This document shows, one piece after another, positions 1 to 64,000 of a DNA stretch of 64,000 nucleotides. A program made the translations under genes and the position numbers. The stretch is from positions 72,120 through 136,119 of the forward strand of contig JBAZCA010000001.1 of assembly GCA_041671125.1 (NCBI GenBank), in the 5' to 3' direction. Numbering within the stretch: the stretch's first letter is position 1; every line of letters begins with the position of its first letter. Source of the DNA: Patescibacteria group bacterium (lineage in GTDB: Bacteria; Patescibacteriota; Patescibacteriia; Patescibacteriales; JBAZCA01). The notes under the pieces were generated by a model that had not been told where the DNA came from, made no database searches, and saw nothing but the letters and a program-made list of their open reading frames with translations.

Positions 1-147
1 ATATTTCTCCGCCATCTGCTGGCTTAAAAAACAAATTCCGCTCGGCGCCCCGTCCCGATTCTTAAGAATGGACCGAATATTAAGTTCGTCATCACCGGCT
101 TTTTTAAACCACCTCCCGATTATAATTTTTTTATTTTCTTCTTTCAT
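1..147 (-). CDS. HEPN-domain protein (HepT-like toxin partner), N-terminal 49 codons only; runs off the window
   Basis: Not in the ORF track (edge). ATG at 147 lies 4 nt after the MNT stop. Translation MKEENKKIIIGRWFKKAGDDELNIRSILKNRDGAPSGICFLSQQMAEKY shows a HEPN-like N-terminus. Confidence 0.6.
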   Translation of the reverse strand, partial: MKEENKKIIIGRWFKKAGDDELNIRSILKNRDGAPSGICFLSQQMAEKY

Positions 148-150
148 GGC

Positions 151-459
151 TTATTTCGCGAATAACACCTTGCCCTCTTTAGCTATTTTAGAAACAAAAG
201 GCTCTTCCAATCTTAGTTCTTCTCTTGGCTTGGATGGAGTATATACAATCAAGTCTATAGGAAAAGGACGAGGCCATATGGAACGGTCTATTTCCATAGC
301 CGTATTCATAGTATTATCCGTCTCTTTAATTATAAACAAATCCACATCGCTGTCTTTATGCGGCTTTCCCCAAGCGTGAGAGCCGAAAAGGATTATTTTT
401 TCCGGCTTATACTCTTTGGCAATTTTATTGGTTATTTCCCTGATTTTTTTCTCGGACAT
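151..459 (-). CDS. Minimal nucleotidyltransferase (MNT-type antitoxin partner of HEPN)
   Basis: 102 aa with the pol-beta NTase motif LFGSHAWGKPHKDSDVDLFI. Immediately upstream of the HEPN ORF on the same strand. Confidence 0.8.
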   Translation of the reverse strand: MSEKKIREITNKIAKEYKPEKIILFGSHAWGKPHKDSDVDLFIIKETDNTMNTAMEIDRSIWPRPFPIDLIVYTPSKPREELRLEEPFVSKIAKEGKVLFAK

Positions 460-641
460 ATTTTTCGCTTATAGCATAAATATAGCAAAGGATGCATTAA
501 CAGTCAATGAATAAAAACCGTTCAAACTTTTTCCAATCTCAACATAACTATTATTAATATCTACGGTTCAAGTATTTTATCAGCGTCCTCAGTGATAACC
601 TGACTACCGGCCGACAGGTCAGCGGTTCAGACAATTTTCCC

Positions 642-700
642 AAAAAAAAGCGAGGCGAGGTCAGAATGATCGGTGTATTGATCATCCTGAACCTCGCCTC
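642..700 (-). terminator. Rho-independent terminator of the 737..1411 gene
   Basis: Arms gaggcgaggtcagaatgatc / gatcatcctgaacctcgcctc. On the minus strand they are followed by a U8 run (A-run 642-649). Confidence 0.8.
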
Positions 701-736
701 TTCGTGTTGCAGCTCCGTCCGAGCATTTACGACCTA

Positions 737-1411
737 CTAGAGGTCATCAACGCTTTTCAGGCCGCCGCCGCCCTTTTTCTGCGCCTCGCGGATGAGATCC
801 TGGTGGGCGTCCCAGGCGACCTTCCAGCCCTTCAAACCCATAATCGACTTCACAGAAGATACTATTTCGCCAGCAACAACGGCCATCAGCTTGTGTTTAT
901 GGCCGGTAGGGTGCTTTCGATCAGCCTTAGCGAAGTAAATTTCGTTCGTCCAGGCCGGAAGGATGAATCCGCCGTCGCTGGTTTGTGCCTGAAAGGCACA
1001 CAGCTTCGGTACTCCGGATTTGGTCGGGTTGGTAAACTTAAAAGTCACCGACCCTACACCATTTGCCGGAATAGTGGCGGAAGCAAACTCCGTTCCGGCA
1101 TGACTACCATCAGCATTAAAGTAGTCCATTCTGGCGCTCACTGATTCTCCCCCCGAAAAAAACGAAGGATCCTCGTGAACGTAATTGCCATTCGCGTCCA
1201 CCGGTGGCTTGCCCACGTACCGCAGGTGGCCACCCCTGGAGTTTGCATCCCCGGCGGATGCTGTGATAGTGAGAACAATCTCGCTGGCCGTGGCGGCGAC
1301 GACGTTCCGGTTCCCCGAATCGTCACTGCCCGCCAACTCTCCGCTCCAAGCCACCATGGGGGCGGCCAAGCAGAGCACCATTGCCAAAAACACACTCAAT
1401 AACCGGCTCAT
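737..1411 (-). CDS. Secreted hypothetical protein
   Basis: Signal-peptide-like N-terminus MSRLLSVFLAMVLCLAAPMVAWS. AGGAGG lies 5 nt upstream of the ATG. No recognisable domain. Visibly GC-richer than the core genes. Confidence 0.6.
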   Translation of the reverse strand: MSRLLSVFLAMVLCLAAPMVAWSGELAGSDDSGNRNVVAATASEIVLTITASAGDANSRGGHLRYVGKPPVDANGNYVHEDPSFFSGGESVSARMDYFNADGSHAGTEFASATIPANGVGSVTFKFTNPTKSGVPKLCAFQAQTSDGGFILPAWTNEIYFAKADRKHPTGHKHKLMAVVAGEIVSSVKSIMGLKGWKVAWDAHQDLIREAQKKGGGGLKSVDDL

Positions 1412-1496
1412 GAAAACCTCCTATGATTGAGCCAAGGGTCAAGAGAAAGCCTCCCACGAGAACATCTCGCGCTCAGCCTTCCCTGATTCACTGCCT

Positions 1497-1646
1497 CTTA
1501 GTAAGCAGGCGACTGAAATCAATGATCAATTATCAATTTACAATGATCAATGAAATTTTTGATTAAATTTCCAAAATAAATTGAAAATTTAATCATTGAA
1601 AATTCATTGTAAATTGATCATTGATTTAACCCATCTGCCTACTAAG
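1497..1646. repeat. Long AT-rich imperfect inverted repeat, copy 1 of the 'tcaatgatcaattatcaatttacaatgatcaatgaa' family
   Basis: Outer arms cttagtaagcagg / cctactaag. Inner arms pair as ...aatgatcaat...caatgaa / ttcattg...attgatcatt. The 36-nt core 1519-1554 is identical to 14174-14209. Confidence 0.85.
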
Positions 1647-1943
1647 ATTATTTTAAAAGAACATAGCTTCAGACAATTAGACTCATCTGAAATTATTTTC
1701 TTTCAAACCGTTACGAATAGCGCGGTAAAAAAGTGTACTTAGGCGGCCGAAAATGAATGAATCATCCCGACCGCCCTTATGTTAAGCCCAGCGAACCGGG
1801 CAGATTAACTGCTAAATCTTAAACGTCCATCCGTAGCTCCAAAACTGCCCTTGTAGATTAGCGGCAGTGCCCGAATGACCCGTTTTTAAAATGTTTAAAG
1901 AACAGTCTCTCTCCAGCCCGAAAGCCGGAAAAAGAAGCTTTCG

Positions 1944-3722
1944 CTACTTATCACCGATTGGGTAGCTAAATGAATCTACCCCTTCAGGATTTATCGGCGA
2001 AATTCCTCCGCCCTGGCTAGCAACTTCGGCCAAGGCATCCTGCTGTGCCTGCGTCTTGAGTTGGCACTGGCCGTCGTCGCAAGCAGGTGCGGCAGACAGA
2101 GGCAGTGTCTTAGCGGCTTTGCCCGCAACAGGAAAAGTTGTGATCAGCCCTTGAGGGATGTCCTCGTCAGACTTGCCTTCCCCTTTAATCAGCCGGTAAA
2201 TCTTAACCGGATTTACCTGGGCGGTCAACCCGATGCCGGTTGCGTTACTTACTTCGCCGCCTTTCTTATAGCTGGCGGCGCTGCCTTTAACTCCGATGCC
2301 AAAGGCCTTGTCAAAAAAATTGACATACAGTTTGCCGATGCCAACTTTCCGTTCTGGGCCAAATTTTCCGTAGACATCAGCAGTCAAAGTAATCTGCTTT
2401 TTGTCTCCGAACGATACCAGGTCAGCCTCGGCGGCTACGAACGGCCCTTCGTAGCTGGCCTGCTCGGCGGCTAGCCGAGTGACTCTGCCGGTCTTGTCAG
2501 TAAAAGTTGATTTTCCTCGGCTATTGAGCACATGCTCGTAGCCGAGGGTGACCTTATATTCCGAAAGATACTTCTCGTCCTTTCGTGAATAATCGGCCAA
2601 ACCGACCTCACCAACTAGACTATCCCGGTTGAAAGACGACTTTGATTCTCCCGCGGAGTCGGACATAGACATCTTGTCCCAACCCCAGAGGTATCCGAGC
2701 CGGGTAAACGGCTCGCGTCCGCTCGGTGTCATCATCCGGGCTTCGGCGCCGAGGGTAAACTCGCCGCCGTGGAAATTAACCGGAGACTTCACGACACCCT
2801 TGGGGTCGTTCCACTGGCCGGTGTAACCCGAGAGGCGAGTGTACGGACCTGCTGAGTACTTATTTCCCCAGCGGTCGGTGCCGACCTCCCAGCGAACCGC
2901 GCCATAGGTCCAAAAACTAGTGTCGTTGGCGCCGTCGGAGTACCAGGTTCTGTCAGCCCCACCGACTACGTCAACTTGGGGCTTCCTGATGACCTCACTG
3001 TACTGCTTTACTATTTCCTCAGGCGCGCTTGGCGGAGGGGGTGGTGGCAGTGGAGGTGGAGGAGGGATTATTTTCAAAAGTTGCAGGTAAATATTGTTGC
3101 AACTTTTTCCCTCTATTACCCTCAGCGAATAATCCTCGTTCAGAGGAACAACTGCTTTGGGGCCCTTGCTCCCTTTCTCTAGCCGGGTTTTAGTCCAGCC
3201 CTGAGCGCTCTTTCCATAGGTCACGACGGCATAAATCTGGCCGTCAATTTCAACCGTCTGGGTCGAGCTTTCAAGGGCGTTGACCATCCGTTCAACAGTT
3301 GCATTGGACAAATTAACCGGCAACCGCGCCTCCTGAAGACTCTTAGGGAGCTGTTCCAAGGCGGCTTTCACCGCTTCGCTCCTAGACAGCGTGGTCGGAT
3401 TTTCACCCGCCACGGTTTGTGTTAACACCAGTGGCCTCGGAAGCTCTAATTGCTGGCCAGTAAACACCCACAACTTCGGGTGAGTTACTTGACTTTTCCA
3501 GCCAGCCAGAGCTCGGATGCGTTTCGGAGATGCCGAATCAGAGTAATTTTGCTGATATATTTTACCCAGCGTATCACCCTTTTTCACGGCGTATTTCTCC
3601 TCCGTCTGTACCTGAGGCTCAACGACAACAACTTGCTCATCTTTCCCGTCCTCGGCGAGGACGGGATGAACAAGCGCGATTGCCAAGGCAATCGCCAAGA
3701 TGATCTTGAGAAACTTACTCAC
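1944..3722 (-). CDS. Secreted LysM-domain protein with proline-rich linker and beta-rich C-terminal domain
   Basis: GTG start preceded by AAGGAGG. Signal peptide ends ...VHPVLA. LysM-like segment YAVKKGDTLGKIY...FTGQQLELP. Linker PPPPPLPPPPPPS. The C-terminal ~330 aa show an alternating strand-like pattern. Confidence 0.65.
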   Translation of the reverse strand: MSKFLKIILAIALAIALVHPVLAEDGKDEQVVVVEPQVQTEEKYAVKKGDTLGKIYQQNYSDSASPKRIRALAGWKSQVTHPKLWVFTGQQLELPRPLVLTQTVAGENPTTLSRSEAVKAALEQLPKSLQEARLPVNLSNATVERMVNALESSTQTVEIDGQIYAVVTYGKSAQGWTKTRLEKGSKGPKAVVPLNEDYSLRVIEGKSCNNIYLQLLKIIPPPPPLPPPPPPSAPEEIVKQYSEVIRKPQVDVVGGADRTWYSDGANDTSFWTYGAVRWEVGTDRWGNKYSAGPYTRLSGYTGQWNDPKGVVKSPVNFHGGEFTLGAEARMMTPSGREPFTRLGYLWGWDKMSMSDSAGESKSSFNRDSLVGEVGLADYSRKDEKYLSEYKVTLGYEHVLNSRGKSTFTDKTGRVTRLAAEQASYEGPFVAAEADLVSFGDKKQITLTADVYGKFGPERKVGIGKLYVNFFDKAFGIGVKGSAASYKKGGEVSNATGIGLTAQVNPVKIYRLIKGEGKSDEDIPQGLITTFPVAGKAAKTLPLSAAPACDDGQCQLKTQAQQDALAEVASQGGGISPINPEGVDSFSYPIGDK

Positions 3723-4623
3723 TTGCTTGCCCTCCTTTCAGATGTTTACCATATTTTTTCTTCCAGACGGCCTGATCATCATCGTACTGCTGAAGCCGTC
3801 TAAGATAAGCCTCATCGGCCTGGGGGTTTGCCGGTGCTTGGCGCTCGGACTTGAGGTCGCGGAGCACCGATTTAAACCGGGTGTCCGGGGCAGTATCATA
3901 CCCCGGCTGACTAAGGTCGGCGGATCCGACCATTTCCATCAGAATCCCCAGAACCCGACCGCCAGCTATGCTGGCAAGACCCATAGGTCCTGCAGATGCA
4001 GCGGCGGCGTCTTCTGTAGATACGCTACCAATCCGCTCGAGTATTCGCTCTCCTAGTCCTGGGAATTTGAGCCTGGAGATGGATTCGATAATTCCGGCCA
4101 ATTCGGCCATGAGCTCTTTGTGACGCTCACTGCCGAACTCAACCCACTCAATCTTTACCTCAGGGTATTGATTGATTGGGCGGATATGCTTCCAGTTGAA
4201 TCTGGGCATGCCGGTGCCAAAAACCAGTTGCGCATCCGGCGCATACTGGTGTTCGGACGACCTGGAGTTGATGTAGGCCTGCCGGTTCCAGTCCCGGCCT
4301 TTAACATCAATGACCCAGAGGAGGGGTTGGCTCCCTCTCATGATATCAAGGCCACCGACACTTTCCTTCCCAGGCTTATCATCTTTCTCGTCGTTCCGAA
4401 AGATAATATTATGGGCTACTCCCCCGTCGACAACTTCACTCCTAAAAAGGAGTTCGTGCTCGGGAATCAAGACGGAGTAGTATCCCTTTGCGTTGCCCAT
4501 GTTTTTGAAATCCTGGGGGAGGCTATAAAGCTCATTTTTTCCCATCCGCCCGGTGGCACAGCCACTGAGCAGGGTTCCAATTGCCAAAAGTACCAGAATC
4601 CGTAAAACAACTTTCACTTTCAT
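3715..4623 (-). CDS. Lipoprotein, function unknown
   Basis: Lipobox LLSGC after a hydrophobic N-terminus. GAGGAGGAAGG directly upstream of the ATG. 8-nt overlap with the downstream LysM gene suggests translational coupling. Confidence 0.65.
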   Translation of the reverse strand: MKVKVVLRILVLLAIGTLLSGCATGRMGKNELYSLPQDFKNMGNAKGYYSVLIPEHELLFRSEVVDGGVAHNIIFRNDEKDDKPGKESVGGLDIMRGSQPLLWVIDVKGRDWNRQAYINSRSSEHQYAPDAQLVFGTGMPRFNWKHIRPINQYPEVKIEWVEFGSERHKELMAELAGIIESISRLKFPGLGERILERIGSVSTEDAAAASAGPMGLASIAGGRVLGILMEMVGSADLSQPGYDTAPDTRFKSVLRDLKSERQAPANPQADEAYLRRLQQYDDDQAVWKKKYGKHLKGGQASE

Positions 4624-4634
4624 AACCTTCCTCC

Positions 4635-5213
4635 TCAGACTTTCTCAGCCGCCTCACAGGCGGCATTGGCTTCAATGCTCACGGCCTTTGGGTCAGCTAC
4701 GACCCTCTGGCCGATCTCCCGGAGTTCTTCTTCGCGAAGCAACGTTGCGGTCGCCTCAACGAGAGAGCCCTCTCTCTTTTGCCAGAATTTCCGAAGCCCG
4801 CGACGGAGCTCTTTTAAAATCTCGCTCCGCGATTTGGGCTTCTGGTCATCCGGCCAAAGCGGACTCATATACCGCCCGGGAGAAACTTCTAAAACTTCTG
4901 CCTCCCAGTTTACCATCCGGACTTCACCGGGCTCAAGACCCGACTGATCCGTATCCGCGATTTCAAATGGAATAGTTACTATTCGCGGAAACTCGGCAAC
5001 CCCAGAGACTCCATTTCCTTCGACTATGGGCAGACCGCCCTCCCGCACCTTCCAACATACATACAACAGAAGGGGCAGAATTACGACCAACCCGTAAACG
5101 GCCGCAAAGTAAAGGCGACCGCCATTCTCCCACCATGAGGTGGGCGTCACAGCCACGCTCAAGCCGATAAAACCGACGAGCGCGGCCACCGTTACCGGAA
5201 GACGCTTTTGCAT
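4635..5213 (-). CDS. Membrane protein (two N-terminal TM segments), function unknown
   Basis: TM-like stretches VTVAALVGFIGLSVAV and YFAAVYGLVVILPLLLYV. First gene of the GC-richer four-gene minus-strand cluster. Confidence 0.55.
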   Translation of the reverse strand: MQKRLPVTVAALVGFIGLSVAVTPTSWWENGGRLYFAAVYGLVVILPLLLYVCWKVREGGLPIVEGNGVSGVAEFPRIVTIPFEIADTDQSGLEPGEVRMVNWEAEVLEVSPGRYMSPLWPDDQKPKSRSEILKELRRGLRKFWQKREGSLVEATATLLREEELREIGQRVVADPKAVSIEANAACEAAEKV

Positions 5214-5599
5214 CTTCTTCCGCCTTTCTCCCGGAACCTACCGGGTGTCAGGTTGCCGGTACCCGAACCACGGGTTTTCACTTCCGAACCTACGGACGCG
5301 AAATTACCGGCATGTTACTCTAATAAACTTCACCTATATCATCACAGCGCCGAAGCGCTGATGATCCTAAAATTGTCAAAGAAGCAATTTCCTCCCTTAC
5401 CTTCAGTCTTTAATAGAGATTGCCACCCGGTAAAACACCTAGCGGCTTACTTTTAAAGCGCGAGGGCAAAGAAAAAATAAATTTAACTCAACTTTATTAA
5501 TTTACCTTGAATTTCGCAGTATACTATAAACACCCAATACTGACAATTTAACACATTACCTTAGCAGATTTCAGCCTAACCGTCAAGGCCCTGAAAATA

Positions 5600-5624
5600 C
5601 AAAAAAGCGCCTAAATTAGGCGCT
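5600..5624 (-). terminator. Rho-independent terminator of the 5678..6712 gene
   Basis: Palindrome agcgcctaaattaggcgct (5606-5624), followed on the minus strand by a U6 run. Confidence 0.8.
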
Positions 5625-5677
5625 AATATTAAATAAGTTCATATTTTTTAAAACTACTTCCTGTCTATTAATACCCC

Positions 5678-6712
5678 TTACATTAAATTCTCCATGCTCC
5701 CCCGGCTTAAAATATCCTCAATCCGCGGGCGAGTTTCAGCGCGAAATCTTTCGTCTTCCAGAAAAACGGCAGAACCGGAACCATATTGGTCGCGACTACC
5801 TTCGCTGTCCTGAGCGTCCGCGTTTTTAGCCGCGCCAGACTGATCCGGATTTTCAAAAGCCATATTTCGGTTCGCCCGGCCAGTCTGGATATTAAATTCA
5901 TCGGACCGGATAAAACCGGAACCTTCTCCCTGAGCTTCCGCGCGAAGGCTTTCGCTTTGTCCAGGATAATTTTGTCCTTCTTTTTTAGCCGTAAGTACAC
6001 TAGCAAGGCTATGCCAATTATTTTCTTCGCGGCCAGGATTATTAAGAGTATTTTCATAATTTTTTCTCCGGTTAGTTTTTCCTTTCGGCCAAAAAGACAA
6101 GTCGTACTTTTCTTCCGGAAAAAGATAAATATAAGTAAAAGCGATTACGAGACCGATTATAAAAGCCAGACTGAGGTTAAGCGGCAGGTTCGGGCGGACA
6201 GGCCAGTCGGAAACTGCGGGTTTATCAATTACTTTTAATACCACATTTTCCCCGCCGCCGTGGTAATTTTGGTTTTTAGTCACTAAAACAAAATTGATCG
6301 CCCGGGCAATTTTTTCCGCCTCAGCGCGATTCGGATGAAAAACGCTTATATTAATCATTCCCGAATCAAGCCCTGGGCGGGCTTCAGCGGTTTCGCCCCA
6401 TTTTTTTAAAATATCCTTATTATTTTTCTCTTCGCTAAAATATTCCTCATTAATATTAAAGCCGGATTGCAAAACTTCGCCGTAGAATGAATCCGATTTT
6501 ACCACTTCGGCCAAAACCGAGCTTAAGTATTCGTTGGATCGGTTGATGGAATAAATATCGGTTCCGGCCGGAAATTTCTGGTAAACAAGGATTTTGCTGT
6601 CAGCGCCGTATTTAAACCCCCTGATAAGGCTTCCACCCAATCCGAAGATCAATAATAATAGCACCAGCGTTATGATTGTCCCTTTTTTTCTTTTAATCAG
6701 GTTGATGTCCAT
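5678..6712 (-). CDS. Wzz/polysaccharide co-polymerase-like chain-length determinant protein with disordered C-terminal tail
   Basis: N-terminal TM (IITLVLLLLIFGLGG). Second TM preceded by the proline motif PVRPNLPLNLSLAFIIGLVIAF, as in PCP/Wzz proteins. Confidence 0.55.
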   Translation of the reverse strand: MDINLIKRKKGTIITLVLLLLIFGLGGSLIRGFKYGADSKILVYQKFPAGTDIYSINRSNEYLSSVLAEVVKSDSFYGEVLQSGFNINEEYFSEEKNNKDILKKWGETAEARPGLDSGMINISVFHPNRAEAEKIARAINFVLVTKNQNYHGGGENVVLKVIDKPAVSDWPVRPNLPLNLSLAFIIGLVIAFTYIYLFPEEKYDLSFWPKGKTNRRKNYENTLNNPGREENNWHSLASVLTAKKEGQNYPGQSESLRAEAQGEGSGFIRSDEFNIQTGRANRNMAFENPDQSGAAKNADAQDSEGSRDQYGSGSAVFLEDERFRAETRPRIEDILSRGSMENLM

Positions 6713-6727
6713 AGTTAATCCAATTAC

Positions 6728-6814
6728 AAATTACAAATTAAAAATTACTAAAAATATCAATAATATTCATATATCAGGCAAAATTAGTAATTCGTAATTT
6801 TTAATTTGTAATTT
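6728..6814. repeat. AT-rich spacer hairpin (21-bp perfect stem)
   Basis: aaattacaaattaaaaattac (6728-6748) is the exact reverse complement of gtaatttttaatttgtaattt (6794-6814). The loop is 45 nt. Confidence 0.9.
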
Positions 6815-6971
6815 ATTGACTCATCACCTTAACAGGTTTAGCGGAAAAAGTAAAGAGGGCACCAAACAAAAAAACCTAATTATGAAAATTAGGCTAACAT
6901 TAAAATTATTTCCAATCTACAATTATTTATTAATTGAAGATTGTAGATTGAAGATTGTAGATTAATGCGGA

Positions 6972-7643
6972 TTACAGCAATCCGATTTCATCAATTAAAA
7001 CGATTTTTTTTCCTTCCAGGATGCTATACAAAAACACGTCAGTCATGTCTTTCCGATATCTGTATTCATCCGGATCCATGACCGTAAAATTCAGCTCTTT
7101 TTGGAGCTCTTTTTCCATGTCTTTTATGAGGAGAGAGAATTTGACTTTATTGATCTTGCCGACAACGAGGATATCAACCGGTCCGGCTTCGTTGCCGGCG
7201 AATATCCCTGAAAGAATAAGAAGCTTAAGATTCCCTATCCGCCTTATTTTTGTCGCGAAATCTTTTTCATAGAGGACCTGGGAGCGGATGATAAGATTTT
7301 TAAGCTCGCTTAAAAGGATAAAATCTCGGTTAGCCCGGTAATATTTCCTTTGCTGTTTTAAGAAACCGGTCGGCCGATACGCGGACTTTTTCTTTAATCC
7401 GTCAACCGCCTGCCCGCCGGCAGCCTCTCCGGCATTTTCCTTTTTAACCGGAATTTCAACAATTTCCATGCAGGAATTCAATAGTCCGAAAGCTTCAAGA
7501 TTATCAAGCTCCCTGGCGATTGAATTGACCGCGAGGCCGGAGCGCCGGCTAAGCTCGCGGACATAATATTTTTCTTCGGAGTTAAGAAGGAAAAGTTTTA
7601 AAAGCGATACCCTTGCCTTTGAACCGAAAAGTTTTTGAAGCAT
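6972..7643 (-). CDS. Winged-helix (ArsR-like) transcriptional regulator family protein
   Basis: N-terminus KARVSLLKLFLLNSEEKYYVRELSRRSGLAVNSIARELDNLEAFGLL has HTH/wHTH character. Confidence 0.55.
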   Translation of the reverse strand: MLQKLFGSKARVSLLKLFLLNSEEKYYVRELSRRSGLAVNSIARELDNLEAFGLLNSCMEIVEIPVKKENAGEAAGGQAVDGLKKKSAYRPTGFLKQQRKYYRANRDFILLSELKNLIIRSQVLYEKDFATKIRRIGNLKLLILSGIFAGNEAGPVDILVVGKINKVKFSLLIKDMEKELQKELNFTVMDPDEYRYRKDMTDVFLYSILEGKKIVLIDEIGLL

Positions 7644-7841
7644 ACATTACCGCAGACCTTTATTATTTATGGATTTATAGTATAATATTATCAGCTGTTA
7701 GTAAAGGACTCGCTTTTTGGTTGTTTTGGCGCCCATCATGTCTTTTAAATTAATGACAATAAAATTTTTAATTTTATAATTTTTAATTTTTAAATTAACT
7801 CATTAAAAATTACAAAATTAAAAATTAAAAATTCTGCATAA

Positions 7842-10220
7842 GTGTCCTACAAATTCGCCCAAGTAATATTAAGCTCAAAAACCGGCTCCAAAGTCTGGAG
7901 CGATATTTATTTATCGGAAACCGACGCGGAAAAAGAAATGCGGCTCGGGAAACTTTTTATTTTGGTTGAAATTAGCGGAAACCGGAATGACAGCCTGAAA
8001 ATAATTAACTTCCTTTTAGCGGAAATCCCGAAAAGTTATTACCAGAACGAGCAGTACTTTTTTAAGGAATCGGGTCTCATAAAAATTGACCTGCTGCTTG
8101 AATCCGCCCTGACCGCCACCAATAAATCCTTTTCCCGCTTTTGCCGGGACGAGCGGATCCGGCTCCCGGAAAAAAAATCAAGCCTCACTGTCGGGGTCAT
8201 CCATAAAGACGCGATTTATTTTTCCTCCAGCGGAACCAACAAGGCCTATCTCGCCGCCAGGATAAAGGAAAATGGCGGTGTAAGAACGAGGCTCATAAAC
8301 ATCTTAAGCGAGAGCCGCGGTCCGGCGGCGGAAACCGAATCGCGAAAATACCTTTTTTCCCATATCATAAGCGGCCCTTTTCCCCGCGGCGCCCATGCCA
8401 TTTTTACCAATGAAACCCTGCCGGAATATTTCAGTGAAAAAAAGCTTTCGGAAATAATCACCACCCTCCCTCCGGCGAGCGCCGCCGAATTGATTAAGAA
8501 CGAACTCTCGGGCATCAGCGCCATAACTTCCATTCTCGGGCTGATCATAAAAAACCTGAAAAACGAAAAATCCGCCCGGGAAAGCCTGTCCATAACTCCG
8601 CAAAGCGATCCGAGTGCCTCCCTTTCCTACCTTGATAAAACCGAAAAGCGGACCGAAACCTTTTTAAGCCCGTCCGGGCTTCTGCCGATAAAAAACTGGG
8701 GAACAAAAATCATTGAGCGGTTAAGGGCTGGCTCACGGAAGTATTTCCCCGGAGAAAATAAATTTATCCTGATCAGAGAAAAAATCATTTCCAAAAAAAG
8801 AACCAGCCGTTTTTCTCCGAAGAAAACGCTTTTTTCTTTAACCAGATTCATCACCAGACTGGCCGAGTTAGGCCTTAAACGCTTTTCCAAGGCCAAATCC
8901 GGCAACTTTACCCCGCCCGCCGGAGCCGCGATAACAGCCGCCTTGCCCGGGGAAGACAGTAGCCCCATGATTCAACCGCACGACGCGATACTAAACCTAA
9001 GACAGAAAAAATTCACTCTCGCTTCACTAGCCGCTTTGCCTTTTTATTGTTTTTCCAGAGCCCGCTCTCTAACCGCCGGCTTAAAAAATTGGTTTACGAG
9101 CCTTGGGCGCGCGGGAAAAATTTCACTCATTGCCGGAGCCGCCTGCCTGATCCTGTTTTCCGTAAATTTATCGGTCTTAGCTAATAAGAAAAAGGGTGAG
9201 GAAATAAAAAAAACTTATAGCCGGCTGGCTGAAGAGGTAACGCAAAAACAGAACCAGATTGAAGCCTCTTTCCTCTACGGCAATGAAAAAGGGGCTAAAG
9301 ACCTGATTATTGAAGTCGCGGGCATTCTTGATCAATTTCCCAAAAACGTTGGCGATATCGCCCGATATGAGGAACTTAAGAAAAAATTTCTGGAACAGGA
9401 AGAAAAACTGAGCCGCGCGATAAAAATCGCGGATCCGAAAACGCTCGCCGATTTCTCCATTGCCGCGGCCGGCGCCGACCCGCTCTATCTCGCCCAAGCG
9501 GGCGAAAAAATATTCGCTTACGACCGCGCCTTGGCGAGCCTTTTTAAGATTGATGAAAAAAACAAAGCTGTTACTTCAATAGCCATCCCGGCCGAATTTA
9601 AAAGCCTCTCGGCGCCAGTTACTGATAAAAATAACGACTGTCTTTTTAAATCAGAAAACAAGATCGCCGCCTTAAACCCGGCGGAGGAAAAATGGGCCAA
9701 CCGGGAGCTTGGTTCTGACCGAGCCGCCGGGCTGGACATCTTTTCCACCTATAACAACCGGCTTTATTTCCTTGACAAGGCCGGAGGCCAGGTTGTCCGC
9801 TTTAATAAATCCGGCGAAAGCTACGGCCCTGGCCAGAATTGGCTCACTGAAAAAGCCGATTTTAAAGATGCCCTTGACCTGGACATTGACGGCAATGTCT
9901 ATATTCTTAAGAAAAACGGAGAAGTCCAAAAATTCTTTTCCGGAAAAAAAGCCGAACTAAAAATGGAAGGGCTTATCCGCCCCATTACTGAAGCAGTAGC
10001 TCTTAAAGTGAGCCTCGAAGAAACCGGGTTTATCTATATTTTAGAACCGAAAGAAAAACGTTTGGCTGTCTTTAGAAAAGACGGCAGTTTTGTCCTCCAA
10101 TATCAGTCGGAAAAATGGAGCAACTTGAAGGATTTTATCGTTAACGAAAGCGCGAAAAAAATCTACGTCCTGAACGGCGCAGTGGTTTACGAAATAGAAG
10201 CGGAGCATTTGAAAAAATAG
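7842..10220 (+). CDS. Large hypothetical membrane protein (C-terminal beta-propeller-like repeats)
   Basis: 792-aa ORF with a GTG start. Central TM (ISLIAGAACLILFSVNLSVL). Repeated motifs NRLYFLDKAGGQVVRF, GNVYILKKNGEVQKF and KIYVLNGAVVYEI. Confidence 0.5.
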   Translation: MSYKFAQVILSSKTGSKVWSDIYLSETDAEKEMRLGKLFILVEISGNRNDSLKIINFLLAEIPKSYYQNEQYFFKESGLIKIDLLLESALTATNKSFSRFCRDERIRLPEKKSSLTVGVIHKDAIYFSSSGTNKAYLAARIKENGGVRTRLINILSESRGPAAETESRKYLFSHIISGPFPRGAHAIFTNETLPEYFSEKKLSEIITTLPPASAAELIKNELSGISAITSILGLIIKNLKNEKSARESLSITPQSDPSASLSYLDKTEKRTETFLSPSGLLPIKNWGTKIIERLRAGSRKYFPGENKFILIREKIISKKRTSRFSPKKTLFSLTRFITRLAELGLKRFSKAKSGNFTPPAGAAITAALPGEDSSPMIQPHDAILNLRQKKFTLASLAALPFYCFSRARSLTAGLKNWFTSLGRAGKISLIAGAACLILFSVNLSVLANKKKGEEIKKTYSRLAEEVTQKQNQIEASFLYGNEKGAKDLIIEVAGILDQFPKNVGDIARYEELKKKFLEQEEKLSRAIKIADPKTLADFSIAAAGADPLYLAQAGEKIFAYDRALASLFKIDEKNKAVTSIAIPAEFKSLSAPVTDKNNDCLFKSENKIAALNPAEEKWANRELGSDRAAGLDIFSTYNNRLYFLDKAGGQVVRFNKSGESYGPGQNWLTEKADFKDALDLDIDGNVYILKKNGEVQKFFSGKKAELKMEGLIRPITEAVALKVSLEETGFIYILEPKEKRLAVFRKDGSFVLQYQSEKWSNLKDFIVNESAKKIYVLNGAVVYEIEAEHLKK

Positions 10221-10250
10221 CTCCCGCACAATTTTCCATATACAGACATA

Positions 10251-10284
10251 AAAAAATACTCCTTTTGAATAAGGAGTATTTTTT
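10251..10284. terminator. Bidirectional intrinsic terminator between convergent genes
   Basis: aaaaaatactcctt-ttgaat-aaggagtatttttt. The stem is flanked by an A-run and a T-run. Confidence 0.8.
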
Positions 10285-10300
10285 ATCCCGCGCTGTAATA

Positions 10301-10723
10301 TTATTTCAAAGTGACTTTCGCGCCGGCTTCTTCCAGTCTCTTTTTCATGGCTTCGGCGTCCTCTTTTTTTATCCCTTCTTTAAGCATTTTCGGAGCGCCG
10401 TCAACTAAATCCTTGGCGTCCTTTAAGCCCATTTCGGTGAGTTCCCGAACCGCCTTAATCACTGCGATTTTGTTGGCGCCGGCTTCGGTGATCTCAACGT
10501 TAAAGCTGGTCTTTTCTTCAGCGGCTTCTACCGGAGCTCCCGGCATAGCGCCCATCATCATGGCCGGAGCCGCGGCGGATACGCCAAATTTCTTTTCCAA
10601 GATTTTAACCAGTTCGGCTAAATCTAGAACCGACATTTTTTCAATGGTCTCCACCAATGATTTAAATTTTTCCGGGATAACAACCTCTTCGGCTGCTTCG
10701 TCTTTTTTTACTTCGTCTGACAT
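10301..10723 (-). CDS. rplL: 50S ribosomal protein L7/L12
   Basis: C-terminus [56 protein letters not shown], with an Ala/Pro-rich hinge. Confidence 0.97.
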
Positions 10724-10813
10724 ATGTTTGAATTAAGAATTAAGAATTATGAATTAAGAATATTTTTTATTATTATTCATGATTCATTATTCATAATTCA
10801 TTTTATTAATAAA

Positions 10814-11344
10814 TCAGCTTGTTTTTTTCTCTTCAACTGCCTTAAGGACATAAACCAAATTCCTTAAATTCCCGGCCAAAGCGTTAACGAAGCCTGAAAC
10901 AGGAGCGTTAATGGAACCAACGATTTTCGCGTAAAGTTCGGTTTTGGACGGAAGGGTGGCTAGCATTTTTACCTCTTCGGCGGCCAGCGTTTTCCCTTCA
11001 AGGATACCGGCTAAAAATTCCAGCTTGCCTTCTTTTTCCTTTATGAACTTACTCGCTTCTTTGACCGGCGCCACTTCATCGCCGTAGCCAAAGATGATTC
11101 CGACCTGGCCTTCAAGGTTTTTCGCGTCAACCCCTTTAATCCCTGCGTCGGCGAGCGCCAGGTTGATTAAAGTCTTTTTGGCGACCAAAAATTCGCCGGA
11201 CTCTTTCCTTAAATCAGAACGCAATTTTTCGCTCTCTTCCACGGTCATGCGGCTGTAGCGGGCAAAAAATAATGATTTTGATTTTTTAACTTTTTCTTTT
11301 AATGTCCTTAAAATCTCGCTCTTTTGTAATCTGGTTTTAGGCAT
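10814..11344 (-). CDS. rplJ: 50S ribosomal protein L10
   Basis: 176 aa directly upstream of rplL. Typical L10 N-terminus (KSEILRTLKEKVKKSKSLFFARYSRMTVEESEKLR). Confidence 0.93.
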   Translation of the reverse strand: MPKTRLQKSEILRTLKEKVKKSKSLFFARYSRMTVEESEKLRSDLRKESGEFLVAKKTLINLALADAGIKGVDAKNLEGQVGIIFGYGDEVAPVKEASKFIKEKEGKLEFLAGILEGKTLAAEEVKMLATLPSKTELYAKIVGSINAPVSGFVNALAGNLRNLVYVLKAVEEKKTS

Positions 11345-11592
11345 ATTTGCGGTCTCGTATCACATATCACATATCTCATATCTCATATCTCATTTTCAGT
11401 ACCTTAAGTGGTCAATATTATGAGATGCGAGATATGAGCTTTGAGATACGAGATATAAGATTCAAGATAATAAAAAACTGCGGCTAAAGCCACAGCGCGC
11501 GACAATTGAAAAGCCAGCTTTTAATAAGCAGACTGCTTCATCGCCTCGGCAGGTCTTAATTTTTGCCTGCTGTCTGTGGCTAAGTTATCCTT

Positions 11593-11620
11593 AATATAAC
11601 ACAAGATAAATATTTGTCAA
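11593..11620 (-). promoter_or_regulatory. Sigma70-type promoter for rplJ-rplL
   Basis: On the minus strand: TTGACA (11620-11615), 16-nt spacer, TATATT (11598-11593). This predicts a ~240-nt leader. Confidence 0.55.
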
Positions 11621-11692
11621 TCCCCTGTCCCTTTTACCTAACCCCTCCCCGCGATGTCATAAGTCAGTAAGAGGTTAGGGGTGGGAGTTGCG

Positions 11693-12979
11693 TTAGAGTT
11701 CCTCCAAAATCGCAAGCGTCTCCCGGGCGCATTTTTCCCAGCTGTAATTCTTCGCCTGCCGGATGCCGGCCTCAACAATCCGCTTTCTTAAATCCTGATT
11801 AATAATTATTTCCCGGAGAGCCTCGGACATGGCGTAAACGTCGCTGGCGTCAAAGAAATATCCAGCGTCGCCGACGATTTCCGGTATCGGACTCCGGTTG
11901 GAGGTAGCAATCGGAATGCCGGTGCCCATGGCCTGCAAAAGCGGGATGCCAAAGCCTTCATAGCGGGAAGGAAAAACAAAAGCGTCGGCGCCTTTGTAAA
12001 AATAAGGCAGATCACTTTCTTCAATCCAGCCCGGCATAATCACTTCCCGGCCCACGTCATATTCTGAGGCCATGAAGTTGGCTTCATCATAACCGTAGCT
12101 GGCGTTGCCGGCCAAAACCAGTTTATGCCTAATCTCCGGATATTTATTTTTCATGATGCCGAAAGCTTCAACCAGGGACGGAATATTTTTCTTCCGCTCA
12201 AGCCTCCCGAGATAAAAAAGGTAAGGTTTTTCCACGCCGTATTTTTCAAGAATCATCGCGACTTTGTCCTCCCTGACTTCCGTATTGTAAAAATCTCTGT
12301 TAAGCCCGTTAGCCACCACTTTGATTTTATCCTTGCCGCCGCCATAAAGGCTAAGGATTTCGTTCTTCGTGAATTCCGATGGGCAGATGATGGCGTTGGC
12401 GCGCTTTAGGGCAAATTTTATTGACCAGGTCTGATAATCCCGGCTGTTGGCACCGTAGCGACCCAGAGTAAAAATCCTGACGAGCAAATCGGTAATACCC
12501 TGGATGCTTTTTGATTCAAAGCCGATCTTTTCCGCCTCGTAAAAATCACTCTCCCTTCCAAAGCCGACGTCATGGACCGTGACGGCGGATTTGCGCGGAT
12601 GGATAAAAGGCAGGGTGTGGGCCGGAATAAAAAGGATATCCGGCTTGCCGAACTTTCTTTTTAGCATGGCCACCGAAAGCCTTCCTTGAGTCCATAAAAA
12701 TTTAAAAGGCCAGGAAAGGACGCGGGCGCGAAAATTATTATGCGGGCTTTTTAATATCTGAAAGCCTTCCTTATCGTATTTTATTTCGCCGACGCATTCC
12801 CTTTCCATTTCCAGGCAGGTCAAATCCAATAATCCTCCGGTAAGGGGAATATCGGAATAAAGTATGTATTGGTTTTTCTTGTCCAGCCGGGCGAAATGTT
12901 TGATGATGTAATAGGAATACCATTCCGGCCCGTGGCGATGGGCGCGGTTAGCGCGGCTGGCGTCAATGCCGATAAGCAT
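11693..12979 (-). CDS. Glycosyltransferase, GT4 (GT-B fold) family
   Basis: C-terminal motif FVFPSRYEGFGIPLLQAMGTGIPIATSNRSPIPEIVGDAGYFFD (E-x7-E type). Confidence 0.85.
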   Translation of the reverse strand: MLIGIDASRANRAHRHGPEWYSYYIIKHFARLDKKNQYILYSDIPLTGGLLDLTCLEMERECVGEIKYDKEGFQILKSPHNNFRARVLSWPFKFLWTQGRLSVAMLKRKFGKPDILFIPAHTLPFIHPRKSAVTVHDVGFGRESDFYEAEKIGFESKSIQGITDLLVRIFTLGRYGANSRDYQTWSIKFALKRANAIICPSEFTKNEILSLYGGGKDKIKVVANGLNRDFYNTEVREDKVAMILEKYGVEKPYLFYLGRLERKKNIPSLVEAFGIMKNKYPEIRHKLVLAGNASYGYDEANFMASEYDVGREVIMPGWIEESDLPYFYKGADAFVFPSRYEGFGIPLLQAMGTGIPIATSNRSPIPEIVGDAGYFFDASDVYAMSEALREIIINQDLRKRIVEAGIRQAKNYSWEKCARETLAILEEL

Positions 12980-13046
12980 AGCTTATAAATTTCAAATATC
13001 AAAATCAAAATGGAAAATAACAGATTAAAATTTTAAATTATTTTAT

Positions 13047-13132
13047 CGTCATCCTGAGCGTAGCGAAGGATCCCGTGAATAGAGCTATTACCACGAGATT
13101 CTTCCCCGCCGATTCGGCGGGTCAGAATGACG
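13047..13132. repeat. Structured ~85-nt palindromic repeat, copy 1 (MITE/REP-like)
   Basis: The first 52 nt (gtcatcctgagcgtagcgaaggatcccgtgaatagagctattaccacgagat) are identical to 46757-46808. The ends pair (gtcatcctgag / gtcagaatgac). Confidence 0.85.
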
Positions 13133-13159
13133 AATTATTTTTGATTTTTACATTTTACA

Positions 13160-14167
13160 TCATTTCGTCGCCAGTATTGACCTCTTATAGCTATCCAAAT
13201 TGTCCAAGGCAATTCCCGTTCCCTTGGCCACGCACAATAATGAGTCGTCGGCGACATAAGCCGGGACGCCGGTAGTCCGGGAAACAAGCTGGTCAATGTT
13301 GCGTAAGAGCGAACTGCCGCCCGAAAGGACAATGCCTTTATCCATGATATCGGCGGCCAGCTCCGGCGGAGTGTCGTGCAAAACCCGCTTAGCGGCGTTT
13401 ATAATCGCTTCCAGTTCGTTTTGAATCGCTTCGGTCACATCGTCTGATTTTACGGTTATGGTCCGCGGCAGGCCGGTTACGAGATCGCGGCCCCGAACTT
13501 CCATGGTAAGTTTGTCCTCAAGATAAAGAGCCGAACCGATGTTGATTTTTATGTCTTCGGAAGTGCGCTCGCCGATGGCCAGGTTATATTTTCTCCGGAT
13601 GTATTCAAGAATGGCGGCGTCAAACTTATTGCCGCCTACCCGGACCGAAGTTGACGTAACAATGCCGCCTAAGGAGATGACTGCCATTTCCGAAGTGCCG
13701 CCGCCGATGTCTATGATCATATGCCCGGAAGCCGAGCCGATCGGAATGTCGGCGCCTATTGCCGCCGCTACCGGCTCCTTAATAATATAGGCGGCTTTAG
13801 CTCCGGCCGCGATAGTCGCGTCAATAACCGCCCGGCGCTCGGTTGAGGAAATTCCGGCCGGAACCGCGACCATGACTTCCGGCCGGAACAATTTTATTCC
13901 GCCCGTGGCTTTGTTGATAAAATAACGGAGCATGGCCTCCGTAGTCCGGTAATCGGCGATAACGCCATCCTTTAAGGGCTTTAGGGCAATAATAGTATCC
14001 GGCGTCCGGCCGATCATGTCCTTAGCTTCGTTTCCCACGGCGAGTACTTTGCGGTCAACCATGGAAACCGCGACAACCGAAGGCTCATTAATAACAATCC
14101 CCCTTTTTGGGAGATGGACCAGAGTATATGTTGTCCCCAGGTCAATGCCGATCCGTTTTATGAACAT
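13160..14167 (-). CDS. mreB: Rod-shape-determining actin homologue MreB
   Basis: IGIDLGTTYTLVHLPKRGIVINEPSVVAV..., DIGGGTSEMAVISLGG, and full length of 335 aa. Confidence 0.95.
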   Translation of the reverse strand: MFIKRIGIDLGTTYTLVHLPKRGIVINEPSVVAVSMVDRKVLAVGNEAKDMIGRTPDTIIALKPLKDGVIADYRTTEAMLRYFINKATGGIKLFRPEVMVAVPAGISSTERRAVIDATIAAGAKAAYIIKEPVAAAIGADIPIGSASGHMIIDIGGGTSEMAVISLGGIVTSTSVRVGGNKFDAAILEYIRRKYNLAIGERTSEDIKINIGSALYLEDKLTMEVRGRDLVTGLPRTITVKSDDVTEAIQNELEAIINAAKRVLHDTPPELAADIMDKGIVLSGGSSLLRNIDQLVSRTTGVPAYVADDSLLCVAKGTGIALDNLDSYKRSILATK

Positions 14168-14325
14168 AATTAATCAATGATCAATTATCAATTTACAATG
14201 ATCAATGAATTTTCAATTTTTCAATTAATCAATGAACTAAAAATTCGTTTGAAAATTAAATAATTGCTTAATTGAAAATTTACCTGCCTGCCGGCAGGCA
14301 GGTTGAAAATTGATCATTGATAATT
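14168..14325. repeat. AT-rich inverted repeat (family copy 2) enclosing a GC palindrome
   Basis: 36-nt core 14174-14209 is identical to 1519-1554. 3' arm ttgaaaattgatcattgataatt. Embedded palindrome acctgcctgccggcaggcaggt at 14282-14303. Confidence 0.85.
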
Positions 14326-14372
14326 CTTTTACTCAGACGCTTAATTAGCCTATAAGTCATTCTTGCTAACAA

Positions 14373-16631
14373 TTATTCCAAATCAACTCCGAACATTTTG
14401 TCCGTATTTAAATCCGTCTTCCAGATTATCATGTTATCCTTAACCTTATCCGCCGAAAATCCGGCCGGACTGTAAGCGGTGATATTTTTCCCGAAACTGA
14501 GTTCCACTTCGGCTTCGCTCACCCGGTTGCCGGGCTGTTTTTGCAAATACAGTTCATAACGGTCTTCAGCATATTTTTTATAAATACCGGCCGGCAAACG
14601 GTATTCAATGGCGATGTTTTTTATTTTTCCCGGCTCAACCGTAAAAAACCCACCAAAATAAGTTTTGTCGTCCGCAACGCTACCGCATTCGGACGGGAAA
14701 GAATTTTCCTTAAGTTCTTCCGCCACCGAACTCTCAAAGCCGTCAGCTGAAACCAACTCTGATCCGGCCGGAACGAAAATTCGGGTGTAGCTCCGGTACT
14801 TTGTTGACCGCCAGCTAAAATCCCCCTGATGGGCGTAATTAAGAGTCACTTTGGCGTAAAGGGCGCCGTCTTTTTCGCGGACTTCATAAATGATATTTTT
14901 ATTCATAACCGAATCGCTCTTAAAGGCGGCCAGGTTGGCGTCAACGGCCATAAAATAATCATTATCCGCCGGCTTCATTTCCCCGGCAATCCCCTCCTCA
15001 ACGGCGAGTCGCTCCAAATCGCAATCCTTGAAATACATCATAATGTTCTTCTCGTCAATATTGGAGTCAACGGCTTTAAAAATCTCGCCCCAGCGGCTAA
15101 ACGGCAAATCAAAAAGCCGAATTTTTAGTTCCTGGGCGATCATGCCTACCATCTCCTTCCGGTTCCATTCGCTTTCCCCTAAATCCCGGTAAGCCACTTC
15201 CACCCGCCATTCCAAAAGTTCGGAAAAATTATCCTTATTGTATTCATGGCCTCCAATAGTCATCGGGCCGGTGATGGCTAAAAGGTCGGTGATAAATTTC
15301 GGCGTTATCGCTATAATTCCGTCAAAATTTCCGGCCTCGGCGCTTACTCCGCCCGGCGCGGACGCGAATAATTCAGCGGCTTTAGCGTCCTTGCCTGAGA
15401 GTCTTGTTTCTTCGTTAAAAAACCATTCAGCCGTTCTCGCGGTTTCGGGAAAATCCGGCGACCAGTTGGAATCCCGGAAATACCACTTCTGCGCCAAATA
15501 CTCTTTTAAGGGCGCCGGAGGATCAACGTTAATCTTGTCTTTTACCGGCATGTCAAGATGATAGGAATCCTCAGTGTCAAATTTAACGATATCACCATAG
15601 TAAGTCTCCATTACCCCGTAGTTGCCGATAAAACCGCCGGCCGGCCGGAGTTCGTCATTGTTTTCAAGAAGGAAGAGAAAATTTTTCTTCTCCGGATAAC
15701 CAGCCAGCTCAGGCAAAAATTTCGCCGCCGGTATGGCTCGGGCGAGAAATTCCCTTCCCATATCCACCTGTTCTTTTAAGTCATTGATTTTTCCCTGCGC
15801 CGGATAAAGGATTAGCGGAAATCGGACCTTTTGAAGGTTTAGTGACGCGAGATCCAGGTTGGCTTTAAGGCCGGCCAGTTCGGGCCCGCTTTCGTAAAGA
15901 TACCCGAGAACCTTGCCTTTTTCCTCCTGGCTTAGTTTTGAAAAGTCATTATCTTCCCGGGCAATGAGGTTTTGGAGCTCCCGATAAAATATTGTTCCCC
16001 GACTGACAGTCCGGGCGAGTATGTCGGCGGTTACGGTGAGGTATTTTAAGTCTTCCGCCGTACTGCCAACGAGGGGAATATATCTTAAAACACTAGAATT
16101 TATTTCATCCGCCTTGGCTGACGCGGATTTAAAATTCATTTCCGCCGATCGGCTTAGCGCCATAGAACCCTCAAAGTCCTTTTCCCGGGCTAAGGCCGCG
16201 GCAGAGAGTAAATTCTCCCGGCCCTCCAGAGACTTAAAAATTATAACCGAAAACATCCAGGCGGAAATTCCGGTTAAAACAACGAGAAGCGCCGCCAACC
16301 CGATTAAAAGCGGGGCGAATAATCTCAGGCGTCCGGCTATTTTGGCGAGCCGCCTTTTCTTTTTGACCGGCGGCAGGTTCCCATAAAATTCTTTTGCCTG
16401 ACCAATGATTTTTTTCTCTTCGGCAACAATAAAATCTCCGACCTTTTTTTCCGCCTCTTTCGCGCTGGCAACAATTTTTTCTTCCCCAACCCTAACGAAC
16501 CGGGCGGCATTTTCCGCCTCTTTTAAGGCAAAACGGCCAACCTCTTTTATCTCCCGCCCGACCCGCTCATAAGCCCGGGCAAAATCAATTTTTTTCTCTT
16601 TATTAAACATAATTGAACATAAAAAAACCAT
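14373..16631 (-). CDS. DUF4012-like membrane-anchored protein
   Basis: N-terminal TM (LFAPLLIGLAALLVVLTGISAWMF). Motif NNDELRPAGGFIGNYG, which I associate with DUF4012. The start may instead be the internal ATG at 16610. Confidence 0.55.
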   Translation of the reverse strand: MVFLCSIMFNKEKKIDFARAYERVGREIKEVGRFALKEAENAARFVRVGEEKIVASAKEAEKKVGDFIVAEEKKIIGQAKEFYGNLPPVKKKRRLAKIAGRLRLFAPLLIGLAALLVVLTGISAWMFSVIIFKSLEGRENLLSAAALAREKDFEGSMALSRSAEMNFKSASAKADEINSSVLRYIPLVGSTAEDLKYLTVTADILARTVSRGTIFYRELQNLIAREDNDFSKLSQEEKGKVLGYLYESGPELAGLKANLDLASLNLQKVRFPLILYPAQGKINDLKEQVDMGREFLARAIPAAKFLPELAGYPEKKNFLFLLENNDELRPAGGFIGNYGVMETYYGDIVKFDTEDSYHLDMPVKDKINVDPPAPLKEYLAQKWYFRDSNWSPDFPETARTAEWFFNEETRLSGKDAKAAELFASAPGGVSAEAGNFDGIIAITPKFITDLLAITGPMTIGGHEYNKDNFSELLEWRVEVAYRDLGESEWNRKEMVGMIAQELKIRLFDLPFSRWGEIFKAVDSNIDEKNIMMYFKDCDLERLAVEEGIAGEMKPADNDYFMAVDANLAAFKSDSVMNKNIIYEVREKDGALYAKVTLNYAHQGDFSWRSTKYRSYTRIFVPAGSELVSADGFESSVAEELKENSFPSECGSVADDKTYFGGFFTVEPGKIKNIAIEYRLPAGIYKKYAEDRYELYLQKQPGNRVSEAEVELSFGKNITAYSPAGFSADKVKDNMIIWKTDLNTDKMFGVDLE

Positions 16632-16754
16632 TTCCGTTTACAGACAGATTATAGCACTAAATCCGGATTTTACAATATCCCAAGCATCAAATTCCAAATT
16701 ATAATATTTAGACTTTTGTATTTGAACTTTGAAATTTGTTATTTGGAATTTTTT

Positions 16755-18008
16755 TTATTCCCTCCTTAACGCTTCCACCGGATCCAGGCGGGCGGCTTTC
16801 CGCGCCGGATACAGCCCAAAAGCTAATCCGAATAAAAGCGAAAAACCGATTGCCACCGGATAAGCCCTGATTGGCACGGCAAATTCCCAGGCCAGACCGA
16901 AATTGGCGGCGAGAAGCGAAATAAGATAGGAAGCGATTATGCCAAAGACAATACCGATAGCGGCTCCGGCCAGGGTGATGAGAATTGATTCAAATAAAAA
17001 CTGGGCCATGATGTCGGAGTACTTGGCGCCGATTGATTTCCGCAGGCCGATTTCCGGAGTCCGCTCCGAAACCATGACGTACATGATGTTCATTACTCCG
17101 ACACCGCCGACAACGAGCGAGATAGCGACAATGGCAAGAAGGAGAAGCGTAAGGGCGCCGGTTACGGTATCCAAAATTTTCATCATCTCAGCCATGGTAA
17201 TAACAGCGAAATCGTCGCGGTCCGGGTCGGTGATGTTGTGATTTTCACGGACGATAAGACGGATTTCATCGGCGGTTTCATCAGCCAGGTTAACGTCGTT
17301 TAATTCATGGATTATGTACATGACATGGTCAATGCCCATGATCTTTTTCTGCAAAGTCCTGATCGGGACGTAAACATAATCGTCAAAATTCATGAAAGCC
17401 ATGGCTCCGCGCTCCTCCATCACCCCGATCACCCGAAATTTCTGCTTCCTAATCCTTATTGACTGTCCAATCGGGTCGCTATCGCCGAATAATTTTTCCT
17501 TTATTTTCGCGCCGAGCACCGCCACTTCCATGAGCGAGCGATCTTCGGCGTCGGTAAAAAACCGCCCAATCCCGATTTCCGACTGGTCAATGTCTATATA
17601 AGTCGCGCTGGTTCCAAAGAGAAAGGATTTTTTCAGTTCATTGCCATAGCTTACCTGCTCCTGCCCGAGAATCCCGGCGTAGCTTCGCGCCACGTTCGGC
17701 AGTTTATCAATATCTTCCATATCCGAAATTTTCAGGGTAGTTACCTGGACGCCCTGAGCTTGAGCCATCCCTTGCTCGGTGTCCGAAGCCCGGCCGGTGG
17801 CAGTTTTTTTCGGCACCCGGAATTCGGTTTCAATAATGTTGGTGCCGAAAGCCTCAACCTGGCCGACAACCAGCCGCCGGATACCCTCGCCCGCGGAAAA
17901 AACAATTATCACCGAAGCGATGCCGATAACAATTCCCAAAATCGCCAACGCGGTCCGGCCTTTATTCGCCCTCAGAGCTTTTGAAGCGATTTTTAAGGAA
18001 GAAAACAT
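16755..18008 (-). CDS. ABC transporter permease, MacB/FtsX family (paralogue B)
   Basis: 417 aa. N-terminal TM, large periplasmic-type domain, then C-terminal FtsX-like 3-TM bundle (ERTPEIGLRKSIGAKYSDIMAQFLFES). Same length and architecture as 21840..23093. Confidence 0.85.
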   Translation of the reverse strand: MFSSLKIASKALRANKGRTALAILGIVIGIASVIIVFSAGEGIRRLVVGQVEAFGTNIIETEFRVPKKTATGRASDTEQGMAQAQGVQVTTLKISDMEDIDKLPNVARSYAGILGQEQVSYGNELKKSFLFGTSATYIDIDQSEIGIGRFFTDAEDRSLMEVAVLGAKIKEKLFGDSDPIGQSIRIRKQKFRVIGVMEERGAMAFMNFDDYVYVPIRTLQKKIMGIDHVMYIIHELNDVNLADETADEIRLIVRENHNITDPDRDDFAVITMAEMMKILDTVTGALTLLLLAIVAISLVVGGVGVMNIMYVMVSERTPEIGLRKSIGAKYSDIMAQFLFESILITLAGAAIGIVFGIIASYLISLLAANFGLAWEFAVPIRAYPVAIGFSLLFGLAFGLYPARKAARLDPVEALRRE

Positions 18009-18083
18009 ATTTAATCTTCAATTTTTCAATCTACAATCTTCAATTATAAAAGCTGATTAAAGATTATTTTATTGAATAATTGA

Positions 18084-19004
18084 TTACAGCGGACTTTTTA
18101 TTTTTTCTAAAACATTTCCCGCCACCTTGGTATAAATTTGCGTCGTTTCCAGTTTAGCATGACCGAGGAGTTCCTGGATATACCTGATGTCGGTACCATT
18201 TTCCAGTAAATGCGTGGCAAAGCTGTGGCGCAGGCAGTGACAGGAAGCATGTTTTTTCACGCCGGATTTTTTTAAGGCATTGGAAAAAACTTTCTGCGCT
18301 GATCGCTCGGTTAACCGGTTCTTTTTACTTCCAGTCTCCGCGCCGCCATTTTTCAATTTTTCATCCACCGTTCCGGAATTCGCGTTTAGCACCCGGCTTC
18401 TCTCGCTTTCAAAAACATAATCATCCGGATTTTTACGGCAGACGTATTTTTTCAGGACGCCAATCATCTTTTCCGACATAATAGTTATCCGGTCTTTCTT
18501 GCCTTTGCCGGCGCGGATAAAAAGCATCATCCGGTCAAAATCAAGATCTTTGACTTTCAGCTTAACCGCCTCGGACACTCTTAATCCGGAGGAGTATATC
18601 AGTCCGAGCAGGAGCTTATGCTTCACATTCTGTATTGTCCCCAGTATTTTTTTAACTTCCTCTTTACTTAAGACTTCCGGCAGTTTTTTCGGCGTTTTTG
18701 CCCGCGGAATATTCATGAAAAACCGTCGGCAAAGAATTTTTTCAAAATAGAATTTCAGGGCGCTATAGGCGGTGTTCAGGGTGGATGCTGATTTGCCGTC
18801 ATCCGCCATTTTTTCAAGATAACCGCGGATATTCTCCGAAGTTACGTTTTTCGGCCCGGAATTTGCAAATCTTAGCGCGTCCGTGATATAATACAGATAA
18901 GATTTGATGGTCTTTCCGCTGAAATTACGCAATTTCATTTCCTGCTTCAGCTTTAATATCGGATCCTGGCTTGGATAATAATTCTGTTTCATACTTTGCT
19001 TCAT
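18084..19004 (-). CDS. Tyrosine recombinase, integron-integrase-like
   Basis: Catalytic set LRVSE / HCLRHSFATHLL / LLGHAKLETTQIYTKV. IntI1-like LKVKDLDFDRMMLFIRAGKGKKDR. Extra ~20-30 aa (ERSRVLNANSGTVDEKLKNGGAETGSKKNR) relative to XerC/D. Divergent from the cassette array. Confidence 0.7.
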   Translation of the reverse strand: MKQSMKQNYYPSQDPILKLKQEMKLRNFSGKTIKSYLYYITDALRFANSGPKNVTSENIRGYLEKMADDGKSASTLNTAYSALKFYFEKILCRRFFMNIPRAKTPKKLPEVLSKEEVKKILGTIQNVKHKLLLGLIYSSGLRVSEAVKLKVKDLDFDRMMLFIRAGKGKKDRITIMSEKMIGVLKKYVCRKNPDDYVFESERSRVLNANSGTVDEKLKNGGAETGSKKNRLTERSAQKVFSNALKKSGVKKHASCHCLRHSFATHLLENGTDIRYIQELLGHAKLETTQIYTKVAGNVLEKIKSPL

Positions 19005-19082
19005 ATCCCTCTTATGATTTAAAGTATCTACCGAAATTCTAGCTTATTTTAAACAACCAGTCAACGAGTTCGGATATAAGGA

Positions 19083-19089
19083 GTTAGGC
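19083..19089 (+). other. attI-like core site GTTAGGC (GTTRRRY)
   Basis: Located 79 nt from the recombinase start, on the cassette strand. TTAGGC complements the R'' box GCCTAAC of the first attC. Confidence 0.6.
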
Positions 19090-19141
19090 AAAATTGTGCT
19101 GATTTTTATTCATTAATCCTTAGCAATTAAATTTAAAACGC

Positions 19142-19723
19142 ATGAAGAAACTAACATTAATTATTTTTTTGTCTATTTTTGCGGCTATCTTTTCGGGTTG
19201 TACACAAAAGAACACTGAAACTAAAAATCTATCAAAGACTGACCCAATACAACAAACTGATGAAAAGCAAACCGTAGGATGGGTAAATTTTACAAGCCCG
19301 CTAAACGATTATACTCTGCAACACCCAAAAAACTGGATTACTGGTTCAATGGGAAAGTTATATACTACAATTAACAGCCCTGAAAACGAACAAAATAAAA
19401 AGGAGGGTGAGCAATATATGGATGATATTACAATTACTTACTATGAGAGCGGATATAATTTTGCCGGCTATTCAACTTTTATTGATTGGTTAAATGACAC
19501 CAGCAATCCTGATCGCAATATTTTCAACGTCAATAAAATTTCATTTGCTGGAATAGACGCCTGGGATATGGTAATGACCGGAAGTAGAACAGGTTATGTT
19601 ATCATGGTTGAAAATAACGAACATCTTTACCAAATCGGATTTAACAACAGGGTGTCAAAACCAAAGTTAACTAACATAGACAAAAAAATAATTAATTCGT
19701 TTAAATTTATAAACCAACAATAA
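19142..19723 (+). CDS. Cassette 1: lipoprotein, function unknown
   Basis: Signal peptide plus lipobox IFSGC. 193 aa. Followed by attC-like site 1. Confidence 0.65.
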   Translation: MKKLTLIIFLSIFAAIFSGCTQKNTETKNLSKTDPIQQTDEKQTVGWVNFTSPLNDYTLQHPKNWITGSMGKLYTTINSPENEQNKKEGEQYMDDITITYYESGYNFAGYSTFIDWLNDTSNPDRNIFNVNKISFAGIDAWDMVMTGSRTGYVIMVENNEHLYQIGFNNRVSKPKLTNIDKKIINSFKFINQQ

Positions 19724-19806
19724 AAATCAGCACAACTCAAGGGGGCGCTGCGCTTTCATTTTGGCTTTAATTTGATAAAATAATAATGAGGCTATAATGA
19801 ACCCTC

Positions 19807-19904
19807 GCCTAACAAGTGATAACCGGAAAATGCCTCAGCTCGGCATTTTCCCAAATTTGTTTTCCCTTCGGTCAAACGAACTTCGGTTATCGCTAACGTT
19901 ATAC
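19807..19904 (+). other. attC-like site 1 (98 bp)
   Basis: R'' GCCTAAC (19807-19813) and R' GTTATAC (19898-19904). Inner arms gataaccgga (19818-27) and ttcggttatc (19882-91). Central hairpin aaaatgcc/ggcatttt. Confidence 0.65.
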
Positions 19905-19939
19905 GATATGACAAAAATCCCTTTATTAGATAGATTTGC

Positions 19940-19969
19940 TTGAAAAAAGCATGGTTCTTGAGTTATAAT
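19940..19969 (+). promoter_or_regulatory. Candidate cassette-internal promoter
   Basis: TTGAAA (19940-45), 18-nt spacer, TATAAT (19964-69). Lies 20 nt upstream of the 19990 ATG. Confidence 0.45.
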
Positions 19970-19989
19970 ACAACAATTAACTAAAATAT

Positions 19990-20694
19990 ATGTTTGAAAA
20001 ATTATTAGGAAAAACAGGCTCCGCAAAAGAAGCACAAAAAGGAAATGATTTTGGTTTTGAATCTTCAATCAAGGACACGCGACAAGAAATAGACGACGTA
20101 ATAGATCCAAAAGCAACGAAACTTATCATAGAAAGAGAAGATGGTACTGCTGAAAATAGTTCATCTAAACAACGCTTCGATGTAAAGCTTTTGAATCTTG
20201 GACGAAGTCAAATTAATAAACCTTATAGCTATTATCGTTTGTCAAATTTGTCAAGAACAGATAACATTCAAGTTTTAATGAGAACTGATCAGGGTTTAAA
20301 AAATATTCGTCTTCCTGAACAGATGTTATCAAATATTGCAAGGTTCATCAGGGAAGATTCAAAACCAAGAGAAGAAAGATTTGATTGTGCTTCTTTTGCT
20401 CATCTTGTAAACGACATACCCTATGAATTTGGTAATTATCAAGCTAAAAATTGGGATATGCGTTTATTAAGCGACGAAAATAACCTTAAACCAGGTGATA
20501 CAATTGCCATAGCAAATACAGACAATCCTAATAATTTTTCAAACGGAGACATAACTCATTTCGGAATCTATTTAGGAGATAGTCTTTATCTTTCAAAGTT
20601 TGGAAATAAAGGAAAGTTAATCGTTGCGAATCTTGAAGAAATGAAAAAAGGATTTGGTGGAGACTATTTTTTTCAAGCAAATCCAAAAAAATAA
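19990..20694 (+). CDS. Cassette 2: NlpC/P60-like (papain-fold) cysteine peptidase/amidase family protein
   Basis: Cys motif RFDCASFAHLV and His motif GDITHFGIYLGDSLYLSKFG, in the order and spacing typical of NlpC/P60. No signal peptide. Confidence 0.55.
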   Translation: MFEKLLGKTGSAKEAQKGNDFGFESSIKDTRQEIDDVIDPKATKLIIEREDGTAENSSSKQRFDVKLLNLGRSQINKPYSYYRLSNLSRTDNIQVLMRTDQGLKNIRLPEQMLSNIARFIREDSKPREERFDCASFAHLVNDIPYEFGNYQAKNWDMRLLSDENNLKPGDTIAIANTDNPNNFSNGDITHFGIYLGDSLYLSKFGNKGKLIVANLEEMKKGFGGDYFFQANPKK

Positions 20695-20714
20695 GGAAGG
20701 ATTTTTGTCACATC

Positions 20715-20859
20715 GTATAACAGCGTGTATCTGGTTCGGCAGATTTGACGCAATTAGATTCAATAGGAATGTCAAATCAGCCTCTCCCAAATTTCGCAAA
20801 AAACAATTAGATTTTCAAAGGAATTTTTGCGAAACTTCAGATACACGCGAACGTTAGAC
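20715..20859 (+). other. attC-like site 2 (145 bp)
   Basis: R'' GTATAAC (20715-21) and R' GTTAGAC (20853-59). Perfect 11-bp inner arms gcgtgtatctg (20723-33) and cagatacacgc (20838-48). Additional internal stems. Confidence 0.7.
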
Positions 20860-20989
20860 AAAATGTGCTCGCTCCGCTCGCGTAATATTTCCTCTATATT
20901 TTTGAAAAGAATTTTTGGCAATTTTGCGGGTCGATAAATCAATGTCTCATAAAAAATAATCTAAGTAAATAATTAAATAAATTATATTT

Positions 20990-21208
20990 ATGCAAAAATC
21001 AAAAATATCAGGAATTTTAATGATTTCCTCGGCTATAATTCTCATAGTCTTAATAATTGGGTATGCTGTTTTATTTTCTGTTTTTGGAATCAATTCCGGT
21101 GGATCATTTTTAATGATCACCCCCCTACTTATAATCGCTATTGCCCTAATTATAGCTCTATCTTTTCTTTTACGCGCAGGAATTAAACAAATAAAAAATA
21201 AAAAATAA
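20990..21208 (+). CDS. Cassette 3: small two-TM membrane protein
   Basis: 72 aa, two hydrophobic stretches. This is the only ORF in the cassette orientation. Confidence 0.4.
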   Translation: MQKSKISGILMISSAIILIVLIIGYAVLFSVFGINSGGSFLMITPLLIIAIALIIALSFLLRAGIKQIKNKK

Positions 21209-21275
21209 TTTAACATTGCCTCATTATGAAGAATTGCCAAAAATTTTTTATTAGTACAAAATTTTTAGTTTCATC

Positions 21276-21473
21276 GCCTAACAACGCATATCTGGCTACA
21301 GGAAATTGACTTATAGATATTAATAAGGAGTGTCAATTTCCCTCCGCCCAAATTTTCATCCCTTAGTTTTGATGAAGGTTTAGGTAGAGATAATTAAACA
21401 AAGCATTGTCTGAAACAAAAGTTTATCCCGCTAAGTCGGGATGAAAACTTCAGATGATACGTAAACGTTAGAC
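21276..21473 (+). other. attC-like site 3 (198 bp, imperfect)
   Basis: R'' GCCTAAC (21276-82) and R' GTTAGAC (21467-73). Inner arms gcatatctg / cagatgatacg pair with a bulged G. Its 3' end (21448-21497) is nearly identical to that of site 2 (20835-20883). Confidence 0.5.
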
Positions 21474-21580
21474 AAAATGTGCTCGCTCCGCTCGCGATTT
21501 TCCTGAACGCGCGCGGGTGCTCCTCGTCCGGCTCTTTCGCTCGCTGCGCCTGCCTGCCGGCAGGCAGGCTCGCACACATC

Positions 21581-21587
21581 GTCTAAC
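21581..21587 (+). other. Orphan R'' box GTCTAAC of an eroded fourth cassette
   Basis: Exact complement of GTTAGAC at 21467-73. No partner R' box before tRNA-Arg. Confidence 0.4.
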
Positions 21588-21676
21588 TCGGGATATCCGA
21601 AATGCCCTCCAGCCGGTCGCTTCCTGCCTATCGGCAGGCAGGGAACCTGCAAAATAGAGTCTAGATGAAAAAATTG

Positions 21677-21748
21677 TGTCCCCGGCAGGAATCGAACCTG
21701 CATCACAAGTTCCGGAAACTTGCGTCCTATCCATTGAACGACGGAGAC
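21677..21748 (-). tRNA. tRNA-Arg (anticodon CCG)
   Basis: GTCTCCG...CGGGGACA acceptor stem. Anticodon arm CAAGT-TTCCGGA-ACTTG. T-arm GCAGGTTCGATTCCTGC. No encoded CCA. Confidence 0.9.
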
Positions 21749-21839
21749 ATACGAATTTTCAATTGCCAATTTACGATTTTCAATTAATAGTATGACGAAT
21801 TTAGCGGAAAAATGAATTTTTCACGCTTATCCGTGCTAC

Positions 21840-23093
21840 TCATTCATACCGCAAAGCTTCAATCGGGTCAAGCCTGCCGGCTTTATCCGCCGGATAAAGC
21901 CCAAAAATAAGGCCGACAAAACCGGAAACGCCGACCGCGAGCAGGATTGAAATAATTGAAATACTAAATTCCCATTCATAACCCAAAGCGCCTGCGACTA
22001 AGGCGACGAGAAAAGCAATCAGGGTTCCAAAAATTATGCCGGCAATCCCGCCGATCAGGGTTATGGCCATGGATTCAACGAGGAACTGGCTCAGGATATT
22101 CGCGCGCGTCGCTCCCACCGCTTTCCTTAAACCGATTTCGCGCGTCCGCTCCGAAACCGAAACCAGCATGATGTTCATGATGCCGATACCGCCGACTAAA
22201 AGCGAGATGGCCGCCATGGCCGCTAAAAAATATTTTAAAGCGTCGGTAACCGTTGTGATCGTGTCCAGCGCTTCGGAAGCGCTCTGCACGGTAAAATCGT
22301 CCTGGTCGCCCGAAAGGTCGGTTATGTTATGCTGTTCGCGCAAGGTTTTTTCTATATCGGCGATGACCCGGCCGATATTTTCTTCGCTATCCGCTTTGGC
22401 TCGGGCCATGGTAATATGGTTAATGCCGAGAATTAATTTTTGGGCGGTTGAAATCGGGATTAATATCTGGTCATCGTAATTCTGGAAAGCCACGGTTCCC
22501 TTTTCAGCCATCACGCCGATCACTTCAAAGCCGTGCTTTTTTATTTTTATCTTATGGCCGATCGCTTCGCTCTGGCCGAATAGATCCTCTTTTACTTTGG
22601 ATCCCAAAACCGCGACCCGGGCAAGACTCCTTTCTTCGTCTTCAGTAAAAAACCGCCCTTCTTCAACATTACTGGATTCAATTTCCGTGTAACTCGCTGT
22701 TGTTCCGTTCAGGTTCGTATCCAGCTCGTTATTTTCCCAGACAACGGTTTCCACGCCTTTGACGTAAGCGGCCGCGTTAAGAAGATTGGGGACGTTATTT
22801 TTTTTCTTTAGCGCCTCTATATCGTCGTAAGTAAGGGTAGTAATTACTATTCCCATAACCGAGGCCGGCGGGCCTTTGTCGTCCGACTTCCCCGGCAGGA
22901 TGCCGATCAAGTCGCTCCCGATGCCTTTAATCTGCGCGAGAATCAGGCTCTGCGCTCCGGCGCCGACCGCCATGATAATAATTACCGCCGCCACGCCGAT
23001 TATAATCCCGAGCATGGTCAAAAAGCTCCTTGTCTTATTAGCAAGGAGCGCGCGGAATGAATTTTTAAAGCTTTGGGTAAAAAAAGTAAGCAT
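21840..23093 (-). CDS. ABC transporter permease, MacB/FtsX family (paralogue A)
   Basis: 417 aa with the same architecture as 16755..18008 (ERTREIGLRKAVGATRANILSQFLVES). Confidence 0.85.
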   Translation of the reverse strand: MLTFFTQSFKNSFRALLANKTRSFLTMLGIIIGVAAVIIIMAVGAGAQSLILAQIKGIGSDLIGILPGKSDDKGPPASVMGIVITTLTYDDIEALKKKNNVPNLLNAAAYVKGVETVVWENNELDTNLNGTTASYTEIESSNVEEGRFFTEDEERSLARVAVLGSKVKEDLFGQSEAIGHKIKIKKHGFEVIGVMAEKGTVAFQNYDDQILIPISTAQKLILGINHITMARAKADSEENIGRVIADIEKTLREQHNITDLSGDQDDFTVQSASEALDTITTVTDALKYFLAAMAAISLLVGGIGIMNIMLVSVSERTREIGLRKAVGATRANILSQFLVESMAITLIGGIAGIIFGTLIAFLVALVAGALGYEWEFSISIISILLAVGVSGFVGLIFGLYPADKAGRLDPIEALRYE

Positions 23094-23096
23094 TTT

Positions 23097-23816
23097 TTAT
23101 TTCAGCATCTCTCCGTCTTTCGCTATCCTTCTCTTTGCCACGAGGTAATCATCAACAATTCTTCCGTCCATGATTTTAATAATCCGTTTCGCGTGCTCCG
23201 AGGTGTAGGTTTCATGGGTGACCATGACAATCGTATTGCCTTCGTTATTTAAGTGCTGGAGGATTTCCATGATCTGGGTTCCGGATTTTGAATCAAGGTT
23301 GCCGGTCGGCTCGTCGGCGAAGATTATTGACGGCTCGTTGACGAGCGCCCGGGCGATCGCCACCCTTTGCTTTTCGCCGCCCGAAATCTGGTTGGTAAAA
23401 TAGGTGAGCCGGTGTTCCAACCCGACGTTTTTTAAAATCGCTCCGGCCCGGCTGTCCATGCTGGATTTATCATTAGAATAAGCAAGCGGCAATTTTACGT
23501 TTTCCAGAACAGAGGTTCTCGGGAGAAGGTTAAAGGCCTGAAAAACAAAGCCGATTTTTTCGTTACGCATCTTCGCCAGTTCGTTATCGGATAATTTAGT
23601 GACGTCCACGCCCTCAAATTCATACAGGCCGGAAGAGGCGCGGTCTAAAAGCCCGAGGATATGCATTAGCGTTGATTTTCCCGAACCGGACGGACCCATG
23701 ATTGAAACAAACTCGCCTTTCTCTATTTTAAAAGTTATCCCGCGCAGAACGCGGGTTTCAATATCTCCTGATAAATAAACTTTTTGGAGGTTTTCCACGT
23801 TAATTAGAATGGACAT
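23097..23816 (-). CDS. ABC transporter ATP-binding protein (MacB/LolD type)
   Basis: Walker [10 protein letters not shown], signature [15 protein letters not shown], Walker [13 protein letters not shown]. Confidence 0.93.
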
Positions 23817-23924
23817 GATATAAAATTTTTAATTTTGTAATTTTTAATTTTTAAACAATTTCAAATTTTTCAATGACTTAATTTCCAAACATTTAATCAT
23901 TGAATAATTAATACATTAAAAATT

Positions 23925-25868
23925 TTATTTTATTTCTTTCACGAAAGTCACAACTTCATCCCCTTCTTTAACTCCGGAAATAACTTCCACCATGCCTTCG
24001 TCGCCTTTTAAGCCGATTTCCACCGGAATTTCTTTTAATTCTTCGTTCCGGAGGACGCGGACAAACTTGCCAAGGCCGTTTTTATCAACAACCGCCCTTT
24101 GTGGCATAATTAATACATCGTCTTTTTTAGCGGCAAAAATGTCAATATTGGCGGTCATGCCGGCTTTTATTGCCGCGAGGCTCTCGGGGATTAACGCTTC
24201 ATTTTTCGCGCCTTCCGGCAATATGCTCGCCTTAACTTTGTAATAAACCACGTCCTGGATTATGGTTGGAGCCGTGTCAATAAAATAAACCCGACCGATA
24301 AACTTCTTCTCGGTCCCAAAGGCGTCAAAAGTAATTTCACACTCGTTTCCTAGGCTGATTTTTGAAACGTCAATTTCCGAGATATCCACCCGGGCGTTAA
24401 AATCATTGTCGCCGACAATGATTACAGCCGGAGAATTGGCCGTAACGGTTTCACCGATGTCAAAATTAATCCTGGTTATTGTCCCGGCTATCGGCGCCTT
24501 AATAATACTGTCTTCAATCTGTCTCTCTATCGCCTCCAGTCCGGCTTGAGCCTGGGTTAGATTCGCTTCGGCCGCCCGGATGTCATAATCGTTTGATCCG
24601 GAAAGGATTTTATCAAGGCTCGCCTTAGCCGAATCAAGCGATTTTTCCGCCGCGTTTACTTTTGATTCGCCTGCTGTTATCTCTCGTTCGCCGGAAGCCT
24701 TCGCGCTTAGAACGCTGTTTTTCGCTGACTGGAGGGCGTTATCAAAACTAGCCCGGGAAAGATTCAGGTTTTCTTCGGCTTCCCGGACTTTAAGGTCATA
24801 ATTGGAAATTGCCGTATCAAGGCTTTGTTCCGCGGCATCCAGGCTCTGAATACCGGCGCTAATAATCCCGATTTGGGCGGAGATGGAAATTTTGTAAGCG
24901 TCTAACTCAGCCTGGGTGAAAGACGAAGAAGTAAGGCTCTTTTCCAGCCCTTTAAAGCAGTTTTCCAGCGTGTCTAAGGAAGAATTGAGAAGATCCTGCG
25001 CGCCGCCAGCCGCCTTTTTTACTTTATCATCAGACCGGTCAGCCCGGGCCGCGGCAACCGACGCTTCAACTCCGGGAATTTTTCCGGAAGCTGACGCAGC
25101 GCCGTTTTTCGTGTTGGTTGAAAATTGCGGATCCCTGACGCTAAACAGCGTATCAGCGTCATCATCCTCCAGTACCGCGTTAACTTTATCCAAAGCCGTC
25201 CGGCTATCTAAAATAGCGTCATCCGCTGTTGTTAAGGCGTTGGTTTTCGCCGTTTCCAGGGACGCGAGATAAGTCGTTTTTGCGGTTTTTAGCGCCGCTT
25301 CGGCCTGAGTAATCGCCTGCTCGTAAGTAGTTATGTTTTCCGACGCGGCGCTTTCAAGATCGCTTAAATTCTTTCGCGCCTGCCGTTCGTTTTCAACGAC
25401 TGTATTTTTTACTTTAACCAATTCGGCGGAAGCCGCGGAAAAAGCCGCTTCGGCCTGCGCGACGTTGGCCTGCGCGACTTTAATTTCCTCACCGCTCGCG
25501 CCGCTCAAAAGCTTCTGCAGATTGGCGCTCGCGGCCGTCACTCCGGCCGACGCTTCTTTTTCTTTTATGGTGAGCGCACCATAATCCAGCTCGGCGATCG
25601 CTGAGCTGGCTTCAGCCCTTTCCCCTTCTTTAAAATAAATTTTTTCCAGCCGTCCGGAAAGAGGAAAAGCAAGGTTAAGGTCGTCGCTCGCTTCAACGAT
25701 CCCGGTTTCCGAAACCGTCTGTTTTATGGTTCCTTTTTCAACTTTAGCCAAAGTGTATTCGGGCTGTTTTTCCTTATTAAAAAATATGAACCAGCCCGCG
25801 ATAAAAACCGCGGGTATAATAATTAGGAGCCATTTTTTACTGAGTAAAATTCTAAATATTTTCTTCAT
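23925..25868 (-). CDS. HlyD/MacA-type periplasmic adaptor with very long coiled-coil hairpin
   Basis: N-terminal TM. Lipoyl-like halves (GIVEASDDLNLAFPLSGRLEKIYFKEG ... IKAPIAGTITRINFDIGE). About 350 aa of Ala/Glu/Ser-rich coiled coil. Confidence 0.8.
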   Translation of the reverse strand: MKKIFRILLSKKWLLIIIPAVFIAGWFIFFNKEKQPEYTLAKVEKGTIKQTVSETGIVEASDDLNLAFPLSGRLEKIYFKEGERAEASSAIAELDYGALTIKEKEASAGVTAASANLQKLLSGASGEEIKVAQANVAQAEAAFSAASAELVKVKNTVVENERQARKNLSDLESAASENITTYEQAITQAEAALKTAKTTYLASLETAKTNALTTADDAILDSRTALDKVNAVLEDDDADTLFSVRDPQFSTNTKNGAASASGKIPGVEASVAAARADRSDDKVKKAAGGAQDLLNSSLDTLENCFKGLEKSLTSSSFTQAELDAYKISISAQIGIISAGIQSLDAAEQSLDTAISNYDLKVREAEENLNLSRASFDNALQSAKNSVLSAKASGEREITAGESKVNAAEKSLDSAKASLDKILSGSNDYDIRAAEANLTQAQAGLEAIERQIEDSIIKAPIAGTITRINFDIGETVTANSPAVIIVGDNDFNARVDISEIDVSKISLGNECEITFDAFGTEKKFIGRVYFIDTAPTIIQDVVYYKVKASILPEGAKNEALIPESLAAIKAGMTANIDIFAAKKDDVLIMPQRAVVDKNGLGKFVRVLRNEELKEIPVEIGLKGDEGMVEVISGVKEGDEVVTFVKEIK

Positions 25869-25871
25869 AAA

Positions 25872-26282
25872 TTATCGCTTTTCCAGGTTAGAAATTATTT
25901 TTACCACCTTTTCAACAAATTCATCGGTATTTAGTTCATTTTTAATCAGGTAATGGCTTACTCCGAGCTTAAGCCCTTTTTCCCGGCTCTCGGAATCGTT
26001 TAAATCGGTAAAAGCAAAAACCGGCAGTCCGGCCAGTCCGCCGGGCGCTTTGATCGCGGACAATACTTTAAACCCGTCAGCCTTAGGAAGAATTAAGTCA
26101 AGGATAAGATAATCCGGCTTAGCGGCGACTATTCTTCCGGCAATCTCGGACTCGGACTCATTTCCCGGACTGACCGCCACTTCAAAACCGGCCACGGAAA
26201 ATTTAGCCTGCAGGCCATACAGAATATTAGCGTCATCTTCAACGATAAATAATTTTTTACGCATATTTTTTTCCTGCCTCAC
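25872..26282 (-). CDS. Stand-alone response-regulator receiver domain protein
   Basis: KKLFIVEDDANILYGL...PDYLILDLILPKADGFKVL...FAFTDL. No output domain. First gene of the efflux operon. Confidence 0.8.
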   Translation of the reverse strand: MRQEKNMRKKLFIVEDDANILYGLQAKFSVAGFEVAVSPGNESESEIAGRIVAAKPDYLILDLILPKADGFKVLSAIKAPGGLAGLPVFAFTDLNDSESREKGLKLGVSHYLIKNELNTDEFVEKVVKIISNLEKR

Positions 26283-26319
26283 GCCCTTGGTAATTTTTAA
26301 ACACGTTCATTCTCCGTCT

Positions 26320-26355
26320 CCCCTTTCCAAGCCGGCGCGCCGGCTTGGAAAGGGG
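26320..26355. repeat. Perfect 36-nt GC-rich palindrome (terminator-like)
   Basis: cccctttccaagccggcgcgccggcttggaaagggg, located between the fpg stop and the receiver gene start. Confidence 0.8.
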
Positions 26356-26426
26356 CTGGGGGTGAGGCCATTCACCTAAATTATCGCACAAAACAGTCCA
26401 AATGAAAAGTTGTTTTGCCGACCTGC

Positions 26427-27326
26427 CTACTTCTGACATCCTTCGCAAAAAAACGAACTCCTTTGCTTATGCTTTTCCCTTTTCACGATTCCCCGGCAGT
26501 TTTTCCTTTGGCAGACCGCGCCTTCCCGGTTATAGACTTTTAAGACTTCCTGGAAGCCGCCCGGCGCGCCGTCCGTATCCCGGTAATCCGAGTCAGACGT
26601 CCCGCGCAGTTTAACGGCTTTTTTAAGCACATTTTTTATCTCAAGATAGACTTTTTTTATTTCACCGTTTTCCAAATCTTTTGCCCGCCGCTTCGGCATT
26701 ATTCCCGCCTCAAAAAGAATTTCTGAAACATAAATATTGCCGATACCGGCAATAAGGCTTTGTTCCATTAATATATCCCTTACCGCCCATTTTTCTTTTT
26801 TCTTAAGAATCTCCCGGAATTTTTTTAGCGTAAACTCATCCGCTAAAGGCTCAGCCCCGAGCCGCCCTAAATCCGCGTCCGCTTCCAGTTCATCCGCTTT
26901 TAACAATCTTATTTTCGCAAACTTCCTTAAGTCGGAAAATTCCAGCTGAATGTTTTTTTTGCCTTTTTTTAAAAACCAGATGTGATGAATATACTGATTA
27001 ACTTTTTCATTGAAATAACTTTTAACTTTTAACTTCCCGCCCGACTGAACGAATTCAGTCGTTCGGGCGGGTGAACTTTTAACTAATAAATGTCCAGTCA
27101 TCTTTAAATGAACGTGCATGACGACTTTGCCGGACAAATAAAAAAGCAGGTTTTTACCCCGCCGTTTTACTTCAAGGATTTTCTTTCCGCTGATTGCTTT
27201 TTTAAATTTCGCTAAATCAATTTTTACGGCTTTTTTCCAGTCAGTCCAAAAACCCGAAATTACCGCGCCTTTTACTTTGCGGTTCAGATCACCCGCTATA
27301 GTTTCAACTTCCGGAAGTTCAGGCAT
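26427..27326 (-). CDS. fpg: Formamidopyrimidine-DNA glycosylase
   Basis: N-terminal MPELPEVET. H2TH region. C-terminal zinc finger CQRKNCRGIV...FFCEGCQ. Confidence 0.93.
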   Translation of the reverse strand: MPELPEVETIAGDLNRKVKGAVISGFWTDWKKAVKIDLAKFKKAISGKKILEVKRRGKNLLFYLSGKVVMHVHLKMTGHLLVKSSPARTTEFVQSGGKLKVKSYFNEKVNQYIHHIWFLKKGKKNIQLEFSDLRKFAKIRLLKADELEADADLGRLGAEPLADEFTLKKFREILKKKEKWAVRDILMEQSLIAGIGNIYVSEILFEAGIMPKRRAKDLENGEIKKVYLEIKNVLKKAVKLRGTSDSDYRDTDGAPGGFQEVLKVYNREGAVCQRKNCRGIVKREKHKQRSSFFCEGCQK

Positions 27327-27539
27327 GGTTTTTACAGGCTAAGCGGTTTATTCCGCAAATATTCATTTTCGCGCTGACTTTTTTCTTTATGAAACTCGCC
27401 GGAGTCCGGTAAGCGGGTTTTCCTTTTTTACCTCCCACTTTGGCGTAATTTTTCATAACAACCCAAGACGCGTTAAACGCGCAAAAATTCCAAAATAAAT
27501 TTCAATCGTAAATCGTAAATCGGCAATCGTAAATTCCTA

Positions 27540-27621
27540 TGTGGGCCGGGGTGGACTCGCCCGGCATGCGCCGGGCGGGGAGCGCACTTGTCGGGCGCAT
27601 GCCCGATGCTCCCCGAACCAC
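27540..27621 (-). pseudogene. tRNA-Tyr 3' fragment (T-arm plus acceptor 3' strand) with a ~56-nt GC-rich insert in the T-loop
   Basis: 27540-27559 is identical to 27656-27675. gaaccac (27615-21) completes the T-stem. The insert forms hairpins gcccggc-atgc-gccgggc and ggggagc...gctcccc. No 5' half is present. Confidence 0.6.
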
Positions 27622-27657
27622 TTTAGTGTCTCTTCTTGATTTTCGTTTCAATATCTG

Positions 27658-27740
27658 TGGGCCGGGGTGGACTCGAACCACCGAAGGCCGAAGCCAGCAG
27701 ATTTACAGTCTGCCCCAGTTGACCGCTTTGGTACCGACCC
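27658..27740 (-). tRNA. tRNA-Tyr (anticodon GUA), class II with long variable arm
   Basis: GGGTCGG...CCGGCCCA acceptor stem. Anticodon loop CTGTAAA. Variable arm TGGCTTCGGCCTTC. T-arm GGTGGTTCGAGTCCACC. Confidence 0.92.
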
Positions 27741-27986
27741 ATTGTGATTTCCGATTTACGATTTAGAATACGCTGTAAAAACAAAACTAACGCCATTCAG
27801 CGTTTTATGCGTATCCTGTTATTATTAATATCATAATCCGGGATTATTTTCAAGGACTTCGCGGCCATAAACCATTAAGGCAAAAGAAACCGCCAAACAT
27901 CGCCAAAAGCAAAGCGCCCTCCCGTATTATGGAAGAGCGCTTTCAGGCGGTTTAATTAATCCGAAAGCCGTTTCGGCTTAGCGGAA

Positions 27987-28277
27987 TTAATTATGGCCGT
28001 TAAAGTCAAAATCCCGGTTAAGCTCATTTCTTACCCGGATTTCGCCGTCGTTATCCACTTTAACCCTGAATTCCTTTTTCACGTCAAAATCGTTAAAAAG
28101 ACCGTCATTGTCTTTTTTCACTTCAACGCGGAATTCATCATCCTTAACCCTGATTCTTGCTTCATCGTCGTCATGATCATCGCCGCCTCCGCTTCTGCCC
28201 GAAGAGGCCGAAACCGCGGCCGGAACCATTACGGCCGCCATAGCGGCTCCGAGCATTAATTTTTTAGTTAAACCCAT
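27987..28277 (-). CDS. Small secreted acidic repeat protein
   Basis: Signal peptide MGLTKKLMLGAAMAAVMVPAAVSASS. Repeats of the form EFRVxVKKDNDG / EFRVKVDNDGEIRV. Terminator hairpins lie downstream. Confidence 0.5.
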   Translation of the reverse strand: MGLTKKLMLGAAMAAVMVPAAVSASSGRSGGGDDHDDDEARIRVKDDEFRVEVKKDNDGLFNDFDVKKEFRVKVDNDGEIRVRNELNRDFDFNGHN

Positions 28278-28580
28278 ATATTTATTTTGCGCCTGAAAAT
28301 TGATTCATGATCAACATCCAGGCCGGTTAATGTTTATAAGGTAAAATACAATTTCCGCATTTTACCTAAAATAACTGACGAACATCTTTTTCTTCTTTTA
28401 CAGACCCATGTTTTCGCGCCCGAATTTTTTCTTATAACAACCGGCCTTCATTAAGTTTTAACGCGGTCAGGCCAGCCAGCCGTTTGACAATATCCAAAAA
28501 AACATGCAAAATGCAAGCTAACGGCAGAATTCGGTGATCTTTCAATCCAAAACACACAACGTACAAAAGGAGAAAAACGG

Positions 28581-29720
28581 ATGGACAGACAGAAAGTTAT
28601 TTCTTTCGGCAGAGGCGTCCCGGCTACAGAGGCAATAAACCGGGTCAAAAACGAATGGTACCGTATCCAGCCCGAAATCCAGGAAATGTACGGCAATTCA
28701 GGATTTGAATACAAGAGCGCTTTTGGGGACTTCGGCGGAGCCTTCGGCCTGAGAGAATCAATCGCCGAGAGATTCGAAGTGTCCGGAGACCCAAAACAGC
28801 GAGTAATCTGCTCTAATGGCGGAATGGAGATGATTGCTCATGTGATCAATTCGCTTCCGCCCGGGCCGGTTCTTGTGGAGGAAGCAACCTACAACCGAGT
28901 CTTGGAGCATCTCGGACACATCAACAGACAAGCGATTGGCGTGAAGCTCGGAGAGGATGGAATTGATCCTCGCCAACTGGAAGAGACTATAAATACCTAT
29001 AGTCCCGTCGCGCTTTACCGTATCCCATTCCACCAGAACCCGACGGGAATATGCGCAAGCGAAGGGAACCTCTACTATGTGGGCGCTGTCTGTGCACGCT
29101 ACAATATCGTTGACATTGCAGACATTGCTTACATAGATCTCCGCTACGATAGTGCTCTGAATTTTCTCCCCGACACTAGCGCTATCAATCTGAGAAATAC
29201 CATCTTTATCGGCTCATTCTCTAAAACTCTGTCGCCGGGAGCCAAATGCGGATTTGGCATTATCCCGGAATCATTCACAAAAAGAATCCAGTCCGTGGTT
29301 GATAACGCCCGACTCAACCCAAGCTACATCACTCAGTTCACCTATGACCAGATAATGAGGAACGGTTTCTTTGATGAGCAACTCCTTTTCCTTTGGGAGC
29401 TTTACGCGCCCAGAATGAACGCGCTGGACTCATCAATCAGAGACCACCTCTTCTTGAATGTTACGCCTACCACGGGCGGATTTTTCAGATTCCTCGCTCT
29501 GTCGAATATTTCTGATGGCAATGCTCTTGTCCAAGCGGCAAAGGCAAACAATCTGATCATTGAACCAGGGATTGATTGTGTCCCTCTCAACTTCCGCTCT
29601 CAGTACAACGGCAGATTCCCAATCCGACTCACCTTCCCGGCGTTGACACCGGAAGAGATCGTTGAAGGCACTAGACGATTAGCCTGTGCATACGAAGGAG
29701 TGATAGATCTGCCTGTCTAA
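28581..29720 (+). CDS. PLP-dependent aminotransferase, class I/II fold
   Basis: 379 aa. PLP-lysine motif IGSFSKTLSPGAKCGFG. AAGGAG SD 9 nt upstream. Candidate promoter TTGACA(28484)-17-CAAAAT. Confidence 0.75.
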   Translation: MDRQKVISFGRGVPATEAINRVKNEWYRIQPEIQEMYGNSGFEYKSAFGDFGGAFGLRESIAERFEVSGDPKQRVICSNGGMEMIAHVINSLPPGPVLVEEATYNRVLEHLGHINRQAIGVKLGEDGIDPRQLEETINTYSPVALYRIPFHQNPTGICASEGNLYYVGAVCARYNIVDIADIAYIDLRYDSALNFLPDTSAINLRNTIFIGSFSKTLSPGAKCGFGIIPESFTKRIQSVVDNARLNPSYITQFTYDQIMRNGFFDEQLLFLWELYAPRMNALDSSIRDHLFLNVTPTTGGFFRFLALSNISDGNALVQAAKANNLIIEPGIDCVPLNFRSQYNGRFPIRLTFPALTPEEIVEGTRRLACAYEGVIDLPV

Positions 29721-29888
29721 ACCTCCTGCCCAACGGCACGACCGTCGCGTTTAAGGGCAGACTGTTCTTAAAACATTTTAACCAACAACCAGCCTGGCGG
29801 GCATCTATCGTTTCACACCACGTGAAAAGAAGATGTCCCGCCTAGCTTTACTTAAAATGTATTGAAAAGAAAAATAGTTAACACAAAA

Positions 29889-30368
29889 CTATTTTGATAA
29901 AAACCTCGGAAGAGGGTTTTTTTGTTTCAGGGACTTTTTGTATTCTACAATAATCCGGTAATGGTCAAAAGCAAAATCATCTTTCGGCGGAAGATCGTTT
30001 AATTTGCGCCACATAACTTCCGAAACTTCATAATCCGGCGCGCCGGTCTTTTTTAACGCTTCCAATAAAAAAACAAATGCTATATTCTGCCGACCGGCTT
30101 CGTTCCGCTCGGGAGCGTCAACAATGAATAATAATTTTTGAACTTCTGCCTGATAACCGGTTTCCTCCATAACTTCCCTTTTAACCGCCTCTTCCACGCT
30201 CTCGTCATGCTCAATAAAACCGCCGGGCAGGCAATATTTTCCGCCCTGGAACATCTCCGGCGACCGCTTAACGATTAGAATTTCGTCCCCGCGCGTTAAA
30301 ATCGCGTCAACGACAGCGTGCCTCGCGTTATTAACTTCATGTCCGTTTTCAAATTTGCAAGTAATCAT
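29889..30368 (-). CDS. NUDIX hydrolase
   Basis: Nudix box GGKYCLPGGFIEHDESVEEAVKREVMEETG. I prefer ATG 30368 (MITCKF...) to the track start 30470, which overlaps the upstream gene by 86 nt. Confidence 0.85.
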   Translation of the reverse strand: MITCKFENGHEVNNARHAVVDAILTRGDEILIVKRSPEMFQGGKYCLPGGFIEHDESVEEAVKREVMEETGYQAEVQKLLFIVDAPERNEAGRQNIAFVFLLEALKKTGAPDYEVSEVMWRKLNDLPPKDDFAFDHYRIIVEYKKSLKQKNPLPRFLSK

Positions 30369-30384
30369 AAATTTACCATCCTCC

Positions 30385-32034
30385 TCATCCGACTTCGGCT
30401 CGCTCTTCAAAATTAAATCTTCCTCCTCTTGTCTCCGTTGCCGAACCCATAAAGGGTTTGTCCAGCTCAATCATTTCTATCTTTCTCTTCGCGTTATTCA
30501 TAAGAGCGGAAAAAACATATTTTGTAAAACGTTTTCGCGCGTTAAACTTTGGAGTATAGGCGTACATGCATCGCTTTATCACCGCTTCCATTGCCATCAT
30601 GTCATGCGAGTAAAAGGTTAGTTCACTATTTCTTGCTGACCACTCGGTCGCCATTATGCCAATAAAATAAATAATTTTTTCTTCGGCCAGAGTATTGCCG
30701 CTCTTGGCCAGTGTTATTAATTCCCGGTACATTTTTTCCCTCAATTCGTCGTCGCCGGCATCATCATATATTAATAGATAAAGACTGTTCCTGTATTTTT
30801 CAAGAATATTACTCACATCCTCGGGAAAATTACTTAAAGCCAATCTGGGCTTAAACTCTTCATCCAGCGACTCCCTTATTTTTTCCCATCCCGCATTCCC
30901 GTTTTCGCGCTTTGCGACATTATTTCTTAAGTATCTATAAACGTTAGGAGCTTCAATCTCAATATAACTAAGGGAAAAAATCGGAGGATTTTTTTTCTTT
31001 AATACCCTGCTTAATTCAGTCATTGCCTCGCTAAATGTGTATTCACGCTCTTCAGCCGAACCACTGCCCTCATTCTCGTTTATAAACTGCGGCTGCCATC
31101 TTGATTGCCAGTCCCGGGGAAGGATGTCAATTAGCTTTCTCCAATGGATTTTATCAAACTTCCTCGGAAGATATAACCGCCCGAAATCATAAACTTTTCT
31201 CGCGTTATGATATATCCAGCCGGGGCCGAAACTCGGCGGGTTAATTTCCCTTAATTTCTCCTCCAGTAACTCGCCGTTTCCGTACAAATCCCGGTGATGC
31301 CGCGGCTTATAGTCCCATAGCGCGGCCAAATCAGAAGGTAAAAAATCAGGTAATATCCACCAAGCGATATCGCCGTTCGACAAACGCAACTTCTTTTCAA
31401 AAAAAGCTTTGGTCGTGGTATTATGCTTCACCCAAGATGGGTTTATAACCGACGGATTTTCCTCTCTGGCTTTCTTTATAACCTCGTTAACGCAAGTCTC
31501 AAAAGTCCTGTTCCTGTCAATGTTTATTTCTTTATTATGAAACTTTGACTCCCATTCCGATCCCAAAAGAGAAACAAAGTCCGAGTAATCTCTTTTCCCG
31601 TCGATTTTTTCAAAATATCTGTTCTTAATTTGATTAGCCAAGTTTTTATCAAACTTTTTCACCCACGCCCAACCGAAAGATTCCGGTTTTTCCCTTTCTA
31701 AAAGCGCTTTAACCTTTTCCGCGCGTTCTTGCCTGACTTTCTCCTTATCTTTAGCCGCCTTAATATGGGAAAATCTTGACTCCCAAGGCTCGCCTAAAAT
31801 ACTGATAAACCCCAGATAGTCCCTTTGGCCGCCAACAGTTTCATAATAACTTTTTTTTATCCTACCGGCCAATTTATCATCAAATCCTTCCACCCAGCCT
31901 AAACTAAACTTTTCCGGGTTTTCAGCCTCCAGCAAACCAAGCAGTAAGCGCGCGTCGCGTAATTTTATTGCTTCCTTGTCCGGTTTGTCTTCTGTCGGCG
32001 CGCCAATCGCTTCAACCGATCTTATGTTATACAT
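30385..32034 (-). CDS. Hypothetical protein: five ~55-aa Trp-rich repeats plus a sigma70-region-2-like C-terminal segment
   Basis: Repeats such as ENPEKFSLGWVEGFDDKLAGRIKKSYYE...EPWESRF and EKPESFGWAWVKKFDKNLANQIKNRYFE...SEWESKF. Tail DMMAMEAVIKRCMYAYTPKFNARKRFTKYVFSALMNNAKRKI. ATG 32034 preferred over TTG 32088. Confidence 0.6.
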   Translation of the reverse strand: MYNIRSVEAIGAPTEDKPDKEAIKLRDARLLLGLLEAENPEKFSLGWVEGFDDKLAGRIKKSYYETVGGQRDYLGFISILGEPWESRFSHIKAAKDKEKVRQERAEKVKALLEREKPESFGWAWVKKFDKNLANQIKNRYFEKIDGKRDYSDFVSLLGSEWESKFHNKEINIDRNRTFETCVNEVIKKAREENPSVINPSWVKHNTTTKAFFEKKLRLSNGDIAWWILPDFLPSDLAALWDYKPRHHRDLYGNGELLEEKLREINPPSFGPGWIYHNARKVYDFGRLYLPRKFDKIHWRKLIDILPRDWQSRWQPQFINENEGSGSAEEREYTFSEAMTELSRVLKKKNPPIFSLSYIEIEAPNVYRYLRNNVAKRENGNAGWEKIRESLDEEFKPRLALSNFPEDVSNILEKYRNSLYLLIYDDAGDDELREKMYRELITLAKSGNTLAEEKIIYFIGIMATEWSARNSELTFYSHDMMAMEAVIKRCMYAYTPKFNARKRFTKYVFSALMNNAKRKIEMIELDKPFMGSATETRGGRFNFEERAEVG

Positions 32035-32095
32035 AAAGATATTTATTCTGAAATAAATGCCGACCCTAAAAATTTTACCCCGAAACAAACATCGT

Positions 32096-32175
32096 CGGAG
32101 GGTTTTTTGTTTCAGGGACTTTTTGTATTCTAAAATAATCCGGTAATGGTCAAAGGCGAATTCTTCGGCCGGAAG
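32096..32175 (-). pseudogene. Orphan 3' fragment of a NUDIX gene
   Basis: About 88% identical to 29907-29993. Translates to LPAEEFAFDHYRIILEYKKSLKQK, versus LPPKDDFAFDHYRIIVEYKKSLKQK in the intact gene. Confidence 0.75.
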
Positions 32176-32190
32176 TAGGTGATCATAAAT

Positions 32191-33924
32191 CTACCATCCG
32201 CCACCTCCGCCTCCGCCGCCTCCGCCGCCGGCTCCTCCCGCTCCCCCGCCCCCGGACGGAGCCGAAGTGTTAGCGGCAATGGCTGATGACAGGCTTTCTA
32301 TTGACTTATTAAAACTATCGGCGTCAAAAGCGCCGATATGCCCGGCGTACCAGGCCGGAGCGTATGTATTAAAATATTTTTCACCGTAAATTTCTTTCAT
32401 TTTCTTTATCCAGAGCCCGGTGATGCCGAAGACAATGGCGTAAGGGAGAAATTTTTCAAAGATATTTTCTTTTTCATAAAATTCGGCCCGGTGCTTGTCA
32501 ACGGTTTCCATGAACAGCTTAAAGCCTTTTATTTTCCAGTTTGCTTCCGCCCCCTCAGGCGTCCGCTTTGGCATGATGACGGCAAAAATAAAAATAATCA
32601 AGGCCGAAGAAAAGAGACCGGCCGCGAAAAAAATCATCTGAAAAATTCCGGAAAAAACCGCGGCCATAACCAGAAAAACGCCTAAGATAATAAATAGAAC
32701 CTGAAAACGCGATCCCGAAGCCGCGATTAATCCTTTATCGCTGAGAAGTTTTTTTGAGCCGCTTTTTATTCCGGCCAGGCTTTTATAAAATTCATTTTTT
32801 AAATCCGAAAGTTTCACGCTGTCGCCGCCCTTAAACACATTTTCCAGGATGGCTTTCTGCGGCGCGTTTAAGCCGGCCTCAATCCGGGTGTCGGGCTTTT
32901 TTGTCAGTTCATAATCCCTAGAGCTGAACATCAACACTTTCTTTTCAATTTCTTTTACGCTCAGAAGTCCTTTGGCCGCCAGGTTGATTATTTCCGCGGT
33001 TACGAGTTTATTGGAAAAAATTCCGTTAGTCATGAGCATTCCGGTTTCCAAAGGCGTTAAATTTTCCGGCGCCTCGTATTCAGGAATCACGGTCTTATCC
33101 ACCCGCGGATCCCGGCCGTATTTTCGCCAAAAATAATAGCCGACAAAAAAGACAAAAAGCGGAATCAAAGGCCATAGATATTTCCCGTAAATTTCCAGGA
33201 AGCTAAATTCGTAGGGCGTAAAAATGTTTTTAGGAAAAATCACTGAAGCCGTAATTCCCTCTCCGATTTTAAGCGTTCCCTTTGAGCGGAATTCAAGCGT
33301 ATCAGGAGCGATCCGTTGGTAAGCCGCTAAATCTTTAGCTTTGCTTTTGAGCGCTCCGGCGTAATAATCAACCTTTATATCGGCTTCGTCCGCTCCGGAC
33401 GGTAAGATAATTTTCGCCTGAAAATTGTCAATTTCCAAGTCCCAAAAATTACCGCTTAAATTCCAGTACAGCTCGTCAAAATCATCATTAAACCGGATGG
33501 CGTTTTTTACCCGATATTTTATCCGGTAATAATTCACGCCGCTCACTTCAATATCCGGGTCGCCGATTTTCCAGGTTATGGTTTTATCAAAGAAATTCTT
33601 TGTCTCCTTGTATTTCAATTTATGGCCTTCAAAATCGGTAATGCCGATTAATTCCACCGGAGTTTTTACGGCGGTTATTTTTCCATCCGCTGATTCAATT
33701 CTTACTGCATCGGGGAGAATCCGGAATATGCCGTGCTTATCCGAAGCGTTGCCGCAATCGGCAATGATGTTTTCCGTGATGTCCAGGCTGGAATCTTTGT
33801 TAACGATAATTTCCGACTGAAAATCCTTTATATACCAATCAGTAACATTCTCCCGAGCCCGGCCGGTAAGAGGCGCGAACAGCGGGATGAAAATAAAAAC
33901 CAATAAAATGAATTTTTTAAACAT
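32191..33924 (-). CDS. DUF2207-like membrane protein with C-terminal poly-Gly tail
   Basis: Signal peptide, large extracytoplasmic domain, several TMs, and tail GGGGAGGAGGGGGGGGGGGW, which I associate with DUF2207 proteins. Confidence 0.6.
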   Translation of the reverse strand: MFKKFILLVFIFIPLFAPLTGRARENVTDWYIKDFQSEIIVNKDSSLDITENIIADCGNASDKHGIFRILPDAVRIESADGKITAVKTPVELIGITDFEGHKLKYKETKNFFDKTITWKIGDPDIEVSGVNYYRIKYRVKNAIRFNDDFDELYWNLSGNFWDLEIDNFQAKIILPSGADEADIKVDYYAGALKSKAKDLAAYQRIAPDTLEFRSKGTLKIGEGITASVIFPKNIFTPYEFSFLEIYGKYLWPLIPLFVFFVGYYFWRKYGRDPRVDKTVIPEYEAPENLTPLETGMLMTNGIFSNKLVTAEIINLAAKGLLSVKEIEKKVLMFSSRDYELTKKPDTRIEAGLNAPQKAILENVFKGGDSVKLSDLKNEFYKSLAGIKSGSKKLLSDKGLIAASGSRFQVLFIILGVFLVMAAVFSGIFQMIFFAAGLFSSALIIFIFAVIMPKRTPEGAEANWKIKGFKLFMETVDKHRAEFYEKENIFEKFLPYAIVFGITGLWIKKMKEIYGEKYFNTYAPAWYAGHIGAFDADSFNKSIESLSSAIAANTSAPSGGGGAGGAGGGGGGGGGGGW

Positions 33925-34137
33925 AATATTTTTTATGTTTTAAGCTTATTCTCACCTAAGCTTATCACCAAATCTCCTTAAACTCAATAAAACCGCCAGG
34001 CGTAAAATCCGCGAAGGGCGTCCCTTAATCAAAAATTAACTTTTAAGCTGTAGCATAAAGCCATGATTTAATACGTTTAACATACTTAATTCATTAAGGT
34101 TCTTTATGGCATTAGCCGAGAGAACCGAAAAGCATTT

Positions 34138-34953
34138 ATGAAGAACAAAAACCTGGCGATCGCCATTATCATCGGCGTCATCGTCATCGCCGGCCTCGTC
34201 TGGCTCGCGTCCCGGAACGCTAACGCTCCGGAAAACAACGGAACGCAAAACCCGCCCGCTTCCGTCGGCCCCGGCGCCATGAAATTCGCGGAAAACGAAA
34301 AACTCGGCAAGATCCTTACCGACGGCAAAGGCATGACCCTCTATTATTTTTCCAAAGACGTTTTGGGAAAATCAAACTGCTTCGGCGGCTGTGTAACCGC
34401 CTGGCCGCTTTATAATCCGGCCTCCTTTACCGCTCCGGCCGGAACGATTGCCGCCGATTTCACGAACATTAACCGCGGCGACGGAACGAGTCAGCTCGCC
34501 TACAAAGGCTGGCCGCTTTACTATTATTTCCAGGATAAAAACCCGGGCGATACTTTAGGCGAAAACGTCGGTGAAGTCTGGTTCGTTATTCCGGATCCGT
34601 TTTATAACGTCATGATCGTTAATAAAGAGCCGCACGGCAATTACCTTTCCGACGAAAAAGACATGGCCCTTTACTATTTTACCAATGACGCGAAAGGGAC
34701 GGCCACCTCATCGCCGGTATCAAACTGCTCGGGACAGTGCCTCGTAAACTGGCCGCCGTTCTACGAAAAAATTGAAAACCTTGTAATTCCTTCTACTATG
34801 AAAAAAACTGATTTCACTGAACTAAAAACGCCTGACGGAAACGATATTCTGGCCTACAAAGGCCTCCCGCTCTATTACTACATTAACGACAAAAACCCTG
34901 GCGAAACCAACGGGCAGAATGTCGGCAATGTCTGGTTCCTTGTTAAGCCGTAA
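34138..34953 (+). CDS. Secreted repeat protein with Yx(FWY)xxD motifs (COG4315-like)
   Basis: Four repeats: MTLYYFSKD, WPLYYYFQD, MALYYFTND, LPLYYYIND, with C-x2-C...WP segments. N-terminal TM anchor. Confidence 0.7.
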   Translation: MKNKNLAIAIIIGVIVIAGLVWLASRNANAPENNGTQNPPASVGPGAMKFAENEKLGKILTDGKGMTLYYFSKDVLGKSNCFGGCVTAWPLYNPASFTAPAGTIAADFTNINRGDGTSQLAYKGWPLYYYFQDKNPGDTLGENVGEVWFVIPDPFYNVMIVNKEPHGNYLSDEKDMALYYFTNDAKGTATSSPVSNCSGQCLVNWPPFYEKIENLVIPSTMKKTDFTELKTPDGNDILAYKGLPLYYYINDKNPGETNGQNVGNVWFLVKP

Positions 34954-35030
34954 GAAACGCGCCTGATAATTATAATTTTTTTCGCCGGACAATAATTCAG
35001 CTTGCATGATTATTGTCCGGCGTCCGCCTT

Positions 35031-35575
35031 ATGAATAAATCATACTATCTTATTGGTGCGATTTTGGTTCTCATTATTGCCAGTCGCTCGCTAACTCGGC
35101 CGGAGCCGGCGACCGAACTTGGCGCGCCTATTTAAGCGCCAATGCCGCTGACGGCCAGTCGGCGGTTAACGCCCGCGACCGGATTGGTGAAGGCCCCTGG
35201 TATAATTTTAACGGCGAACTTATCGCCGCCAATATTGAAGAATTGCATAGCGATAACAACATCACCAAACAAACCGCTTTGACCGAAAAAGGCGGAATGA
35301 TAAGCGGCCGGGGCGACGAGGTTAATTTGCATGACATCCTCACCGGCTCCACTCCCGAAGGAACAGCCATCGCGACATCAACCGATGCCACCTGCAAAAA
35401 TGGACCGAAGACGGCGAAGGCTCGGCCATGCTCGGCCATCACGACCGCCAGGGCCTCCGCGACGACGCGCCGTCCAAAATCCTGGAACTCTTCGCACTTT
35501 TCCCGCGGCTGTAGCCTGGAAGCCCTGAAAAGCACCGGCGGCGGCGGACTATTCTACTGCTTCGCGGCGGATTAA
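35031..35575 (+). pseudogene. Frameshifted secreted-protein gene (C-terminus ...GGGGLFYCFAAD)
   Basis: Signal anchor MNKSYYLIGAILVLIIASRS is in one frame and stops at 35127-29. The body is in a second frame. The segment 35397-35480 reads better in the third frame (NWTEDGEGSAMLGHHDRQGLRDDAPSK). The switches fall at A-runs. Confidence 0.55.
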
Positions 35576-35589
35576 AAATTTAAGTACAT

Positions 35590-35627
35590 AAAAACATCCC
35601 GCGTTTATGGCGGGGTGTTTTGATTTT
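35590..35627. terminator. Bidirectional hairpin terminator; left copy of the island-flanking repeat
   Basis: acatcccgcg-tttat-ggcggggtgt flanked by A- and T-runs. About 75% similar to the terminator next to tRNA-Thr (38282-38316). Confidence 0.6.
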
Positions 35628-35941
35628 GAGCCACCGCAACGGGTGCATTTTCCTTTTAATACTATATCGTTTAAGTCGTTTAGAAAAATGTCGTAATCAA
35701 AAATGTGGCATCGTAACCGCCTCCGGTGCAGGGGCAATGGCAATTACTAAGAATTTTTTCCGTAAAAAAACTCCAGTCATTGTTGTAGATATATTTTAAC
35801 TGTTCATCGGTTATTTTTGTTTCTTTTCTCGCATTTGACCTCATATTATTATTTCCCATTGAGCCTCTAATCATATATCAATTGACTATATATTAAAATT
35901 ATCTAAAATTAGCTATTTTTATTAAAGGCCTCTAAAAGCCT

Positions 35942-36763
35942 CTAAAAAGATAACTTGTAGAATATATTTATAGAAGTTCCAAAGGGCTCAATTATTTTAA
36001 GAAATCTCATATCCTTTAGATCTTTATTAATTGTTGCTCTTGGAACCCCTTTTAGAACTTTCATGCAGGCTCTAATGTTAATGGAGCCCTTTATCAAAAG
36101 GCTATTTATTATTTTGATCTGTCGTTCATTTAAGGAACTAAACTTATGCCCCAATAATGTCACTTCAAAACTATTAATGGTATTTCTGAAAAGCGGGGGT
36201 TGCAGATTCCATTGATGCATTTTATCAAAAACAATATCAATTCCTCTTCCATATTCCTCTAAATAATCCAGATCCTTCAAGCGAGCGGCAATTATCGGAT
36301 TTCTGCTGAATTGAGCTTCTTTGATATTATCAATGGTCACTCCGGGAGGTAAGCACCCAGGATTCTTTATTTCTATCCTATTTTCAAAAATGTTAATCTG
36401 CGGATAAGTTTCGATGATTTTGTAATCTCTATGGATAATCGCATTGGCTATCAATTCTCTTATCGCCTCTTCTGGGTACTCATATTTTTCAACCCTTTTT
36501 GTTCCTTCAATAAAAGCCATTTTACGAATATTCTTTAAAATAAATTTATAGCTTTCATCAATTTGGTTATCGAGTGTTCCTTTAATATCAAGTTTATCTA
36601 TGATATCGCTTGAGGTATTGTTGCCCGAATATTTTACACACCTAATTGTATATCTTTCAAAAGGGTAGCGACTTAGGGGGTCTTTTTTTGAAAAGAGAAG
36701 ATAACCTGCAACCGTAGGCCTAAATTCGTGATCAAATTTTGAGATTATTCCTAAATTATTCAA
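35942..36763 (-). CDS. HATPase_c_4-like / wHTH C-terminal part of a split AlbA_2-family (Schlafen-like) protein
   Basis: HRDYKIIETYPQINIFENRIEIKNPGCLPPG...RNPIIAARLKDLDYLEEYGRGID. Only a TTG start. Begins mid-domain (PTVAGYLLF). Confidence 0.6.
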   Translation of the reverse strand: MNNLGIISKFDHEFRPTVAGYLLFSKKDPLSRYPFERYTIRCVKYSGNNTSSDIIDKLDIKGTLDNQIDESYKFILKNIRKMAFIEGTKRVEKYEYPEEAIRELIANAIIHRDYKIIETYPQINIFENRIEIKNPGCLPPGVTIDNIKEAQFSRNPIIAARLKDLDYLEEYGRGIDIVFDKMHQWNLQPPLFRNTINSFEVTLLGHKFSSLNERQIKIINSLLIKGSINIRACMKVLKGVPRATINKDLKDMRFLKIIEPFGTSINIFYKLSF

Positions 36764-37356
36764 AAGTTTCTTTTCAATGTCTTTCGAGTTAGCTCCCCTT
36801 TTTTCTGACTTTCACTCTTTTCCAACAACAATCTTATTCTTTTAACAGATAAGTCATTAATTGAAGTATTGCTTGCTTCAGATAAATCAAAAAGGAATTC
36901 CTTGGATGAAGCAACGTATGTCCTAAATTCATTGTCAGTAATTTTACGACTTGAATTTCCTTCCCTTATATATGCCCCATTAGGCAATCCAACCGGTTTA
37001 AAAAAACAAGGCATATAATCTTTCGGGCATTCAGGCACATAAACTGCCAAAATGGTTACTTTTGAAGAATATGGTATGACAAATACATCTGGACGAAGCA
37101 CAAAACTCATTTTTTTATTAAAATACTCACCCAATTTGGTTTGCATCCCATCAATGTTTTCACAACCCACTACTTCAAAATTTTGAGTTACCCCAAACAC
37201 CACAATCCCTCCTCCTCTTCGATTTGCAAAGGCCGAAATTGTTCGCCAAATATCATTCGGAATATTGGTGCGTGATGTCTTAAATTCTAAATCAGGCAAT
37301 TCGCTACAAAGACCTATTCCTAATTTAATTTTTTTCACTATATCTTTTTCTGTCAT
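36760..37356 (-). CDS. AlbA_2 (Schlafen-type DNA/RNA-binding) N-terminal part of the split gene
   Basis: ELPDLEFKTS...IWRTISAFANRRGGGIVVFGV. The stop overlaps the next ORF by 4 nt, which is consistent with a frameshift. Confidence 0.6.
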   Translation of the reverse strand: MTEKDIVKKIKLGIGLCSELPDLEFKTSRTNIPNDIWRTISAFANRRGGGIVVFGVTQNFEVVGCENIDGMQTKLGEYFNKKMSFVLRPDVFVIPYSSKVTILAVYVPECPKDYMPCFFKPVGLPNGAYIREGNSSRKITDNEFRTYVASSKEFLFDLSEASNTSINDLSVKRIRLLLEKSESQKKGELTRKTLKRNF

Positions 37357-37545
37357 AAGAGTTATTTAAAGCTACTAATAATACTCATGTTTTCGTTTGC
37401 AAACAAAAATTGACATCAAACCGGCCTTTCTTGTCAATTTTTATTTACATGATTTTTTTAATATACTTTTTATGCTAAAATTAGAACATTTTATTTAATT
37501 TTTCTTGTCATTGCTTACCATTTTCCCGGCGTCAGGAAAATGGTC

Positions 37546-37830
37546 TTTATAACTTTACCCCAATTTTCCCCAATTGCTTCTTTATCTCCTCATTCATCTT
37601 CCCCTCCTCCTCCATCTGCGCCTTTAACTCTTTAGTTAAAACCGCCATTTTTTTTCAAAAGGTATGCCGTCGTCTTCTTCGTCCGGAATACCGACGTATC
37701 GGCCGGGAGTCATAATAAAATTATGCTTTTCAATTTCTTCCATCTTAGCCGACTTGCAAAGACCTTTTTTAACCTGAGTTCCGCTTATATTACTAATTTT
37801 GCTCCATATCGGCCATGAAGTCAACGGCAA
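37546..37830 (-). pseudogene. hsdM: 3' remnant of a type I R-M methyltransferase gene (hsdM), frameshifted
   Basis: CKSAKMEEIEKHNFIMTPGRYVGIPDEEDDGIPFEKK. After a -1 shift in an A8 run it continues MAVLTKELKAQMEEEGKMNEEIKKQLGKIG, a typical HsdM C-terminus. There is no N-terminal catalytic part. Confidence 0.6.
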
Positions 37831-38281
37831 ACCCTCTCTCCCTTGCCCTTTCCTCCCGTTATGCTAAAATTGAATCAATAAGTTAATAACACAATTTAAT
37901 AACCGCACGCAAATGCTTTACAAAGCCCTCATCAGGCCTTGCATTTGCGTGCGGAACTGCTCTTCGGAGCTGTTAAAACTGGTGAGGGCCTTTTAGTTGG
38001 GCAATCGCGAATTATGTTTCGGGAATTTTCTCTCCGAACTTATTCGCTGGAAGATCCCGGCCAGGCGATTCACCGGAGAAAATTTATGAAGTTAAGTATG
38101 ATGGCCTGCCAAATCATCTCCGACAGCCTGGCGCTCTATTTTTTAGAGGCAGGAAAACTGAATCTTGCGAATAAAAAGACCGAAATTTTAAGGACTGTTT
38201 CCGAATTTAACGATTACATCCACTCTATCCGGGAGGAAAATAAAAAAGAGGCTTGAACTGGCCATGAAGTCAACCAGAACA

Positions 38282-38316
38282 CAAAAAAACATCCCGACCT
38301 TTTAAAGGCGAGATGT
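38282..38316 (-). terminator. Intrinsic terminator downstream of tRNA-Thr
   Basis: On the minus strand: acatctcgcc-tttaaaa-ggtcgggatgt followed by a U7 run. Confidence 0.65.
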
Positions 38317-38327
38317 CTTAATTTTTG

Positions 38328-38400
38328 AGCCGTTGCGCGGAATCGAACCGCGGACCTACTCCTTACCATGGAGTTGCTCTACCGGCTGAGCTACAACGGC
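38328..38400 (-). tRNA. tRNA-Thr (anticodon GGU)
   Basis: GCCGTTG...CAACGGC acceptor stem. D-arm GCTCAGCCGGTAGAGC. Anticodon arm ACTCC-ATGGTAA-GGAGT. T-arm CGCGGTTCGATTCCGCG. Confidence 0.9.
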
Positions 38401-38477
38401 CTATTCAATTAAAAATTACGAATTATCAATTACAAATTAATTCGGAAAAATTTTAATTCGTAATTTTTAATTCGTAA

Positions 38478-39329
38478 TTACAACTCCCCGATCCTTTCTT
38501 TAAATTCCTTTAACTTCTGGTTTTCGGGGTTGGCTTTTTCCAGCCGCTTTAAGGCGTCCAGAGCGGCGATTTTATCTTTACCTATTATACTTATTTCAAT
38601 CATGGTGTCAAGGTATTTCGGATTTAACGGCTCAATTTTCAGGGCTTCTTTCATGTTCTTCGCGGCCTCATCGTAATTCTCTTTTTCGCTGAAAACCCGG
38701 GACAATTCAAAATAAACCTGGCCGCGCTCAAGGCTCAAATTTTTTAACTGTTCTTCGGAATTTTCATCCCGGCTATTTACGATGCCGGCCTCCTCGTCCT
38801 CAATGAGCTTTAAGATATGGGCGTAAGATTGCCGCGCTTCTTCATACTGTTTTTTCAGGCTGTAAAGGCCGCCGAGCTTTTTAAAAGCTTTTAAATTCCG
38901 GCTTTGGAGGGAGATAATTTCAATCAGCTTCTTTTCCGCCTCTTCGTATGATTCGGATTTTATGGCCGCGTCGGCTTCGTTTAAAAGTTCCAAAACCGGA
39001 CGGGCGGTTTTTTCTTCGTTACCGCTTTTTGTTAAATCCCGGTCCGCCCGGTATTTTTCTTTCAGGCGCAAAAGCCGGGCGAGAAGAAATGAAAAAAGTT
39101 CTCCGAGTTTCCCTCCGATGAAAGAAAATGACTTAAAAGTTTTCGCGTTCCAATAAGTAAGGTTTCTTTTTAGGCGGTTGCCGATTATCCGCTCCTTAAA
39201 GCGGCTTTCCTTTTCCGCCGGAATGCTTTCAATATCAAGGTTCGCGAGTGCCGAAAATTTCCGAACCACGATTCCGGTCATGACCGCGAGCGAAAGCAGG
39301 ATTAAAATTAAGGGGATTATGTTATACAT
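38478..39329 (-). CDS. TPR-repeat protein with N-terminal membrane anchor
   Basis: TM segment IIPLILILLSLAVMTGIVV. TPR-like repeats (YEEAEKKLIEIISL, YEEARQSYAHILKL, YDEAAKNMKEALKIEPLNPKYL). Confidence 0.7.
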   Translation of the reverse strand: MYNIIPLILILLSLAVMTGIVVRKFSALANLDIESIPAEKESRFKERIIGNRLKRNLTYWNAKTFKSFSFIGGKLGELFSFLLARLLRLKEKYRADRDLTKSGNEEKTARPVLELLNEADAAIKSESYEEAEKKLIEIISLQSRNLKAFKKLGGLYSLKKQYEEARQSYAHILKLIEDEEAGIVNSRDENSEEQLKNLSLERGQVYFELSRVFSEKENYDEAAKNMKEALKIEPLNPKYLDTMIEISIIGKDKIAALDALKRLEKANPENQKLKEFKERIGEL

Positions 39330-39330
39330 G

Positions 39331-39467
39331 ATTCAATTACCAATTATCAATTTACAATGATCAATGAATTTTTAATTACCAATTTTTCAATTTTCAAACG
39401 TTTGAAAATTTTATCATTTGGTCATTGAAAATTCATTAAAAATTGATCATTGATAATTGAAAATTAC
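39331..39467. repeat. AT-rich inverted repeat, family copy 3
   Basis: caattatcaatttacaatgatcaatgaa (39341-39368) is identical to the cores at 1527-1554 and 14182-14209. 3' arm ttgaaaattcattaaaaattgatcattgataattg. Confidence 0.85.
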
Positions 39468-39541
39468 TCTTTGACTCCCGACGTTTTTTATACTACCATA
39501 ATATCATACTCTTTTAATAACTCAAAGGTCAAATACAACCT

Positions 39542-41023
39542 ATGACTATCGGGCAAATTATCGCCAAAGTAAAAGAAAATAACGAAAAAGCTGATACTGA
39601 CGTACTGGAGCTTGCCTTTGAGTTTGCCGATAAAGCCCATCTTAACCAGAAAAGAAAAAACGGCGAACGCTATATTGAGCACTCACTCCACACCGCTTTC
39701 ATCCTCGCGCAGATGCGGGCCGATTTAAATACGATCGCCGCCGGGCTCTTGCATGACGTCCCCGAAGACACCGAATACACTTTGGCCGACGTGGAAAAAA
39801 ATTTCGGCAAAGATATAGCCATGCTGGTTGAAGGCATAACTAAGCTGTCAAAAATAAAATACCGCGGAGTGGAACGCTACCTTGAAAGTTTAAGGAAAAT
39901 GTTTATCGCCATGGCGAACGACCTCAGGGTAATTTTAATAAAATTCGCCGACCGCCTGCATAACCTCCGGACGCTTGAAGCCCTGCCGAAAGAAAAACAG
40001 GAACGCATCGCCCGGGAAACCATGGAAATTTACGCCCCGATCGCCGGACTCTTAGGAATCTGGCGCTTAAAATGGCAGATGGAAGACATCTGCTTTAAAT
40101 TTATTTATCCGGAAGAATACAAGAAGCTGGAATATATTTATGAAGTGGAAAAGAAAGTTGAAAGAAACCAGTACATCCAGAAAATAAAAAATCTTCTCGG
40201 CAAAGAGCTCGTCGCCGTCGGCATAGAGCCGCTCGTAGAAGGCCGGTTTAAACACCTTTTCAGCATTTACAAAAAAATGCAGATTAAAGACCGGAAGTTC
40301 AATGAAATTACCGATGTATTCGCCCTGCGGGTAATCGTAAGCAACGTTGAAGAATGTTATAAGACCCTCGGGGTAATCCATTCGCTCTGGAAGCCGAAAA
40401 AAGACCGCTTTAAAGACTATATTGCCCTGCCAAAGCCGAACGGCTACCAAAGCCTCCATACGACGGTTTTCGGGCCGGGCGGAAAACTAACCGAGTTCCA
40501 GATCCGAACCCATAAAATGAATGAAGAAGCGCTCTACGGAATTTCGGCTCATTGGTATTATAAGCAAAAAGAAGGCGGCGGCGATCCGGAACAGCAAAAC
40601 CAGCCGGCCTGGGTCAAGGAAATCCTTGAAATCCAGCGGAACGCCGTAACCAGCCATGAGTTCGTTAAAGACGTTAAGTTCAACATCTTTAAAAACCGGA
40701 TTTTCGTCTTTACCCCCAAAGGCGACGTTTACGACCTGCCCGAAGGCGCCACGCCGGTGGACTTTGCTTACGAAGTCCATACCGACATCGGTAATAAATG
40801 CACCGGCGCGCTGGTCAACGACCGGATGGCGCCCCTGGACACGGAATTAAAAAACGGCGATCTGGTGGAAATTATCATTGACAAAAACCGGAAATCGCCC
40901 AATGCCGACTGGATTAAATTCGTAAAGACGTCAAAAGCCCGCGGCCGGATAAAGCAATTCATAAAGACCGGCAGATTCCAGCAGTTAAAGCACCTGAAAA
41001 AATATATTCCTGGAATGAAATAA
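39542..41023 (+). CDS. rel: RelA/SpoT-family bifunctional (p)ppGpp synthetase/hydrolase (short form: HD + synthetase + TGS)
   Basis: HD motif HSLHTAFILAQM...LLHDVPEDT. Synthetase region YIALPKPNGYQSLHTTV. TGS segment FTPKGDVYDLPEGATPVDFAY. Confidence 0.9.
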   Translation: MTIGQIIAKVKENNEKADTDVLELAFEFADKAHLNQKRKNGERYIEHSLHTAFILAQMRADLNTIAAGLLHDVPEDTEYTLADVEKNFGKDIAMLVEGITKLSKIKYRGVERYLESLRKMFIAMANDLRVILIKFADRLHNLRTLEALPKEKQERIARETMEIYAPIAGLLGIWRLKWQMEDICFKFIYPEEYKKLEYIYEVEKKVERNQYIQKIKNLLGKELVAVGIEPLVEGRFKHLFSIYKKMQIKDRKFNEITDVFALRVIVSNVEECYKTLGVIHSLWKPKKDRFKDYIALPKPNGYQSLHTTVFGPGGKLTEFQIRTHKMNEEALYGISAHWYYKQKEGGGDPEQQNQPAWVKEILEIQRNAVTSHEFVKDVKFNIFKNRIFVFTPKGDVYDLPEGATPVDFAYEVHTDIGNKCTGALVNDRMAPLDTELKNGDLVEIIIDKNRKSPNADWIKFVKTSKARGRIKQFIKTGRFQQLKHLKKYIPGMK

Positions 41024-41042
41024 CCAGAATCACAGAATAATT

Positions 41043-41075
41043 AAAAACAGCCCCGAATATTGGGACTGTTTTTTT
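41043..41075. terminator. Bidirectional intrinsic terminator (rel / rpsU)
   Basis: aaaaacagcccc-gaatatt-gggactgttttttt. Confidence 0.75.
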
Positions 41076-41088
41076 GCGCGCTTTCTTT

Positions 41089-41322
41089 TTACCGGTGATA
41101 AGTTTCTTCTTTTATTTTTCCGGTCTTCCTTAAATATTCCTGTTTGGCTTTGTATTTGAGCCGGATAAGGGCGGACTTCTTTTTCAGGTTGCGGCTTTTT
41201 TTTCCGGTATGGCGCTGATTGGACCGGGCTTCAATAAGCTTGCCGCTCTGAATCAGCCTCCGGTTAAATCTTCGGAGGAAGCTTTCAAAACTCTCGCCTT
41301 TTTTCCTTTTAAATTCTACCAT
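41089..41322 (-). CDS. rpsU: 30S ribosomal protein S21
   Basis: 77 aa, basic. ESFESFLRRFNRRLIQSGKLIEARSNQRH resembles the S21 core. One of the few core genes with an SD (GGAGGTGA). Confidence 0.8.
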   Translation of the reverse strand: MVEFKRKKGESFESFLRRFNRRLIQSGKLIEARSNQRHTGKKSRNLKKKSALIRLKYKAKQEYLRKTGKIKEETYHR

Positions 41323-41430
41323 AGGTCACCTCCATTTCTAAGAGTAATCCCGAATATGCAAATATAAAATTAATATACGAATAACTACTTTTAAAAATTC
41401 GTATATTTGGGATTACTCCTTAAATTATAC

Positions 41431-42873
41431 TTATTTTTTTTCCGCGATCCTTTTTTCCAGATTGGATTTTATTTTATTAAAGTCAATTACTTCTTGGATT
41501 CCCGACTCCATGTCGCGAACGAGAATCGTCCCGTCCATCACTTCTTTCTGCCCTAAAATCAGGCTGAACTTTGATTCCAGCCGGTTAGCTTCTTCAAGCT
41601 GAACTTTTAAGCTGTCCTTAGTAAAGGCCTGCCGAACGGAAAAACCGGCCCGCCGGAGATCCTCAAAAAGAACCATGGCTTTGCGCTTTGAAGCGTCGCC
41701 GAGCTGGGCGACGAAAACGACCGGCCTCCCGTCTTTTTTAAACGGGATATTTTTTTCTTTGATTTTAGCAATAGTCCTTTCAATCCCTAATCCGAACCCG
41801 AGCCCCGGAGTCGGCCGGCCGCCCATGTATTCAACCAATCCGTCATACCTGCCGCCGCCGCCCAAAGAAGCCTGGCGCGGAAGACCGGTTGATCTTTCAC
41901 CGGCTTCCCGCTCGCCTTCCCCGGAAAAAGCAACTGCTCCCGCTTCATCAGAAGCGGGTTTGGCCTCCGCGACCGAAGGGCTGGAAGGCCAGACTTCAAA
42001 AACCGTCCGGTTGTAATAATCCAGTCCCCGGACAAGATAAGGGTTAAGGTTATAGGAAACATTCAGCTCATCAAGGTATTCCAAAACTTTAATGAAATGA
42101 TTCTTGCAGGGTTCGCACAAAAAGTCAACTATCTGAGGGGCGTCCTCCCGGGCCGCGACGCAGGCCGGCTCTTTGCAGTCTAAAAGCCTTAAAGGATTTT
42201 TCTTAAGCCTTTTCTTACAGTCCAGGCAAAGCTTTGACCGCTTTCCCCGCTCGTTGTAAAAATCAATCAGTTTTTTTTCGTATTCGCTCCGGCACTCTTT
42301 ACAGCCGATGCTGTTTATCTGAACCTGGACGTCAAGCTGGAGCTCTTTAAAAAAATTGTAAGCGACCAAAATAATTTGGGCGTCAGCCGAGGGCTTTTCT
42401 TCGCCGAACATTTCCAGGCCGAACTGGTGGTGCTGGCGCTGGCGTCCAGACTGGGGCTTTTCGTGACGAAAGCAGGATCCAACCATAAACATTTTTACCG
42501 GCTGGGGAAGGTTAAACATGCCATGTTCAATATAAACCCGAACTAAAGAAGGCGTGAGCTCCGGCCGCAGAGCCACCCGATCGCCGTTTTTATCGGGAAA
42601 AACATACATCTCTTTGGAAACGATATCAGTGGTTTTTCCGGTGGCCCGCTCGTAGAGCTCGGCCTTTTCCAAAACCGGAGTAAGGACGCGCCGGAAACCG
42701 TAAACCTCCGCGAGATCCCGGGCTTTGCCCTCCACCAAATCGTAATAGCGGTATTCGTCAAAAAGCACATCCCGCATCCCCCTTAAACGGCTGTAAGTCC
42801 GCTCCCGTTTTTCTTTCGGAAATTTTTCTTTCTCTTTTAGTTTATTTTCTCTTCTCATTTTGGCGCGAGGCAT
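41431..42873 (-). CDS. hisS: Histidine--tRNA ligase (with N-terminal Lys-rich extension and internal insert)
   Basis: RGMRDVLFDE, RPELTPSLVR, FRHEKPQSGRQRQHHQFG, GGGGRYDGLV, plus an anticodon-binding domain. Confidence 0.92.
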   Translation of the reverse strand: MPRAKMRRENKLKEKEKFPKEKRERTYSRLRGMRDVLFDEYRYYDLVEGKARDLAEVYGFRRVLTPVLEKAELYERATGKTTDIVSKEMYVFPDKNGDRVALRPELTPSLVRVYIEHGMFNLPQPVKMFMVGSCFRHEKPQSGRQRQHHQFGLEMFGEEKPSADAQIILVAYNFFKELQLDVQVQINSIGCKECRSEYEKKLIDFYNERGKRSKLCLDCKKRLKKNPLRLLDCKEPACVAAREDAPQIVDFLCEPCKNHFIKVLEYLDELNVSYNLNPYLVRGLDYYNRTVFEVWPSSPSVAEAKPASDEAGAVAFSGEGEREAGERSTGLPRQASLGGGGRYDGLVEYMGGRPTPGLGFGLGIERTIAKIKEKNIPFKKDGRPVVFVAQLGDASKRKAMVLFEDLRRAGFSVRQAFTKDSLKVQLEEANRLESKFSLILGQKEVMDGTILVRDMESGIQEVIDFNKIKSNLEKRIAEKK

Positions 42874-42974
42874 AAAAATAATTCAAAATTAAAAGTTAAA
42901 AATTATGGAGTCCGCCCGAGGCGGACGGAATAATTTACCTAAATTTTGCATTTTTAATTTTTAATTTTGAATTT

Positions 42975-43544
42975 TTATAGGTTATACGCTTCTCCCTTAT
43001 TAAATAATTTTATCTTGTCAAAAGGAAATCCCCGCAGTAGCACCCGACCGACTAAAAAACTTTCATTCACCGGTCCAAAGCTTCTTCCGTCTTTGGACGA
43101 ACCGCGGTTGTCGCCGAGGACGAAATATTCATTGCTTTTCAGTTCCGTGGTTTCGTCGTCCGAATAACCGTAAGTTTTTAGTCCGTCCGGGAGGTAAGGC
43201 TCTTCCAGCTTAACGCCCTGGGGATTTTTTTCGTTAATTATGTAAACACTCCCGTCCGCGATCCGCACAGTCTCACCCGGCAGTCCGATCACCCGTTTTA
43301 TAAAAAATTCCTGGGGATCCTTTGGATAACGGAAAACAATTATATCGCCGCGCTTTGGGACGCCGAGATGGTAAGACAGCTCGTCAATGATAAGGTATTC
43401 GTGGTCATGGAAATTCGGCTCCATGGAAGCGCCTTTGACGTAAAACGGCTGGATTAAAAACTGCCTCACTGGAATGATGATGACGAGAGAGATGACAACG
43501 ATTTTTACCAGCTCCAAAAGGAACGTGAAAAAGTTTTTTATCAT
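42975..43544 (-). CDS. lepB: Signal peptidase I
   Basis: N-terminal TM. Catalytic Ser box KGASMEPNF. Lys box YFVLGDNRGSSKDGRSFG. Confidence 0.92.
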   Translation of the reverse strand: MIKNFFTFLLELVKIVVISLVIIIPVRQFLIQPFYVKGASMEPNFHDHEYLIIDELSYHLGVPKRGDIIVFRYPKDPQEFFIKRVIGLPGETVRIADGSVYIINEKNPQGVKLEEPYLPDGLKTYGYSDDETTELKSNEYFVLGDNRGSSKDGRSFGPVNESFLVGRVLLRGFPFDKIKLFNKGEAYNL

Positions 43545-43713
43545 ATTGGATAAAGCTGTTCGCGCTAAAAAATTATAATGGCGTTTAACCCGTTTAATAT
43601 AACATTAATTTTTTCTCCTGGCAATAGCGGTAATTCCCGCTCCGACGGAAACTTGTTAAATTATGAAAAATAAATTATAATAAAAAGCAGTTAAAAATAA
43701 AGTTTTTATAAAT

Positions 43714-45171
43714 ATGACTGATTTAAAAAACACCCCTCCCCTTTCCGATGAAGAAAAAGGCGCCGATATCGCGGCTCCGGAATACGCGAAGAAAAAAAAG
43801 TGGCCGAAAAGAGCCGTTTATTTTTTAATTTTCCTCGGTATAAGCGTTGCTTTCTTTTTTTCCCAGGCGATTATCTCGGACCGCAGTTCCTACTCCTGGA
43901 TAAAAAGGATGCCAATCGTAAAACAGTTTAACACCCTGGTGGAAGGGGCTGATAAGAAATTAAAAGGCGAAGATGAAGACCGGGTTAATATCCTTCTTTT
44001 AGGCATGGGCGGCAAAGGCCATGACGGGGCTTATCTGACCGATACGATTATGCTCGCGAGCTTAAAACCGAGCGAAGGCAAAGTTTTTCTCCTCTCCATC
44101 CCCCGCGATCTGGTTGTTCCGGTTGAAGGCCAGGGCTGGAGAAAAATAAATTCCATCAATTCTTTCGCCGAGGCAAAAGAGCCTGGTTCCGGCGGCCAAG
44201 CCACGGCCGACGCGATCGGGGATTTACTGGACCTGCCAATTCATTACTACTTAAGGGTGGATTTTGAAGGTTTCATGAAAATAGTTGACGAACTCGGGGG
44301 AATTAACGTTTACGTTGAAAATACGCTGGATGATTATTCTTATCCGGTTCTCGGTAACGAAGACGCGGCCTGGAATTCCCGTTATGAACATCTTCACGTT
44401 GATACCGGCTGGCAGGAAATGGACGGATCGCTCGCCTTAAAATTTTCCCGTTCCCGCCACGCTTACGGCTCCGAAGGCTCGGACTTCGCCCGCGCCCGGC
44501 GCCAGCAAAAAGTGATTGAAGCCGTTAAAGACAAGGCTCTATCGTTAAACATGGTTTTTAAGCCCATGGCCATAAAAAATATCATTGACGCTTTAAACGA
44601 ACATGTAAGCACCAGTTTTGAAATTTGGGAAATCTACAAATTCTACGACCTGGCGAAAAATATCTCCAAAGAAAACATCTCCAACAAAGTCCTGGATACG
44701 AGCGCCGAAGGGCTTTTAGTTAACGGTACCGGGCAGGACGGAGCCTACATCCTTTCCCCTCGCTCGGGCGACTTTGCCGAAATCCAGTATCTCGCGAAGA
44801 GCGCCTTTTCCGCCCCCTCAACAGTTGAGAGCGAAAAAGTTAGCGTTGAAAAAACCACTATTGAGGTAAAAAACGGGACCTGGATTAACGGGCTGGCCGG
44901 CCAGGCTTCGGTTGACCTTGAACGGTACGGCTTCGTCGTAACGAAAATTTCAAACTCCAGCCGCCAGAATTTTCAAAAATCAGTCATCTATGACCTCACT
45001 TTCGGAGAGAAAAAAGAATCCCTGCAGATGCTAAAAGAAAAAACCGGCGCTAACGTTTCCTTTAACCTGCCGGACTGGCTGACCGAAGAACTGAAAACGG
45101 AAAATGAAAATAAAGCTAATACAACGCCGCCCGACTTTATCCTAATACTGGGAACCGATGCCAACAAATAA
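43714..45171 (+). CDS. LytR-CpsA-Psr (LCP) family phosphotransferase with LytR_C-like C-terminal domain
   Basis: TM anchor. NILLLGMGGKGHDGAYLTDTIMLASL...FLLSIPRDL...ALKFSRSRH. Confidence 0.88.
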   Translation: MTDLKNTPPLSDEEKGADIAAPEYAKKKKWPKRAVYFLIFLGISVAFFFSQAIISDRSSYSWIKRMPIVKQFNTLVEGADKKLKGEDEDRVNILLLGMGGKGHDGAYLTDTIMLASLKPSEGKVFLLSIPRDLVVPVEGQGWRKINSINSFAEAKEPGSGGQATADAIGDLLDLPIHYYLRVDFEGFMKIVDELGGINVYVENTLDDYSYPVLGNEDAAWNSRYEHLHVDTGWQEMDGSLALKFSRSRHAYGSEGSDFARARRQQKVIEAVKDKALSLNMVFKPMAIKNIIDALNEHVSTSFEIWEIYKFYDLAKNISKENISNKVLDTSAEGLLVNGTGQDGAYILSPRSGDFAEIQYLAKSAFSAPSTVESEKVSVEKTTIEVKNGTWINGLAGQASVDLERYGFVVTKISNSSRQNFQKSVIYDLTFGEKKESLQMLKEKTGANVSFNLPDWLTEELKTENENKANTTPPDFILILGTDANK

Positions 45172-46735
45172 TCTCCTAAAAATCGTCATCTTCGGCCGAA
45201 CTAATGTCGGTAAATCAACCCTCTTTAACCGCCTTACCGAAGACGACCACGCCCTGGCCGCCGATGAGGAAGGCACGACCAGGGATTCTAATTTCGGCCA
45301 TGTTGAATGGGGCGGGATGGAATTTGAAATTATTGATACCGGCGGAATTATTAACCTCCGGGAGCTTACTGTCCCTTTGTCCGGCCGGCAAAAAAAACTG
45401 GCGACGGCGAAAATGAAGCTCGCCCCGGACCGGGAAACAATAGATAAGAAAGTCCAGCTCCAGGCCCGCGAACATCTGACGCGGGCTGATTTGATTTTAT
45501 TCCTTATTGACGCCAAAGCCGGAATGACTCCCGAAGACCGGCAACTAGCCCTGTTCTTAAAGGAATTCGCCAAAGATAAAAAGATCATCCTCGCGGCCAA
45601 TAAGACCGATTCGCCGAAAGATATCCACCGTCTCTCCGAATTCTATAAACTCGGACTCGGCGAACCGCTTCCGATTTCCGCCGCCACCGGCTCGGGAACC
45701 GGAGATTTGCTTGACGAAATAGTTAGCGCGCTAAAAAATAAAACGCCCCTTAAAACCGCCGGCAAAACTTCGGGTAAAGAAAAACCCGGCGCCGATTTTC
45801 AACCCGAAGATTCCGAAACAACCGCTGACGAAGAAGCGCCTTCCGACCAGACCCCGGCGCCGATTCGCGTCAGCATTATCGGCAAACCGAACGTCGGCAA
45901 ATCAAGCCTTATCAATTCCATTTTCGGCCGGGAGCGGGTAATAGTAAGTTCTGTTCCCCATACGACCAGAGAGCCGCAGGACACAGAATTTATCCATAAA
46001 GACCGAAAAATGATACTGGTTGACACGGCCGGAATAACCAGAAAAGCTTCCCAAAGCCGGCGTTCGCGCACGCCCGGCCGGGGATCAAAAAATAAAGTTG
46101 ATTTGGTGAAGGAAGGCATCCACCGCTCCTTAAAAAGCCTAAACCGGGCCGATATCGCCATTTTAGTGCTTGATATTTCAAAAGAAATCACCCGCGAGGA
46201 CCAAAGGATTGCCGACGAAATAATCGGAAGAAAAAAAAGCATTATCATTATCGCCAATAAATGGGATCTTGTTCCGGAAAGGGACGTAAAAAAATATACT
46301 GAGTACATAAACGACCGCCTGCCCTTTATTAAATGGGCGCCGATAATTTTCGTCTCAGCCCTGACCGGCCGCCGGACCGGCGATATTCTCAGCCTTATCG
46401 CTGACATCCGCGACGAGCGGGCAAAGACCATCCGGGAAAAAGACCTGGATAAATTTTTAAAAAGAATCGTAAAGATCCATAGGCCGGTTCGCTACCGGGC
46501 CTCGGACAAATATCCCTACATAAGAAAAATCCGGCAGGCCGATTCGGATCCGCCGGAGATGGAAGTTTTAATCGGCGCCCGGGAAAGCATTGATTCCACC
46601 TATCTCAGATTTATTGAAAACCAGCTTCGGGATCAGTTCCGCTTCATCGGCTCCCCGATCAGCGTTCGGGTGTTTAAAGGAAAATGGATCCATGGAAAAA
46701 GCGAAAAGAAAAAAGATAAAACAGAAGAAGAATAA
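45158..46735 (+). CDS. der: Ribosome-biogenesis GTPase Der/EngA (two GTPase domains plus KH-like domain; acidic insert)
   Basis: GRTNVGKSTLFN...DTGG and GKPNVGKSSLIN...DTAG. 14-nt overlap with the LCP gene. Confidence 0.92.
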   Translation: MPTNNLLKIVIFGRTNVGKSTLFNRLTEDDHALAADEEGTTRDSNFGHVEWGGMEFEIIDTGGIINLRELTVPLSGRQKKLATAKMKLAPDRETIDKKVQLQAREHLTRADLILFLIDAKAGMTPEDRQLALFLKEFAKDKKIILAANKTDSPKDIHRLSEFYKLGLGEPLPISAATGSGTGDLLDEIVSALKNKTPLKTAGKTSGKEKPGADFQPEDSETTADEEAPSDQTPAPIRVSIIGKPNVGKSSLINSIFGRERVIVSSVPHTTREPQDTEFIHKDRKMILVDTAGITRKASQSRRSRTPGRGSKNKVDLVKEGIHRSLKSLNRADIAILVLDISKEITREDQRIADEIIGRKKSIIIIANKWDLVPERDVKKYTEYINDRLPFIKWAPIIFVSALTGRRTGDILSLIADIRDERAKTIREKDLDKFLKRIVKIHRPVRYRASDKYPYIRKIRQADSDPPEMEVLIGARESIDSTYLRFIENQLRDQFRFIGSPISVRVFKGKWIHGKSEKKKDKTEEE

Positions 46736-46756
46736 GAATTAAAAAACTGTTTTTTT

Positions 46757-46836
46757 GTCATCCTGAGCGTAGCGAAGGATCCCGTGAATAGAGCTATTAC
46801 CACGAGATCCTTCGGCCTAATCGGCCTCAGGATGAC
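46757..46836. repeat. Structured ~80-nt palindromic repeat, copy 2
   Basis: Outer stem gtcatcctgag / ctcaggatgac (11 bp). Inner stem cgaaggatc / gatccttcg (9 bp). 5' 52 nt are identical to copy 1. Confidence 0.85.
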
Positions 46837-46847
46837 GATAAAAATCT

Positions 46848-47426
46848 ATGCGTATTATCGCCGGACTGGGCAATCCCGAAGATAAATACTATCTCACGCG
46901 CCATAACGCGGGCTTTCTCGCGGTTGACCAAATCGCCAACCTCCATAACGCGGACTGGAATTATAATAAGAAATTCAAATCGGATATCTGCGCTCTCTTT
47001 GGCGGAACGGACGGAAATAAATCCGTCCTGCTCGTAAAGCCGCGGACTTACATGAATAAATCCGGCGAAGCGATCGCGAACGTTTTAAACTATTACCATC
47101 TTTTGCCAAAACGCCTGGGATTTATTCCGGTTTCTGACGCGCCGCTCGCCGACAGTTTGACTGTCATCCATGATGATCTTGATATTGAGCTTGGAAAATT
47201 TAAAATTTCTCTTGATTCCCGAAGCGCCGGCAACCGCGGAGTGCAATCCATTATTGACCGGATTAAAACTAAAAATTTTACGCGCGTCAGAATCGGCATC
47301 CGCGCTTTGGCGCTTATAAAAATCCCGGCCGAAAAATTCGTCCTGCAAAAATTTTCTCCGGATGAAATGAAAACGGTCAGCGCCCTGATTGACGACCTCG
47401 TCCGCCGGGAATTAAAACTCTTCTGA
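46848..47426 (+). CDS. pth: Peptidyl-tRNA hydrolase
   Basis: MRIIAGLGNPEDKYYLTRHNAGF...VIHDDLD. Confidence 0.93.
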   Translation: MRIIAGLGNPEDKYYLTRHNAGFLAVDQIANLHNADWNYNKKFKSDICALFGGTDGNKSVLLVKPRTYMNKSGEAIANVLNYYHLLPKRLGFIPVSDAPLADSLTVIHDDLDIELGKFKISLDSRSAGNRGVQSIIDRIKTKNFTRVRIGIRALALIKIPAEKFVLQKFSPDEMKTVSALIDDLVRRELKLF

Positions 47427-47435
47427 AACATCCAT

Positions 47436-47643
47436 AAAAAAACTCCGCCCAGCGGGACGGAGACAGAGTCTGTATAATGTCCGGATTACTACTTGCCATT
47501 GGGGGACAATCAATCTATAAGCGGGTAAGGAGGGAACCCGTCCCATAAACCAATGCCCTGTGACAAGTAGTAATCCAGGGGGGACACTATTATTAAAATT
47601 TTTATGGCGGTCGTTATCCACCTTTTCCGGTTACTGCCATTGA
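47436..47643 (-). ncRNA. Unclassified structured small RNA (~205 nt)
   Basis: Bounded by an exact consensus promoter and an intrinsic terminator (ctccgtcccgctgggcggag + U7, 47462-47436). 13-bp perfect helix between 47564-47576 and 47483-47495. No credible ORF. Confidence 0.6.
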
Positions 47644-47649
47644 CTTTAG

Positions 47650-47678
47650 ATTATAGCACCGCCATTAACCGGTGTCAA
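47650..47678 (-). promoter_or_regulatory. Consensus sigma70 promoter of the small RNA
   Basis: On the minus strand: TTGACA (47678-47673), 17-nt spacer, TATAAT (47655-47650). Confidence 0.75.
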
Positions 47679-47730
47679 GGCTAAAATTCACCTCATCCGA
47701 TCAAAAAGACCGTAAAATCAAGTAAAAAGG

Positions 47731-48816
47731 ATGGACATAAAATACCTGGCCGCCCTGAATACTTATACGAAATTCGGGCCGGTTCGCTTCAAAAAATTAA
47801 AGGCGCGCTTCCCTTCCTGGCAGGCGGCTTTTTACGCCGGAGTAAGCGAATTAAAAAGCGCCGGGATTGACGAAAATATCGCCCTGGATTTTATAAGCCG
47901 GAGAAAAGCTATCAATCCCGACGCGATCATGGAAGAAATAATCCGGGAAAAAATCAGTCTTATAACTCCGGAAGACCGGCGCTATCCCGGGATACTAAAA
48001 GAAATCCCCGATTTTCCCCCGCTCCTTTATCTGCGGGGCGAATTAAAAACCGAGGATGATTTTTCTTTGGCCGTAGTCGGGGCGAGAAAATTTTCTTCTT
48101 ATGGCAAACGGCTTACCGAAGATATCGTCCGCGAACTCGCGCGGTATAAAATTACCATAGTGAGCGGCTTGGCTTTAGGAATTGACGCTTTAGCCCATTC
48201 CGCCGCGCTTTTAGCCGGCGGCCGGACTATTGGGGTTTTAGGTTCCGGAGTTGACCGACAAAGCGTTTATCCGGTCGCTAACCAAAATATCGCGGAAAAA
48301 ATTATCGCCGAAGGCGGGGCGATTATAAGCGAATTTCCTTTGGGCACCCCCGGATTAAGGCATCATTTCCCTCAAAGGAACCGGATTATCGCCGGACTGG
48401 CAAAAGGCGTCCTCGTTATTGAAGCCGGAGAAAAATCCGGTTCGCTTATTACCGCCCGTTTCGCGCTTGATTTTAACCGGGAGGTTTTCGCGGTCCCTGG
48501 TAGCGTCTATTCTCCGGTTTCGGCCGGCGCCAACGCGCTCATAAAAGAAGGCGCAATCCTCACCCGAAACGGCAACGATATAATTGAGGCGCTTGACCTT
48601 AAGCGCGTATCCTTATATATTGAAACTAAATCCGTAATGCCGGAGACCAAAGAGGAAAAAATCCTTCTTTCTTTTTTAAGCGGCGAATCGGTTCATGTGA
48701 ACGAATTAATCCGCCTTTCCGGCCTGCCCGCTTCAACGGTTACCGGTTCATTAACCATCATGGAAATGAAAGGCATGATAAAGAATCTCGGGGGGATGGA
48801 GTATGTGTTAGTTTAG
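47731..48816 (+). CDS. dprA: DNA-processing protein DprA (Smf)
   Basis: VSGLALGIDALAHSAALLAGGRTIGVLGSGVDRQSVYPVAN...FPQRNRIIAGL, plus a C-terminal wHTH. Confidence 0.9.
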   Translation: MDIKYLAALNTYTKFGPVRFKKLKARFPSWQAAFYAGVSELKSAGIDENIALDFISRRKAINPDAIMEEIIREKISLITPEDRRYPGILKEIPDFPPLLYLRGELKTEDDFSLAVVGARKFSSYGKRLTEDIVRELARYKITIVSGLALGIDALAHSAALLAGGRTIGVLGSGVDRQSVYPVANQNIAEKIIAEGGAIISEFPLGTPGLRHHFPQRNRIIAGLAKGVLVIEAGEKSGSLITARFALDFNREVFAVPGSVYSPVSAGANALIKEGAILTRNGNDIIEALDLKRVSLYIETKSVMPETKEEKILLSFLSGESVHVNELIRLSGLPASTVTGSLTIMEMKGMIKNLGGMEYVLV

Positions 48817-48910
48817 TCCCTAAGTCAAGAAGTAAAAAGTCAAAAGTTAAAGTCCACAAGCAAGAATTTAAATTGACTTTGGACTTTTGGACTTTCCGAC
48901 TAATTTTTTT

Positions 48911-51148
48911 ATGAAATTAATCATCGTTGAGTCGCCAACCAAGGCCAAAACCATTTCCAAATTCATTTCCAAAGACTATAAGGTTGAGTCTTCTTTCGGG
49001 CATATTCGCGACCTGCCAAAAAGCGAAATGGGAATTGATATTGAAAACGATTTTACGCCCGAATACGTAATTCCGCTAAAAAGCCGGAAAACCGTAGCTA
49101 ACCTAAAGGCTTTGGCTAAAAAAGCGGAAAAAATTATCCTGGCCTCGGACGAAGACCGGGAAGGAGAAGCGATTGCCTGGCATTTAGCCGAAGCGCTGAA
49201 GCTTAATAAAAGCCAGACCCAACGGATTGTTTTCCATGAAATTACCAAGCCAGCCATACTTAAAGCCATTGAAAATCCCCGGGAGATCAATAGCCACCTC
49301 GTTGACGCCCAGCAGGCGCGCCGGGTTTTAGATCGCCTCGTCGGCTACGAGCTTTCGCCCTTTTTATGGAAAAAAGTCGCTCGCGGACTATCGGCCGGCC
49401 GGGTGCAATCGGTGGCCGTCCGGTTAATCGTTGAACGGGAACGCGAAATTAAAGCTTTTAAAGCCGAAGAATACTGGAGCGTCTCAGCCCTCCTGGCCCG
49501 GACCAAAGAAAAAGATTCCCAATTTGAAACCAGGCTCCATAAAATAAACGGCAAAACCGTTGAAAAACTCCAGATAAAAAATGAAGTTGAGGCCGATAAA
49601 ATCTTATCCGACCTTAAAGGCGCGGAATACAAGGTCGCGGAAGTCGTAAAAAAAGAAGGAACAAAAAACCCTCCCCGGCCGTTTACTACTTCCACCCTCC
49701 AGCAAACTGCCAACCGCTGGCTCGGATTCTCCGCCAAGCAGACCATGACCCTAGCTCAAAGGCTCTACGAAACCGGCCTTATTACTTACATGCGTACCGA
49801 TTCGGTAAACCTCTCGGAAAAATTCCTCGCCGACGCCGGAGTTTACCTTAATAACGCTTTAGGCGGAGAATACGCGCTTAAAACTCCGAACCGCTACAAA
49901 ACAAAAAGCAAAGGCGCCCAGGAAGCCCATGAGGCTATCCGGCCGACCGAAGCGGCCGATGACCCTGAATCCGTAAAAGACAAGCTGGAGTCCGGCCAGT
50001 ACCGGCTCTATAAACTGATCTGGCAAAGATCAATCGCCTCGCAGATGCCGCCAGCCAAGGTTGACGCTACGACCATAGACGTTGACGCGGAAAAAGACGG
50101 CCGAGCCGACTACCAATTCCGGGCGACCGGCCAGGTAATAAAATTTGACGGTTATTTAAAAATTTATCCGGAGAAAAGCGCCGAAATTGAATTGCCAGAA
50201 GTGGAAGTTGAAGAAGCGCTTGATCTTATAAAACTAAGTGGCGAAGAACATTTTACTAAGCCGCCGGCCCGCTACTCGGACGCCGGACTGGTTAAAGTTT
50301 TAGAAAAATACGGTATCGGCCGGCCGTCCACTTACGCCCCGACGATCGCGACGATTGAGACGCGGAATTACATGGAGCGGGACGAAAATAAAAAATTAAA
50401 GCCGACTGATATCGCTTTCGTAGTAAACGACCTTTTGGTCGCCCATTTTCCCAATATCGTTGACTTTCAGTTTACGGCCGGCATGGAAAACAATCTTGAT
50501 GAAATTGCCGAAGGGCGGCAGAAATGGCAGCCGGTGATAGGAGAATTTTATGTTCCTTTCCATGATAATTTAATAAAAAAGCAGGACGAACTGAAAAAAT
50601 CCGACATCATCCCCGAAGAAAAATCCGAGGAGGTCTGCGAAAAATGCGGCTCGGCCATGATCATTAAAACCGGACGCTGGGGAAAATATCTTGCCTGTTC
50701 CAATTTTCCGGAATGTAAAAATATCAAATCATTGCCTAAAGCGGGCGTAACCGCCGATCCCGAGACGGAAGCAAAGCTAAAAGCGCTTCAGGAAAAATAC
50801 AAGGACGAAGTTTGCGAAAAATGCGGCTCAGCGATGGTTATAAAAAACGGCCGCTTTGGACCGTTTTTAGCCTGCTCCGGCTATCCGAAATGCAAAAACA
50901 TAAAAAGCATTACTGAAAATTCCGGCTCTACCGGAATAAAATGCCCTGTCTGCGGAGAGGGGGAAATTGTCATGAAGCGAAGCCGACGCGGCCCCTTTTA
51001 TGCCTGCAACCGCTACCCGGACTGCAAAACTTCTTTTTCTTCTAAACCCACCGGCGAAAAATGCCCGGACTGCGGCGCGCTTCTTCTAGAAGCAAAAGAC
51101 GGCGGAGTTAAATGTTCGGCTAAAGGTTGCGGGTATAAGACCGCGTAG
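48911..51148 (+). CDS. topA: DNA topoisomerase I (four C-terminal zinc ribbons)
   Basis: MKLIIVESPTKAKTI (Toprim). ITYMRTDS active-site Tyr region. Four C-x2-C...C-x4/5-C fingers. ATG 48911 preferred over TTG 48887. The stop TAG lies inside a REP stem. Confidence 0.93.
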   Translation: MKLIIVESPTKAKTISKFISKDYKVESSFGHIRDLPKSEMGIDIENDFTPEYVIPLKSRKTVANLKALAKKAEKIILASDEDREGEAIAWHLAEALKLNKSQTQRIVFHEITKPAILKAIENPREINSHLVDAQQARRVLDRLVGYELSPFLWKKVARGLSAGRVQSVAVRLIVEREREIKAFKAEEYWSVSALLARTKEKDSQFETRLHKINGKTVEKLQIKNEVEADKILSDLKGAEYKVAEVVKKEGTKNPPRPFTTSTLQQTANRWLGFSAKQTMTLAQRLYETGLITYMRTDSVNLSEKFLADAGVYLNNALGGEYALKTPNRYKTKSKGAQEAHEAIRPTEAADDPESVKDKLESGQYRLYKLIWQRSIASQMPPAKVDATTIDVDAEKDGRADYQFRATGQVIKFDGYLKIYPEKSAEIELPEVEVEEALDLIKLSGEEHFTKPPARYSDAGLVKVLEKYGIGRPSTYAPTIATIETRNYMERDENKKLKPTDIAFVVNDLLVAHFPNIVDFQFTAGMENNLDEIAEGRQKWQPVIGEFYVPFHDNLIKKQDELKKSDIIPEEKSEEVCEKCGSAMIIKTGRWGKYLACSNFPECKNIKSLPKAGVTADPETEAKLKALQEKYKDEVCEKCGSAMVIKNGRFGPFLACSGYPKCKNIKSITENSGSTGIKCPVCGEGEIVMKRSRRGPFYACNRYPDCKTSFSSKPTGEKCPDCGALLLEAKDGGVKCSAKGCGYKTA

Positions 51149-51173
51149 AGACGCGATTAATCGCGTCTCTACG
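51144..51173. repeat. REP hairpin a (GTAGAGACGC family)
   Basis: cgtagagacgcg-attaat-cgcgtctctacg. Contains the topA stop codon (51146-48). Confidence 0.9.
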
Positions 51174-51253
51174 GATGTAATTTTACCGTTTCGTCCGGAC
51201 GCAATCATCCGCACCGCGCGCGCGTCATCCCGCGGCGCAACCCGATTAACCGC

Positions 51254-51282
51254 GTAGAGACGCCCCGTCGGGGCGTCTCTAC
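51254..51282. repeat. REP hairpin b
   Basis: gtagagacgcccc-g-t-c-ggggcgtctctac. Confidence 0.9.
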
Positions 51283-51293
51283 AAAATGCGTCT

Positions 51294-54218
51294 TTACCTT
51301 TTCGCTCCTGAGTAAGCAATCGCTCTCACAATATCCCAGGCCATCGCCGATTTCGGCGCGTAACCGTAGATGTTTTTGAAGAATTGGATGGATTTTTTCT
51401 CTGAGTTCAGATTTCTATTTGTTGGCCTGAGGCCATAGGAAATAACGGCAATGGCGTTTTGGTCGCGTGGGTTATTCTTGTCCGGCAGTCTCAGGTAAAT
51501 CTTTTTGAACGCGGCCGAGGCATTAGCCTCGGTTTTTTCGTTCTTTTGGGCGGGCCATCGGCCGTTAGCGATTTTAATTATGTCCTGCCAGTCAATTTCA
51601 GTGGCCGGGTTCCGGCCGTAGGCCGATTTAAACGAGTTTACTACCCCTGAGCGCTCGCCCGAGCCGAGGATTTTAGTGGTGTCCGTGCCATTGGTGATAA
51701 AATTGGTTAATACATCTTTCTTGGCGGCGACTATCTCTTTGGCCTCGGACATTAGTTTTTCCAGCGTAGAGATGCCCCGCCGGGGCGTCTCTACGCTGTT
51801 TTGCCGGGTTGCTGTTTTATTCTCCTGATTATCACTAACATCACTTCCCTCACTATCATCTCCTGCCGCGTCATCACCCGGGCTGGTATCGTTATTACTG
51901 TCATTGCCAGTATTGGCAGTGGCGCTGTTGCTATTTTGGCTATTCAGTAAATAGACCGGAATTGTATTGCAGTCCCGGGTATAGTTAAACGTGTTGGAAT
52001 TGGTAGTATTGCCGTTATTATCCACGGCTATGACATACCAACTATGGGAACCGCAGGATAGGTTCTGACCCGGGGTTTGGGAGGCGGCAATATTGGAGAT
52101 ATTGTCAGAGTCCAGGGTATTGTCTATGTAGAGCTGGTATTTAGCTATTCCTGATTCCGTGTCAGACGAGGCGTTCCAGCTGAGGGTCGGGCGGGAGTCG
52201 GAGTTAACCGTATTATTGGCTGGCGAAGAGGCAGTAAAACTCGCCGGGCTGGTTATATCTTTTTCCAGTTCAAATGTATGGGTAGAATAGCCGCCGGAGT
52301 AGGTGAATTGGACAATGCCCGAGGAGTCGGAGAGGCAGGTCAGGTTGGTGCCGTTTCCGTAACTGGTTTGGCAGGTGGTAGCGCCATAACCGGTGATGGC
52401 AGTCGTAGTCGCCGTATTGTCAATCTTGAACGTGTAGTAGCTATCCGGGGCTAAATCGCCAATGGTGTAAACCGTAGAGGTGGCGTGGGTATTTCCCGCT
52501 CCCTCGGTTGAGGTCGCCGTCCAGGATTTATTCTTGTCGCCCGCGGTTTCCCAGGTATTAATATTTAAATCCATGAATGCCGAGGTGGAGGCGGTGTAGT
52601 ACCCGCCTCCGGCGGGTACTACCGAGAAGTTAGAGGTAGCAATGGTGTCAGCGGTGGTAGTGGCGACGAGAGCCCGGTATTTGCCGTTAGAATATATTCG
52701 GACCGAGCCGGTTTGGGGGATAGCGTTAGAGCCCACGGTATATGGCGGTTGGTATTCGTAAGCCCCAATGTCGGGAGTGCCGTAGATGGGGTTGCCGGCG
52801 TAGTCGGTGGTGAGGGAGACGTCGGTGCCAGAGTCGATGGCGGGGGAGGTGGGGTCGGGGATGTAGGTGCCAGTTTGGAAGAGGGGGTCAGATGTCATTT
52901 CGTTTGTTGACGTAACAGTCCCTGATGTCTTCGCGGTATTACCATAAAACCCATTATAATCTACCGTGGGCGTTCCGGCAACCTGTTGAATCCCCATCGC
53001 TAAGTTCATAAATTCATTATTCTTGACCACCAGAGTTCCCTGAGCATAGATACCCTTTCCGTCTTTTGTCGCTTCATCGTAAAAAACATTATTAATGATA
53101 CTGCACGTTGCGTTGGTTCTACAGGCAACCCCAAACTTCGCACTTGCTATGGTGTTAAATATATTATGGCTTATGTTTGCGGTAACAGTGCCGGTCCCTA
53201 CCGTGTCAATAATATGATCCGTGATACCATTAAAGATTGACCGTTTGACTGTTAGCGCAACCGCCGCCCCTTGTATTTCTATACCTGCCGCTCCTGTATT
53301 GGTTGCATTTCCGTTGAGCGTCAATCCGTTGATGGTCATGCTTCCACCATTCAAGTTGATATATTTAGTAGTTGTCCCAACGGGAATATTGGATATTGTT
53401 ACTGTATTTATGGTCAGATTAACATTATTGTTTCCTGTGACCAATATTATTGGATTAGTTAGTCCACCACCTGTTTTATTAATAGTAAGACGGTTATATG
53501 TCGCGTTTATAGTTCCTGCCACATCGGTATGAAATACATCCTCAAGCGTTGTGCCACTGATCGTAATATCGTTGGCAGTAAGGGTTGTTGTGCTATCCGA
53601 TGCTACGGTATTAACCCCTTGGGAATTTCCCGTGAACGATCCTGTATTAATGACCGCTGTTCCCCCGTGCATTGAAAAGCCATCATCGGTGTTATTATTT
53701 GCGCTTATATTGTTAAACGTGACAGTTGAGTTCCCTTCCATCTGGAACCCTTGGTTCCCCATAGAATTGCACGATACATTACTCACTGTTCCAATGGATG
53801 CTCCCCTAAACTGTATTCCATCAGTGGTCATATTGGTTATAGTGCCATTCATAATAACTATACCCGTGCGACCATTTATATCAATTCCTGTAATTGTATT
53901 TACACCATCTCCACTGATTGCAAATCCGCCAAGGTTAATCGTGATGTCATTTCCCCCCACATTCAAGACATCCCCCGCATTGGTACACGAGAGATTTCCA
54001 GCCAGTGTATATGAGGAGGTTACGGTATCACCACAGTTACAGGCAGTCACTCCACCACAATTAGCCGCACTCGCCTTCCCCACTCCCAAAACAAAAAAAC
54101 TTCCCAAAAATAACAGGAAGAAAAAAACAAATCTGGAAAATTTTAGATTTTGAGGTTTAGTTAAGAGAGAGAGAGAGAGAGAGACGGCTTTCATGTTTTT
54201 GTATTTATCCCGACGCAT
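51294..54218 (-). CDS. Large secreted right-handed beta-helix (PbH1-type) surface protein with conserved C-terminal domain
   Basis: Signal/TM segment FVFFFLLFLGSFFVLGV. Many G-x-N/T-rich ~22-aa turns (IMNGTITN, FNNISANNN, ...). Low-complexity linker. The start could be ATG 54218 or 54194. An in-frame REP lies at 51765-96. Confidence 0.7.
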   Translation of the reverse strand: MRRDKYKNMKAVSLSLSLLTKPQNLKFSRFVFFFLLFLGSFFVLGVGKASAANCGGVTACNCGDTVTSSYTLAGNLSCTNAGDVLNVGGNDITINLGGFAISGDGVNTITGIDINGRTGIVIMNGTITNMTTDGIQFRGASIGTVSNVSCNSMGNQGFQMEGNSTVTFNNISANNNTDDGFSMHGGTAVINTGSFTGNSQGVNTVASDSTTTLTANDITISGTTLEDVFHTDVAGTINATYNRLTINKTGGGLTNPIILVTGNNNVNLTINTVTISNIPVGTTTKYINLNGGSMTINGLTLNGNATNTGAAGIEIQGAAVALTVKRSIFNGITDHIIDTVGTGTVTANISHNIFNTIASAKFGVACRTNATCSIINNVFYDEATKDGKGIYAQGTLVVKNNEFMNLAMGIQQVAGTPTVDYNGFYGNTAKTSGTVTSTNEMTSDPLFQTGTYIPDPTSPAIDSGTDVSLTTDYAGNPIYGTPDIGAYEYQPPYTVGSNAIPQTGSVRIYSNGKYRALVATTTADTIATSNFSVVPAGGGYYTASTSAFMDLNINTWETAGDKNKSWTATSTEGAGNTHATSTVYTIGDLAPDSYYTFKIDNTATTTAITGYGATTCQTSYGNGTNLTCLSDSSGIVQFTYSGGYSTHTFELEKDITSPASFTASSPANNTVNSDSRPTLSWNASSDTESGIAKYQLYIDNTLDSDNISNIAASQTPGQNLSCGSHSWYVIAVDNNGNTTNSNTFNYTRDCNTIPVYLLNSQNSNSATANTGNDSNNDTSPGDDAAGDDSEGSDVSDNQENKTATRQNSVETPRRGISTLEKLMSEAKEIVAAKKDVLTNFITNGTDTTKILGSGERSGVVNSFKSAYGRNPATEIDWQDIIKIANGRWPAQKNEKTEANASAAFKKIYLRLPDKNNPRDQNAIAVISYGLRPTNRNLNSEKKSIQFFKNIYGYAPKSAMAWDIVRAIAYSGAKR
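51765..51796. repeat. REP hairpin c, in-frame inside the beta-helix protein gene
   Basis: gcgtagagatgccccgccggggcgtctctacgc. Translated as ...SVETPRRGISTLE.... Confidence 0.9.
54164..54184. repeat. (AG)10 dinucleotide microsatellite within the 5' coding region
   Basis: agagagagagagagagagaga encodes SLSLSL, between the candidate start codons and the signal-peptide core. Confidence 0.95.
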
Positions 54219-54263
54219 ATCCGCCGAGCGGATTTAACGGGGTTTGATTTTATTATTTATCCC

Positions 54264-54291
54264 GTAGAGACGCATTGCAATGCGTCTCTAC
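54264..54291. repeat. REP hairpin d (45 nt downstream of the RAYT stop)
   Basis: gtagagacgca-ttgcaa-tgcgtctctac. Confidence 0.9.
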
Positions 54292-54336
54292 CCTGCACAT
54301 ATTATAGCTGATTATTTTTTCTTTTTCAATAGCTTT

Positions 54337-54957
54337 TCACATCCAAATATTCTCCACGTTATTCCTGTCACGTTCCCACATCGCCGGATTGTTAATAATA
54401 TATTCCCGGATTCGGTTTAAAGATTCGTCGTTCCTGATAATGTGATCGTAAAAACGGGATTGCCAGGCGAAATTAGGATATTCGGATTTCCAAATTTTTT
54501 TCGTGCAGACCGATTTAATTTGATTTATAATTGAACCCAATGAATTTGGTTTCCATTGCGGATTATATCCGCCACGTTTCAATTTATCATCAACCGCAAC
54601 CATCGCGGTGGTAGAGACGCCCCGGCGGGGCGTCTCTACCGTCGCGCGGGGCGTCTCTACGGATGATTTGATCTTGCACAAAATTTCCAAAATTGCGTGC
54701 AAATGATTCGGCATAATTATCCATTCATCCAAAATTACATTCTGACGAATTATCGGCGTTTGCGACAATTCCTCCTGAACGATTTTCCCGATATCATTTA
54801 AACTCATTTTTCCGTTTTTAACCTCTCCAAAATAATGTTCTCTGTCTTTCGTGCAAATCGTTATGAAATATACGCCGTTTTGACTATAATCATAGCCTTC
54901 CAATCTGGCGGATTTGATGCGAAATTTATTTTTAAATCTTTGTGATATTGGCAACAT
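54337..54957 (-). CDS. REP-associated tyrosine transposase (RAYT; IS200/IS605 Y1 HUH family)
   Basis: YDYSQNGVYFITICTKDREHYFG. HUH motif IMPNHLHAIL. Tyr helix WQSRFYDHIIRNDESLNRIREYI. Interrupted in-frame by REP sequence. Confidence 0.8.
   Translation of the reverse strand: MLPISQRFKNKFRIKSARLEGYDYSQNGVYFITICTKDREHYFGEVKNGKMSLNDIGKIVQEELSQTPIIRQNVILDEWIIMPNHLHAILEILCKIKSSVETPRATVETPRRGVSTTAMVAVDDKLKRGGYNPQWKPNSLGSIINQIKSVCTKKIWKSEYPNFAWQSRFYDHIIRNDESLNRIREYIINNPAMWERDRNNVENIWM
54611..54660. repeat. REP hairpin e plus an extra half-site, in-frame inside the RAYT gene
   Basis: gtagagacgccccggcggggcgtctctac followed by cgtcgcgc-ggggcgtctctac. Translated as SVETPRATVETPRRGVSTTA. Confidence 0.9.
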
Positions 54958-54970
54958 TCACGATTATCAC

Positions 54971-55270
54971 TCACTTCTTCCCTTTTCCGCCTCCCTCTTT
55001 CCTTCCGCCTTTCTCTTTAACGTAATCCATTACCTTTTTCATGCCCTCGTTCATCATGACGAAAAAGGCGGCGGCTTCTTTAACTTTGCCGCGAAAGGCT
55101 CTTACCGTTTCTTTTGCTTCGGTTATTATTTCGCGAATGTCTTTACTAACCTGATAAACGTTCCGCAAGCTCATGGCCAGGTAGTACATAAGCCAGCAAA
55201 GAAAAAAAGCCACTCCGGCGACGGAGACGGCGAGTACCAAATTTAAAATGTCTCGACTGGTAGAAAACAT
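54971..55270 (-). CDS. Small membrane-anchored coiled-coil protein
   Basis: 99 aa. One N-terminal TM (LVLAVSVAGVAFFLCWLMYYLAM), then a helical region and a Lys/Gly tail. Confidence 0.5.
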   Translation of the reverse strand: MFSTSRDILNLVLAVSVAGVAFFLCWLMYYLAMSLRNVYQVSKDIREIITEAKETVRAFRGKVKEAAAFFVMMNEGMKKVMDYVKEKGGRKEGGGKGKK

Positions 55271-55365
55271 ATGGTACGAGTCCAGCAGTCCATTAGCCGA
55301 ATAGTCAGACTGTCAGACTACGGACTAATTGACTAACTGACTAACTGACTATTAGACTATTTTGG

Positions 55366-55683
55366 CTAATCCGGATTTTCGTCAATCTCAATTTTAATTC
55401 CTCCGATTTTTTTGGCGACAAAATTGTAGATCGCGGCGATTACGTAACCGATAATCCAGCCGAACGCGCCGCAAACGACAAAAGTCAGGACGCCAAAAAG
55501 GATGCCGGCGGCGACATGGAAAAAGACGACCGCCGCGGCTGATCCGGCGAAACTCGCCTGAGCTATTATATTGCCGCCGACTAAAATCGCGAGAACTATG
55601 CTTACGAAAAACCCGATAGTCCCGTAAACCGCGCCGATAATTTTAGCCAGGCTCGCGTTGTTGATTTTTTTTATTTCAGTCAT
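55366..55683 (-). CDS. Small integral membrane protein (3 TM)
   Basis: 105 aa, hydrophobic throughout. Confidence 0.5.
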   Translation of the reverse strand: MTEIKKINNASLAKIIGAVYGTIGFFVSIVLAILVGGNIIAQASFAGSAAAVVFFHVAAGILFGVLTFVVCGAFGWIIGYVIAAIYNFVAKKIGGIKIEIDENPD

Positions 55684-55763
55684 AAATCAGACAATAGACA
55701 TCAGTAAATAGTAAATAGAAACTTTATAACTCTATTGACTATTGTCTATTTACTGTTTACTAA

Positions 55764-58238
55764 TTAAAAGTCTCTTACTCTGGCCCCGAACTTATCCCCA
55801 AGATGTTTTACCAGCGCGTTCTGCGCTTCTTCAACCTCTTCGGACTTCATGGTTCGGTCGGCCTGATAAATAATATGGAACGCGAGGCTCTTCTTTCCGA
55901 TTTCCAGCTTTTCTCCCTCGTAGGCATCAAACACTTCAGCGCTCTTAACGAGTTCGGAAAATTTTTCTATCTCTTCTTTTATATCATTATACAATATTTT
56001 CGCGTCAAGGACAAAGGCTAAGTCGCGGATTATTGGCGGATATTTTTCAAACTCCGAATAACCGGCTGGCCGGGGGAAAAATTGCTCCAGCTCCAGAAGG
56101 TCAAATTCGGCGATGGCTGTTTCTTTTTTTACGCCAACGCGTTTCGCGATCCGGGAATCAAGACATCCGACAATTCCGATCCGGACGCCTTCGGCTGAAA
56201 TTCCGGCCGCGCGAACGCCATCCATCCAGCCCGGTTTTTCATCAAGCAGGCTAAACTTAACTTTCAGCCCAAGGCTTTCAAAGAGAAAGCCGGTTATTGA
56301 TTTTACTTTCAAAAAAACTTCATCCGCTTCGCCGCCGGCAACCGCTATCCCTAACCGCTCAAACTGCGCCGGAAGCTTATCTTTTCCCAAAGCGTCCCTG
56401 TCAATTTCTCCGGGCCGGTTAAAATAAACCGTGCCGATTTCAAAAAGTCCGATCCGATCCCGGCGAGCCTGGTTCTTTTTTATGTTTTCTATAAGATTGG
56501 GGGCGAGCGCCGGCGTTAAAAAGTTCATGGTCTCTGCTATCGGGTTTAAAAGTTTTATCGCGCTCCCGGCGTCAATCTGGAGCTTTGAGAGCTGTTCCTC
56601 GCCTACGAAAGAATAGTTATAGCTTTCGGTCAGACGGGCGCCAAAAGCCAGGATCTCCCTGATCTTTTTTTTCATGTCCGGCGCTTTTTCGCGCGGCATC
56701 CGGCCAAGACTTATTTCCGGCATGTCCGGCGTAATTTTATTGTAGCCGTAAATCCGCGCCACTTCCTCAACAACATCCTCTCTGATACTTACGTCTTTTC
56801 CGGCTCGCCAAGTCGGGATTGTTAAAGAAAATGAGCTATTTTTCTTCGCGATGCCGAAACCGAGGCTCTTTAATATCCTCGTAACTTCCTGTTCCGGAAT
56901 ACCTTCCCCGATCCGCTCCTCAATCCAGCTTAACTTTATTTCCAGCGGCCCGGTAAACTGCTGAAAATTATTTTCATCCGTTGTTTCGCTTATCACTCTC
57001 GCCGAAGGGCAGATTCGCTTTATCAATTCCGTAGCGCGGTAAAGGGCGATTGCGGCCAGATTGGGGTCAAGTGATTTTTCAAAGCGCATTGATGATTCGC
57101 TCCGCACTCCCAGGTAGCGGGAAGTTTTTCTTATGGAAGCAAAATCAAAATTGGCCGATTCAAGGACTATAGAATCAGTTTCTTCCGATATTTCGCTTAA
57201 AACCCCGCCCATTACCCCGGCAATCGCGATTGGCTTTTCCTTATCGGCGATTACGAGCGTTTCTTCGTTTAATTCCCGCTCTTTCCCGTCAAGCGTCGTT
57301 ATCGCCTCGCCTTTCTTCGCCCGTCTCACGTTTATATCGCATTCAAAAATTTCTTTTTTATTTAATTCCGGCTCCAGTTTCGCGAGGTCAAAAGCGTGCA
57401 GAGGCTGGCCAACGTCAAGCATGACGTAATTCGTCGCGTCAACGATATTATTAATCGGCCGGACTCCGGCGGCGATAAGCCTTTGGCTAAGCCATTCGGG
57501 CGAAGGTCCGATTTTAATTCCGCCCATGGCAAGCGCCATGTACCTCGGCGCCAGCTTATTATCTTCAACCGCCACCCTGATGCGGGCAAGCTTATCATCG
57601 GTTTTTATTTTCAATTTGCCGGATTTTTGCCCGGACAATGCCGCGTTAATTTCTTCGGCTTTTTTCGTTAGCCGGGAATCTAAAAACGCGGCGATTTCCC
57701 TCGCCACCCCGAGATGCGACCAAAGATCCGGCCGGTTGGTTATGGATTTATTATCTACCTCAAAAATCACGTCGCTTAGCCCAAGGACTTCAACGAGCGG
57801 TTTTCCGGTTTTAGTATTTTTATCTAAAATCATGATGCCCGCGTGATCATCCCCGAGACCGAGCTCGTCCGGAGCGCAGAGCATGCCCTGGGATTTTACT
57901 CCCCGGACTTCCACCTCTTTAATTTCAAGGCCGTTAGGTAAAACCGCTCCGATAAGAGCGAGCGGAACCATCTGTCCGGCTTCTATGTTCGGCGCGCCGC
58001 AGACGATTTCCAATTTTTCTTTTCCGGTATCAACCAAAGCCAACCGCAAACGGTCGGCGTCGGGATGCTTTTTTACCTCAATAATTTCCCCGGCAATGAC
58101 GTTCTTAAACTTTTCGGCCTGACTGGAAACACCTTCAATCTCAACCGTATGCAAAGTTAAAAGCCGCGCCAGCTCGCCGGGCGTAATATTTTTCGGAATT
58201 TCAACGTAATCTTTTAGCCAGTTTAGGGATAGATACAT
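55764..58238 (-). CDS. pheT: Phenylalanine--tRNA ligase beta subunit
   Basis: MYLSLNWLKDYVEIP, tRNA-binding OB domain (HPDADRL), B3/4, B5 and FDX-ACB-like C-terminus. ATG 58238 preferred over the track start 58277. Confidence 0.93.
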   Translation of the reverse strand: MYLSLNWLKDYVEIPKNITPGELARLLTLHTVEIEGVSSQAEKFKNVIAGEIIEVKKHPDADRLRLALVDTGKEKLEIVCGAPNIEAGQMVPLALIGAVLPNGLEIKEVEVRGVKSQGMLCAPDELGLGDDHAGIMILDKNTKTGKPLVEVLGLSDVIFEVDNKSITNRPDLWSHLGVAREIAAFLDSRLTKKAEEINAALSGQKSGKLKIKTDDKLARIRVAVEDNKLAPRYMALAMGGIKIGPSPEWLSQRLIAAGVRPINNIVDATNYVMLDVGQPLHAFDLAKLEPELNKKEIFECDINVRRAKKGEAITTLDGKERELNEETLVIADKEKPIAIAGVMGGVLSEISEETDSIVLESANFDFASIRKTSRYLGVRSESSMRFEKSLDPNLAAIALYRATELIKRICPSARVISETTDENNFQQFTGPLEIKLSWIEERIGEGIPEQEVTRILKSLGFGIAKKNSSFSLTIPTWRAGKDVSIREDVVEEVARIYGYNKITPDMPEISLGRMPREKAPDMKKKIREILAFGARLTESYNYSFVGEEQLSKLQIDAGSAIKLLNPIAETMNFLTPALAPNLIENIKKNQARRDRIGLFEIGTVYFNRPGEIDRDALGKDKLPAQFERLGIAVAGGEADEVFLKVKSITGFLFESLGLKVKFSLLDEKPGWMDGVRAAGISAEGVRIGIVGCLDSRIAKRVGVKKETAIAEFDLLELEQFFPRPAGYSEFEKYPPIIRDLAFVLDAKILYNDIKEEIEKFSELVKSAEVFDAYEGEKLEIGKKSLAFHIIYQADRTMKSEEVEEAQNALVKHLGDKFGARVRDF

Positions 58239-58326
58239 ATAAATTTCATATAACACATAACATGGAACACGTAACAAATAGTTTTAACCAAGATTATTAT
58301 GTGTTGTGTGTTCTATGTTATGCAAG

Positions 58327-59373
58327 TCAGAATTGCTCAAGAAATCTCAAATCTCCGCTATTAAATAATCTTATATCTTCAATGCCGTATTTTAGCTGGA
58401 CAATCCGGTTTAAGCCGAATCCGAAAGCGAAACCGGTGTATTTTTCCGGATCAATTTTACCGGCTTTGAGCACGTTCGGATGGACCATCCCGGCGCCGAA
58501 AATTTCCAGCCAGCCGGTCTGTTTGCAAAGCCGGCAACCTTGGCCATGGCATAAAAAACAGGTTACTTCCCCGTTAAATCCCGGCTCAACGAACGGATAA
58601 AATTTTGGCCGCAGGCGCACTTCGGTTTCCGGGCCGTAAAGATGTTTGGCCATGGCTTCTAAAATCCCTTTTAAATGCCGGATGTTTATATTCTTATCAA
58701 CCATCAAACCTTCCAGCTGATAAAAAGTATGTTCGTGCCGGACGTCGGTCGCTTCGGAACGGAAACATCTTCCGGGGACGACGCATCTTAAGGGAGGGCC
58801 GTATTTCAGCATTGACCGGACCTGCATGGGCGAAGTATGGGTGCGCATGACTAAATCCGGCGCTCCGCCTTCTTCGCCTTTGACGTTAAGGCCTTTCGGG
58901 TCAATATAAAAAGTATCCTGCATGTCGCGGGCCGGATGCCACTTCGGGATATTTAAAGCCTCAAAGCAGAAATAATCGCTTTCCAGCTCCGGGCCTTCCA
59001 AAACCATGAAATTAAGGCCGCGAAAAAAATCCTCCAGGTCTTCGCGGACTATGGTTATCGGATGAAGATGGCCGCGCGCGATTTTTCCGCCCGGCAGAGT
59101 CGGGTCGGAAAAGCCCGGTTTTTTCGCGGCGCTTTCAAAAATTTCCTTGGCTTCTTCAAACTTTTTTCTTATTTCCGATTTCAACTCATTAGCCAGCTTT
59201 CCGGCTTCTTTTTTTTCTTCATCAGTAAGCTTAGCAACGTCTTTTAATATTCCGGCCAATTCCCCTTTGCGCCCGAGAATTTTTATTTCCAGTTCGCGCA
59301 AAACCCCGCCGTCTTTCACTTCGGACAGTTTACTTAATATTTCTTCCTTAAATTTTTCAATTTTATTTTTCAT
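58327..59373 (-). CDS. pheS: Phenylalanine--tRNA ligase alpha subunit
   Basis: HPITIVREDLEDFF, class II motifs (RTHTSPMQVR, FRSEATDVRHEHTFYQLEG, GAGMVHPNVL). Confidence 0.95.
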   Translation of the reverse strand: MKNKIEKFKEEILSKLSEVKDGGVLRELEIKILGRKGELAGILKDVAKLTDEEKKEAGKLANELKSEIRKKFEEAKEIFESAAKKPGFSDPTLPGGKIARGHLHPITIVREDLEDFFRGLNFMVLEGPELESDYFCFEALNIPKWHPARDMQDTFYIDPKGLNVKGEEGGAPDLVMRTHTSPMQVRSMLKYGPPLRCVVPGRCFRSEATDVRHEHTFYQLEGLMVDKNINIRHLKGILEAMAKHLYGPETEVRLRPKFYPFVEPGFNGEVTCFLCHGQGCRLCKQTGWLEIFGAGMVHPNVLKAGKIDPEKYTGFAFGFGLNRIVQLKYGIEDIRLFNSGDLRFLEQF

Positions 59374-59750
59374 ATTGCTTTTTTATAACTCACCAAAAAG
59401 AATTCAAGGATGCTTAAACCTAAAACCAGAAATCCGAGGTTCGCCCAGTTAAATAAATCTTTGGATAAAAGGATTAGCGCGACAATAACCAGAGCGGCGA
59501 ATAAAAACGACTGGCGAAAAGCTTCTATGACTGAGCGGCCGGCTAGTTGCCGTTTTAGGGTAATAAACCGGATTACAAAACCGAAGATGGCCGCCGCGCC
59601 GGTTATGGCCATGAAAAGCGAAGCGTAAAAAAGGATAAAACCGACCCAGTTCGTAATCTCCGGGTTGACAGTCCAGGCGACGTAAGAAAAAACCGCGAAG
59701 CAGGCAACGGCCGCCAGAGTCATGATGAATAAATACATTTTCAGTCCCAT
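59370..59750 (-). CDS. Integral membrane protein (4 TM), function unknown
   Basis: 126 aa. 4-nt overlap with the pheS start. Confidence 0.5.
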   Translation of the reverse strand: MGLKMYLFIMTLAAVACFAVFSYVAWTVNPEITNWVGFILFYASLFMAITGAAAIFGFVIRFITLKRQLAGRSVIEAFRQSFLFAALVIVALILLSKDLFNWANLGFLVLGLSILEFFLVSYKKAI

Positions 59751-59881
59751 GGAAAAAAATTACAAATTACGAATTACGAATTACGAATTACGAATTTTTC
59801 CAACCTTAATTATTAATCCGTAATTTTTAATTCTACAAACATGTTATCACTTATCGGCTCATTTTTCAACACCCCGCGGCC

Positions 59882-59911
59882 GGTAGAGACGAAAAATTTT
59901 GCGTCTCTACC
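59882..59911. repeat. REP hairpin g
   Basis: ggtagagacg-aaaaatttt-gcgtctctacc. The helicase stop codon TAG (59909-59907, minus strand) lies in its arm. Confidence 0.9.
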
Positions 59912-62900
59912 GGCTCACTTTCCTGAACTCGCAAATTCCGTTAAAGTCGCACCAGCCGCAGGCCATGCCCGGTTTAGGAGCAAAGTTACAGGAGCGAATG
60001 CCGGAAATCAGGCTAAAAGTTATTTCTTTAAACTTTTCAAGATCTTTTTCTTTGGCCTCAAAAGAAACCGCGGTCCCGTTATCAAGGTAATAATAAGCCA
60101 GCTCGGAAACTTTATGGCCAAAAAGGCTTTCCACCGCGATCTTATATAAAATCAGCTGTTTCTTCTCGTCAAAAGTAAGTTTTTCTTTCGGCGAACCGGT
60201 CTTATAATCAAGAATGCGGACTGTCCCGTCCGGAAGGCGGTCCACCCGGTCAATCGCGCCGCGGAACATATACTCTCCGAGCCGGACGGCAAAACTTTTT
60301 TCAAGGTATATCGGTTCGGGCCAACCGTTTTCTTCCAGGCTCTTATAAAACATTTTAAGCGATTCCCGGCCTTTCTTTTTATAACCTTCCCTCTGTTCTT
60401 TACTATCATAGCCATCATCCTCCCAGCGGGTTTCAAAAATTTCCATGAGCCTTTCTTTATCCGGCTTTTTAATTTCTTTTTCCGCTGAACCGAAGAGCCC
60501 CGGCTGGGCAATATCGCCCTTCATGAGCGTAAAAAGGAAATCCCTTAAGATGCCGTGCATCACCCGGCCGTAAGTAAAGACCGGTTTGCCGGGCGTCGGG
60601 ATCTTTAGAATATAGTTAAATTTATATTGCAAAGGGCAGGTTGCGTAGGTCTCAGTCTGGGAAAAAGAAAATTTCTGGGGCAGATAATATTTATCGTTGC
60701 AATCCGGCGCTTTGGAAAAAGAGGCCGCTCCGGCCAGATCCCTTAAAAAATCATTTGTTTCGCCTTTTAGAACCAAGGTCGCCGGCAAAACAGACATATC
60801 TTCCATTCCGGCTTCGGCTAAAAAGCGGGAAATTTTTTTCTTTCTTACCCCGCCGTAATCCTCGGCGCTCGTAAAGAAAAGCTTTTCTTTGGCCCGGGTC
60901 ATGGCAACGTAAAAAAGCCGGCGCTCTTCTTCTAAATGCGCGTCGCTCGTCTCCGGCAATTTCTCCCGCACTAACGCGTCGGGAATAGCGATTTTTTCCG
61001 AACGCCCGACGGTCGGAAATTTCTTATCAACGACATTAACAATGAAAACGTATTTGAATTCTTTTCCTTTGGCCGCGTGGACGGTCATTACTTTTATTGT
61101 GTCCGCGTCGTCGGCTTGCGTGTTTAAGGAGCCGGTCTCGCCTGATTCCATTTCCAGGGCTAGAAGCTCCATGAACGCCCTTAACCGCAAATCCGGATCA
61201 TTATCCTCGTAAAACTTTATCCTTTTATAAAACTGACCGATATGGTTAAAAATTTCCTTGTCGCGGTCAAAATCATAATCCTTAATAAGACCCGATTCGT
61301 TAATGAAATTTAAAAAAATCCGCGAAGGCTTTTCCCGGCGCGATAATTCCGAATGACGCCGAACCATGGCAACGAGCTTTCCGGCGGCCGCGGCCGATTC
61401 CGGGCTGACTTTCGGCACGGCGGTGATATTTAAAATCCCCTCGTACATGGACCAGCCCTTGGCGCGGACAAAATAATTAACGGCGATAATATCGGCGTGG
61501 CTTAAGCGGAAAGCCGGAATATTTAAAACCCGGTAGAGAGCCGATGACTCATGGTAATTGTCCAGCAGTTTAAAATAAGCAATAATATCTAAAATCGCCG
61601 GTTTATAATAAAGCCCTCTTTGCGAAACAAAATCTACCGGAATATCGCGCCGCTTTAATTCGGCGATGAATTTTCCGGCCGTATCGTTAGCGCGGGTTAA
61701 AATCGCGAAGTCCAGCCAGGCCGCGTCTTTATCAGCGTCCTTCAGGCTAACGATTTTTTCCACGACGTTTCGCGTTTCTTCTTCTTCGTTGGCAAAGCGC
61801 AAATGCGCGACTTCGCCTTTTTCTTTTTTTCCGGCTTTTAAATCTTTATTAATTTTCAATTTTACTTCCAGCCGGTTCGGGTCGTTATGCTTAATAAATT
61901 CATACGCCTTATTAAGGATTGCCTGTCCGGAGCGGTAATTCACGCCCAAAACCACTTCGCTGGCTCCCGGAAAATCGTCTTTAAACTGCATGATGTTGGA
62001 TAATGACGCCCCGCGGAATTTATAGATTGACTGGTCATCATCCCCAACAACAACCAGATTTTTTTTCTCTCCGGCCAAAAGTTTTATCATTTCATACTGC
62101 GCCCAGTTGGTATCCTGAAATTCGTCCACCATGATGTATTTGAATTTTTTCCGGTAAAAATCCAGTATGTTAGGACGTTCTTTAAAAAGCTTAAGTGTGT
62201 AATAAATGAGATCGCCGAAATCAAGATAACCATTATCCAGTAATAATTTATTATAAACATGATAGGCGTTGGCGAGCTCCATGATCCTTAAAACCTCCAT
62301 TCCGTCAATTTTATTTTTATCTTCGGTTTTGATTTTGGATTCGGGTTTTGACGTGGATTTATGATTTTTCGTTTGGAAATTGGAAATTTTATTTGTCTTG
62401 CTTCCGGATAGCATAGCGTCGCCATCCTGCTCTAATTCACCCGCGTACGCTAAGTATTCCGCCGGGGTTATATCTTCGTCCTTTAACCGCGAAAAATGCT
62501 TTAAAAGTTCGTGGATGAACTTAGTCGGATTGCCGAGCGGCCGGTAATAATCCAGGTTAAATTCTTTCAGGTTCTTTTTAACCATCACCCAGGCTTCGGT
62601 TTCAGTAATCACTTTAAAATCACCGGGCAGGCCGATGTCTAAAGCGTGTTCGCGCAAAATCCGTCCGCAAAAATCATGAAAGGTTGAAATCCAGCGGTCA
62701 ACATAACCGTAAGGAAGAAGCTTATCCGCCCGCTCGTCCATTTCTTCGGCCGCTTTGCGGGTAAAAGTGATTAAGAGAATTTCCTCCTGCTTTGCCAGAC
62801 CCTTTTCAATTAGAAAAGCCAGCCGGCTTATTAGCGCCGTCGTCTTTCCGGTTCCGGCGCCGGCCACGATTAAAAGCGGCCCGTCCGTATGCGTCGCCGC

Positions 62901-62942
62901 CTTTTTCTGCTCGGGGTTAAGGCTGTCTATATAGTTATTCAT
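59907..62942 (-). CDS. UvrD/PcrA-family helicase fused to a C-terminal PD-(D/E)XK nuclease with a 4-Cys cluster (AddB/Cas4-like)
   Basis: Walker A AGAGTGKT. DEFQDTN. C-terminal CPLQYKF...IDRVDRL...ILDYKTG...CNFAPKPGMACGWCDFNGIC. Confidence 0.88.
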   Translation of the reverse strand: MNNYIDSLNPEQKKAATHTDGPLLIVAGAGTGKTTALISRLAFLIEKGLAKQEEILLITFTRKAAEEMDERADKLLPYGYVDRWISTFHDFCGRILREHALDIGLPGDFKVITETEAWVMVKKNLKEFNLDYYRPLGNPTKFIHELLKHFSRLKDEDITPAEYLAYAGELEQDGDAMLSGSKTNKISNFQTKNHKSTSKPESKIKTEDKNKIDGMEVLRIMELANAYHVYNKLLLDNGYLDFGDLIYYTLKLFKERPNILDFYRKKFKYIMVDEFQDTNWAQYEMIKLLAGEKKNLVVVGDDDQSIYKFRGASLSNIMQFKDDFPGASEVVLGVNYRSGQAILNKAYEFIKHNDPNRLEVKLKINKDLKAGKKEKGEVAHLRFANEEEETRNVVEKIVSLKDADKDAAWLDFAILTRANDTAGKFIAELKRRDIPVDFVSQRGLYYKPAILDIIAYFKLLDNYHESSALYRVLNIPAFRLSHADIIAVNYFVRAKGWSMYEGILNITAVPKVSPESAAAAGKLVAMVRRHSELSRREKPSRIFLNFINESGLIKDYDFDRDKEIFNHIGQFYKRIKFYEDNDPDLRLRAFMELLALEMESGETGSLNTQADDADTIKVMTVHAAKGKEFKYVFIVNVVDKKFPTVGRSEKIAIPDALVREKLPETSDAHLEEERRLFYVAMTRAKEKLFFTSAEDYGGVRKKKISRFLAEAGMEDMSVLPATLVLKGETNDFLRDLAGAASFSKAPDCNDKYYLPQKFSFSQTETYATCPLQYKFNYILKIPTPGKPVFTYGRVMHGILRDFLFTLMKGDIAQPGLFGSAEKEIKKPDKERLMEIFETRWEDDGYDSKEQREGYKKKGRESLKMFYKSLEENGWPEPIYLEKSFAVRLGEYMFRGAIDRVDRLPDGTVRILDYKTGSPKEKLTFDEKKQLILYKIAVESLFGHKVSELAYYYLDNGTAVSFEAKEKDLEKFKEITFSLISGIRSCNFAPKPGMACGWCDFNGICEFRKVSR

Positions 62943-63088
62943 GAAAAAACAAATACGAAACTTAAAGAAAATTTAAATTTTCAATTTACAAACAATTTCT
63001 AATTTAGAAATGACTCAATTTTCTAAAATTTTAAAATTGTAAATTGATAATTAAAAATTAATTTTCTTCGCTCCGGCAAAATCTAAGA

Positions 63089-64000
63089 TCATAATTTTAA
63101 CAGCTTTTCAAATTTCTTCTCATCCTTATACGGTCCGATAACCGCGAGATTAAGGCTTTGAGTTTTAAAAATCTCCTTTGCCAGATCCTGGATTTCTCCG
63201 GCTCGCGTCTTATCCACCTGGCGAAAGAATTCTTTCGGGGTCAGTATTTCTTTTTTATAATCCGGAGCGCCGCCTAAGGCTTCGGCTTTTTCCAGGGCTA
63301 AAACCGCCTGCCGGCCGTACCAGGAAGCAATAGAATCGGATGATTCAAGCTGGATAGCCATCCGGCCTTTTATGAGATCCTTAATCCTTTTTAATTCAGC
63401 CGGTCTAACGGATTCCCGGACGATTTTTTTAAATTCCCGGAGTATTATTTCAATTGATTCCTCAACTTTTTCCACCCTAAGTCCGGCCTGGGCGGCGAAA
63501 TAGCCGGTGTCGCTATAAAATTCGCTTTGGGCTCGGACGTAATAAGCGAGGCCGCGGCGTTCGCGGAGTTCAGTAAAAAGCCGGGAGCCCATGGAGCCGC
63601 CTAAAATCACGCCTAAAAGTTTTTCCGCCATCTCGGTTTTCGCCCCGTAAGGAAAAGACCGGACGCCGAGCATGAGATGAGCCTGGTCGGTTTTTTTAAA
63701 ACTCACTTTTACCCGGGGAGATTTTTGCTCTTCCCGAACCGCGGCTTTTTTCAGCCTTTGCGCTTTAGCCAGACCGGAAAAATATTTTTCCAGAAGTTTA
63801 TGAATTTTTTTTTCGTCAATATTTCCGGCCGCGGCGATTACAATATTCCCGGCTCCGTATTGCGAAGAAACATAACTTAAAAAATCATCACGCCGGAGGC
63901 CAGTAATGCTTTTCTTCGTCCCGATAATTTCCCAGCCGGCCGGGGTGTCGCCGTAAAGGCATTCCTCAAAAACATCGTCAATATGCATGATCGGATTATC
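63089..64000 (-). CDS. M16-family (pitrilysin-like) peptidase, C-terminal part; N-terminus lies beyond the window
   Basis: The frame stays open to position 64000. M16 C-domain-like SRLFTELRERRGLAYYV. Confidence 0.7.
   Translation of the reverse strand, partial: DNPIMHIDDVFEECLYGDTPAGWEIIGTKKSITGLRRDDFLSYVSSQYGAGNIVIAAAGNIDEKKIHKLLEKYFSGLAKAQRLKKAAVREEQKSPRVKVSFKKTDQAHLMLGVRSFPYGAKTEMAEKLLGVILGGSMGSRLFTELRERRGLAYYVRAQSEFYSDTGYFAAQAGLRVEKVEESIEIILREFKKIVRESVRPAELKRIKDLIKGRMAIQLESSDSIASWYGRQAVLALEKAEALGGAPDYKKEILTPKEFFRQVDKTRAGEIQDLAKEIFKTQSLNLAVIGPYKDEKKFEKLLKL

Follow-up and report, generated by a model that had tools for sequence, protein, structure and literature searches.

A 17-bp inverted repeat around an integron cassette ORF in a Patescibacteria group bacterium belongs to a co-varying helix that joins the cassette ends

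Introduction

Why would the whole open reading frame (ORF) of a gene cassette be bracketed by two perfectly complementary sequences? The question is raised by a stretch of 64,000 nt from a Patescibacteria group bacterium (contig JBAZCA010000001.1, positions 72,120-136,119, forward strand), hereafter referred to as the window, in which TTGTGCTGATTTTTATT (19094-19110) and AATAAAAATCAGCACAA (19719-19735) enclose the first cassette next to a tyrosine recombinase gene. These sequences had been noted in an initial annotation, and we confirmed that they are perfect reverse complements over 17 nt, with a spacing of 608 nt between them. The annotation had offered three readings of the repeat, namely an invertible segment, pairing of the 5' and 3' ends of an mRNA, and a footprint of how the ORF was captured into a cassette.

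In integrons, the attC site (59-base element) carries R''/R' and L''/L' inverted repeats and folds as a bottom-strand hairpin of single-stranded DNA (ssDNA), and in a circularised cassette the first six bases (TTRRRY) pair with the R'' of that same cassette. Here we show that the 17-bp repeat is part of a conserved, co-varying helix joining the cassette ends, and we weigh whether its pairing acts in DNA or in RNA.

Results

An integron-like array beside a tyrosine recombinase

The recombinase gene and the array comprise the following features (window coordinates):

18084-19004, minus strand: integron-integrase-like tyrosine recombinase of 306 aa (Pfam Phage_integrase and a SAM-like N domain), divergent from the array
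19083-19093, plus strand: attI-side R' box GTTAGGC (19083-19089) with an AAAA spacer (GAAA in relatives)
19084, plus strand: start of cassette 1, from the sequence
19807-19904, plus strand: attC1, from R'' GCCTAAC (19807-19813) to R' GTTATAC (19898-19904)
19899, plus strand: start of cassette 2, from the sequence
20715-20859, plus strand: attC2, from R'' GTATAAC, which complements the GTTATAC of cassette 2 itself, to R' GTTAGAC
20854, plus strand: start of cassette 3, from the sequence
21277-21473, plus strand: attC3, from R'' GCCTAAC to R' GTTAGAC

The best NCBIfam match of the recombinase was TIGR02249 (integron integrase), at 230.8 bits under a cut-off of 265 and with an alignment in two stretches that skip the IntI-specific insert region. 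The match to NF040815 (XerA/integron integrase) lay over its cut-off (224.4 vs. 220 bits), and the PDB matches to XerA (4a8e) and IntI4 (2a3v) were about equal. The position and orientation of the gene, adjacent to and divergent from the array, fit an integron, and its relatives were found in Moranii-, Falkow- and Parcubacteria MAGs, which marks the host as a CPR (Patescibacteria) bacterium. Downstream of it, three plus-strand cassettes are bounded by attC-like palindromes, and the array ends with attC3, a truncated unit and a tRNA gene. Imperfect palindromes running from R'' RYYYAAC to R' GTTRRRY were present at attC1-attC3, which fold as hairpins, and dozens of times more in related loci. 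Of these sites, attC1 is 92% conserved in an orthologous cassette, and has an R'' (GCCTAAC) that complements the GTTAGGC of cassette 1 itself. This complementarity between a cassette's own R' and own R'' was perfect in cassettes 1 and 2 (GTTAGGC/GCCTAAC and GTTATAC/GTATAAC) and contained one mismatch in cassette 3. Cassette 1, which encodes a lipoprotein, is evidently mobile, being the first cassette after attI here and an internal one with other neighbours in Falkowbacteria contigs. An Rfam scan of 18000-23000 (E <= 1) returned the tRNA and sub-threshold noise only, with no structured-RNA family.

Nested inverted repeats in cassette 1

Several arm pairs were identified in cassette 1, of which the 17-mer pair, hereafter P1, is the outermost:

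19094-19110, plus strand: 5' arm of the outer helix P1 (inverted repeat; covariation over nine cassettes)
19128-19137, plus strand: weak middle arm of 10 nt, with its partner at 19700-19709 (self-BLAST E = 9)
19142-19723, plus strand: ORF of cassette 1, a PsbP_2-like lipoprotein of 193 aa with the lipobox FSGC (Pfam PF18933, E = 1.5e-7; homologues)
19156-19179, plus strand: 5' arm of the inner helix, within signal-peptide codons (23/24 with 19673-19696)
19673-19696, plus strand: 3' arm of the inner helix, coding for the family-conserved C-terminal motif NIDKKIIN (inverted repeat)
19700-19709, plus strand: 3' partner of the weak middle arm, pairing with 19128-19137
19719-19735, plus strand: 3' arm of P1, over the stop codon (inverted repeat; covariation)
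19736-19806, plus strand: GC-rich trailer module CTCAAGGGGGCGCTGCGCTT...ACCCTC, standing where most cassettes have only CATC

The left arm of P1 begins 4 nt (AAAA) downstream of the attI-side R' GTTAGGC (19083-19089), and its right arm spans the TAA stop codon (19721-19723) of the lipoprotein ORF. No further copy of the 17-mer was found inside the 64-kb window, and outside it the 17-mer was present in homologous cassettes only. The initial annotation had judged the repeat to exceed chance, and the shuffles bear this out: the long-range perfect inverted-repeat content of cassette 1 was matched by 0/2000 dinucleotide shuffles and 0/2000 codon shuffles, and the P1 17-mer alone had a self-BLAST E of 8e-4 in a 3-kb region. 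Across the 64-kb window, long-gapped perfect inverted repeats of 15 nt or more fell almost exclusively in cassettes 1 and 2. Inside P1, the inner helix has a perfect 21/21 core (19156-19176/19676-19696), and the minimum-free-energy RNA fold of this AT-rich region (33% GC) closes the whole ORF of cassette 1 with the arms (z = -3.2). The weak 10-nt middle pair (19128-19137/19700-19709) was not conserved in an orthologue of 76% identity and may be a chance match. For the GC-rich trailer module, RNAalifold gave a weak G.U-rich hairpin only, without covariation, and a weak terminator-like call was obtained in the window copy only.

End-to-end pairing in cassettes 2 and 3

The two following cassettes carry arms of their own:

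19909-19920, plus strand: 5' arm of P1 of cassette 2, TGACAAAAATCC, after R' and GATA (pairs with 20699-20710)
19933-19948, plus strand: second arm of cassette 2, 16 nt (pairs with 20668-20683)
19940-19969, plus strand: promoter-like TTGAAA-18-TATAAT (11/12) in the leader of cassette 2, conserved in orthologues
19990-20694, plus strand: ORF of cassette 2, 234 aa, with a weak NlpC/P60 match (ORF list; Pfam)
19992-20010, 20023-20037 and 20051-20066, plus strand: left arms of cassette 2 within the ORF (inverted repeats)
20353-20368, 20385-20399, 20526-20544 and 20668-20683, plus strand: right arms of cassette 2 within the ORF, nested in order
20699-20714, plus strand: 3' arm of P1 of cassette 2, GGATTTTTGTCA (20699-20710, pairing with 19909-19920), and CATC spacer (20711-20714)
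20906-20923, plus strand: bracket arm of cassette 3 (17/18 with 21232-21249, around the ORF 20990-21208)
21232-21249, plus strand: 3' partner of the bracket arm of cassette 3, pairing with 20906-20923

Thus, the 5' and 3' ends pair across the ORF in all three cassettes of the window. Cassette 2 has five nested pairs, two outer ones (19909-19920/20699-20710 and 19933-19948/20668-20683) and three inner ones (19992-20010/20526-20544, 20023-20037/20385-20399 and 20051-20066/20353-20368), and its inverted-repeat content was likewise above all shuffles. In cassette 3, no helix abuts the R boxes, and the bracket sits 23-43 nt further in. The nested inner arms of cassette 1 and the like pattern in its two neighbours had been overlooked by the initial annotation.

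A fixed layout in related CPR integrons

We extended the comparison to 80 loci around integrase relatives, with ORFs counted on the cassette side of 58 CPR integrases. Repeats bracketing the ORF in other cassettes of related integrons, which the initial annotation had proposed as a check, were indeed present: 60/224 cassette-side ORFs had 5' and 3' zones linked by a perfect repeat of 15 nt or longer, compared with 5/854 on the other side and 0/224 in a mismatched-pair control with 5' and 3' zones taken from different ORFs. Since similar neighbouring attCs could give part of this zone signal, we also required both arms to lie inside the ORF, and 28/224 ORFs still had strictly intra-ORF arms (3/854 on the other side; 1/224 after codon shuffling). 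Four inspected cases were clean ORFs with attCs outside and arms within the coding sequence, for example ATGATAAAAAAACCAAAAA / TTTTTGGTTTTTTTATCAT. Where an ORF held several blocks, these were nested in 22 instances, crossing in one and side by side in five. Arms lay at a median distance of 108 nt from the start of the ORF and 107.5 nt from its end; helix by helix, this symmetry was not significant (Spearman 0.21), and the Pearson coefficient of 0.73 was driven by outliers.

A further, anchored test started from R' and a GAAA-like spacer and counted a downstream complement only when its pairing began with the very next base. A partner of 10 nt or more was obtained for 56/247 R' anchors, vs. 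4.9% at control offsets. Among the 56 listed partners, the spacer was GAAA in 50 and AAAA, ATAA, GTAA or ATAT in five, and one was without R' box anchoring. CATC followed the partner in 39 cases, and CTCAAGGG... in five. In 31 of the 39 CATC cases the partner abuts an R'' that is the 7/7 complement of the cassette's own R'. These CATC cassettes have 36 distinct arm sequences in 18 loci, each complementary to its own partner only. The layout in related CPR integrons is therefore fixed as R'(G|TTRRRY)-GAAA-arm ... ORF ... arm'-CATC-R'', with a subset, including cassette 1 of the window, having the GC-rich module (19736-19806) instead of CATC. P1 thereby directly continues the attC R-box helix through a TC/GA pair and an AA/CA 2x2 mismatch, followed by 10-24 bp, and its partner sequences adjoin only in the excised circular cassette. 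This contiguity with the attC R box agrees with the view in the initial annotation that the repeat is tied to the cassette and the adjacent recombinase system.

No such architecture was found upstream of DPANN archaeal and Bacteroidota relatives of the recombinase (34-38% identity), and hence it is not a property of all recombinase relatives. Distant lipoprotein homologues (41-63%) in cassettes of another attC type, which served as a negative control, were without arms and gave no covariation.

Covariation and sequence constraint

When metagenomes were scanned with the trailer motif rather than the arms, 24 DNA stretches were retrieved, among which were nine distinct cassettes with both ends. 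The cargo of six of these nine trailer-sharing cassettes was unrelated by BLASTP. Their arms differ (e.g., TTGCAAACCAGCC, TTGCAGATGTGCTTTT, TTGCCAGCCCGCC, TTGAAAGTTTTTTA and TTGTTCTAATTTTT), and every arm matches the partner in its own cassette. In the joined alignment of the nine cassettes, 95.1% of cells were paired, vs. 40-51% in slid controls, and 13/16 helix pairs had changed on both sides (double compensatory changes). The covariation score was reached by 0/500 shuffles; the leader arm in this set was located by complementarity, which introduces a selection bias, and its position directly after R' and GAAA served as the independent check.

Constraint was also evident between orthologues. 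The initial annotation had asked whether an orthologous cassette would carry the repeat, and a 76%-identical lipoprotein cassette at an internal array position in Falkowbacteria contigs keeps both main arm pairs, with 20/21 positions of the inner arm retained. Identity between the window and this orthologue was as follows:

Arms: 93.1%
attC: 91.8%
ORF body: 76.4%
Leader and trailer outside the arms: 70.8%

Third codon positions were identical at 19/20 sites in the arms vs. 97/172 elsewhere (p = 5e-4). Because conserved and diverged stretches alternate (arm, diverged, arm), the pattern is not that of a recombination mosaic of ends against centre. In cassette 2, an inner arm shows a compensatory T:A to C:G change in the orthologous locus L121. 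The 17-bp repeat is thus part of a conserved, co-varying helix joining the cassette ends.

Origin of the arms

The distant lipoprotein homologues share the C-terminal motif DKKII.SFKFI yet are without arms, which indicates that the tolerant signal-peptide codons were moulded to the constrained 3' segment. Similarly, the right arms of cassette 2 lie in conserved coding sequence and its left arms in an N-terminal extension with block indels between orthologues of 86% identity: all three left arms are present in the window, the third alone in L120 (also a cassette), and the first alone in L121. The helices are near-perfect, with 15 mismatches in about 965 positions, and have abrupt ends and random mismatch types, a pattern that fits block-wise inverted copying (template switching) followed by selection. 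We infer that arms may arise as sharp-edged blocks through template-switch (quasipalindrome-type) copying into a sequence-tolerant part of the cassette, i.e., a signal peptide, N-terminal extension or UTR, and that selection on the mobile cassette would then retain them.

Discussion

Pairing in DNA or in RNA

On balance, we read the 17-bp repeat as P1, the outer helix of a cassette-wide, end-to-end fold that is typical of this CPR integron group, and we lean slightly towards a role of the cassette-end pairing in recombination as ssDNA. Whole cassettes probably fold on themselves as single strands, and the pairing would act on single-stranded cassette DNA, most likely on the bottom strand, the one that folds in attC. 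In the GAAA/CATC spacer, the conserved A/C forms a T.G wobble on the bottom strand only and is a mismatch on the RNA-sense strand. When circular junctions were folded with DNA parameters, a cassette's own leader was 15-25 kcal/mol better than that of its neighbour, and at the junction of cassette 2 the bottom strand was the more stable (-66.5 vs. -60.6). GC skew suggests that the bottom strand of the cassettes is the lagging-strand template, a placement that favours attC folding and higher excision (Loot 2017, PMC5371416). Two forms of the pairing can be envisaged. In the excised circle, where leader and trailer are neighbours, P1 would lengthen and insulate the attC hairpin for attI x attC insertion; on the lagging-strand template, P1 would loop out the ORF so that the attC hairpins on either side could meet for excision. 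P1 does not compete with either attC in the linear array, but a fit with antiparallel synapse geometry is not obvious. Under either option, the perfect blocks nested within the ORF would lengthen the rod.

The main rival is pairing between the 5' and 3' ends of the mRNA, which would sequester the start region and so silence or tune translation, protect against exonucleases, or create RNase III sites in a polycistronic transcript; we regard it as unlikely, though it deserves serious attention. The RNA fold of cassette 1 does close the ORF with the arms, many left arms overlap the ATG or fall in the first 60 nt of the ORF, and a promoter near attI presumably drives the array, which would place P1 of cassette 1 in the transcript. 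Against this, the helix forms one continuous stem with the attC R box and obeys the own-R'/own-R'' rule of a DNA recombination unit, and the conserved spacer is mismatched on the RNA-sense strand. Moreover, the outer arms of cassette 2 precede or overlap the cassette's own conserved promoter TTGAAA-18-TATAAT and are therefore absent from its own transcript, and translating ribosomes would unwind arms inside the ORF. Neither G.T nor A.C was enriched at helix ends (G.T 19 observed vs. 23 expected), and the interior held two G.T vs. six A.C wobbles in about 965 positions (p = 0.29, a strand test underpowered by the few mismatches); these counts, with no G.U enrichment, argue against a typical RNA helix. 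The mRNA reading of the initial annotation thus keeps the RNA fold in its favour, but without a G.U signature it has weaker support than pairing at the DNA level. Distinctly less probable is a non-adaptive by-product, in which template switching in single-stranded cassettes beside a strong attC hairpin keeps writing functionless inverted copies. Such an origin would account for perfect blocks with sharp edges, bordered by random mismatches, for left arms of cassette 2 that come and go as block indels between orthologues of 86% identity, and for arms in sequence-tolerant regions that copy constrained ones. A pure mutational product should, however, decay and show no nucleotide-exact positioning, whereas the arms are conserved like attC while surrounding synonymous sites diverged, the position of P1 and its GAAA/CATC flanks are fixed in dozens of unrelated cassettes, and pairing is kept by compensatory double changes. 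The capture footprint proposed in the initial annotation came close, since the repeat does form part of the cassette architecture, but the repeat is a maintained, co-varying helix rather than the passive scar of one event.

Inversion of the ORF between the 17-bp repeats, by the adjacent tyrosine recombinase or by homologous recombination, is very improbable and was rejected. The repeat does adjoin a tyrosine recombinase, which has a faint NCBIfam similarity to tyrosine-type DNA invertases (44 bits vs. a cut-off of 222). The arms are nevertheless cassette-specific: they comprise 36 different sequences, conservation is confined to the GAAA/CATC flanks, and a recombinase core common to all is lacking. 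The inverted-orientation junction (left arm, then inverted interior) would read TTGTGCTGATTTTTATTGTTGGTTTATAAA, and the same, single orientation was found in six independent assemblies (the window, L081-L084 and L106). Several nested repeats per cassette do not suit a two-site switch, a largely promoterless ORF would end up antisense, and 17 bp is short for a RecA-dependent event. The perfect 17-bp termini around one ORF in AT-rich DNA (33% GC) could also recall a small transposon or MITE that bears the lipoprotein gene between terminal inverted repeats, or a chance match, both of which we find scarcely credible and likewise rejected. There is no target-site duplication (flanks GCAAAA / CTCAAG), the 17-mer occurs at only two places in the window, and the same flanks (R' and GAAA; CATC or the GC module and attC) surround different, cassette-unique arms, which identifies the unit as an integron cassette. 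Chance or composition is excluded by the dinucleotide and codon shuffles, the mismatched 5'/3' pairs and the codon-shuffled ORFs.

Two further observations on the arms weigh against the ssDNA reading. RNA would accommodate their perfect Watson-Crick blocks just as well as DNA, and the many 5' arms over the start codon or early codons would fit translational control too.

Relation to known systems

The integron and its R-box complementarity rule are known. Like integron attC units, the sites described here belong to an integrase-adjacent array, have R'' RYYYAAC and R' GTTRRRY boxes, follow the own-R'/own-R'' rule (31/39 perfect), and bound a cassette that occurs at different array positions. 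Unlike canonical attC, whose complementarity is described only to the 7-bp R boxes, that of the CPR sites runs 10-24 bp further past the GAAA/CATC spacer, pairs sequences that are 300-1900 bp apart in the array, and is joined by perfect blocks in the coding sequence. Quasipalindrome or template-switch mutagenesis (Ripley-type models) explains perfect, sharp-edged inverted blocks and block indels; its classical cases are short-range and unselected, while the CPR blocks are positioned and conserved and can stand as far as about 700 nt from each other. Rod-like circular nucleic acids have a precedent in viroids.

Long chromosomal attC families such as the VCR (Vibrio cholerae repeats) share the idea that ssDNA folding, cassette length and strand relative to replication control cassette dynamics, with excision requiring consecutive attCs to fold at the same time (Loot et al. 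2017, PMC5371416). However, the length of VCR comes from a variable terminal structure inside the hairpin, not from pairing across an ORF, and no helix bridging two neighbouring attCs is described in that study. IS200/IS605 elements are also ssDNA mobile elements that use hairpins at both ends (PMC5027513). Their ends each form their own hairpin and are served by a HUH enzyme, whereas the ends of CPR cassettes pair with each other, in a system with a tyrosine recombinase and no autonomous replication. No description of an ORF-spanning cassette helix was found in the literature searched, which is not proof of absence; continuation of the stem across the ORF, with GAAA/CATC flanks and coding blocks, seems to be undescribed.

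Implications

According to Vit 2021 (PMC8191803), it is not known, even for Vibrio, if cassettes after excision are single- or double-stranded. A positioned, co-varying helix contiguous with the R box, together with intragenic blocks, implies that the entire cassette is single-stranded and folded at a stage visible to selection, and if this is true, these data would be the first sequence-level evidence on the question. P1 offers a concrete, testable handle on cassette folding. The rule R'-GAAA-arm ... arm'-CATC-R'' also delimits cassettes in CPR genomes, where assemblies often break, and could improve the design of synthetic attC-based recombination parts.

More tentatively, and with some doubt on our part, the whole CPR cassette rather than attC alone may be a structured ssDNA element, forming rod-like self-paired circles or looping out its ORF, whose cargo was rewritten by selection. 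If so, UTRs, signal peptides and N-terminal extensions would have been rewritten as reverse complements of the cassettes' own 3' coding regions, a case of a mobile element shaping protein sequence for DNA folding. This suggests a route by which the DNA structure of a mobile element may constrain, and even create, protein sequence.

GC-rich trailer module and cassette-borne promoter

In a subset of cassettes, the 3' arm (the downstream strand of the helix pairing both cassette ends; 19719-19735 in cassette 1) is followed by a GC-rich module and then by the R'' box of attC, whereas most cassettes carry CATC alone at this place. The features in and beside the array are as follows:

19736-19806: conserved GC-rich module CTCAAGGGGGCGCTGCGCTT...CACCCTC, 45-70 nt, also found in comparison loci L011, L083 and L092-L114
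19940-19969: near-consensus sigma-70-type promoter TTGAAA-18-TATAAT, in the cassette 2 leader
21677-21748, minus strand: tRNA gene adjoining the integron

A search of the module for a covarying fold found none, and a weak terminator-like call was obtained for the window copy only. The promoter was kept in the cassette 2 orthologues of loci L120 and L121; cassette 2 is probably self-expressed rather than reliant on an array promoter. Directly after the cassette 2 gene's 86% orthologue at L121 (2400-4000) comes a PsbP-like ORF (ending SFEFIE), and these two protein families also adjoin each other in the window. The L121 pair lies in the interior of a pyruvate:ferredoxin oxidoreductase operon, with attC absent and only remnants of cassette ends, and may represent former cassettes fixed at a secondary site.

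Array end, surroundings and dispersed repeats

Cassette 3 and a truncated fourth unit both begin with a direct repeat of 30 nt, GTTAGACAAAATGTGCTCGCTCCGCTCGCG (20853-20882 and 21467-21496 respectively); the fourth unit terminates close to an orphan GTCTAAC (21581-21587). The integron is an insertion between a pair of paralogous permease genes of the MacB/FtsX type (16755-18008 and 21840-23093; both 417 aa). Elsewhere, on the JGI contig L081, the lipoprotein cassette block occurs twice (237-821 and 2530-3114; spacing 2293 nt), reflecting either a block of three cassettes duplicated in tandem or an artefact of assembly.

The window also holds two copies of a dispersed GC-rich palindrome, GCCTGCCTGCCGGCAGGCAGGC (14282-14303 and 21548-21569), and a GC-rich palindrome family with GTAGAGACGC (51144-51173, 51252-51267, 51781-51796, 54264-54291 and 54610-54640), both of which look like REP-type intergenic repeats. 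Intergenic AT-rich short-range inverted repeats of the AATTAAAAATTAC type occur at 6728-6814, 7778-7833, 38407-38472 and 42880-42973.

Apparent assembly breaks at CPR integrons

Many of the contigs that carry integrase relatives, among them L001, L002, L004, L009 and L012, stop 70-250 nt upstream of the integrase gene. The beginning of these cassette arrays seems to be a systematic break point in assemblies, and CPR integrons are therefore probably under-represented in MAGs.

What the first reader, a model, noticed from the sequence alone, without database searches (positions are those of the whole stretch)
30385..32034. Novel repeat protein with a sigma70-region-2-like tail and no region 4
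The 549-aa product has five degenerate ~55-aa repeats. Each starts (E/K/I)NP(E/P/S)xF...W(V/I) and ends in a W/E-rich motif (EPWESRF, SEWESKF, AALWDYK, RDWQSRW, AGWEKIR). The C-terminal segment is ...AEEKIIYFIGIMATEWSARNSELTFYSHDMMAMEAVIKRCMYAYTPKFNARKRFTKYVFSALMNNAKRKI. Its spacing resembles sigma70 region 2 (DLIQEG..GL.KAV.KFD....kFSTYA.WWIRQAI). There is no region 4 HTH and no TM or signal sequence. One possible reading is a sigma-mimic or core-RNAP-binding factor tethered to a repeat scaffold. This is speculative.
Basis: inference. Interest (0 to 1): 0.55.

Follow-up and report, generated by a model that had tools for sequence, protein, structure and literature searches.

The report
Sigma-derived protein with winged-helix repeats
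This gene from a tiny uncultured bacterium (Patescibacteria) encodes an unannotated protein whose tail resembles the RNA-polymerase-docking part of a sigma factor, but the usual DNA-reading end is missing and five novel repeats sit in front, hinting at an unusual way of steering transcription.

Summary
Window 30385-32034 (minus strand) encodes a 549-aa protein with five real ~58-aa repeats, then a ~150-aa C-terminal module. It belongs to an unannotated family: 115 representative clusters plus 62 short forms. All named members are Patescibacteria, and no Pfam, NCBIfam, PHROGs, PADLOC or PDB sequence match was found.

The C-terminal module is sigma-derived. A confident AlphaFold model retrieves mainly sigma factors from two structure libraries, each hit individually non-significant. 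It superposes on sigmaE region 2 (TM 0.61, 3.4 A). A profile comparison with ECF sigma2 aligns 77 columns in the expected register (P 0.003; 0/200 shuffles). An ECF sigma2 HMM ranks family genes 5 of the top 8 among 1,023 ORFs. The tail (S-L-D-x-P plus acidic residues) matches sigma region 3.2 (P 1e-4; 0/150 shuffles).

No sigma3 or sigma4 exists in any member, and no sigma4-like gene was found within about 4-10 kb in nine loci screened. The repeats fold with a winged-helix-like helix/strand order and have no significant known relative.

Best reading: a sigma2 + sigma3.2 protein that docks on RNA polymerase and uses the repeat array for targeting in place of sigma4. Polymerase and DNA binding are inferred, not shown. 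It is a new variant of a known kind.

The parts
30385..32034 (-). Complete ORF: 549 aa from the ATG plus stop codon. It is a member of an unannotated Patescibacteria protein family.
31768..31944 (-). Repeat 1 (aa 31-89), a winged-helix-like W-rich repeat
   Evidence: Repeat HMM i-E 2.7e-13; AlphaFold model of R1-R2 with pLDDT 93
31537..31713 (-). Repeat 2 (aa 108-166)
   Evidence: Repeat HMM i-E 9.9e-17; R1-R2 shuffle z=30.6; AlphaFold model
31312..31482 (-). Repeat 3 (aa 185-241), the most degenerate copy
   Evidence: Repeat HMM i-E 5.3e-10; R3-R4 z=11.5
31093..31266 (-). Repeat 4 (aa 257-314), the copy closest to the family consensus
   Evidence: Repeat HMM i-E 2.6e-18
30841..31014 (-). Repeat 5 (aa 341-398). 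It is equivalent to the single repeat kept by the ~220-aa short forms of the family.
   Evidence: Repeat HMM i-E 2.7e-15; short homologues align to query aa 334-530
30751..30840 (-). Conserved two-helix lead-in to the C-terminal module (aa 399-428; family motif Y-x-N/D-x-x-E-V...K-L-Y-T-F)
   Evidence: Column conservation in A3; helices at model residues 10-27
30469..30750 (-). Sigma2-like helical domain (aa 429-522). It carries the motifs LA(Q/K)KGNxxA, an invariant-like W, RCIY, and F..YL on the last helix.
   Evidence: AlphaFold pLDDT 87.4; Foldseek hits to sigma factors; hhalign against ECF sigma2 P=0.0029 with 0/200 shuffles; HMM enrichment
30403..30468 (-). Sigma region 3.2-like tail (aa 523-544, ELDKPFMGSATETRGGRFNFEE; family consensus S-L-D-x-P followed by acidic residues)
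   Evidence: hhalign against 44 real group-1 sigma region 3.2 segments: P=1.2e-4, 0/150 shuffles reach the score
29889..30410 (-). NUDIX hydrolase gene directly downstream on the same strand. As called it overlaps the ORF end by 26 nt, so the two are probably co-transcribed.
   Evidence: a NUDIX gene also directly follows the homologue P0116
32082..32215 (-). Remnant of a second NUDIX gene copy just upstream of the ORF: the start codon region joined to the 3' end, with about 367 nt deleted internally. It forms direct repeats with 29896-29981 and 30361-30397.

Best explanation
The gene encodes a member of a previously undescribed protein family whose named members are all Patescibacteria. The family is derived from the sigma70 family.

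Anatomy. The C-terminal ~150 aa keep a sigma2 domain of the ECF type. That is the part of a sigma factor that docks on the beta-prime clamp helices and handles the -10 element. Directly after it comes a sigma region 3.2-like acidic segment, the 'finger' or linker that in sigma factors enters the active-site cleft and RNA exit path. The sigma3 and sigma4 domains are absent. The N-terminus carries 1-12 tandem ~58-aa tryptophan-rich repeats (five here) with the helix/strand order of a winged helix.

Most likely mechanism. The protein occupies the sigma2 site on RNA polymerase core as a sigma factor does. Its repeat array supplies the nucleic-acid targeting that sigma4 normally gives. It would then act as an unconventional promoter-specificity (sigma-like) factor, probably with its own regulon.

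Shown: the repeats, the family, the sigma2 and sigma3.2 similarity, the lack of sigma4, a chromosomal setting, and Patescibacteria as the only named source.

Inferred: polymerase binding, DNA binding by the repeats, and sigma activity.
For: Repeats and family:
- Five repeats were confirmed.
- The family has 115 representative clusters plus 62 short forms.
- The C-terminal module is detected in 93 of the 115 representatives and is always at the C-terminus.

Sigma2 similarity of the C-terminal module:
- The AlphaFold model has pLDDT 87.4.
- Foldseek against PDB: sigma factors recur among the top hits. The only superpositions below 4 A rmsd are E. coli sigmaE region 2 (4lup_C; TM 0.61 normalised to the target, 3.4 A, 98 columns) and sigma32 (8hkc_E; 3.5 A).
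- Foldseek against viral models: 8 of the top 13 hits are annotated sigma factors, with probability 0.47-0.97 and the best superpositions 2.9-3.7 A over about 100 columns.
- hhalign against 10 ECF sigma2 sequences, all verified as Pfam Sigma70_r2: score 22.1, P=0.0029, 77 columns, family positions 42-121 aligned to ECF 5-84. Column-shuffled controls give mean 9.8 and maximum 17.2, and 0 of 200 reach the score.
- An ECF sigma2 HMM ranks family genes as 5 of the top 8 among 1,023 ORFs (hypergeometric 1.5e-9).

Tail and conserved residues:
- Tail against real sigma region 3.2 segments: P=1.2e-4, and 0 of 150 shuffles reach the score.
- The nearly invariant F and Y-L on the last helix align to the F and W/Y-L of sigma region 2.3/2.4. 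A conserved acidic residue opens the 2.2-equivalent helix.

Repeats as possible nucleic-acid binders:
- The repeat model has pLDDT 93 and the order a1-b1-a2-a3-b2-b3.
- Conserved basic columns lie at the end of helix 3, the start of the hairpin and the WQxRW motif.
- The repeat region has pI 9.1.

Precedent: T4 gp55 works as a sigma2-only promoter-specificity factor that binds the clamp helices through acidic residues (PMC7892883).
Against: - No Pfam Sigma70_r2 hit reaches threshold in any of the 115 members. Only 2 of 59 C-termini hit it, at E about 0.1.
- A family profile finds no sigma chain in the PDB by sequence.
- There is no alignment to group 1-3 region 2.
- Every single Foldseek E-value is above 0.3.
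- The glutamine that is invariant in ECF region 2.2, a position associated with core binding (from my own knowledge), is not conserved in the family.
- The winged-helix assignment of the repeats rests on secondary-structure order and non-significant Foldseek hits (E>2). The best sequence-level hint is an EF-hand at E 0.06.
- No conserved regulon or neighbour was seen in 12 loci.
- Polymerase binding and DNA binding were not and could not be tested here.
Confidence: 0.45

Rival explanations
1. Sigma competitor or decoy. The sigma2 + 3.2 module binds RNA polymerase core but cannot open promoters. The protein would act as a repressor or tether that blocks the housekeeping sigma, or that parks polymerase at sites bound by the repeats.
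For: It rests on the same sigma2 and sigma3.2 evidence as the best explanation. The ECF-invariant region 2.2 glutamine and most region 2.3 residues are not conserved, which fits a protein with altered activity.
Against: The aromatic F and Y-L positions of the -10-handling helix are nearly invariant. That conservation is not expected for a pure plug. T4 gp55 shows that a sigma2-only protein can be a true specificity factor.
Confidence: 0.2
2. Half of a split sigma factor. The protein supplies sigma2 and sigma3.2, and a separately encoded sigma4-type protein supplies -35 recognition, as in the B. subtilis SigO-RsoA two-subunit sigma.
For: Two-subunit sigma factors exist (cited in PMC7826278). 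The family uniformly lacks sigma4.
Against: No sigma4-like ORF was found in the sequence held for nine family loci (4-10 kb on each side) or in the 64-kb window; the best HMM E-value was 0.17. No neighbour is conserved across 12 loci. The protein already carries its own candidate DNA-binding array.
Confidence: 0.1
3. An exapted sigma2 fold with no polymerase role. The protein would be a DNA- or RNA-binding factor of variable or mobile genomic regions (a defence-island regulator or a mobile-element protein), with the helical C-terminal domain serving as a dimerisation or ssDNA-binding module.
For: Several homologues sit next to defence or mobile genes: SMODS+SAVED directly upstream, HerA/NurA with a methylase and a serine recombinase, Fic with HsdM, and a transposase with toxin-antitoxin genes. 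The window gene is flanked by direct repeats and a NUDIX gene remnant. One member scored against the homing-endonuclease-associated repeat family.
Against: Nothing was found in PADLOC or PHROGs. A pattern covering about a third of the family found no members in IMG/VR viral contigs. Other loci are plain housekeeping neighbourhoods. Retention of a region 3.2-like tail after sigma2 is hard to explain without polymerase.
Confidence: 0.15
4. The sigma resemblance is convergent or due to chance. On this view the C-terminal module is just a small helical bundle of a novel family.
For: No sequence-only search reaches significance. Foldseek E-values are 0.3-6. Small helical bundles can superpose by chance.
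Against: Four independent lines point to sigma, and in the correct N-to-C order. These are two structure libraries, hhalign with shuffle, reversal and sigma4 controls, HMM rank enrichment at P=1.5e-9, and the separate region 3.2 match.
Confidence: 0.08

Closest known systems
ECF (group 4) sigma70-family sigma factors, e.g. E. coli sigmaE/RpoE
   Same: The helical sigma2 domain has the same helix order and register: K-G-D/N..A..L helix, D-led 2.2 helix, short loop, then F..W/Y-L helix. E. coli sigmaE region 2 (PDB 4lup) gives one of the two close structural superpositions, and ECF sigma2 is the only significant profile match. As in ECFs, the sigma3 domain is missing and an acidic linker follows sigma2.
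   Different: There is no sigma4 at all, although sigma4 is a defining part of ECFs; the ECF catalogue required both Pfam sigma2 and sigma4 (PMC7826278). The Pfam sigma2 threshold is never reached. The invariant region 2.2 glutamine is lost. A long N-terminal repeat array is present, whereas N-terminal extensions in ECFs are rare and short.
Bacteriophage T4 gp55 (late-gene promoter specificity factor)
   Same: It is a diverged sigma70-family protein consisting essentially of a sigma2 homology domain without sigma4. It still binds the clamp helices and recognises a -10-like element (PMC7892883).
   Different: gp55 is a small phage protein with a helix-loop-helix add-on and a C-terminal sliding-clamp-binding motif, and it depends on gp33 and gp45. 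The present family is cellular, no member was found in viral contigs by a pattern covering about a third of the family, it has N-terminal repeats, and gp55 was not among the top 50 Foldseek PDB hits listed.
[quoted passage not shown]
   Same: Sigma functions are distributed in a non-canonical way, and one polypeptide carries only region 2-like sequence.
   Different: RsoA is small and is co-encoded with its partner. Here no partner gene is conserved or detectable nearby, and the protein has its own repeat array.
Winged-helix DNA-binding domains (e.g. the Rex N-terminal domain, MCM and ScpB winged helices) and tandem DNA-reading repeats such as the homing-endonuclease-associated repeat (Pfam PF18780)
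   Same: Each repeat is predicted as a1-b1-a2-a3-hairpin, and the weak Foldseek hits are to proteins I know to contain winged-helix domains. The repeats occur in tandem, vary in number and are mildly basic.
   Different: There is no significant sequence or structure match to any such family. The repeats have two extra short helices with a W-x-x-R-W motif. No individual repeat scored against PF18780.

Membership tests
sigma70 family | Sequence match to Pfam Sigma70_r2 (PF04542) at the curated threshold | tested here: not met
   0 of 115 members at E<=0.01. 2 of 59 C-terminal domains at E about 0.12. The window protein has none even at E<=10.
sigma70 family | Sigma2 fold: a helical domain that superposes on solved sigma2 structures | tested here: met
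   The pLDDT-87 model superposes on 4lup_C (sigmaE region 2; TM 0.61 normalised to the target, 3.4 A rmsd, 98 columns) and on sigma32 (3.5 A). 8 of the top 13 viral-library hits are sigma factors, with probability up to 0.97. Individual E-values are all above 0.3.
sigma70 family | Profile-level homology to region 2 in the canonical register | tested here: met
   hhalign against ECF sigma2: P=0.0029 over 77 columns; 0/200 column shuffles reach the score, and the reversed control scores 9.0. HMM rank enrichment is 1.5e-9. There is no signal against a group 1-3 alignment.
sigma70 family | Region 3.2 / sigma2-sigma4 linker following region 2 | tested here: met
   Family tail against 44 real region 3.2 segments: P=1.2e-4 over 24 columns, and 0/150 shuffles reach the score.
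sigma70 family | Region 4 (helix-turn-helix for the -35 element and the beta-flap) | tested here: not met
   There is no Pfam sigma4 hit in any member. hhalign of both the C-terminal module and the repeats against sigma4 stays within the shuffle range. The listed C-terminal matches end near the protein's C-terminus, leaving too few residues for a sigma4 domain.
sigma70 family | Conserved core-binding residues of region 2.2 and aromatic residues of region 2.3/2.4 | tested here: inconclusive
   F and Y-L on the last helix are nearly invariant and align to the F and W/Y-L of sigma. An acidic residue opens the 2.2-like helix. The ECF-invariant glutamine is not conserved.
sigma70 family | Binds RNA polymerase core and confers promoter-specific initiation | not testable with these tools
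   This needs biochemistry or a complex prediction. No multimer prediction tool was available.
ECF (group 4) sigma factors | A two-domain sigma2 + sigma4 architecture without sigma3 | tested here: not met
   A sigma2-like domain is present and sigma3 is absent, but sigma4 is absent too. The ECF definition is taken from PMC7826278.
T4 gp55-like late sigma | Phage-encoded sigma2-only protein with a C-terminal sliding-clamp-binding motif | tested here: not met
   No PHROGs hit. No family member was found in IMG/VR by a pattern covering about 32% of the family. The gene lies on contigs up to 495 kb with housekeeping neighbours. gp55 is not among the top 50 Foldseek PDB hits listed. A clamp-binding motif was not tested.
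Two-subunit sigma (SigO-RsoA type) | Co-encoded partner protein carrying the missing sigma regions | tested here: not met
   No sigma4-like ORF was found in the sequence held for nine loci or in the window (best E 0.17). No neighbour is conserved in 12 loci. A distant partner gene cannot be excluded.
Winged helix-turn-helix domains | a1-b1-a2-a3-b2-b3 topology with a recognition helix and a wing | tested here: inconclusive
   The DSSP order of the pLDDT-93 model fits this topology. Foldseek hits to Rex, MCM and ScpAB have E of 2.4-9.5 and probability <=0.2. Basic columns sit at the end of helix 3 and the start of the wing. The best sequence hint is instead an EF-hand (E 0.06).
Homing-endonuclease-associated repeat (Pfam PF18780) | Sequence match of the repeats to the family model | tested here: not met
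   One of 115 full-length members scored 4.4e-9, and that hit was not localised. None of 96 individual repeats scored at E<=1 among the 25 of 26 matched families that were listed.

The most novel reading that the evidence does not exclude
A new class of bacterial promoter-specificity factor. It would be a sigma in which sigma4 has been replaced by an N-terminal, copy-number-variable array of winged-helix-like repeats (1-12 units). Upstream promoter DNA would then be read modularly by the array, while a retained sigma2 + sigma3.2 core handles polymerase docking and DNA opening. That would be a previously unknown solution to promoter recognition, and possibly a major regulatory device of the reduced Patescibacteria genomes.
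Probability: 0.22. Interest if true: 0.85.

Novelty: new variant of a known kind. Interest (0 to 1): 0.64.

Why it matters
Sigma factors are defined by a sigma2 domain working together with sigma4. The exceptions I know of are T4 gp55 and the split SigO-RsoA factor, and both taught new principles of promoter recognition.

Here a family of at least about 175 sequence clusters, whose named members all come from the poorly understood Patescibacteria (CPR), keeps sigma2 and the region 3.2 finger. It drops sigma4 and adds a variable tandem array of a novel repeat. The family is invisible to Pfam and NCBIfam, and to the ECF catalogue, which required sigma4.

If it binds polymerase, it gives a testable handle on gene regulation in organisms that cannot be grown alone. 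It would also offer a natural example of re-engineered promoter targeting. If it does not, it shows a sigma2 fold recruited for another job.

Tried and rejected
Searches that found nothing:
- Direct searches of the whole protein against Pfam, NCBIfam and PDB sequences.
- Profiles of the repeats and of the C-terminal domain against PDB sequences. They gave only chance-level hits: transferrin-binding protein, GH81, and the calpain EF-hand at E 0.06.
- The word-indexed protein search with the single sequence, which found only the protein itself. With the repeat profile it found one 52-aa fragment.
- hhalign against group 1-3 region 2. It gave only a 9-column match in a register that does not fit the downstream spacing, so I rejected it.
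- The idea that the repeats are sigma4-derived: hhalign stayed within the shuffle range.

Failed or limited scans:
- My DNA-pattern scan of genome contigs had a spacer one codon too long through my own typing error. The taxonomic range therefore rests only on names in the protein database.
- A corrected pattern on viral contigs gave 17 chance hits and no family member.

Other checks:
- PHROGs and PADLOC gave nothing.
- Looking for alternative domain partners of the repeats in members that lack the C-terminal module gave no Pfam domains.
- The member that hit the homing-endonuclease repeat family could not be identified.
- NUDIX as a conserved partner: it lies directly downstream in only 2 of 12 loci, and the two NUDIX proteins are only 33% identical.
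- Literature searches for a Patescibacteria or CPR sigma of this kind found nothing.
Full report
**The observation.** The ORF lies on the minus strand at 30385-32034. It has an ATG start and encodes 549 aa; a TTG-extended reading reaches 32088. Public gene calls use the 549-aa form. The identical protein is deposited as a 'hypothetical protein' of a Patescibacteria group MAG.

The five repeats are real.
- Local alignment scores against 300 shuffles give z=30.6 for R1-R2 and z=11.5 for R3-R4. Most other pairs give z=3.4-6.5, and only R1-R3 and R2-R3 are weak.
- A repeat HMM iterated on homologues finds exactly five copies, at aa 31-89, 108-166, 185-241, 257-314 and 341-398, with domain E-values from 5e-10 to 3e-18.
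R2 begins E-K-P rather than NP. The 'end motif' quoted for R5 is really the mid-repeat D-W position.

There is no hydrophobic segment (maximum 19-aa Kyte-Doolittle mean 0.83) and no signal-like N-terminus.

**A family exists but is unannotated.** Pfam, NCBIfam and PDB sequence searches of the protein return nothing significant. The word-indexed search finds only the protein itself.

An exhaustive phmmer search over 1.84 billion cluster representatives finds 115 proteins at E<=1e-3, and 15 of them at E<=1e-30. A profile of the C-terminal module finds 62 further proteins, nearly all new and nearly all about 200-240 aa. Every named one is a 'hypothetical protein' of Candidatus Paceibacterota or the Patescibacteria group, and contigs reach 495 kb.

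The architecture is constant.
- There are 1-12 copies of the ~58-aa repeat: 331 copies in 111 proteins. The consensus is LNKLLEEENPEKFSPSWIKKNDPSLYRFLRKNLRTEDGKIDWDRIISKLPEKWQERWK.
- A ~150-aa module follows. It is detected in 93 of the 115 representatives and always sits at the C-terminus.
- Many long forms have an extra N-terminal domain that the window protein lacks.
- No member has a curated Pfam domain, and nothing matches PHROGs or PADLOC.

**The C-terminal module is sigma2-like.** An AlphaFold2 model built with 59 homologous C-termini is confident (pLDDT 87.4, pTM 0.77). It has seven helices followed by a disordered tail.

- *Structure, PDB.* Foldseek gives no individually significant hit (best E 1.3), but sigma factors recur among the top 50. 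The only superpositions below 4 A rmsd are E. coli sigmaE region 2 bound to -10 DNA (4lup_C; TM 0.61 normalised to the 94-residue target, 3.4 A, 98 columns) and sigma32 (8hkc_E; 3.5 A, 89 columns). Designed bundles and cytochromes align at more than 10 A.
- *Structure, viral models.* In the BFVD library, ranks 2-6, 9, 12 and 13 are annotated sigma factors. Their Foldseek probabilities are 0.47-0.97, and the best superpositions are 2.9-3.7 A over about 100 columns.
- *Profile, single sequence.* hhalign of the family alignment against RpoE aligns family positions 46-121 to RpoE 9-83, which spans the Pfam Sigma70_r2 match of RpoE (residues 25-92), at P=0.009.
Against this alignment hhalign scores 22.1 (P=0.0029) over 77 columns in the same register.
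- *Controls.* Two hundred column-shuffled controls give mean 9.8, sd 1.8 and maximum 17.2, and the reversed alignment scores 9.0. The same family profile scores only 13.1 against sigma4.
- *Reverse test.* An HMM of the ECF sigma2 alignment was searched against all 1,023 ORFs of the window and nine homologue loci. Family genes are 5 of the top 8 (hypergeometric P=1.5e-9).
- *Register.* The family motif K-G-N..A...L maps onto the ECF K-G-D..AF..L helix, the R-C-I-Y helix onto region 2.2, and the nearly invariant F..Y-L onto the F..W-L of region 2.3/2.4.

Limits of this evidence:
- Pfam Sigma70_r2 is hit by only 2 of 59 C-termini, at E about 0.1.
- A family profile finds no sigma chain in the PDB by sequence.
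- Group 1-3 region 2 gives no usable alignment.
- The glutamine invariant in ECF region 2.2 is not conserved.

**The tail is sigma region 3.2-like.** After the last helix the family has a conserved S-L-D-x-P motif followed by Gly/acidic residues and an acidic end. In the window protein this is ELDKPFMGSATETRGGRFNFEE, aa 523-544.

I extracted 44 distinct real group-1 sigma sequences from 80 IMG/VR loci. Those loci were found with a region 2 alignment, and some matched my typed RpoD region 2 at 100% identity. hhalign of the family tail against their region 3.2 segment gives P=1.2e-4 over 24 columns, pairing sLD.p with iSLe.pvG.deds.lgdfIeD. None of 150 column shuffles reaches the score (mean 5.0, maximum 9.6).

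So two sigma segments occur in the correct order, with no sigma3 domain between them. That is the ECF layout, and the protein stops where sigma4 would begin.

**No sigma4 anywhere.**
- No Pfam sigma4 hit occurs in any member.
- The listed C-terminal matches end near the protein's C-terminus, leaving too few residues for a sigma4 domain.
- Neither the repeats nor the C-terminal module resemble a sigma4 alignment (scores 10.9 and 13.1; the shuffle maximum, measured for the repeat comparison, is 13.8).
- No sigma4-like ORF lies in the sequence held for nine family loci (4-10 kb on each side) or in the window (best E 0.17).
- The window holds no canonical sigma gene and no paralogue.

**The repeats.** An AlphaFold2 model of R1-R2, built with 60 repeat pairs, is very confident (pLDDT 93.0). 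Each unit reads helix (13 residues), one-residue strand, helix (7), helix (10), beta-hairpin, then two short helices. A long helix links it to the next unit.

- This helix/strand order is that of a winged helix-turn-helix.
- Foldseek against the PDB returns only weak hits (E 2.4-9.5). They go to proteins I know to contain winged-helix domains: the Rex repressor, MCM subunits and ScpAB.
- No Pfam family recurs among 96 individual repeats.
- The best PDB sequence hint is a calpain EF-hand at E 0.06.
- Conserved basic columns lie at the end of helix 3, at the start of the hairpin (76% K/R) and in the closing W-Q-x-R-W motif (86% K/R).
- The repeat region has pI 9.1, against 5.95 for the sigma2-like part.

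Nucleic-acid binding by the repeats is therefore plausible but remains inferred.

**Context.** The gene lies in an ordinary chromosomal neighbourhood. A DUF2207 membrane protein gene is upstream. A NUDIX gene is downstream on the same strand and overlaps the ORF end as called. Fpg, a tRNA-Tyr gene, RelA/SpoT and HisRS lie further out.

Across 12 loci no neighbour is conserved.
- NUDIX directly follows the gene in only two loci, and those two NUDIX proteins are only 33% identical.
- Several homologues sit among defence or mobile genes: SMODS+SAVED, HerA/NurA with a methylase and a recombinase, Fic with HsdM, and a transposase with toxin-antitoxin genes.
- Others sit among biosynthetic or housekeeping genes.
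- A DNA pattern covering about 32% of the family finds no member in IMG/VR viral contigs.

The window gene is bracketed by direct repeats. 29915-29981 matches 32100-32166 (67 nt, 91%), and 30361-30397 matches 32179-32215 (81%). The upstream copy is the remnant of a second NUDIX gene: its start codon region is fused to its 3' end. The locus has therefore been rearranged or the gene inserted there. I could not resolve how.

**Mechanism and rivals.** I consider one reading most likely (about 0.45). The sigma2-like domain docks on the beta-prime clamp helices. The region 3.2-like acidic tail enters the cleft as in sigma factors. The N-terminal repeat array supplies targeting in place of sigma4. 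The protein would then be an unconventional sigma-like specificity factor.

T4 gp55 is a precedent. It is a sigma2-only protein that binds the clamp helices through acidic residues and recognises a -10-like element (PMC7892883).

Polymerase binding, DNA binding and initiation are all inferred. The rivals are:
- a non-initiating competitor or tether (0.2);
- half of a split sigma with an unlinked partner (0.1);
- an exapted fold with no polymerase role in mobile or defence contexts (0.15);
- chance resemblance (0.08).

**Comparison with what is known, and novelty.** The protein works like, and probably descends from, the sigma70 family, most like the ECF group. It fails the formal membership tests on two counts. 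It does not reach the Pfam sigma2 threshold and it lacks sigma4.

The large ECF re-classification required both Pfam sigma2 and sigma4, and describes N-terminal extensions as rare and short (PMC7826278). That catalogue could not have captured this family. Literature searches for a Patescibacteria or CPR sigma of this kind found nothing.

I rate it a new variant of a known kind: a sigma2 + 3.2 core with a novel repeat array, in a family whose named members are all Patescibacteria.

**What failed.** The taxonomic range therefore rests on database names only. The last word-indexed protein search, run with the repeat profile, was unproductive.

Noticed in passing
window 32082-32215 vs 29896-29981 and 30361-30397: Direct repeats bracket the gene: 67 nt at 91%, 27 nt at 78% and 37 nt at 81%. 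The upstream copy is a remnant of a second NUDIX gene. It consists of the DUF2207 stop, the NUDIX start 'ATGATCACC', and then directly the NUDIX 3' end (FAFDHYRIILEYKKSLKQK), with about 367 nt deleted internally. This suggests a duplication or insertion event at this locus. The last ~13 nt of the 549-aa ORF resemble the DUF2207 3' end.
   Followed up: partly
window 27657-27740: ARAGORN calls an 84-nt tRNA-Tyr(GTA) on the minus strand. Rfam's tRNA model did not report it at gathering threshold, although it reported the other two tRNAs.
   Followed up: no
window 35942-37356 (minus strand): Two adjacent, 4-nt-overlapping ORFs carry Schlafen/AlbA_2 (198 aa) and HATPase_c_4 (273 aa). From memory, these domains are usually fused in one protein. 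The ORFs lie in the lowest-GC stretch of the window (0.353 at 36001-38000, against about 0.45-0.5 elsewhere). This may be a split gene or an island.
   Followed up: no
window 32191-33924 (minus strand): The DUF2207 membrane protein ends in a long glycine-rich run (…APSGGGGAGGAGGGGGGGGGGGW).
   Followed up: no
L173 2451-7325 (homologue P0171): A short-form family gene starts 20 nt after a SAVED + SMODS/AGS-C (CBASS-like) gene pair. It is followed 13 nt later by an unannotated 552-aa ORF, all on one strand with LexA upstream. This may be an operon linking the family to a defence system.
   Followed up: no
protein P0016 (951 aa), residues 593-951: One homologue has seven repeats but a different ~360-aa C-terminal region. 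It does not match the family C-terminal HMM and gives only faint sigma2/sigma4 HMM scores (E 0.005-0.05 against a single sequence). The repeat array may combine with other modules.
   Followed up: partly
proteins P0005, P0006, P0008, P0009, P0011, P0012, P0016, P0018 (N-terminal ~90 aa): Many long-form members share a conserved N-terminal domain ahead of the repeats (…L..LP……WC.NKVD……IRN.V.KE…). The window protein lacks it. No Pfam match was found.
   Followed up: no
HTH_16 also gave weak hits (E 0.07) to 2 of 59 family C-termini.
   Followed up: no
window 6001-8000 and 18001-22000: GC drops to 0.37-0.38 in these stretches, against about 0.45-0.54 in most other stretches. They may be islands and were not examined.
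   Followed up: no

Follow-up and report, generated by a model that had tools for sequence, protein, structure and literature searches.

A dprA-linked locus of Patescibacteria with a covarying hairpin and an anti-Shine-Dalgarno-like apical loop

Introduction

Patescibacteria (CPR bacteria) have tiny genomes and few recognisable regulators, and to our knowledge no RNA family, regulatory or structured, has been characterised that is specific to them. We analysed a 64-kb stretch of DNA from a Patescibacteria (CPR) bacterium, referred to here as the window, in which a reading of the letters without database searches (the sequence-only reading) had pointed to a structured RNA of ~205 nt between a consensus promoter and an intrinsic terminator. 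This raised the question of whether the locus is a gene for a non-coding RNA and, if so, what such an RNA might do. The literature we searched on CPR non-coding RNA, structured RNA, 6S RNA and Shine-Dalgarno (SD) sequences held no relevant prior description.

Results

Promoter, terminator and fold

Direct reading confirmed the promoter TTGACA-17-TATAAT on the minus strand at 47678-47650. Its -35 box, TTGACA, occupies 47678-47673, and the 17-nt spacer has TGc as its last letters, which makes for an extended -10 element, TGcTATAAT, at 47658-47650 (TATAAT at 47655-47650). This exact pattern is expected 0.03 times per window by chance. It is not, however, the only perfect σ70 consensus in the window, as had been claimed: a second one, TTGACA-16-TATAAT, was found at 38611-38584, also on the minus strand. 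Judging from the position of the -10 element, transcription from 47678-47650 is predicted to start at about 47643-47647. Near-consensus promoters are retained in 29 of the 32 distinct homologues described below, with TTGAC(A/T/G) kept as the -35 box in 29/32 and the TG extension of the -10 element in 26/32; the spacer measures 17 nt in most of the 29 promoter-matching homologues and 16 or 18 nt in five.

At the other end, the proposed terminator is indeed present at 47462-47436 (minus strand), where CTCCGTCCCGCTGGGCGGAG followed by T7 encodes an 8-bp G+C-rich hairpin and then U7. It is among the strongest terminator-like sites in 15 kb, and since there is no T-run on its plus-strand side, it acts on the minus strand only. 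Homologues from the window clade (L001, L059, L042, L043 and L063) have a hairpin and a U-run in the same place, with different stem sequences.

The ~205-nt RNA has a minimum free energy (MFE) of -79.7 kcal/mol compared to -55.3 ± 4.9 kcal/mol for dinucleotide shuffles (z = -5.0), and none of 200 shuffles folded as well. The long irregular hairpin that had been proposed is thus far better than chance, and it is also supported by covariation (see below). Its conserved core, the H-type RNA, is a 118-nt covariance-model match at 47589-47471 on the minus strand, with internal loops of only 2-5 nt in the covariation-supported structure. The core is preceded by a lineage-specific 5' leader of ~53 nt (47645-47590, minus strand). 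Because the distance between the -10 element and the base of the hairpin is only 3-60 nt in the homologues (a leader of ~0 to 53 nt), the leader is not a conserved part.

In the main helix, the 5' strand GGAUUACUACUUGUCA (47576-47561, minus strand) pairs in the MFE structure with the 3' strand UGGCAAGUAGUAAUCC (47498-47483, minus strand; MFE and covariation). This includes the 13-bp helix reported earlier, in which GGAUUACUACUUG (47576-47564) pairs with CAAGUAGUAAUCC (47495-47483). The upper helices, seen in both the MFE structure and the covariation, are formed on the minus strand by GGGC..UUGGUU..GGGACGGGU (47558-47536) and ACCCGCUU..GAUUGA..GUCCC (47526-47504). The suggested extension of the main helix by CAUUGG/CCAAUG had to be given up: it is absent from the MFE structure and from the covariation-supported consensus and has no counterpart in the homologues, and both structures instead pair GGGC with GUCC and UUGGUU with GAUUGA. 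The motif UGUCCCCC does occur twice, as had been pointed out, but only the 3' copy, which is the 3' strand of helix 2, is conserved; the 5' copy forms a lower stem and an internal loop in the window lineage only.

Homologues, covariation and strand

Conservation and covariation had been suggested as checks on the locus. We collected 32 distinct homologues of the 118-nt H-type hairpin, with conserved promoters. It should be noted that 25 of the 32 sequences were retrieved by a pattern fixing CTTG, YCCTCCTTR and GCAAGYAGWAA, and that in these 25 invariance at those positions is by construction. Compensatory changes were found at 23 of 34 base pairs and in each of helices 2-4. Overall, 91.9% of cells were paired, compared to 30.6-49.9% with slid partners, and none of 500 shuffles reached the observed values. 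The main helix has the family consensus UU(A/U)CU(A/G)CUUG / CAAG(Y)AG(W)AA, with swaps from A-U to G-C and from A-U to U-A.

The covariation is strong and is confined to the minus strand. At the window locus (R1), the minus strand received 117.7 bits (E = 4e-26) from the covariance model, the plus strand 23.8 bits. Minus-strand scores of 118-127 bits exceeded plus-strand scores of 24-38 bits, by a factor of 3-5. Several columns of the H-type alignment hold G-U or U-G pairs, which would become A-C or C-A if the plus strand were the functional one (19 GU at columns 49/71; 9-11 UG pairs at columns 9/116, 13/112 and 27/98). According to the covariance model, the 64-kb window has one H-type copy. 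Pattern scans of IMG/VR for phage-borne copies returned four loci, none of which matched the H-type model or the Y-type model described below.

A chance fold is excluded by the z-score of -5 together with the covariation. From sequence, conservation and covariation, we consider it close to certain that a non-coding small RNA of Patescibacteria, stable and structured, is encoded here by a gene of its own.

A sibling RNA in relatives

Relatives of the window carry, in addition, a paralogous Y-shaped RNA of ~105 nt with a CCCUCCU loop (Y-type). It is mostly found in tandem downstream of the H-type gene, sometimes with tRNA genes following, and some Y-type genes precede tRNA genes on the same strand. 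The two architectures differ and have only the closing stem and the loop in common; one locus, L015, has an intermediate form. The window clade has the H-type only, and no Y-type copy was found elsewhere in the 64-kb window, for example behind the second perfect promoter at 38611-38584. With the same loop, the Y-type presumably does the same job as the H-type.

The apical loop matches the anti-SD sequence

The H-type hairpin is capped by the apical loop UCCCUCCUU (47535-47527, minus strand), which is unpaired in the MFE structure. The apical region does expose the anti-SD-like stretch UCCCUCCUUA (47535-47526) that had been singled out, and within the family this anti-SD-like loop is conserved more strongly than any other feature. 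It is 9-11 nt long and reads YCCUCCUU(A/G) in all 32 H-type homologues (25 of them ascertained by a pattern fixing it). CCUCCU also occurs in members ascertained through DprA or the covariance model, not the pattern, while the stems that carry it covary freely; it is present in every listed H- and Y-type member (those above about 40 bits). CCUCCU has a mean probability of being unpaired of 0.99 across the 32 H-type homologues, and of 0.91 in the Y-type.

In the window, the loop sequence CCUCCUU(A) agrees with the terminal 8 nt of 16S rRNA of the E. coli type, i.e., the anti-SD sequence. This mimicry was judged against the canonical 16S sequence, as the 650 kb searched contained no 16S rRNA sequence. 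Upstream of the anti-SD, 16S rRNA has the residues GAUCA, which are recognised by Era; these are absent from the loop.

Coding potential and known RNA families

No plausible ORF had been seen between promoter and terminator. A 69-aa GTG ORF (47621-47412) does span the RNA, but conservation is lacking, as the homologues have longest ORFs of 9-59 aa that differ in position and predicted peptide. The coding reading was rejected on these grounds.

The proposed Rfam check was run with Rfam 15 and took in the window and the Y-type relatives. At gathering thresholds, the only matches in the whole window were two tRNAs (38328-38400 and 21677-21748). Over the window and the Y-type relatives, the searches down to E<=10 yielded, tRNAs aside, three weak matches (E 0.09-1.8, far below gathering scores), two to the terminator hairpin and one to the promoter region; we found none of them credible. 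No match to tmRNA, RNase P, SRP or 6S models was obtained, in agreement with the sequence-only reading. For 6S RNA, this holds at gathering thresholds window-wide, at E<=10 for 47350-47780 and for the Y-type relatives, and the large central asymmetric bubble between long helices, by which 6S RNA (roughly 150-200 nt) mimics an open promoter, is absent from the covariation-supported structure. The models of RsaE (RF01820) and csRNAs gave no match at E<=10 either. The H-type RNA is a previously uncatalogued family, but of a general kind that is already known.

We also considered a riboswitch or another 5' leader. This was rejected, as the minus-strand RNA ends at the terminator, 10 nt from the stop codon of the convergent pth, and the window has no same-strand gene downstream of the RNA. 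A leader of a conserved downstream gene was likewise rejected: the downstream ORFs in relatives are variable and mostly lack Pfam domains.

The RNA gene is linked to dprA-topA

In the window, der, pth, dprA and topA all lie on the plus strand, and the RNA overlaps no CDS. As described previously, the RNA is convergent with pth, whose stop codon is 10 nt from the terminator, and lies upstream of dprA, which is divergent (47731-48816, plus strand; Pfam DNA_processg_A, 1.4e-76) and is followed by topA (48887-51148, plus strand). Every contig with enough flank had the RNA gene upstream of dprA(-topA) and divergent from it. The distance between the RNA core and dprA is 61-311 nt and the orientation always divergent, while the distance to pth varies widely; nothing but dprA-topA is constant in the neighbourhood. 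The DprA proteins of DprA-ascertained genomes are 51-89% identical to that of the window, and the linkage holds down to a DprA identity of about 45%. The divergent position beside dprA-topA is thus conserved. The dprA product acts on incoming DNA during natural transformation, and the position could reflect a control region used in both directions or a functional tie to the uptake of DNA.

On the other side, pth has no plus-strand terminator, so that read-through is possible in the window clade. In most relatives, pth is separated by 0.2-5 kb that hold a second RNA gene, tRNAs or other genes, an arrangement that makes read-through from pth unlikely there. In several genomes, the -35 box lies about 10-50 nt from the dprA start codon or overlaps it, and no separate convincing dprA promoter was found in the RNA-dprA spacer.

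SD usage and predicted pairing

SD usage was assessed with an upper-bound estimator that separates the non-CPR control loci. At most about 24% of the long ORFs in the window have an SD-like 5-mer, compared to 56-58% in unrelated loci. An estimator working from each ORF's first ATG was discarded as unreliable, since it gave 0% in the non-CPR controls. Upstream of pth and dprA, whose starts were anchored by homology, the sequence is rich in A/T and has no GGAG. With so few SD-like ORFs, the loop would single out few genes.

Among the SD regions of the window, the best predicted duplexes with the loop were those of the ORFs 29889-30368 (-12.7 kcal/mol), 3715-4623 (-12.5 kcal/mol) and 737-1411 (-10.1 kcal/mol). 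The start-codon site of 18084-19004 gave a predicted duplex of -10.7 kcal/mol, the median of the window being -3.65 kcal/mol. The dprA start of the window ranks fifth of 46 (-9.8 kcal/mol), and some genomes have GGAGGA at dprA codons 2-3. Over 37 genomes, however, predicted pairing averaged -5.6 kcal/mol for dprA and -5.8 kcal/mol for pth (Mann-Whitney p = 0.72), and dprA was not supported as a direct pairing target. No conserved target of the loop was identified among the predicted duplexes.

Discussion

The RNA family that this locus defines is supported by covariation, comprises two paralogous architectures and is linked to dprA with unusual strictness. The locus offers a handle on post-transcriptional control and on SD-dependent versus SD-independent initiation in CPR bacteria, and the H-type and Y-type alignments (A6 and A4) are two ready covariance-model seeds for annotation.

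Our preferred reading, which we hold tentatively, is that of a trans-acting, chaperone-independent sRNA whose loop would pair with the AGGAGG of the minority of SD-led mRNAs in SD-poor genomes. The long, presumably nuclease-resistant hairpin would present the invariant unpaired CCUCCU(U) in its 9-11-nt apical loop. As a seed, this loop would pair in trans with AGGAGG-type SD sequences. It would thereby rival the 16S rRNA tail with its identical anti-SD and keep 30S subunits off the mRNAs, a minority, that have a strong SD. Such chaperone-independent loop-to-SD pairing would correspond to the mode of the UCCC-motif sRNAs of Firmicutes and of the streptococcal csRNAs, and the RNA may block the translation of the few SD-reliant genes. 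If the loop does compete with the 16S anti-SD, this would be an unusually direct case of an sRNA bearing the ribosome's own recognition sequence. The loop is favoured as the seed by the presence of CCUCCU in every listed member on freely covarying stems, by its unpaired state and by its recurrence in two different architectures. Some observations speak against this reading. A seed of 6-7 nt directed at a generic SD offers little specificity, and the dprA start pairs no better with the loop than that of pth. Sequence conservation in the 10-bp core of the closing helix goes well beyond the needs of pairing, a trait commoner in protein-bound RNAs than in simple seed-and-terminator sRNAs, and the Y-type genes in front of tRNA genes hint at a housekeeping stable RNA.

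Alternatively, the RNA could bind a protein, which it would titrate or recruit, either by mimicking the 3' tail of 16S rRNA (CCUCCUUA) or by offering a sequence-specific duplex, comparable to 6S, CsrB and GlmY-type decoys. Candidates would be a ribosomal protein or assembly factor that binds the anti-SD, an RNase, and DprA itself. This reading is favoured by a closing-helix core that is conserved in sequence even among DprA-ascertained genomes (UUACUNCUUG/CAAGNAGUAA in the H-type, UUUUGCCUAGGAG/CUYCUAGGCARAAU in the Y-type), by the match of the window loop to the terminal 8 nt of canonical 16S rRNA and by the strict linkage to one protein gene, dprA. In addition, the promoters look strong and constitutive and some members lie in tRNA gene clusters, as is typical of abundant stable RNAs. 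We nevertheless regard it as unlikely, since sponge RNAs usually have many copies of a motif and each RNA here only one, the loop lacks the GAUCA for Era, and neither a candidate protein nor a constant neighbour gene other than dprA-topA was identified. Slightly more doubtful is a local cis regulator of dprA-topA, which would act through its strong divergent promoter by promoter competition, transcriptional interference or RNase III cleavage, possibly also by antisense pairing with read-through pth-to-dprA transcripts, with the structured body mainly stabilising the transcript. Interference or antisense pairing alone would not select a covarying 118-nt structure with an invariant loop. Moreover, the 5' leader, the sole part able to overlap the dprA 5' UTR, varies from ~0 to 53 nt, and with pth 0.2-5 kb away in most relatives, operon read-through is not general. 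Such a regulator would fit the constant divergent position of the core, 61-311 nt from dprA with a variable pth side, the -35 boxes near or overlapping the dprA start codon in several genomes and the lack of a convincing separate dprA promoter in the spacer; in the window, an mRNA reading through on the plus strand would be complementary to the RNA over its full length.

The strong promoter, the long end-to-end closing stem, the wide occurrence in one lineage and the adjacent tRNA genes in some members would also suit a highly diverged housekeeping RNA (6S, SRP RNA, tmRNA, RNase P RNA or Y RNA) missed by Rfam in CPR. Detecting 6S RNAs from sequence is notoriously difficult, and the literature we searched did not mention one in CPR. 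This origin is nonetheless very improbable: apart from the three weak matches (E 0.09-1.8) no Rfam family appeared at E<=10, and the structure has neither the central bubble of 6S RNA, nor the domain IV loops and GNRA tetraloop of SRP RNA, nor the tRNA-like domain and tag ORF of tmRNA. A core of 105-118 nt is too small for 6S or RNase P RNA, and two paralogues with different architectures would not be expected. Least credible is an element of the plus strand or of the DNA, namely a structure in a pth-dprA mRNA that displays the SD-like AAGGAGG, an inverted-repeat protein site or a chance fold. The reverse complement does fold, with the loop AAGGAGGGA upstream of dprA on the same strand, and weak plus-strand covariance-model matches exist. 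However, the many conserved G-U/U-G pairs would turn into A-C/C-A, the covariance model favours the minus strand by a factor of 3-5, promoter and terminator are both conserved on that strand, the loop is >190 nt from the dprA start codon, and chance is excluded by z = -5 and covariation.

A bolder idea, which we consider a long shot, starts from bacteria in which most translation begins without an SD. A copy of the ribosome's anti-SD, encoded in trans by this locus, would gate or silence their small class of SD-led messages, or the RNA would titrate a factor binding the 16S 3' tail. If the former were true, the invariable coupling to dprA would suggest that genes on DNA acquired from SD-rich host bacteria could be among the silenced messages, a form of xenogeneic silencing acting on translation. 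The RNA would then be a mimic of the 16S rRNA 3' end, for the 30S subunit comparable to what 6S RNA is for RNA polymerase.

Returning to the preferred reading of an anti-SD sRNA, the H-type RNA is an independent non-coding unit with a conserved unpaired SD-complementary motif, two features of this functional class. In Firmicutes, unpaired UCCC motifs of RsaE and RNAIII bind SD sequences and prevent the formation of the initiation complex (PMC2790875). RsaE/RoxS (RF01820) and the loops of S. aureus RNAIII resemble the H-type RNA in being encoded by a stand-alone gene with its own promoter and intrinsic terminator, in their Hfq-independent style and in a conserved unpaired C/U-rich hairpin-loop motif complementary to the SD. 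They share no sequence or structure homology with it. The H-type has a single full anti-SD core, CCUCCU(U), instead of UCCC/CCCC, on a hairpin of roughly 50 bp with a sequence-conserved closing helix, and occurs in an SD-poor CPR host.

The csRNAs carry unpaired anti-SD and anti-AUG sequences (PMC3091779) and are tied to natural competence, as they repress comC (PMC3091779; PMC4507080). They, too, are sibling sRNAs with strong promoters and an unpaired anti-SD, and their link to competence through comC has a parallel in the H-type RNA, which physically adjoins the competence gene dprA and has the Y-type as a sibling. In csRNAs, however, two stem-loops are joined by a single-stranded linker that holds the seed, whereas that of the H-type would lie in the apical loop. 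The H-type moreover has no anti-AUG (CAU) beside the loop motif, no homology to csRNAs and no complementarity found to the competence mRNA dprA. The resemblance to RsaE, RNAIII and csRNAs, drawn by analogy, is one of mechanism and not of family membership.

6S RNA (RF00013) is similar in being an abundant-looking stable RNA with a strong promoter and a double-stranded rod closed by 5'/3' pairing, and both RNAs may act as molecular mimics. The Patescibacteria RNAs differ in their core of only 105-118 nt, without a model match or a large central bubble, and their conserved single-stranded element is the apical loop instead of a pRNA-templating bubble.

GlmY and GlmZ are a sibling sRNA pair of decoy and effector (PMC4737144). 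Like H- and Y-type, they are two homologous sRNAs of related structure, and the tandem of the two Patescibacteria RNAs raises the possibility that one of them pairs with mRNAs while the other acts as a decoy. The comparison is an analogy only, and the H- and Y-type RNAs keep the same loop motif.

A structured RNA gene between pth and dprA

In the window, der/engA (45158-46735, +), pth (46848-47426, +), dprA (47731-48816, +) and topA (48887-51148, +) follow one another. The 304-nt pth-dprA spacer holds an RNA gene on the opposite strand, convergent with pth and divergent from dprA, as the sequence-only reading had proposed. Its promoter was read directly in the sequence on the minus strand (TTGACA at 47678-47673, a 17-nt spacer, TATAAT at 47655-47650). 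The spacer ends in TGc, giving an extended -10 promoter with 12 of 12 positions matched. It had been called the only perfect consensus promoter, which is incorrect, as a second exact one with a 16-nt spacer lies at 38611-38584 (-). About 205 nt downstream, the terminator hairpin CTCCGTCCCGCTGGGCGGAG is followed by T7 (47462-47436). The main helix, formed by GGAUUACUACUUG (47576-47564) and CAAGUAGUAAUCC (47495-47483), and the exposure of UCCCUCCUU(A) in the apical loop (47535-47526) were likewise recovered as described. The proposed CAUUGG/CCAAUG extension of the helix fell outside both the favoured and the conserved structure, and of the two copies of the UGUCCCCC motif only the 3' one, a helix strand, is conserved. 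The 208-nt transcript had a minimum free energy of -79.7 kcal/mol, compared with -55.3 ± 4.9 kcal/mol for dinucleotide-preserving shuffles (n = 200, none as good; z = -5.0). A plausible ORF had been thought absent; a 69-aa GTG ORF does cross the region, yet it is not conserved in the homologues, whose longest ORFs (9-59 aa) differ in position and predicted peptide.

The RNA had been matched by eye to no housekeeping RNA, and Rfam 15 at gathering thresholds recognized two tRNAs and nothing else across the 64-kb window. At E ≤ 10, the interval 47350-47780 gave three weak matches (E 0.09-1.8), all far below gathering scores, of which two covered the terminator hairpin and the third the promoter region; none of the 6S, SRP, tmRNA, RNase P, RsaE or csRNA models matched there. 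An open-literature search found no prior description of the family.

Conservation upstream of dprA

A DprA-based scan, with one genome searched per species, yielded 36 loci. The closest were labelled Patescibacteria group or Candidatus Falkowbacteria, the best having 89% DprA identity, which assigns the window to a bacterium of the candidate phyla radiation. Using nhmmer and then R1, a covariance model of the 118-nt long hairpin (H-type; core 47471-47589 in the window) built from alignment A2, we detected the hairpin in loci L001, L002, L005, L006, L011 and L022, in each case upstream of dprA. The degenerate pattern CTTGYY..YCCTCCTTR..GCAAGYAGWAA, derived from the first homologues, was scanned over the metagenome collection and gave 38 stretches. 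Thirty were true members (47-123 bits); the other eight had no model match at E ≤ 0.001 and were taken as chance. After removal of duplicates, 32 distinct H-type sequences remained.

The metagenome matches were retrieved without reference to gene context. Wherever a contig offered enough flank, the core of the H-type lay 61-311 nt upstream of dprA and divergent from it, usually with topA after dprA, whereas pth was located downstream at distances between 35 nt and 5.3 kb. It is thus dprA, and not pth, that is the conserved partner. In several genomes, the -35 box is only ~10-50 nt from the dprA start codon or overlaps it, and no convincing separate dprA promoter was found in the spacer. One clade (L006, L022, L069, L046) has a near-perfect palindrome of ~30 bp, CCCCGTTAGAAATTT..AAATTTCTAACGGGG, directly upstream of the -35 box (5-60 nt), in the stretch that separates dprA from the promoter of the RNA; the window lacks it. 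The palindrome may serve as an operator or as a bidirectional element common to the RNA and dprA.

A promoter of the form TTGAC(A/T/G) plus TAnnnT, 16-18 nt apart (17 in most), was present in 29 of the 32 distinct homologues, and the TG extension in 26. The distance from the -10 element to the hairpin base varied from 3 to 60 nt. The 53-nt leader in the window is therefore specific to its lineage, and it is the hairpin that forms the conserved body. In the window clade (L001, L059, L042, L043, L063), a hairpin and U-run follow the core at the same distance with other stem sequences. In three related loci (L045, L051, L040; region ~110 nt upstream of the H-type core), the TTGAC-type promoter was missing at its usual place; dprA was farther away than usual in L051 and L040 (248 nt), and the flank of L045 did not show it. 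The promoter may have been moved by an insertion.

Conservation and covariation bore the structure out. In the H-type alignment A6 (MAFFT, n = 32), 23 of 34 pairs had changes on both sides. Standard pairs filled 91.9% of cells versus 30.6-49.9% in controls with the 3' partners slid by 1-3 columns, and none of 500 column shuffles reached the observed values on any measure. The invariant CTTG/CAAG, AG.AA and loop are so by construction in the 25 pattern-derived sequences; the same invariants occurred independently in the seven ascertained through DprA. On the window, R1 scored 117.7 bits on the minus strand versus 23.8 on the plus strand, and many conserved G-U/U-G pairs would be A-C mismatches on the opposite strand. 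The RNA strand is thus unambiguously minus. Chance, like an element acting on the plus strand or at the DNA level, is all but ruled out. On comparative sequence evidence, the novel conserved sRNA gene is real and well supported; its product is a non-coding RNA that is conserved, highly structured and predicted to be transcribed on its own.

A paralogous Y-shaped RNA

Many loci without an R1 match had CCTCCT on the minus strand upstream of dprA. Here we identified a second fold of ~105 nt (Y-type), in which a 20-bp closing stem (UUUUGCCUAGGAG/CUYCUAGGCARAAU) carries two hairpins, the first with an 8-10-nt loop reading (C)CCCUCCU and the second short. Among 18 sequences, compensatory changes affected 28 of 31 pairs, and 92.0% of cells were paired versus 32-50% in slid controls. 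The Y-type model R2 matched in most loci, for example L006 4558-4667, L008 4496-4599 and L009 4124-4227 (all minus strand) and more than 30 others. As a rule, the Y-type follows the H-type in tandem at a distance of 40-120 nt, shares its strand and has a -10-like element of its own; in the more distant L003, L008, L009, L010, L012, L013, L017, L018 and L033, it is the sole RNA beside dprA. The CCCUCCU loop is also present in members that only the model detected.

Weak cross-matches between R1 and R2, and an intermediate form in L015 (4037-4140, -; R1 26.7 bits, R2 37 bits; closing stem UUUUGCUUAUC/GGUAAGCAAUAUU), indicate that the two types are paralogous. The window (64 kb) has no Y-type, nor was one found next to the H-type in its closest relatives. 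Rfam did not recognize the Y-type, and pattern scans of IMG/VR returned no member of either type. The two paralogous architectures make up a new RNA family, of a general kind already known. Same-strand tRNA genes follow the Y-type in L038 (four, 1690-2232), L012 (one, 1996-2069) and L044 (one, 12396-12468), all on the minus strand, which suggests stable-RNA gene clusters or co-transcription.

The anti-Shine-Dalgarno-like loop

The most constrained single-stranded element was CCUCCU(U), always in the apical loop, with a mean unpaired probability of 0.99 in the H-type and 0.91 in the Y-type. The CCUCCU loop and the closing stem are all that the paralogues have in common. The 3' end of canonical 16S rRNA is CCUCCUUA; the loop matches it and is therefore complementary to AGGAGG.

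These genomes look poor in Shine-Dalgarno (SD) sequences. Upstream of the homology-anchored starts of pth (35 loci) and dprA (~60 loci), the sequence is A/T-rich and free of GGAG. An upper-bound estimator put the share of long ORFs preceded by SD-like 5-mers at no more than 24% in the window and at 19-23% in other candidate phyla radiation loci; comparison loci gave 56-58% (Chloroflexi or unrelated metagenome) and 6% (Flavobacteria). A cruder estimator was dropped after failing its control. Across the window, the majority of genes have no SD, and their upstream regions, A/T-rich for example before 46848, 47731, 14167 and 59750 and in L002, L007 and L010, often contain short tandem heptamer-like repeats such as ttcgtaattcgtaatttgtaatt and tgtaaattgataattgatcattgattaatt.

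Candidate targets predicted in the window were the ORFs 29889-30368 (NUDIX), 3715-4623 and 737-1411. The first 5.3 kb holds three ORFs without Pfam domains (737-1411, 3715-4623 and 4635-5213, all on the minus strand), two with a strong AGGAGG-type SD and the third with a weak GGAG; the two strong-SD ORFs rank among the loop's best predicted pairing partners. With a G+C content of 50.8% versus 45.1% for the window, this segment may be acquired DNA. The linked dprA has no conserved complementarity to the loop. In L001, L059, L008, L009, L010, L046 and L052, dprA codons 2-3 are GAG GAT or GAG GGA, which puts GGAGGA immediately behind the AUG, where the CCUCC loop might pair; other genomes have GAA instead and do not retain this site.

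Possible function

The constrained, unpaired CCUCCU loop and the SD-poor genomes lead us to propose, tentatively, a trans-acting, chaperone-independent sRNA whose loop would pair with the SD of the few SD-led mRNAs and block translation initiation. Unpaired UCCC motifs of RsaE and RNAIII pair with SD sequences and block initiation (PMC2790875), and the anti-SD/anti-AUG region of csRNAs has been proposed to act likewise (PMC3091779). Our RNA resembles such C-rich or anti-SD-seed sRNAs in predicted mechanism only; membership in their homology families is excluded, as profile matches were sought and none was found.

The core of the closing helix is conserved in sequence beyond the needs of pairing. 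This, the tRNA clusters and the lack of dprA complementarity keep two other explanations alive. A protein-binding RNA or a mimic of the 16S tail seems unlikely. Slightly less likely still is that the RNA regulates dprA-topA locally, whether by divergent or overlapping transcription or by pairing in antisense with a read-through pth-dprA mRNA. The read-through variant of this second explanation rests on the plus strand (47427-47470), where A7 precedes the terminator hairpin and no T-run follows it, so that pth transcription may read antisense through the RNA gene towards dprA. The most novel possibility is an anti-SD encoded in trans that either mimics the 16S tail or gates messages led by an SD, some of them perhaps foreign; if true, it would be of high interest, and we consider it distinctly improbable. 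A diverged 6S-like housekeeping RNA is very improbable on structural grounds, as the defining features of 6S RNA are missing in the window RNA. Compared with all of these, we retain SD pairing in trans as the preferred reading.

The second consensus promoter

The other exact promoter (TTGACA-16-TATAAT, 38611-38584, -) sits in the 3'-terminal part of a TPR-like ORF (38478-39329, -), and a tRNA gene (38400-38328, -) lies ~180 nt downstream of the promoter. Between promoter and tRNA, AT-rich 'aattacgaattaaaa' repeats (38400-38480) form a long hairpin (fold z = -4.4).
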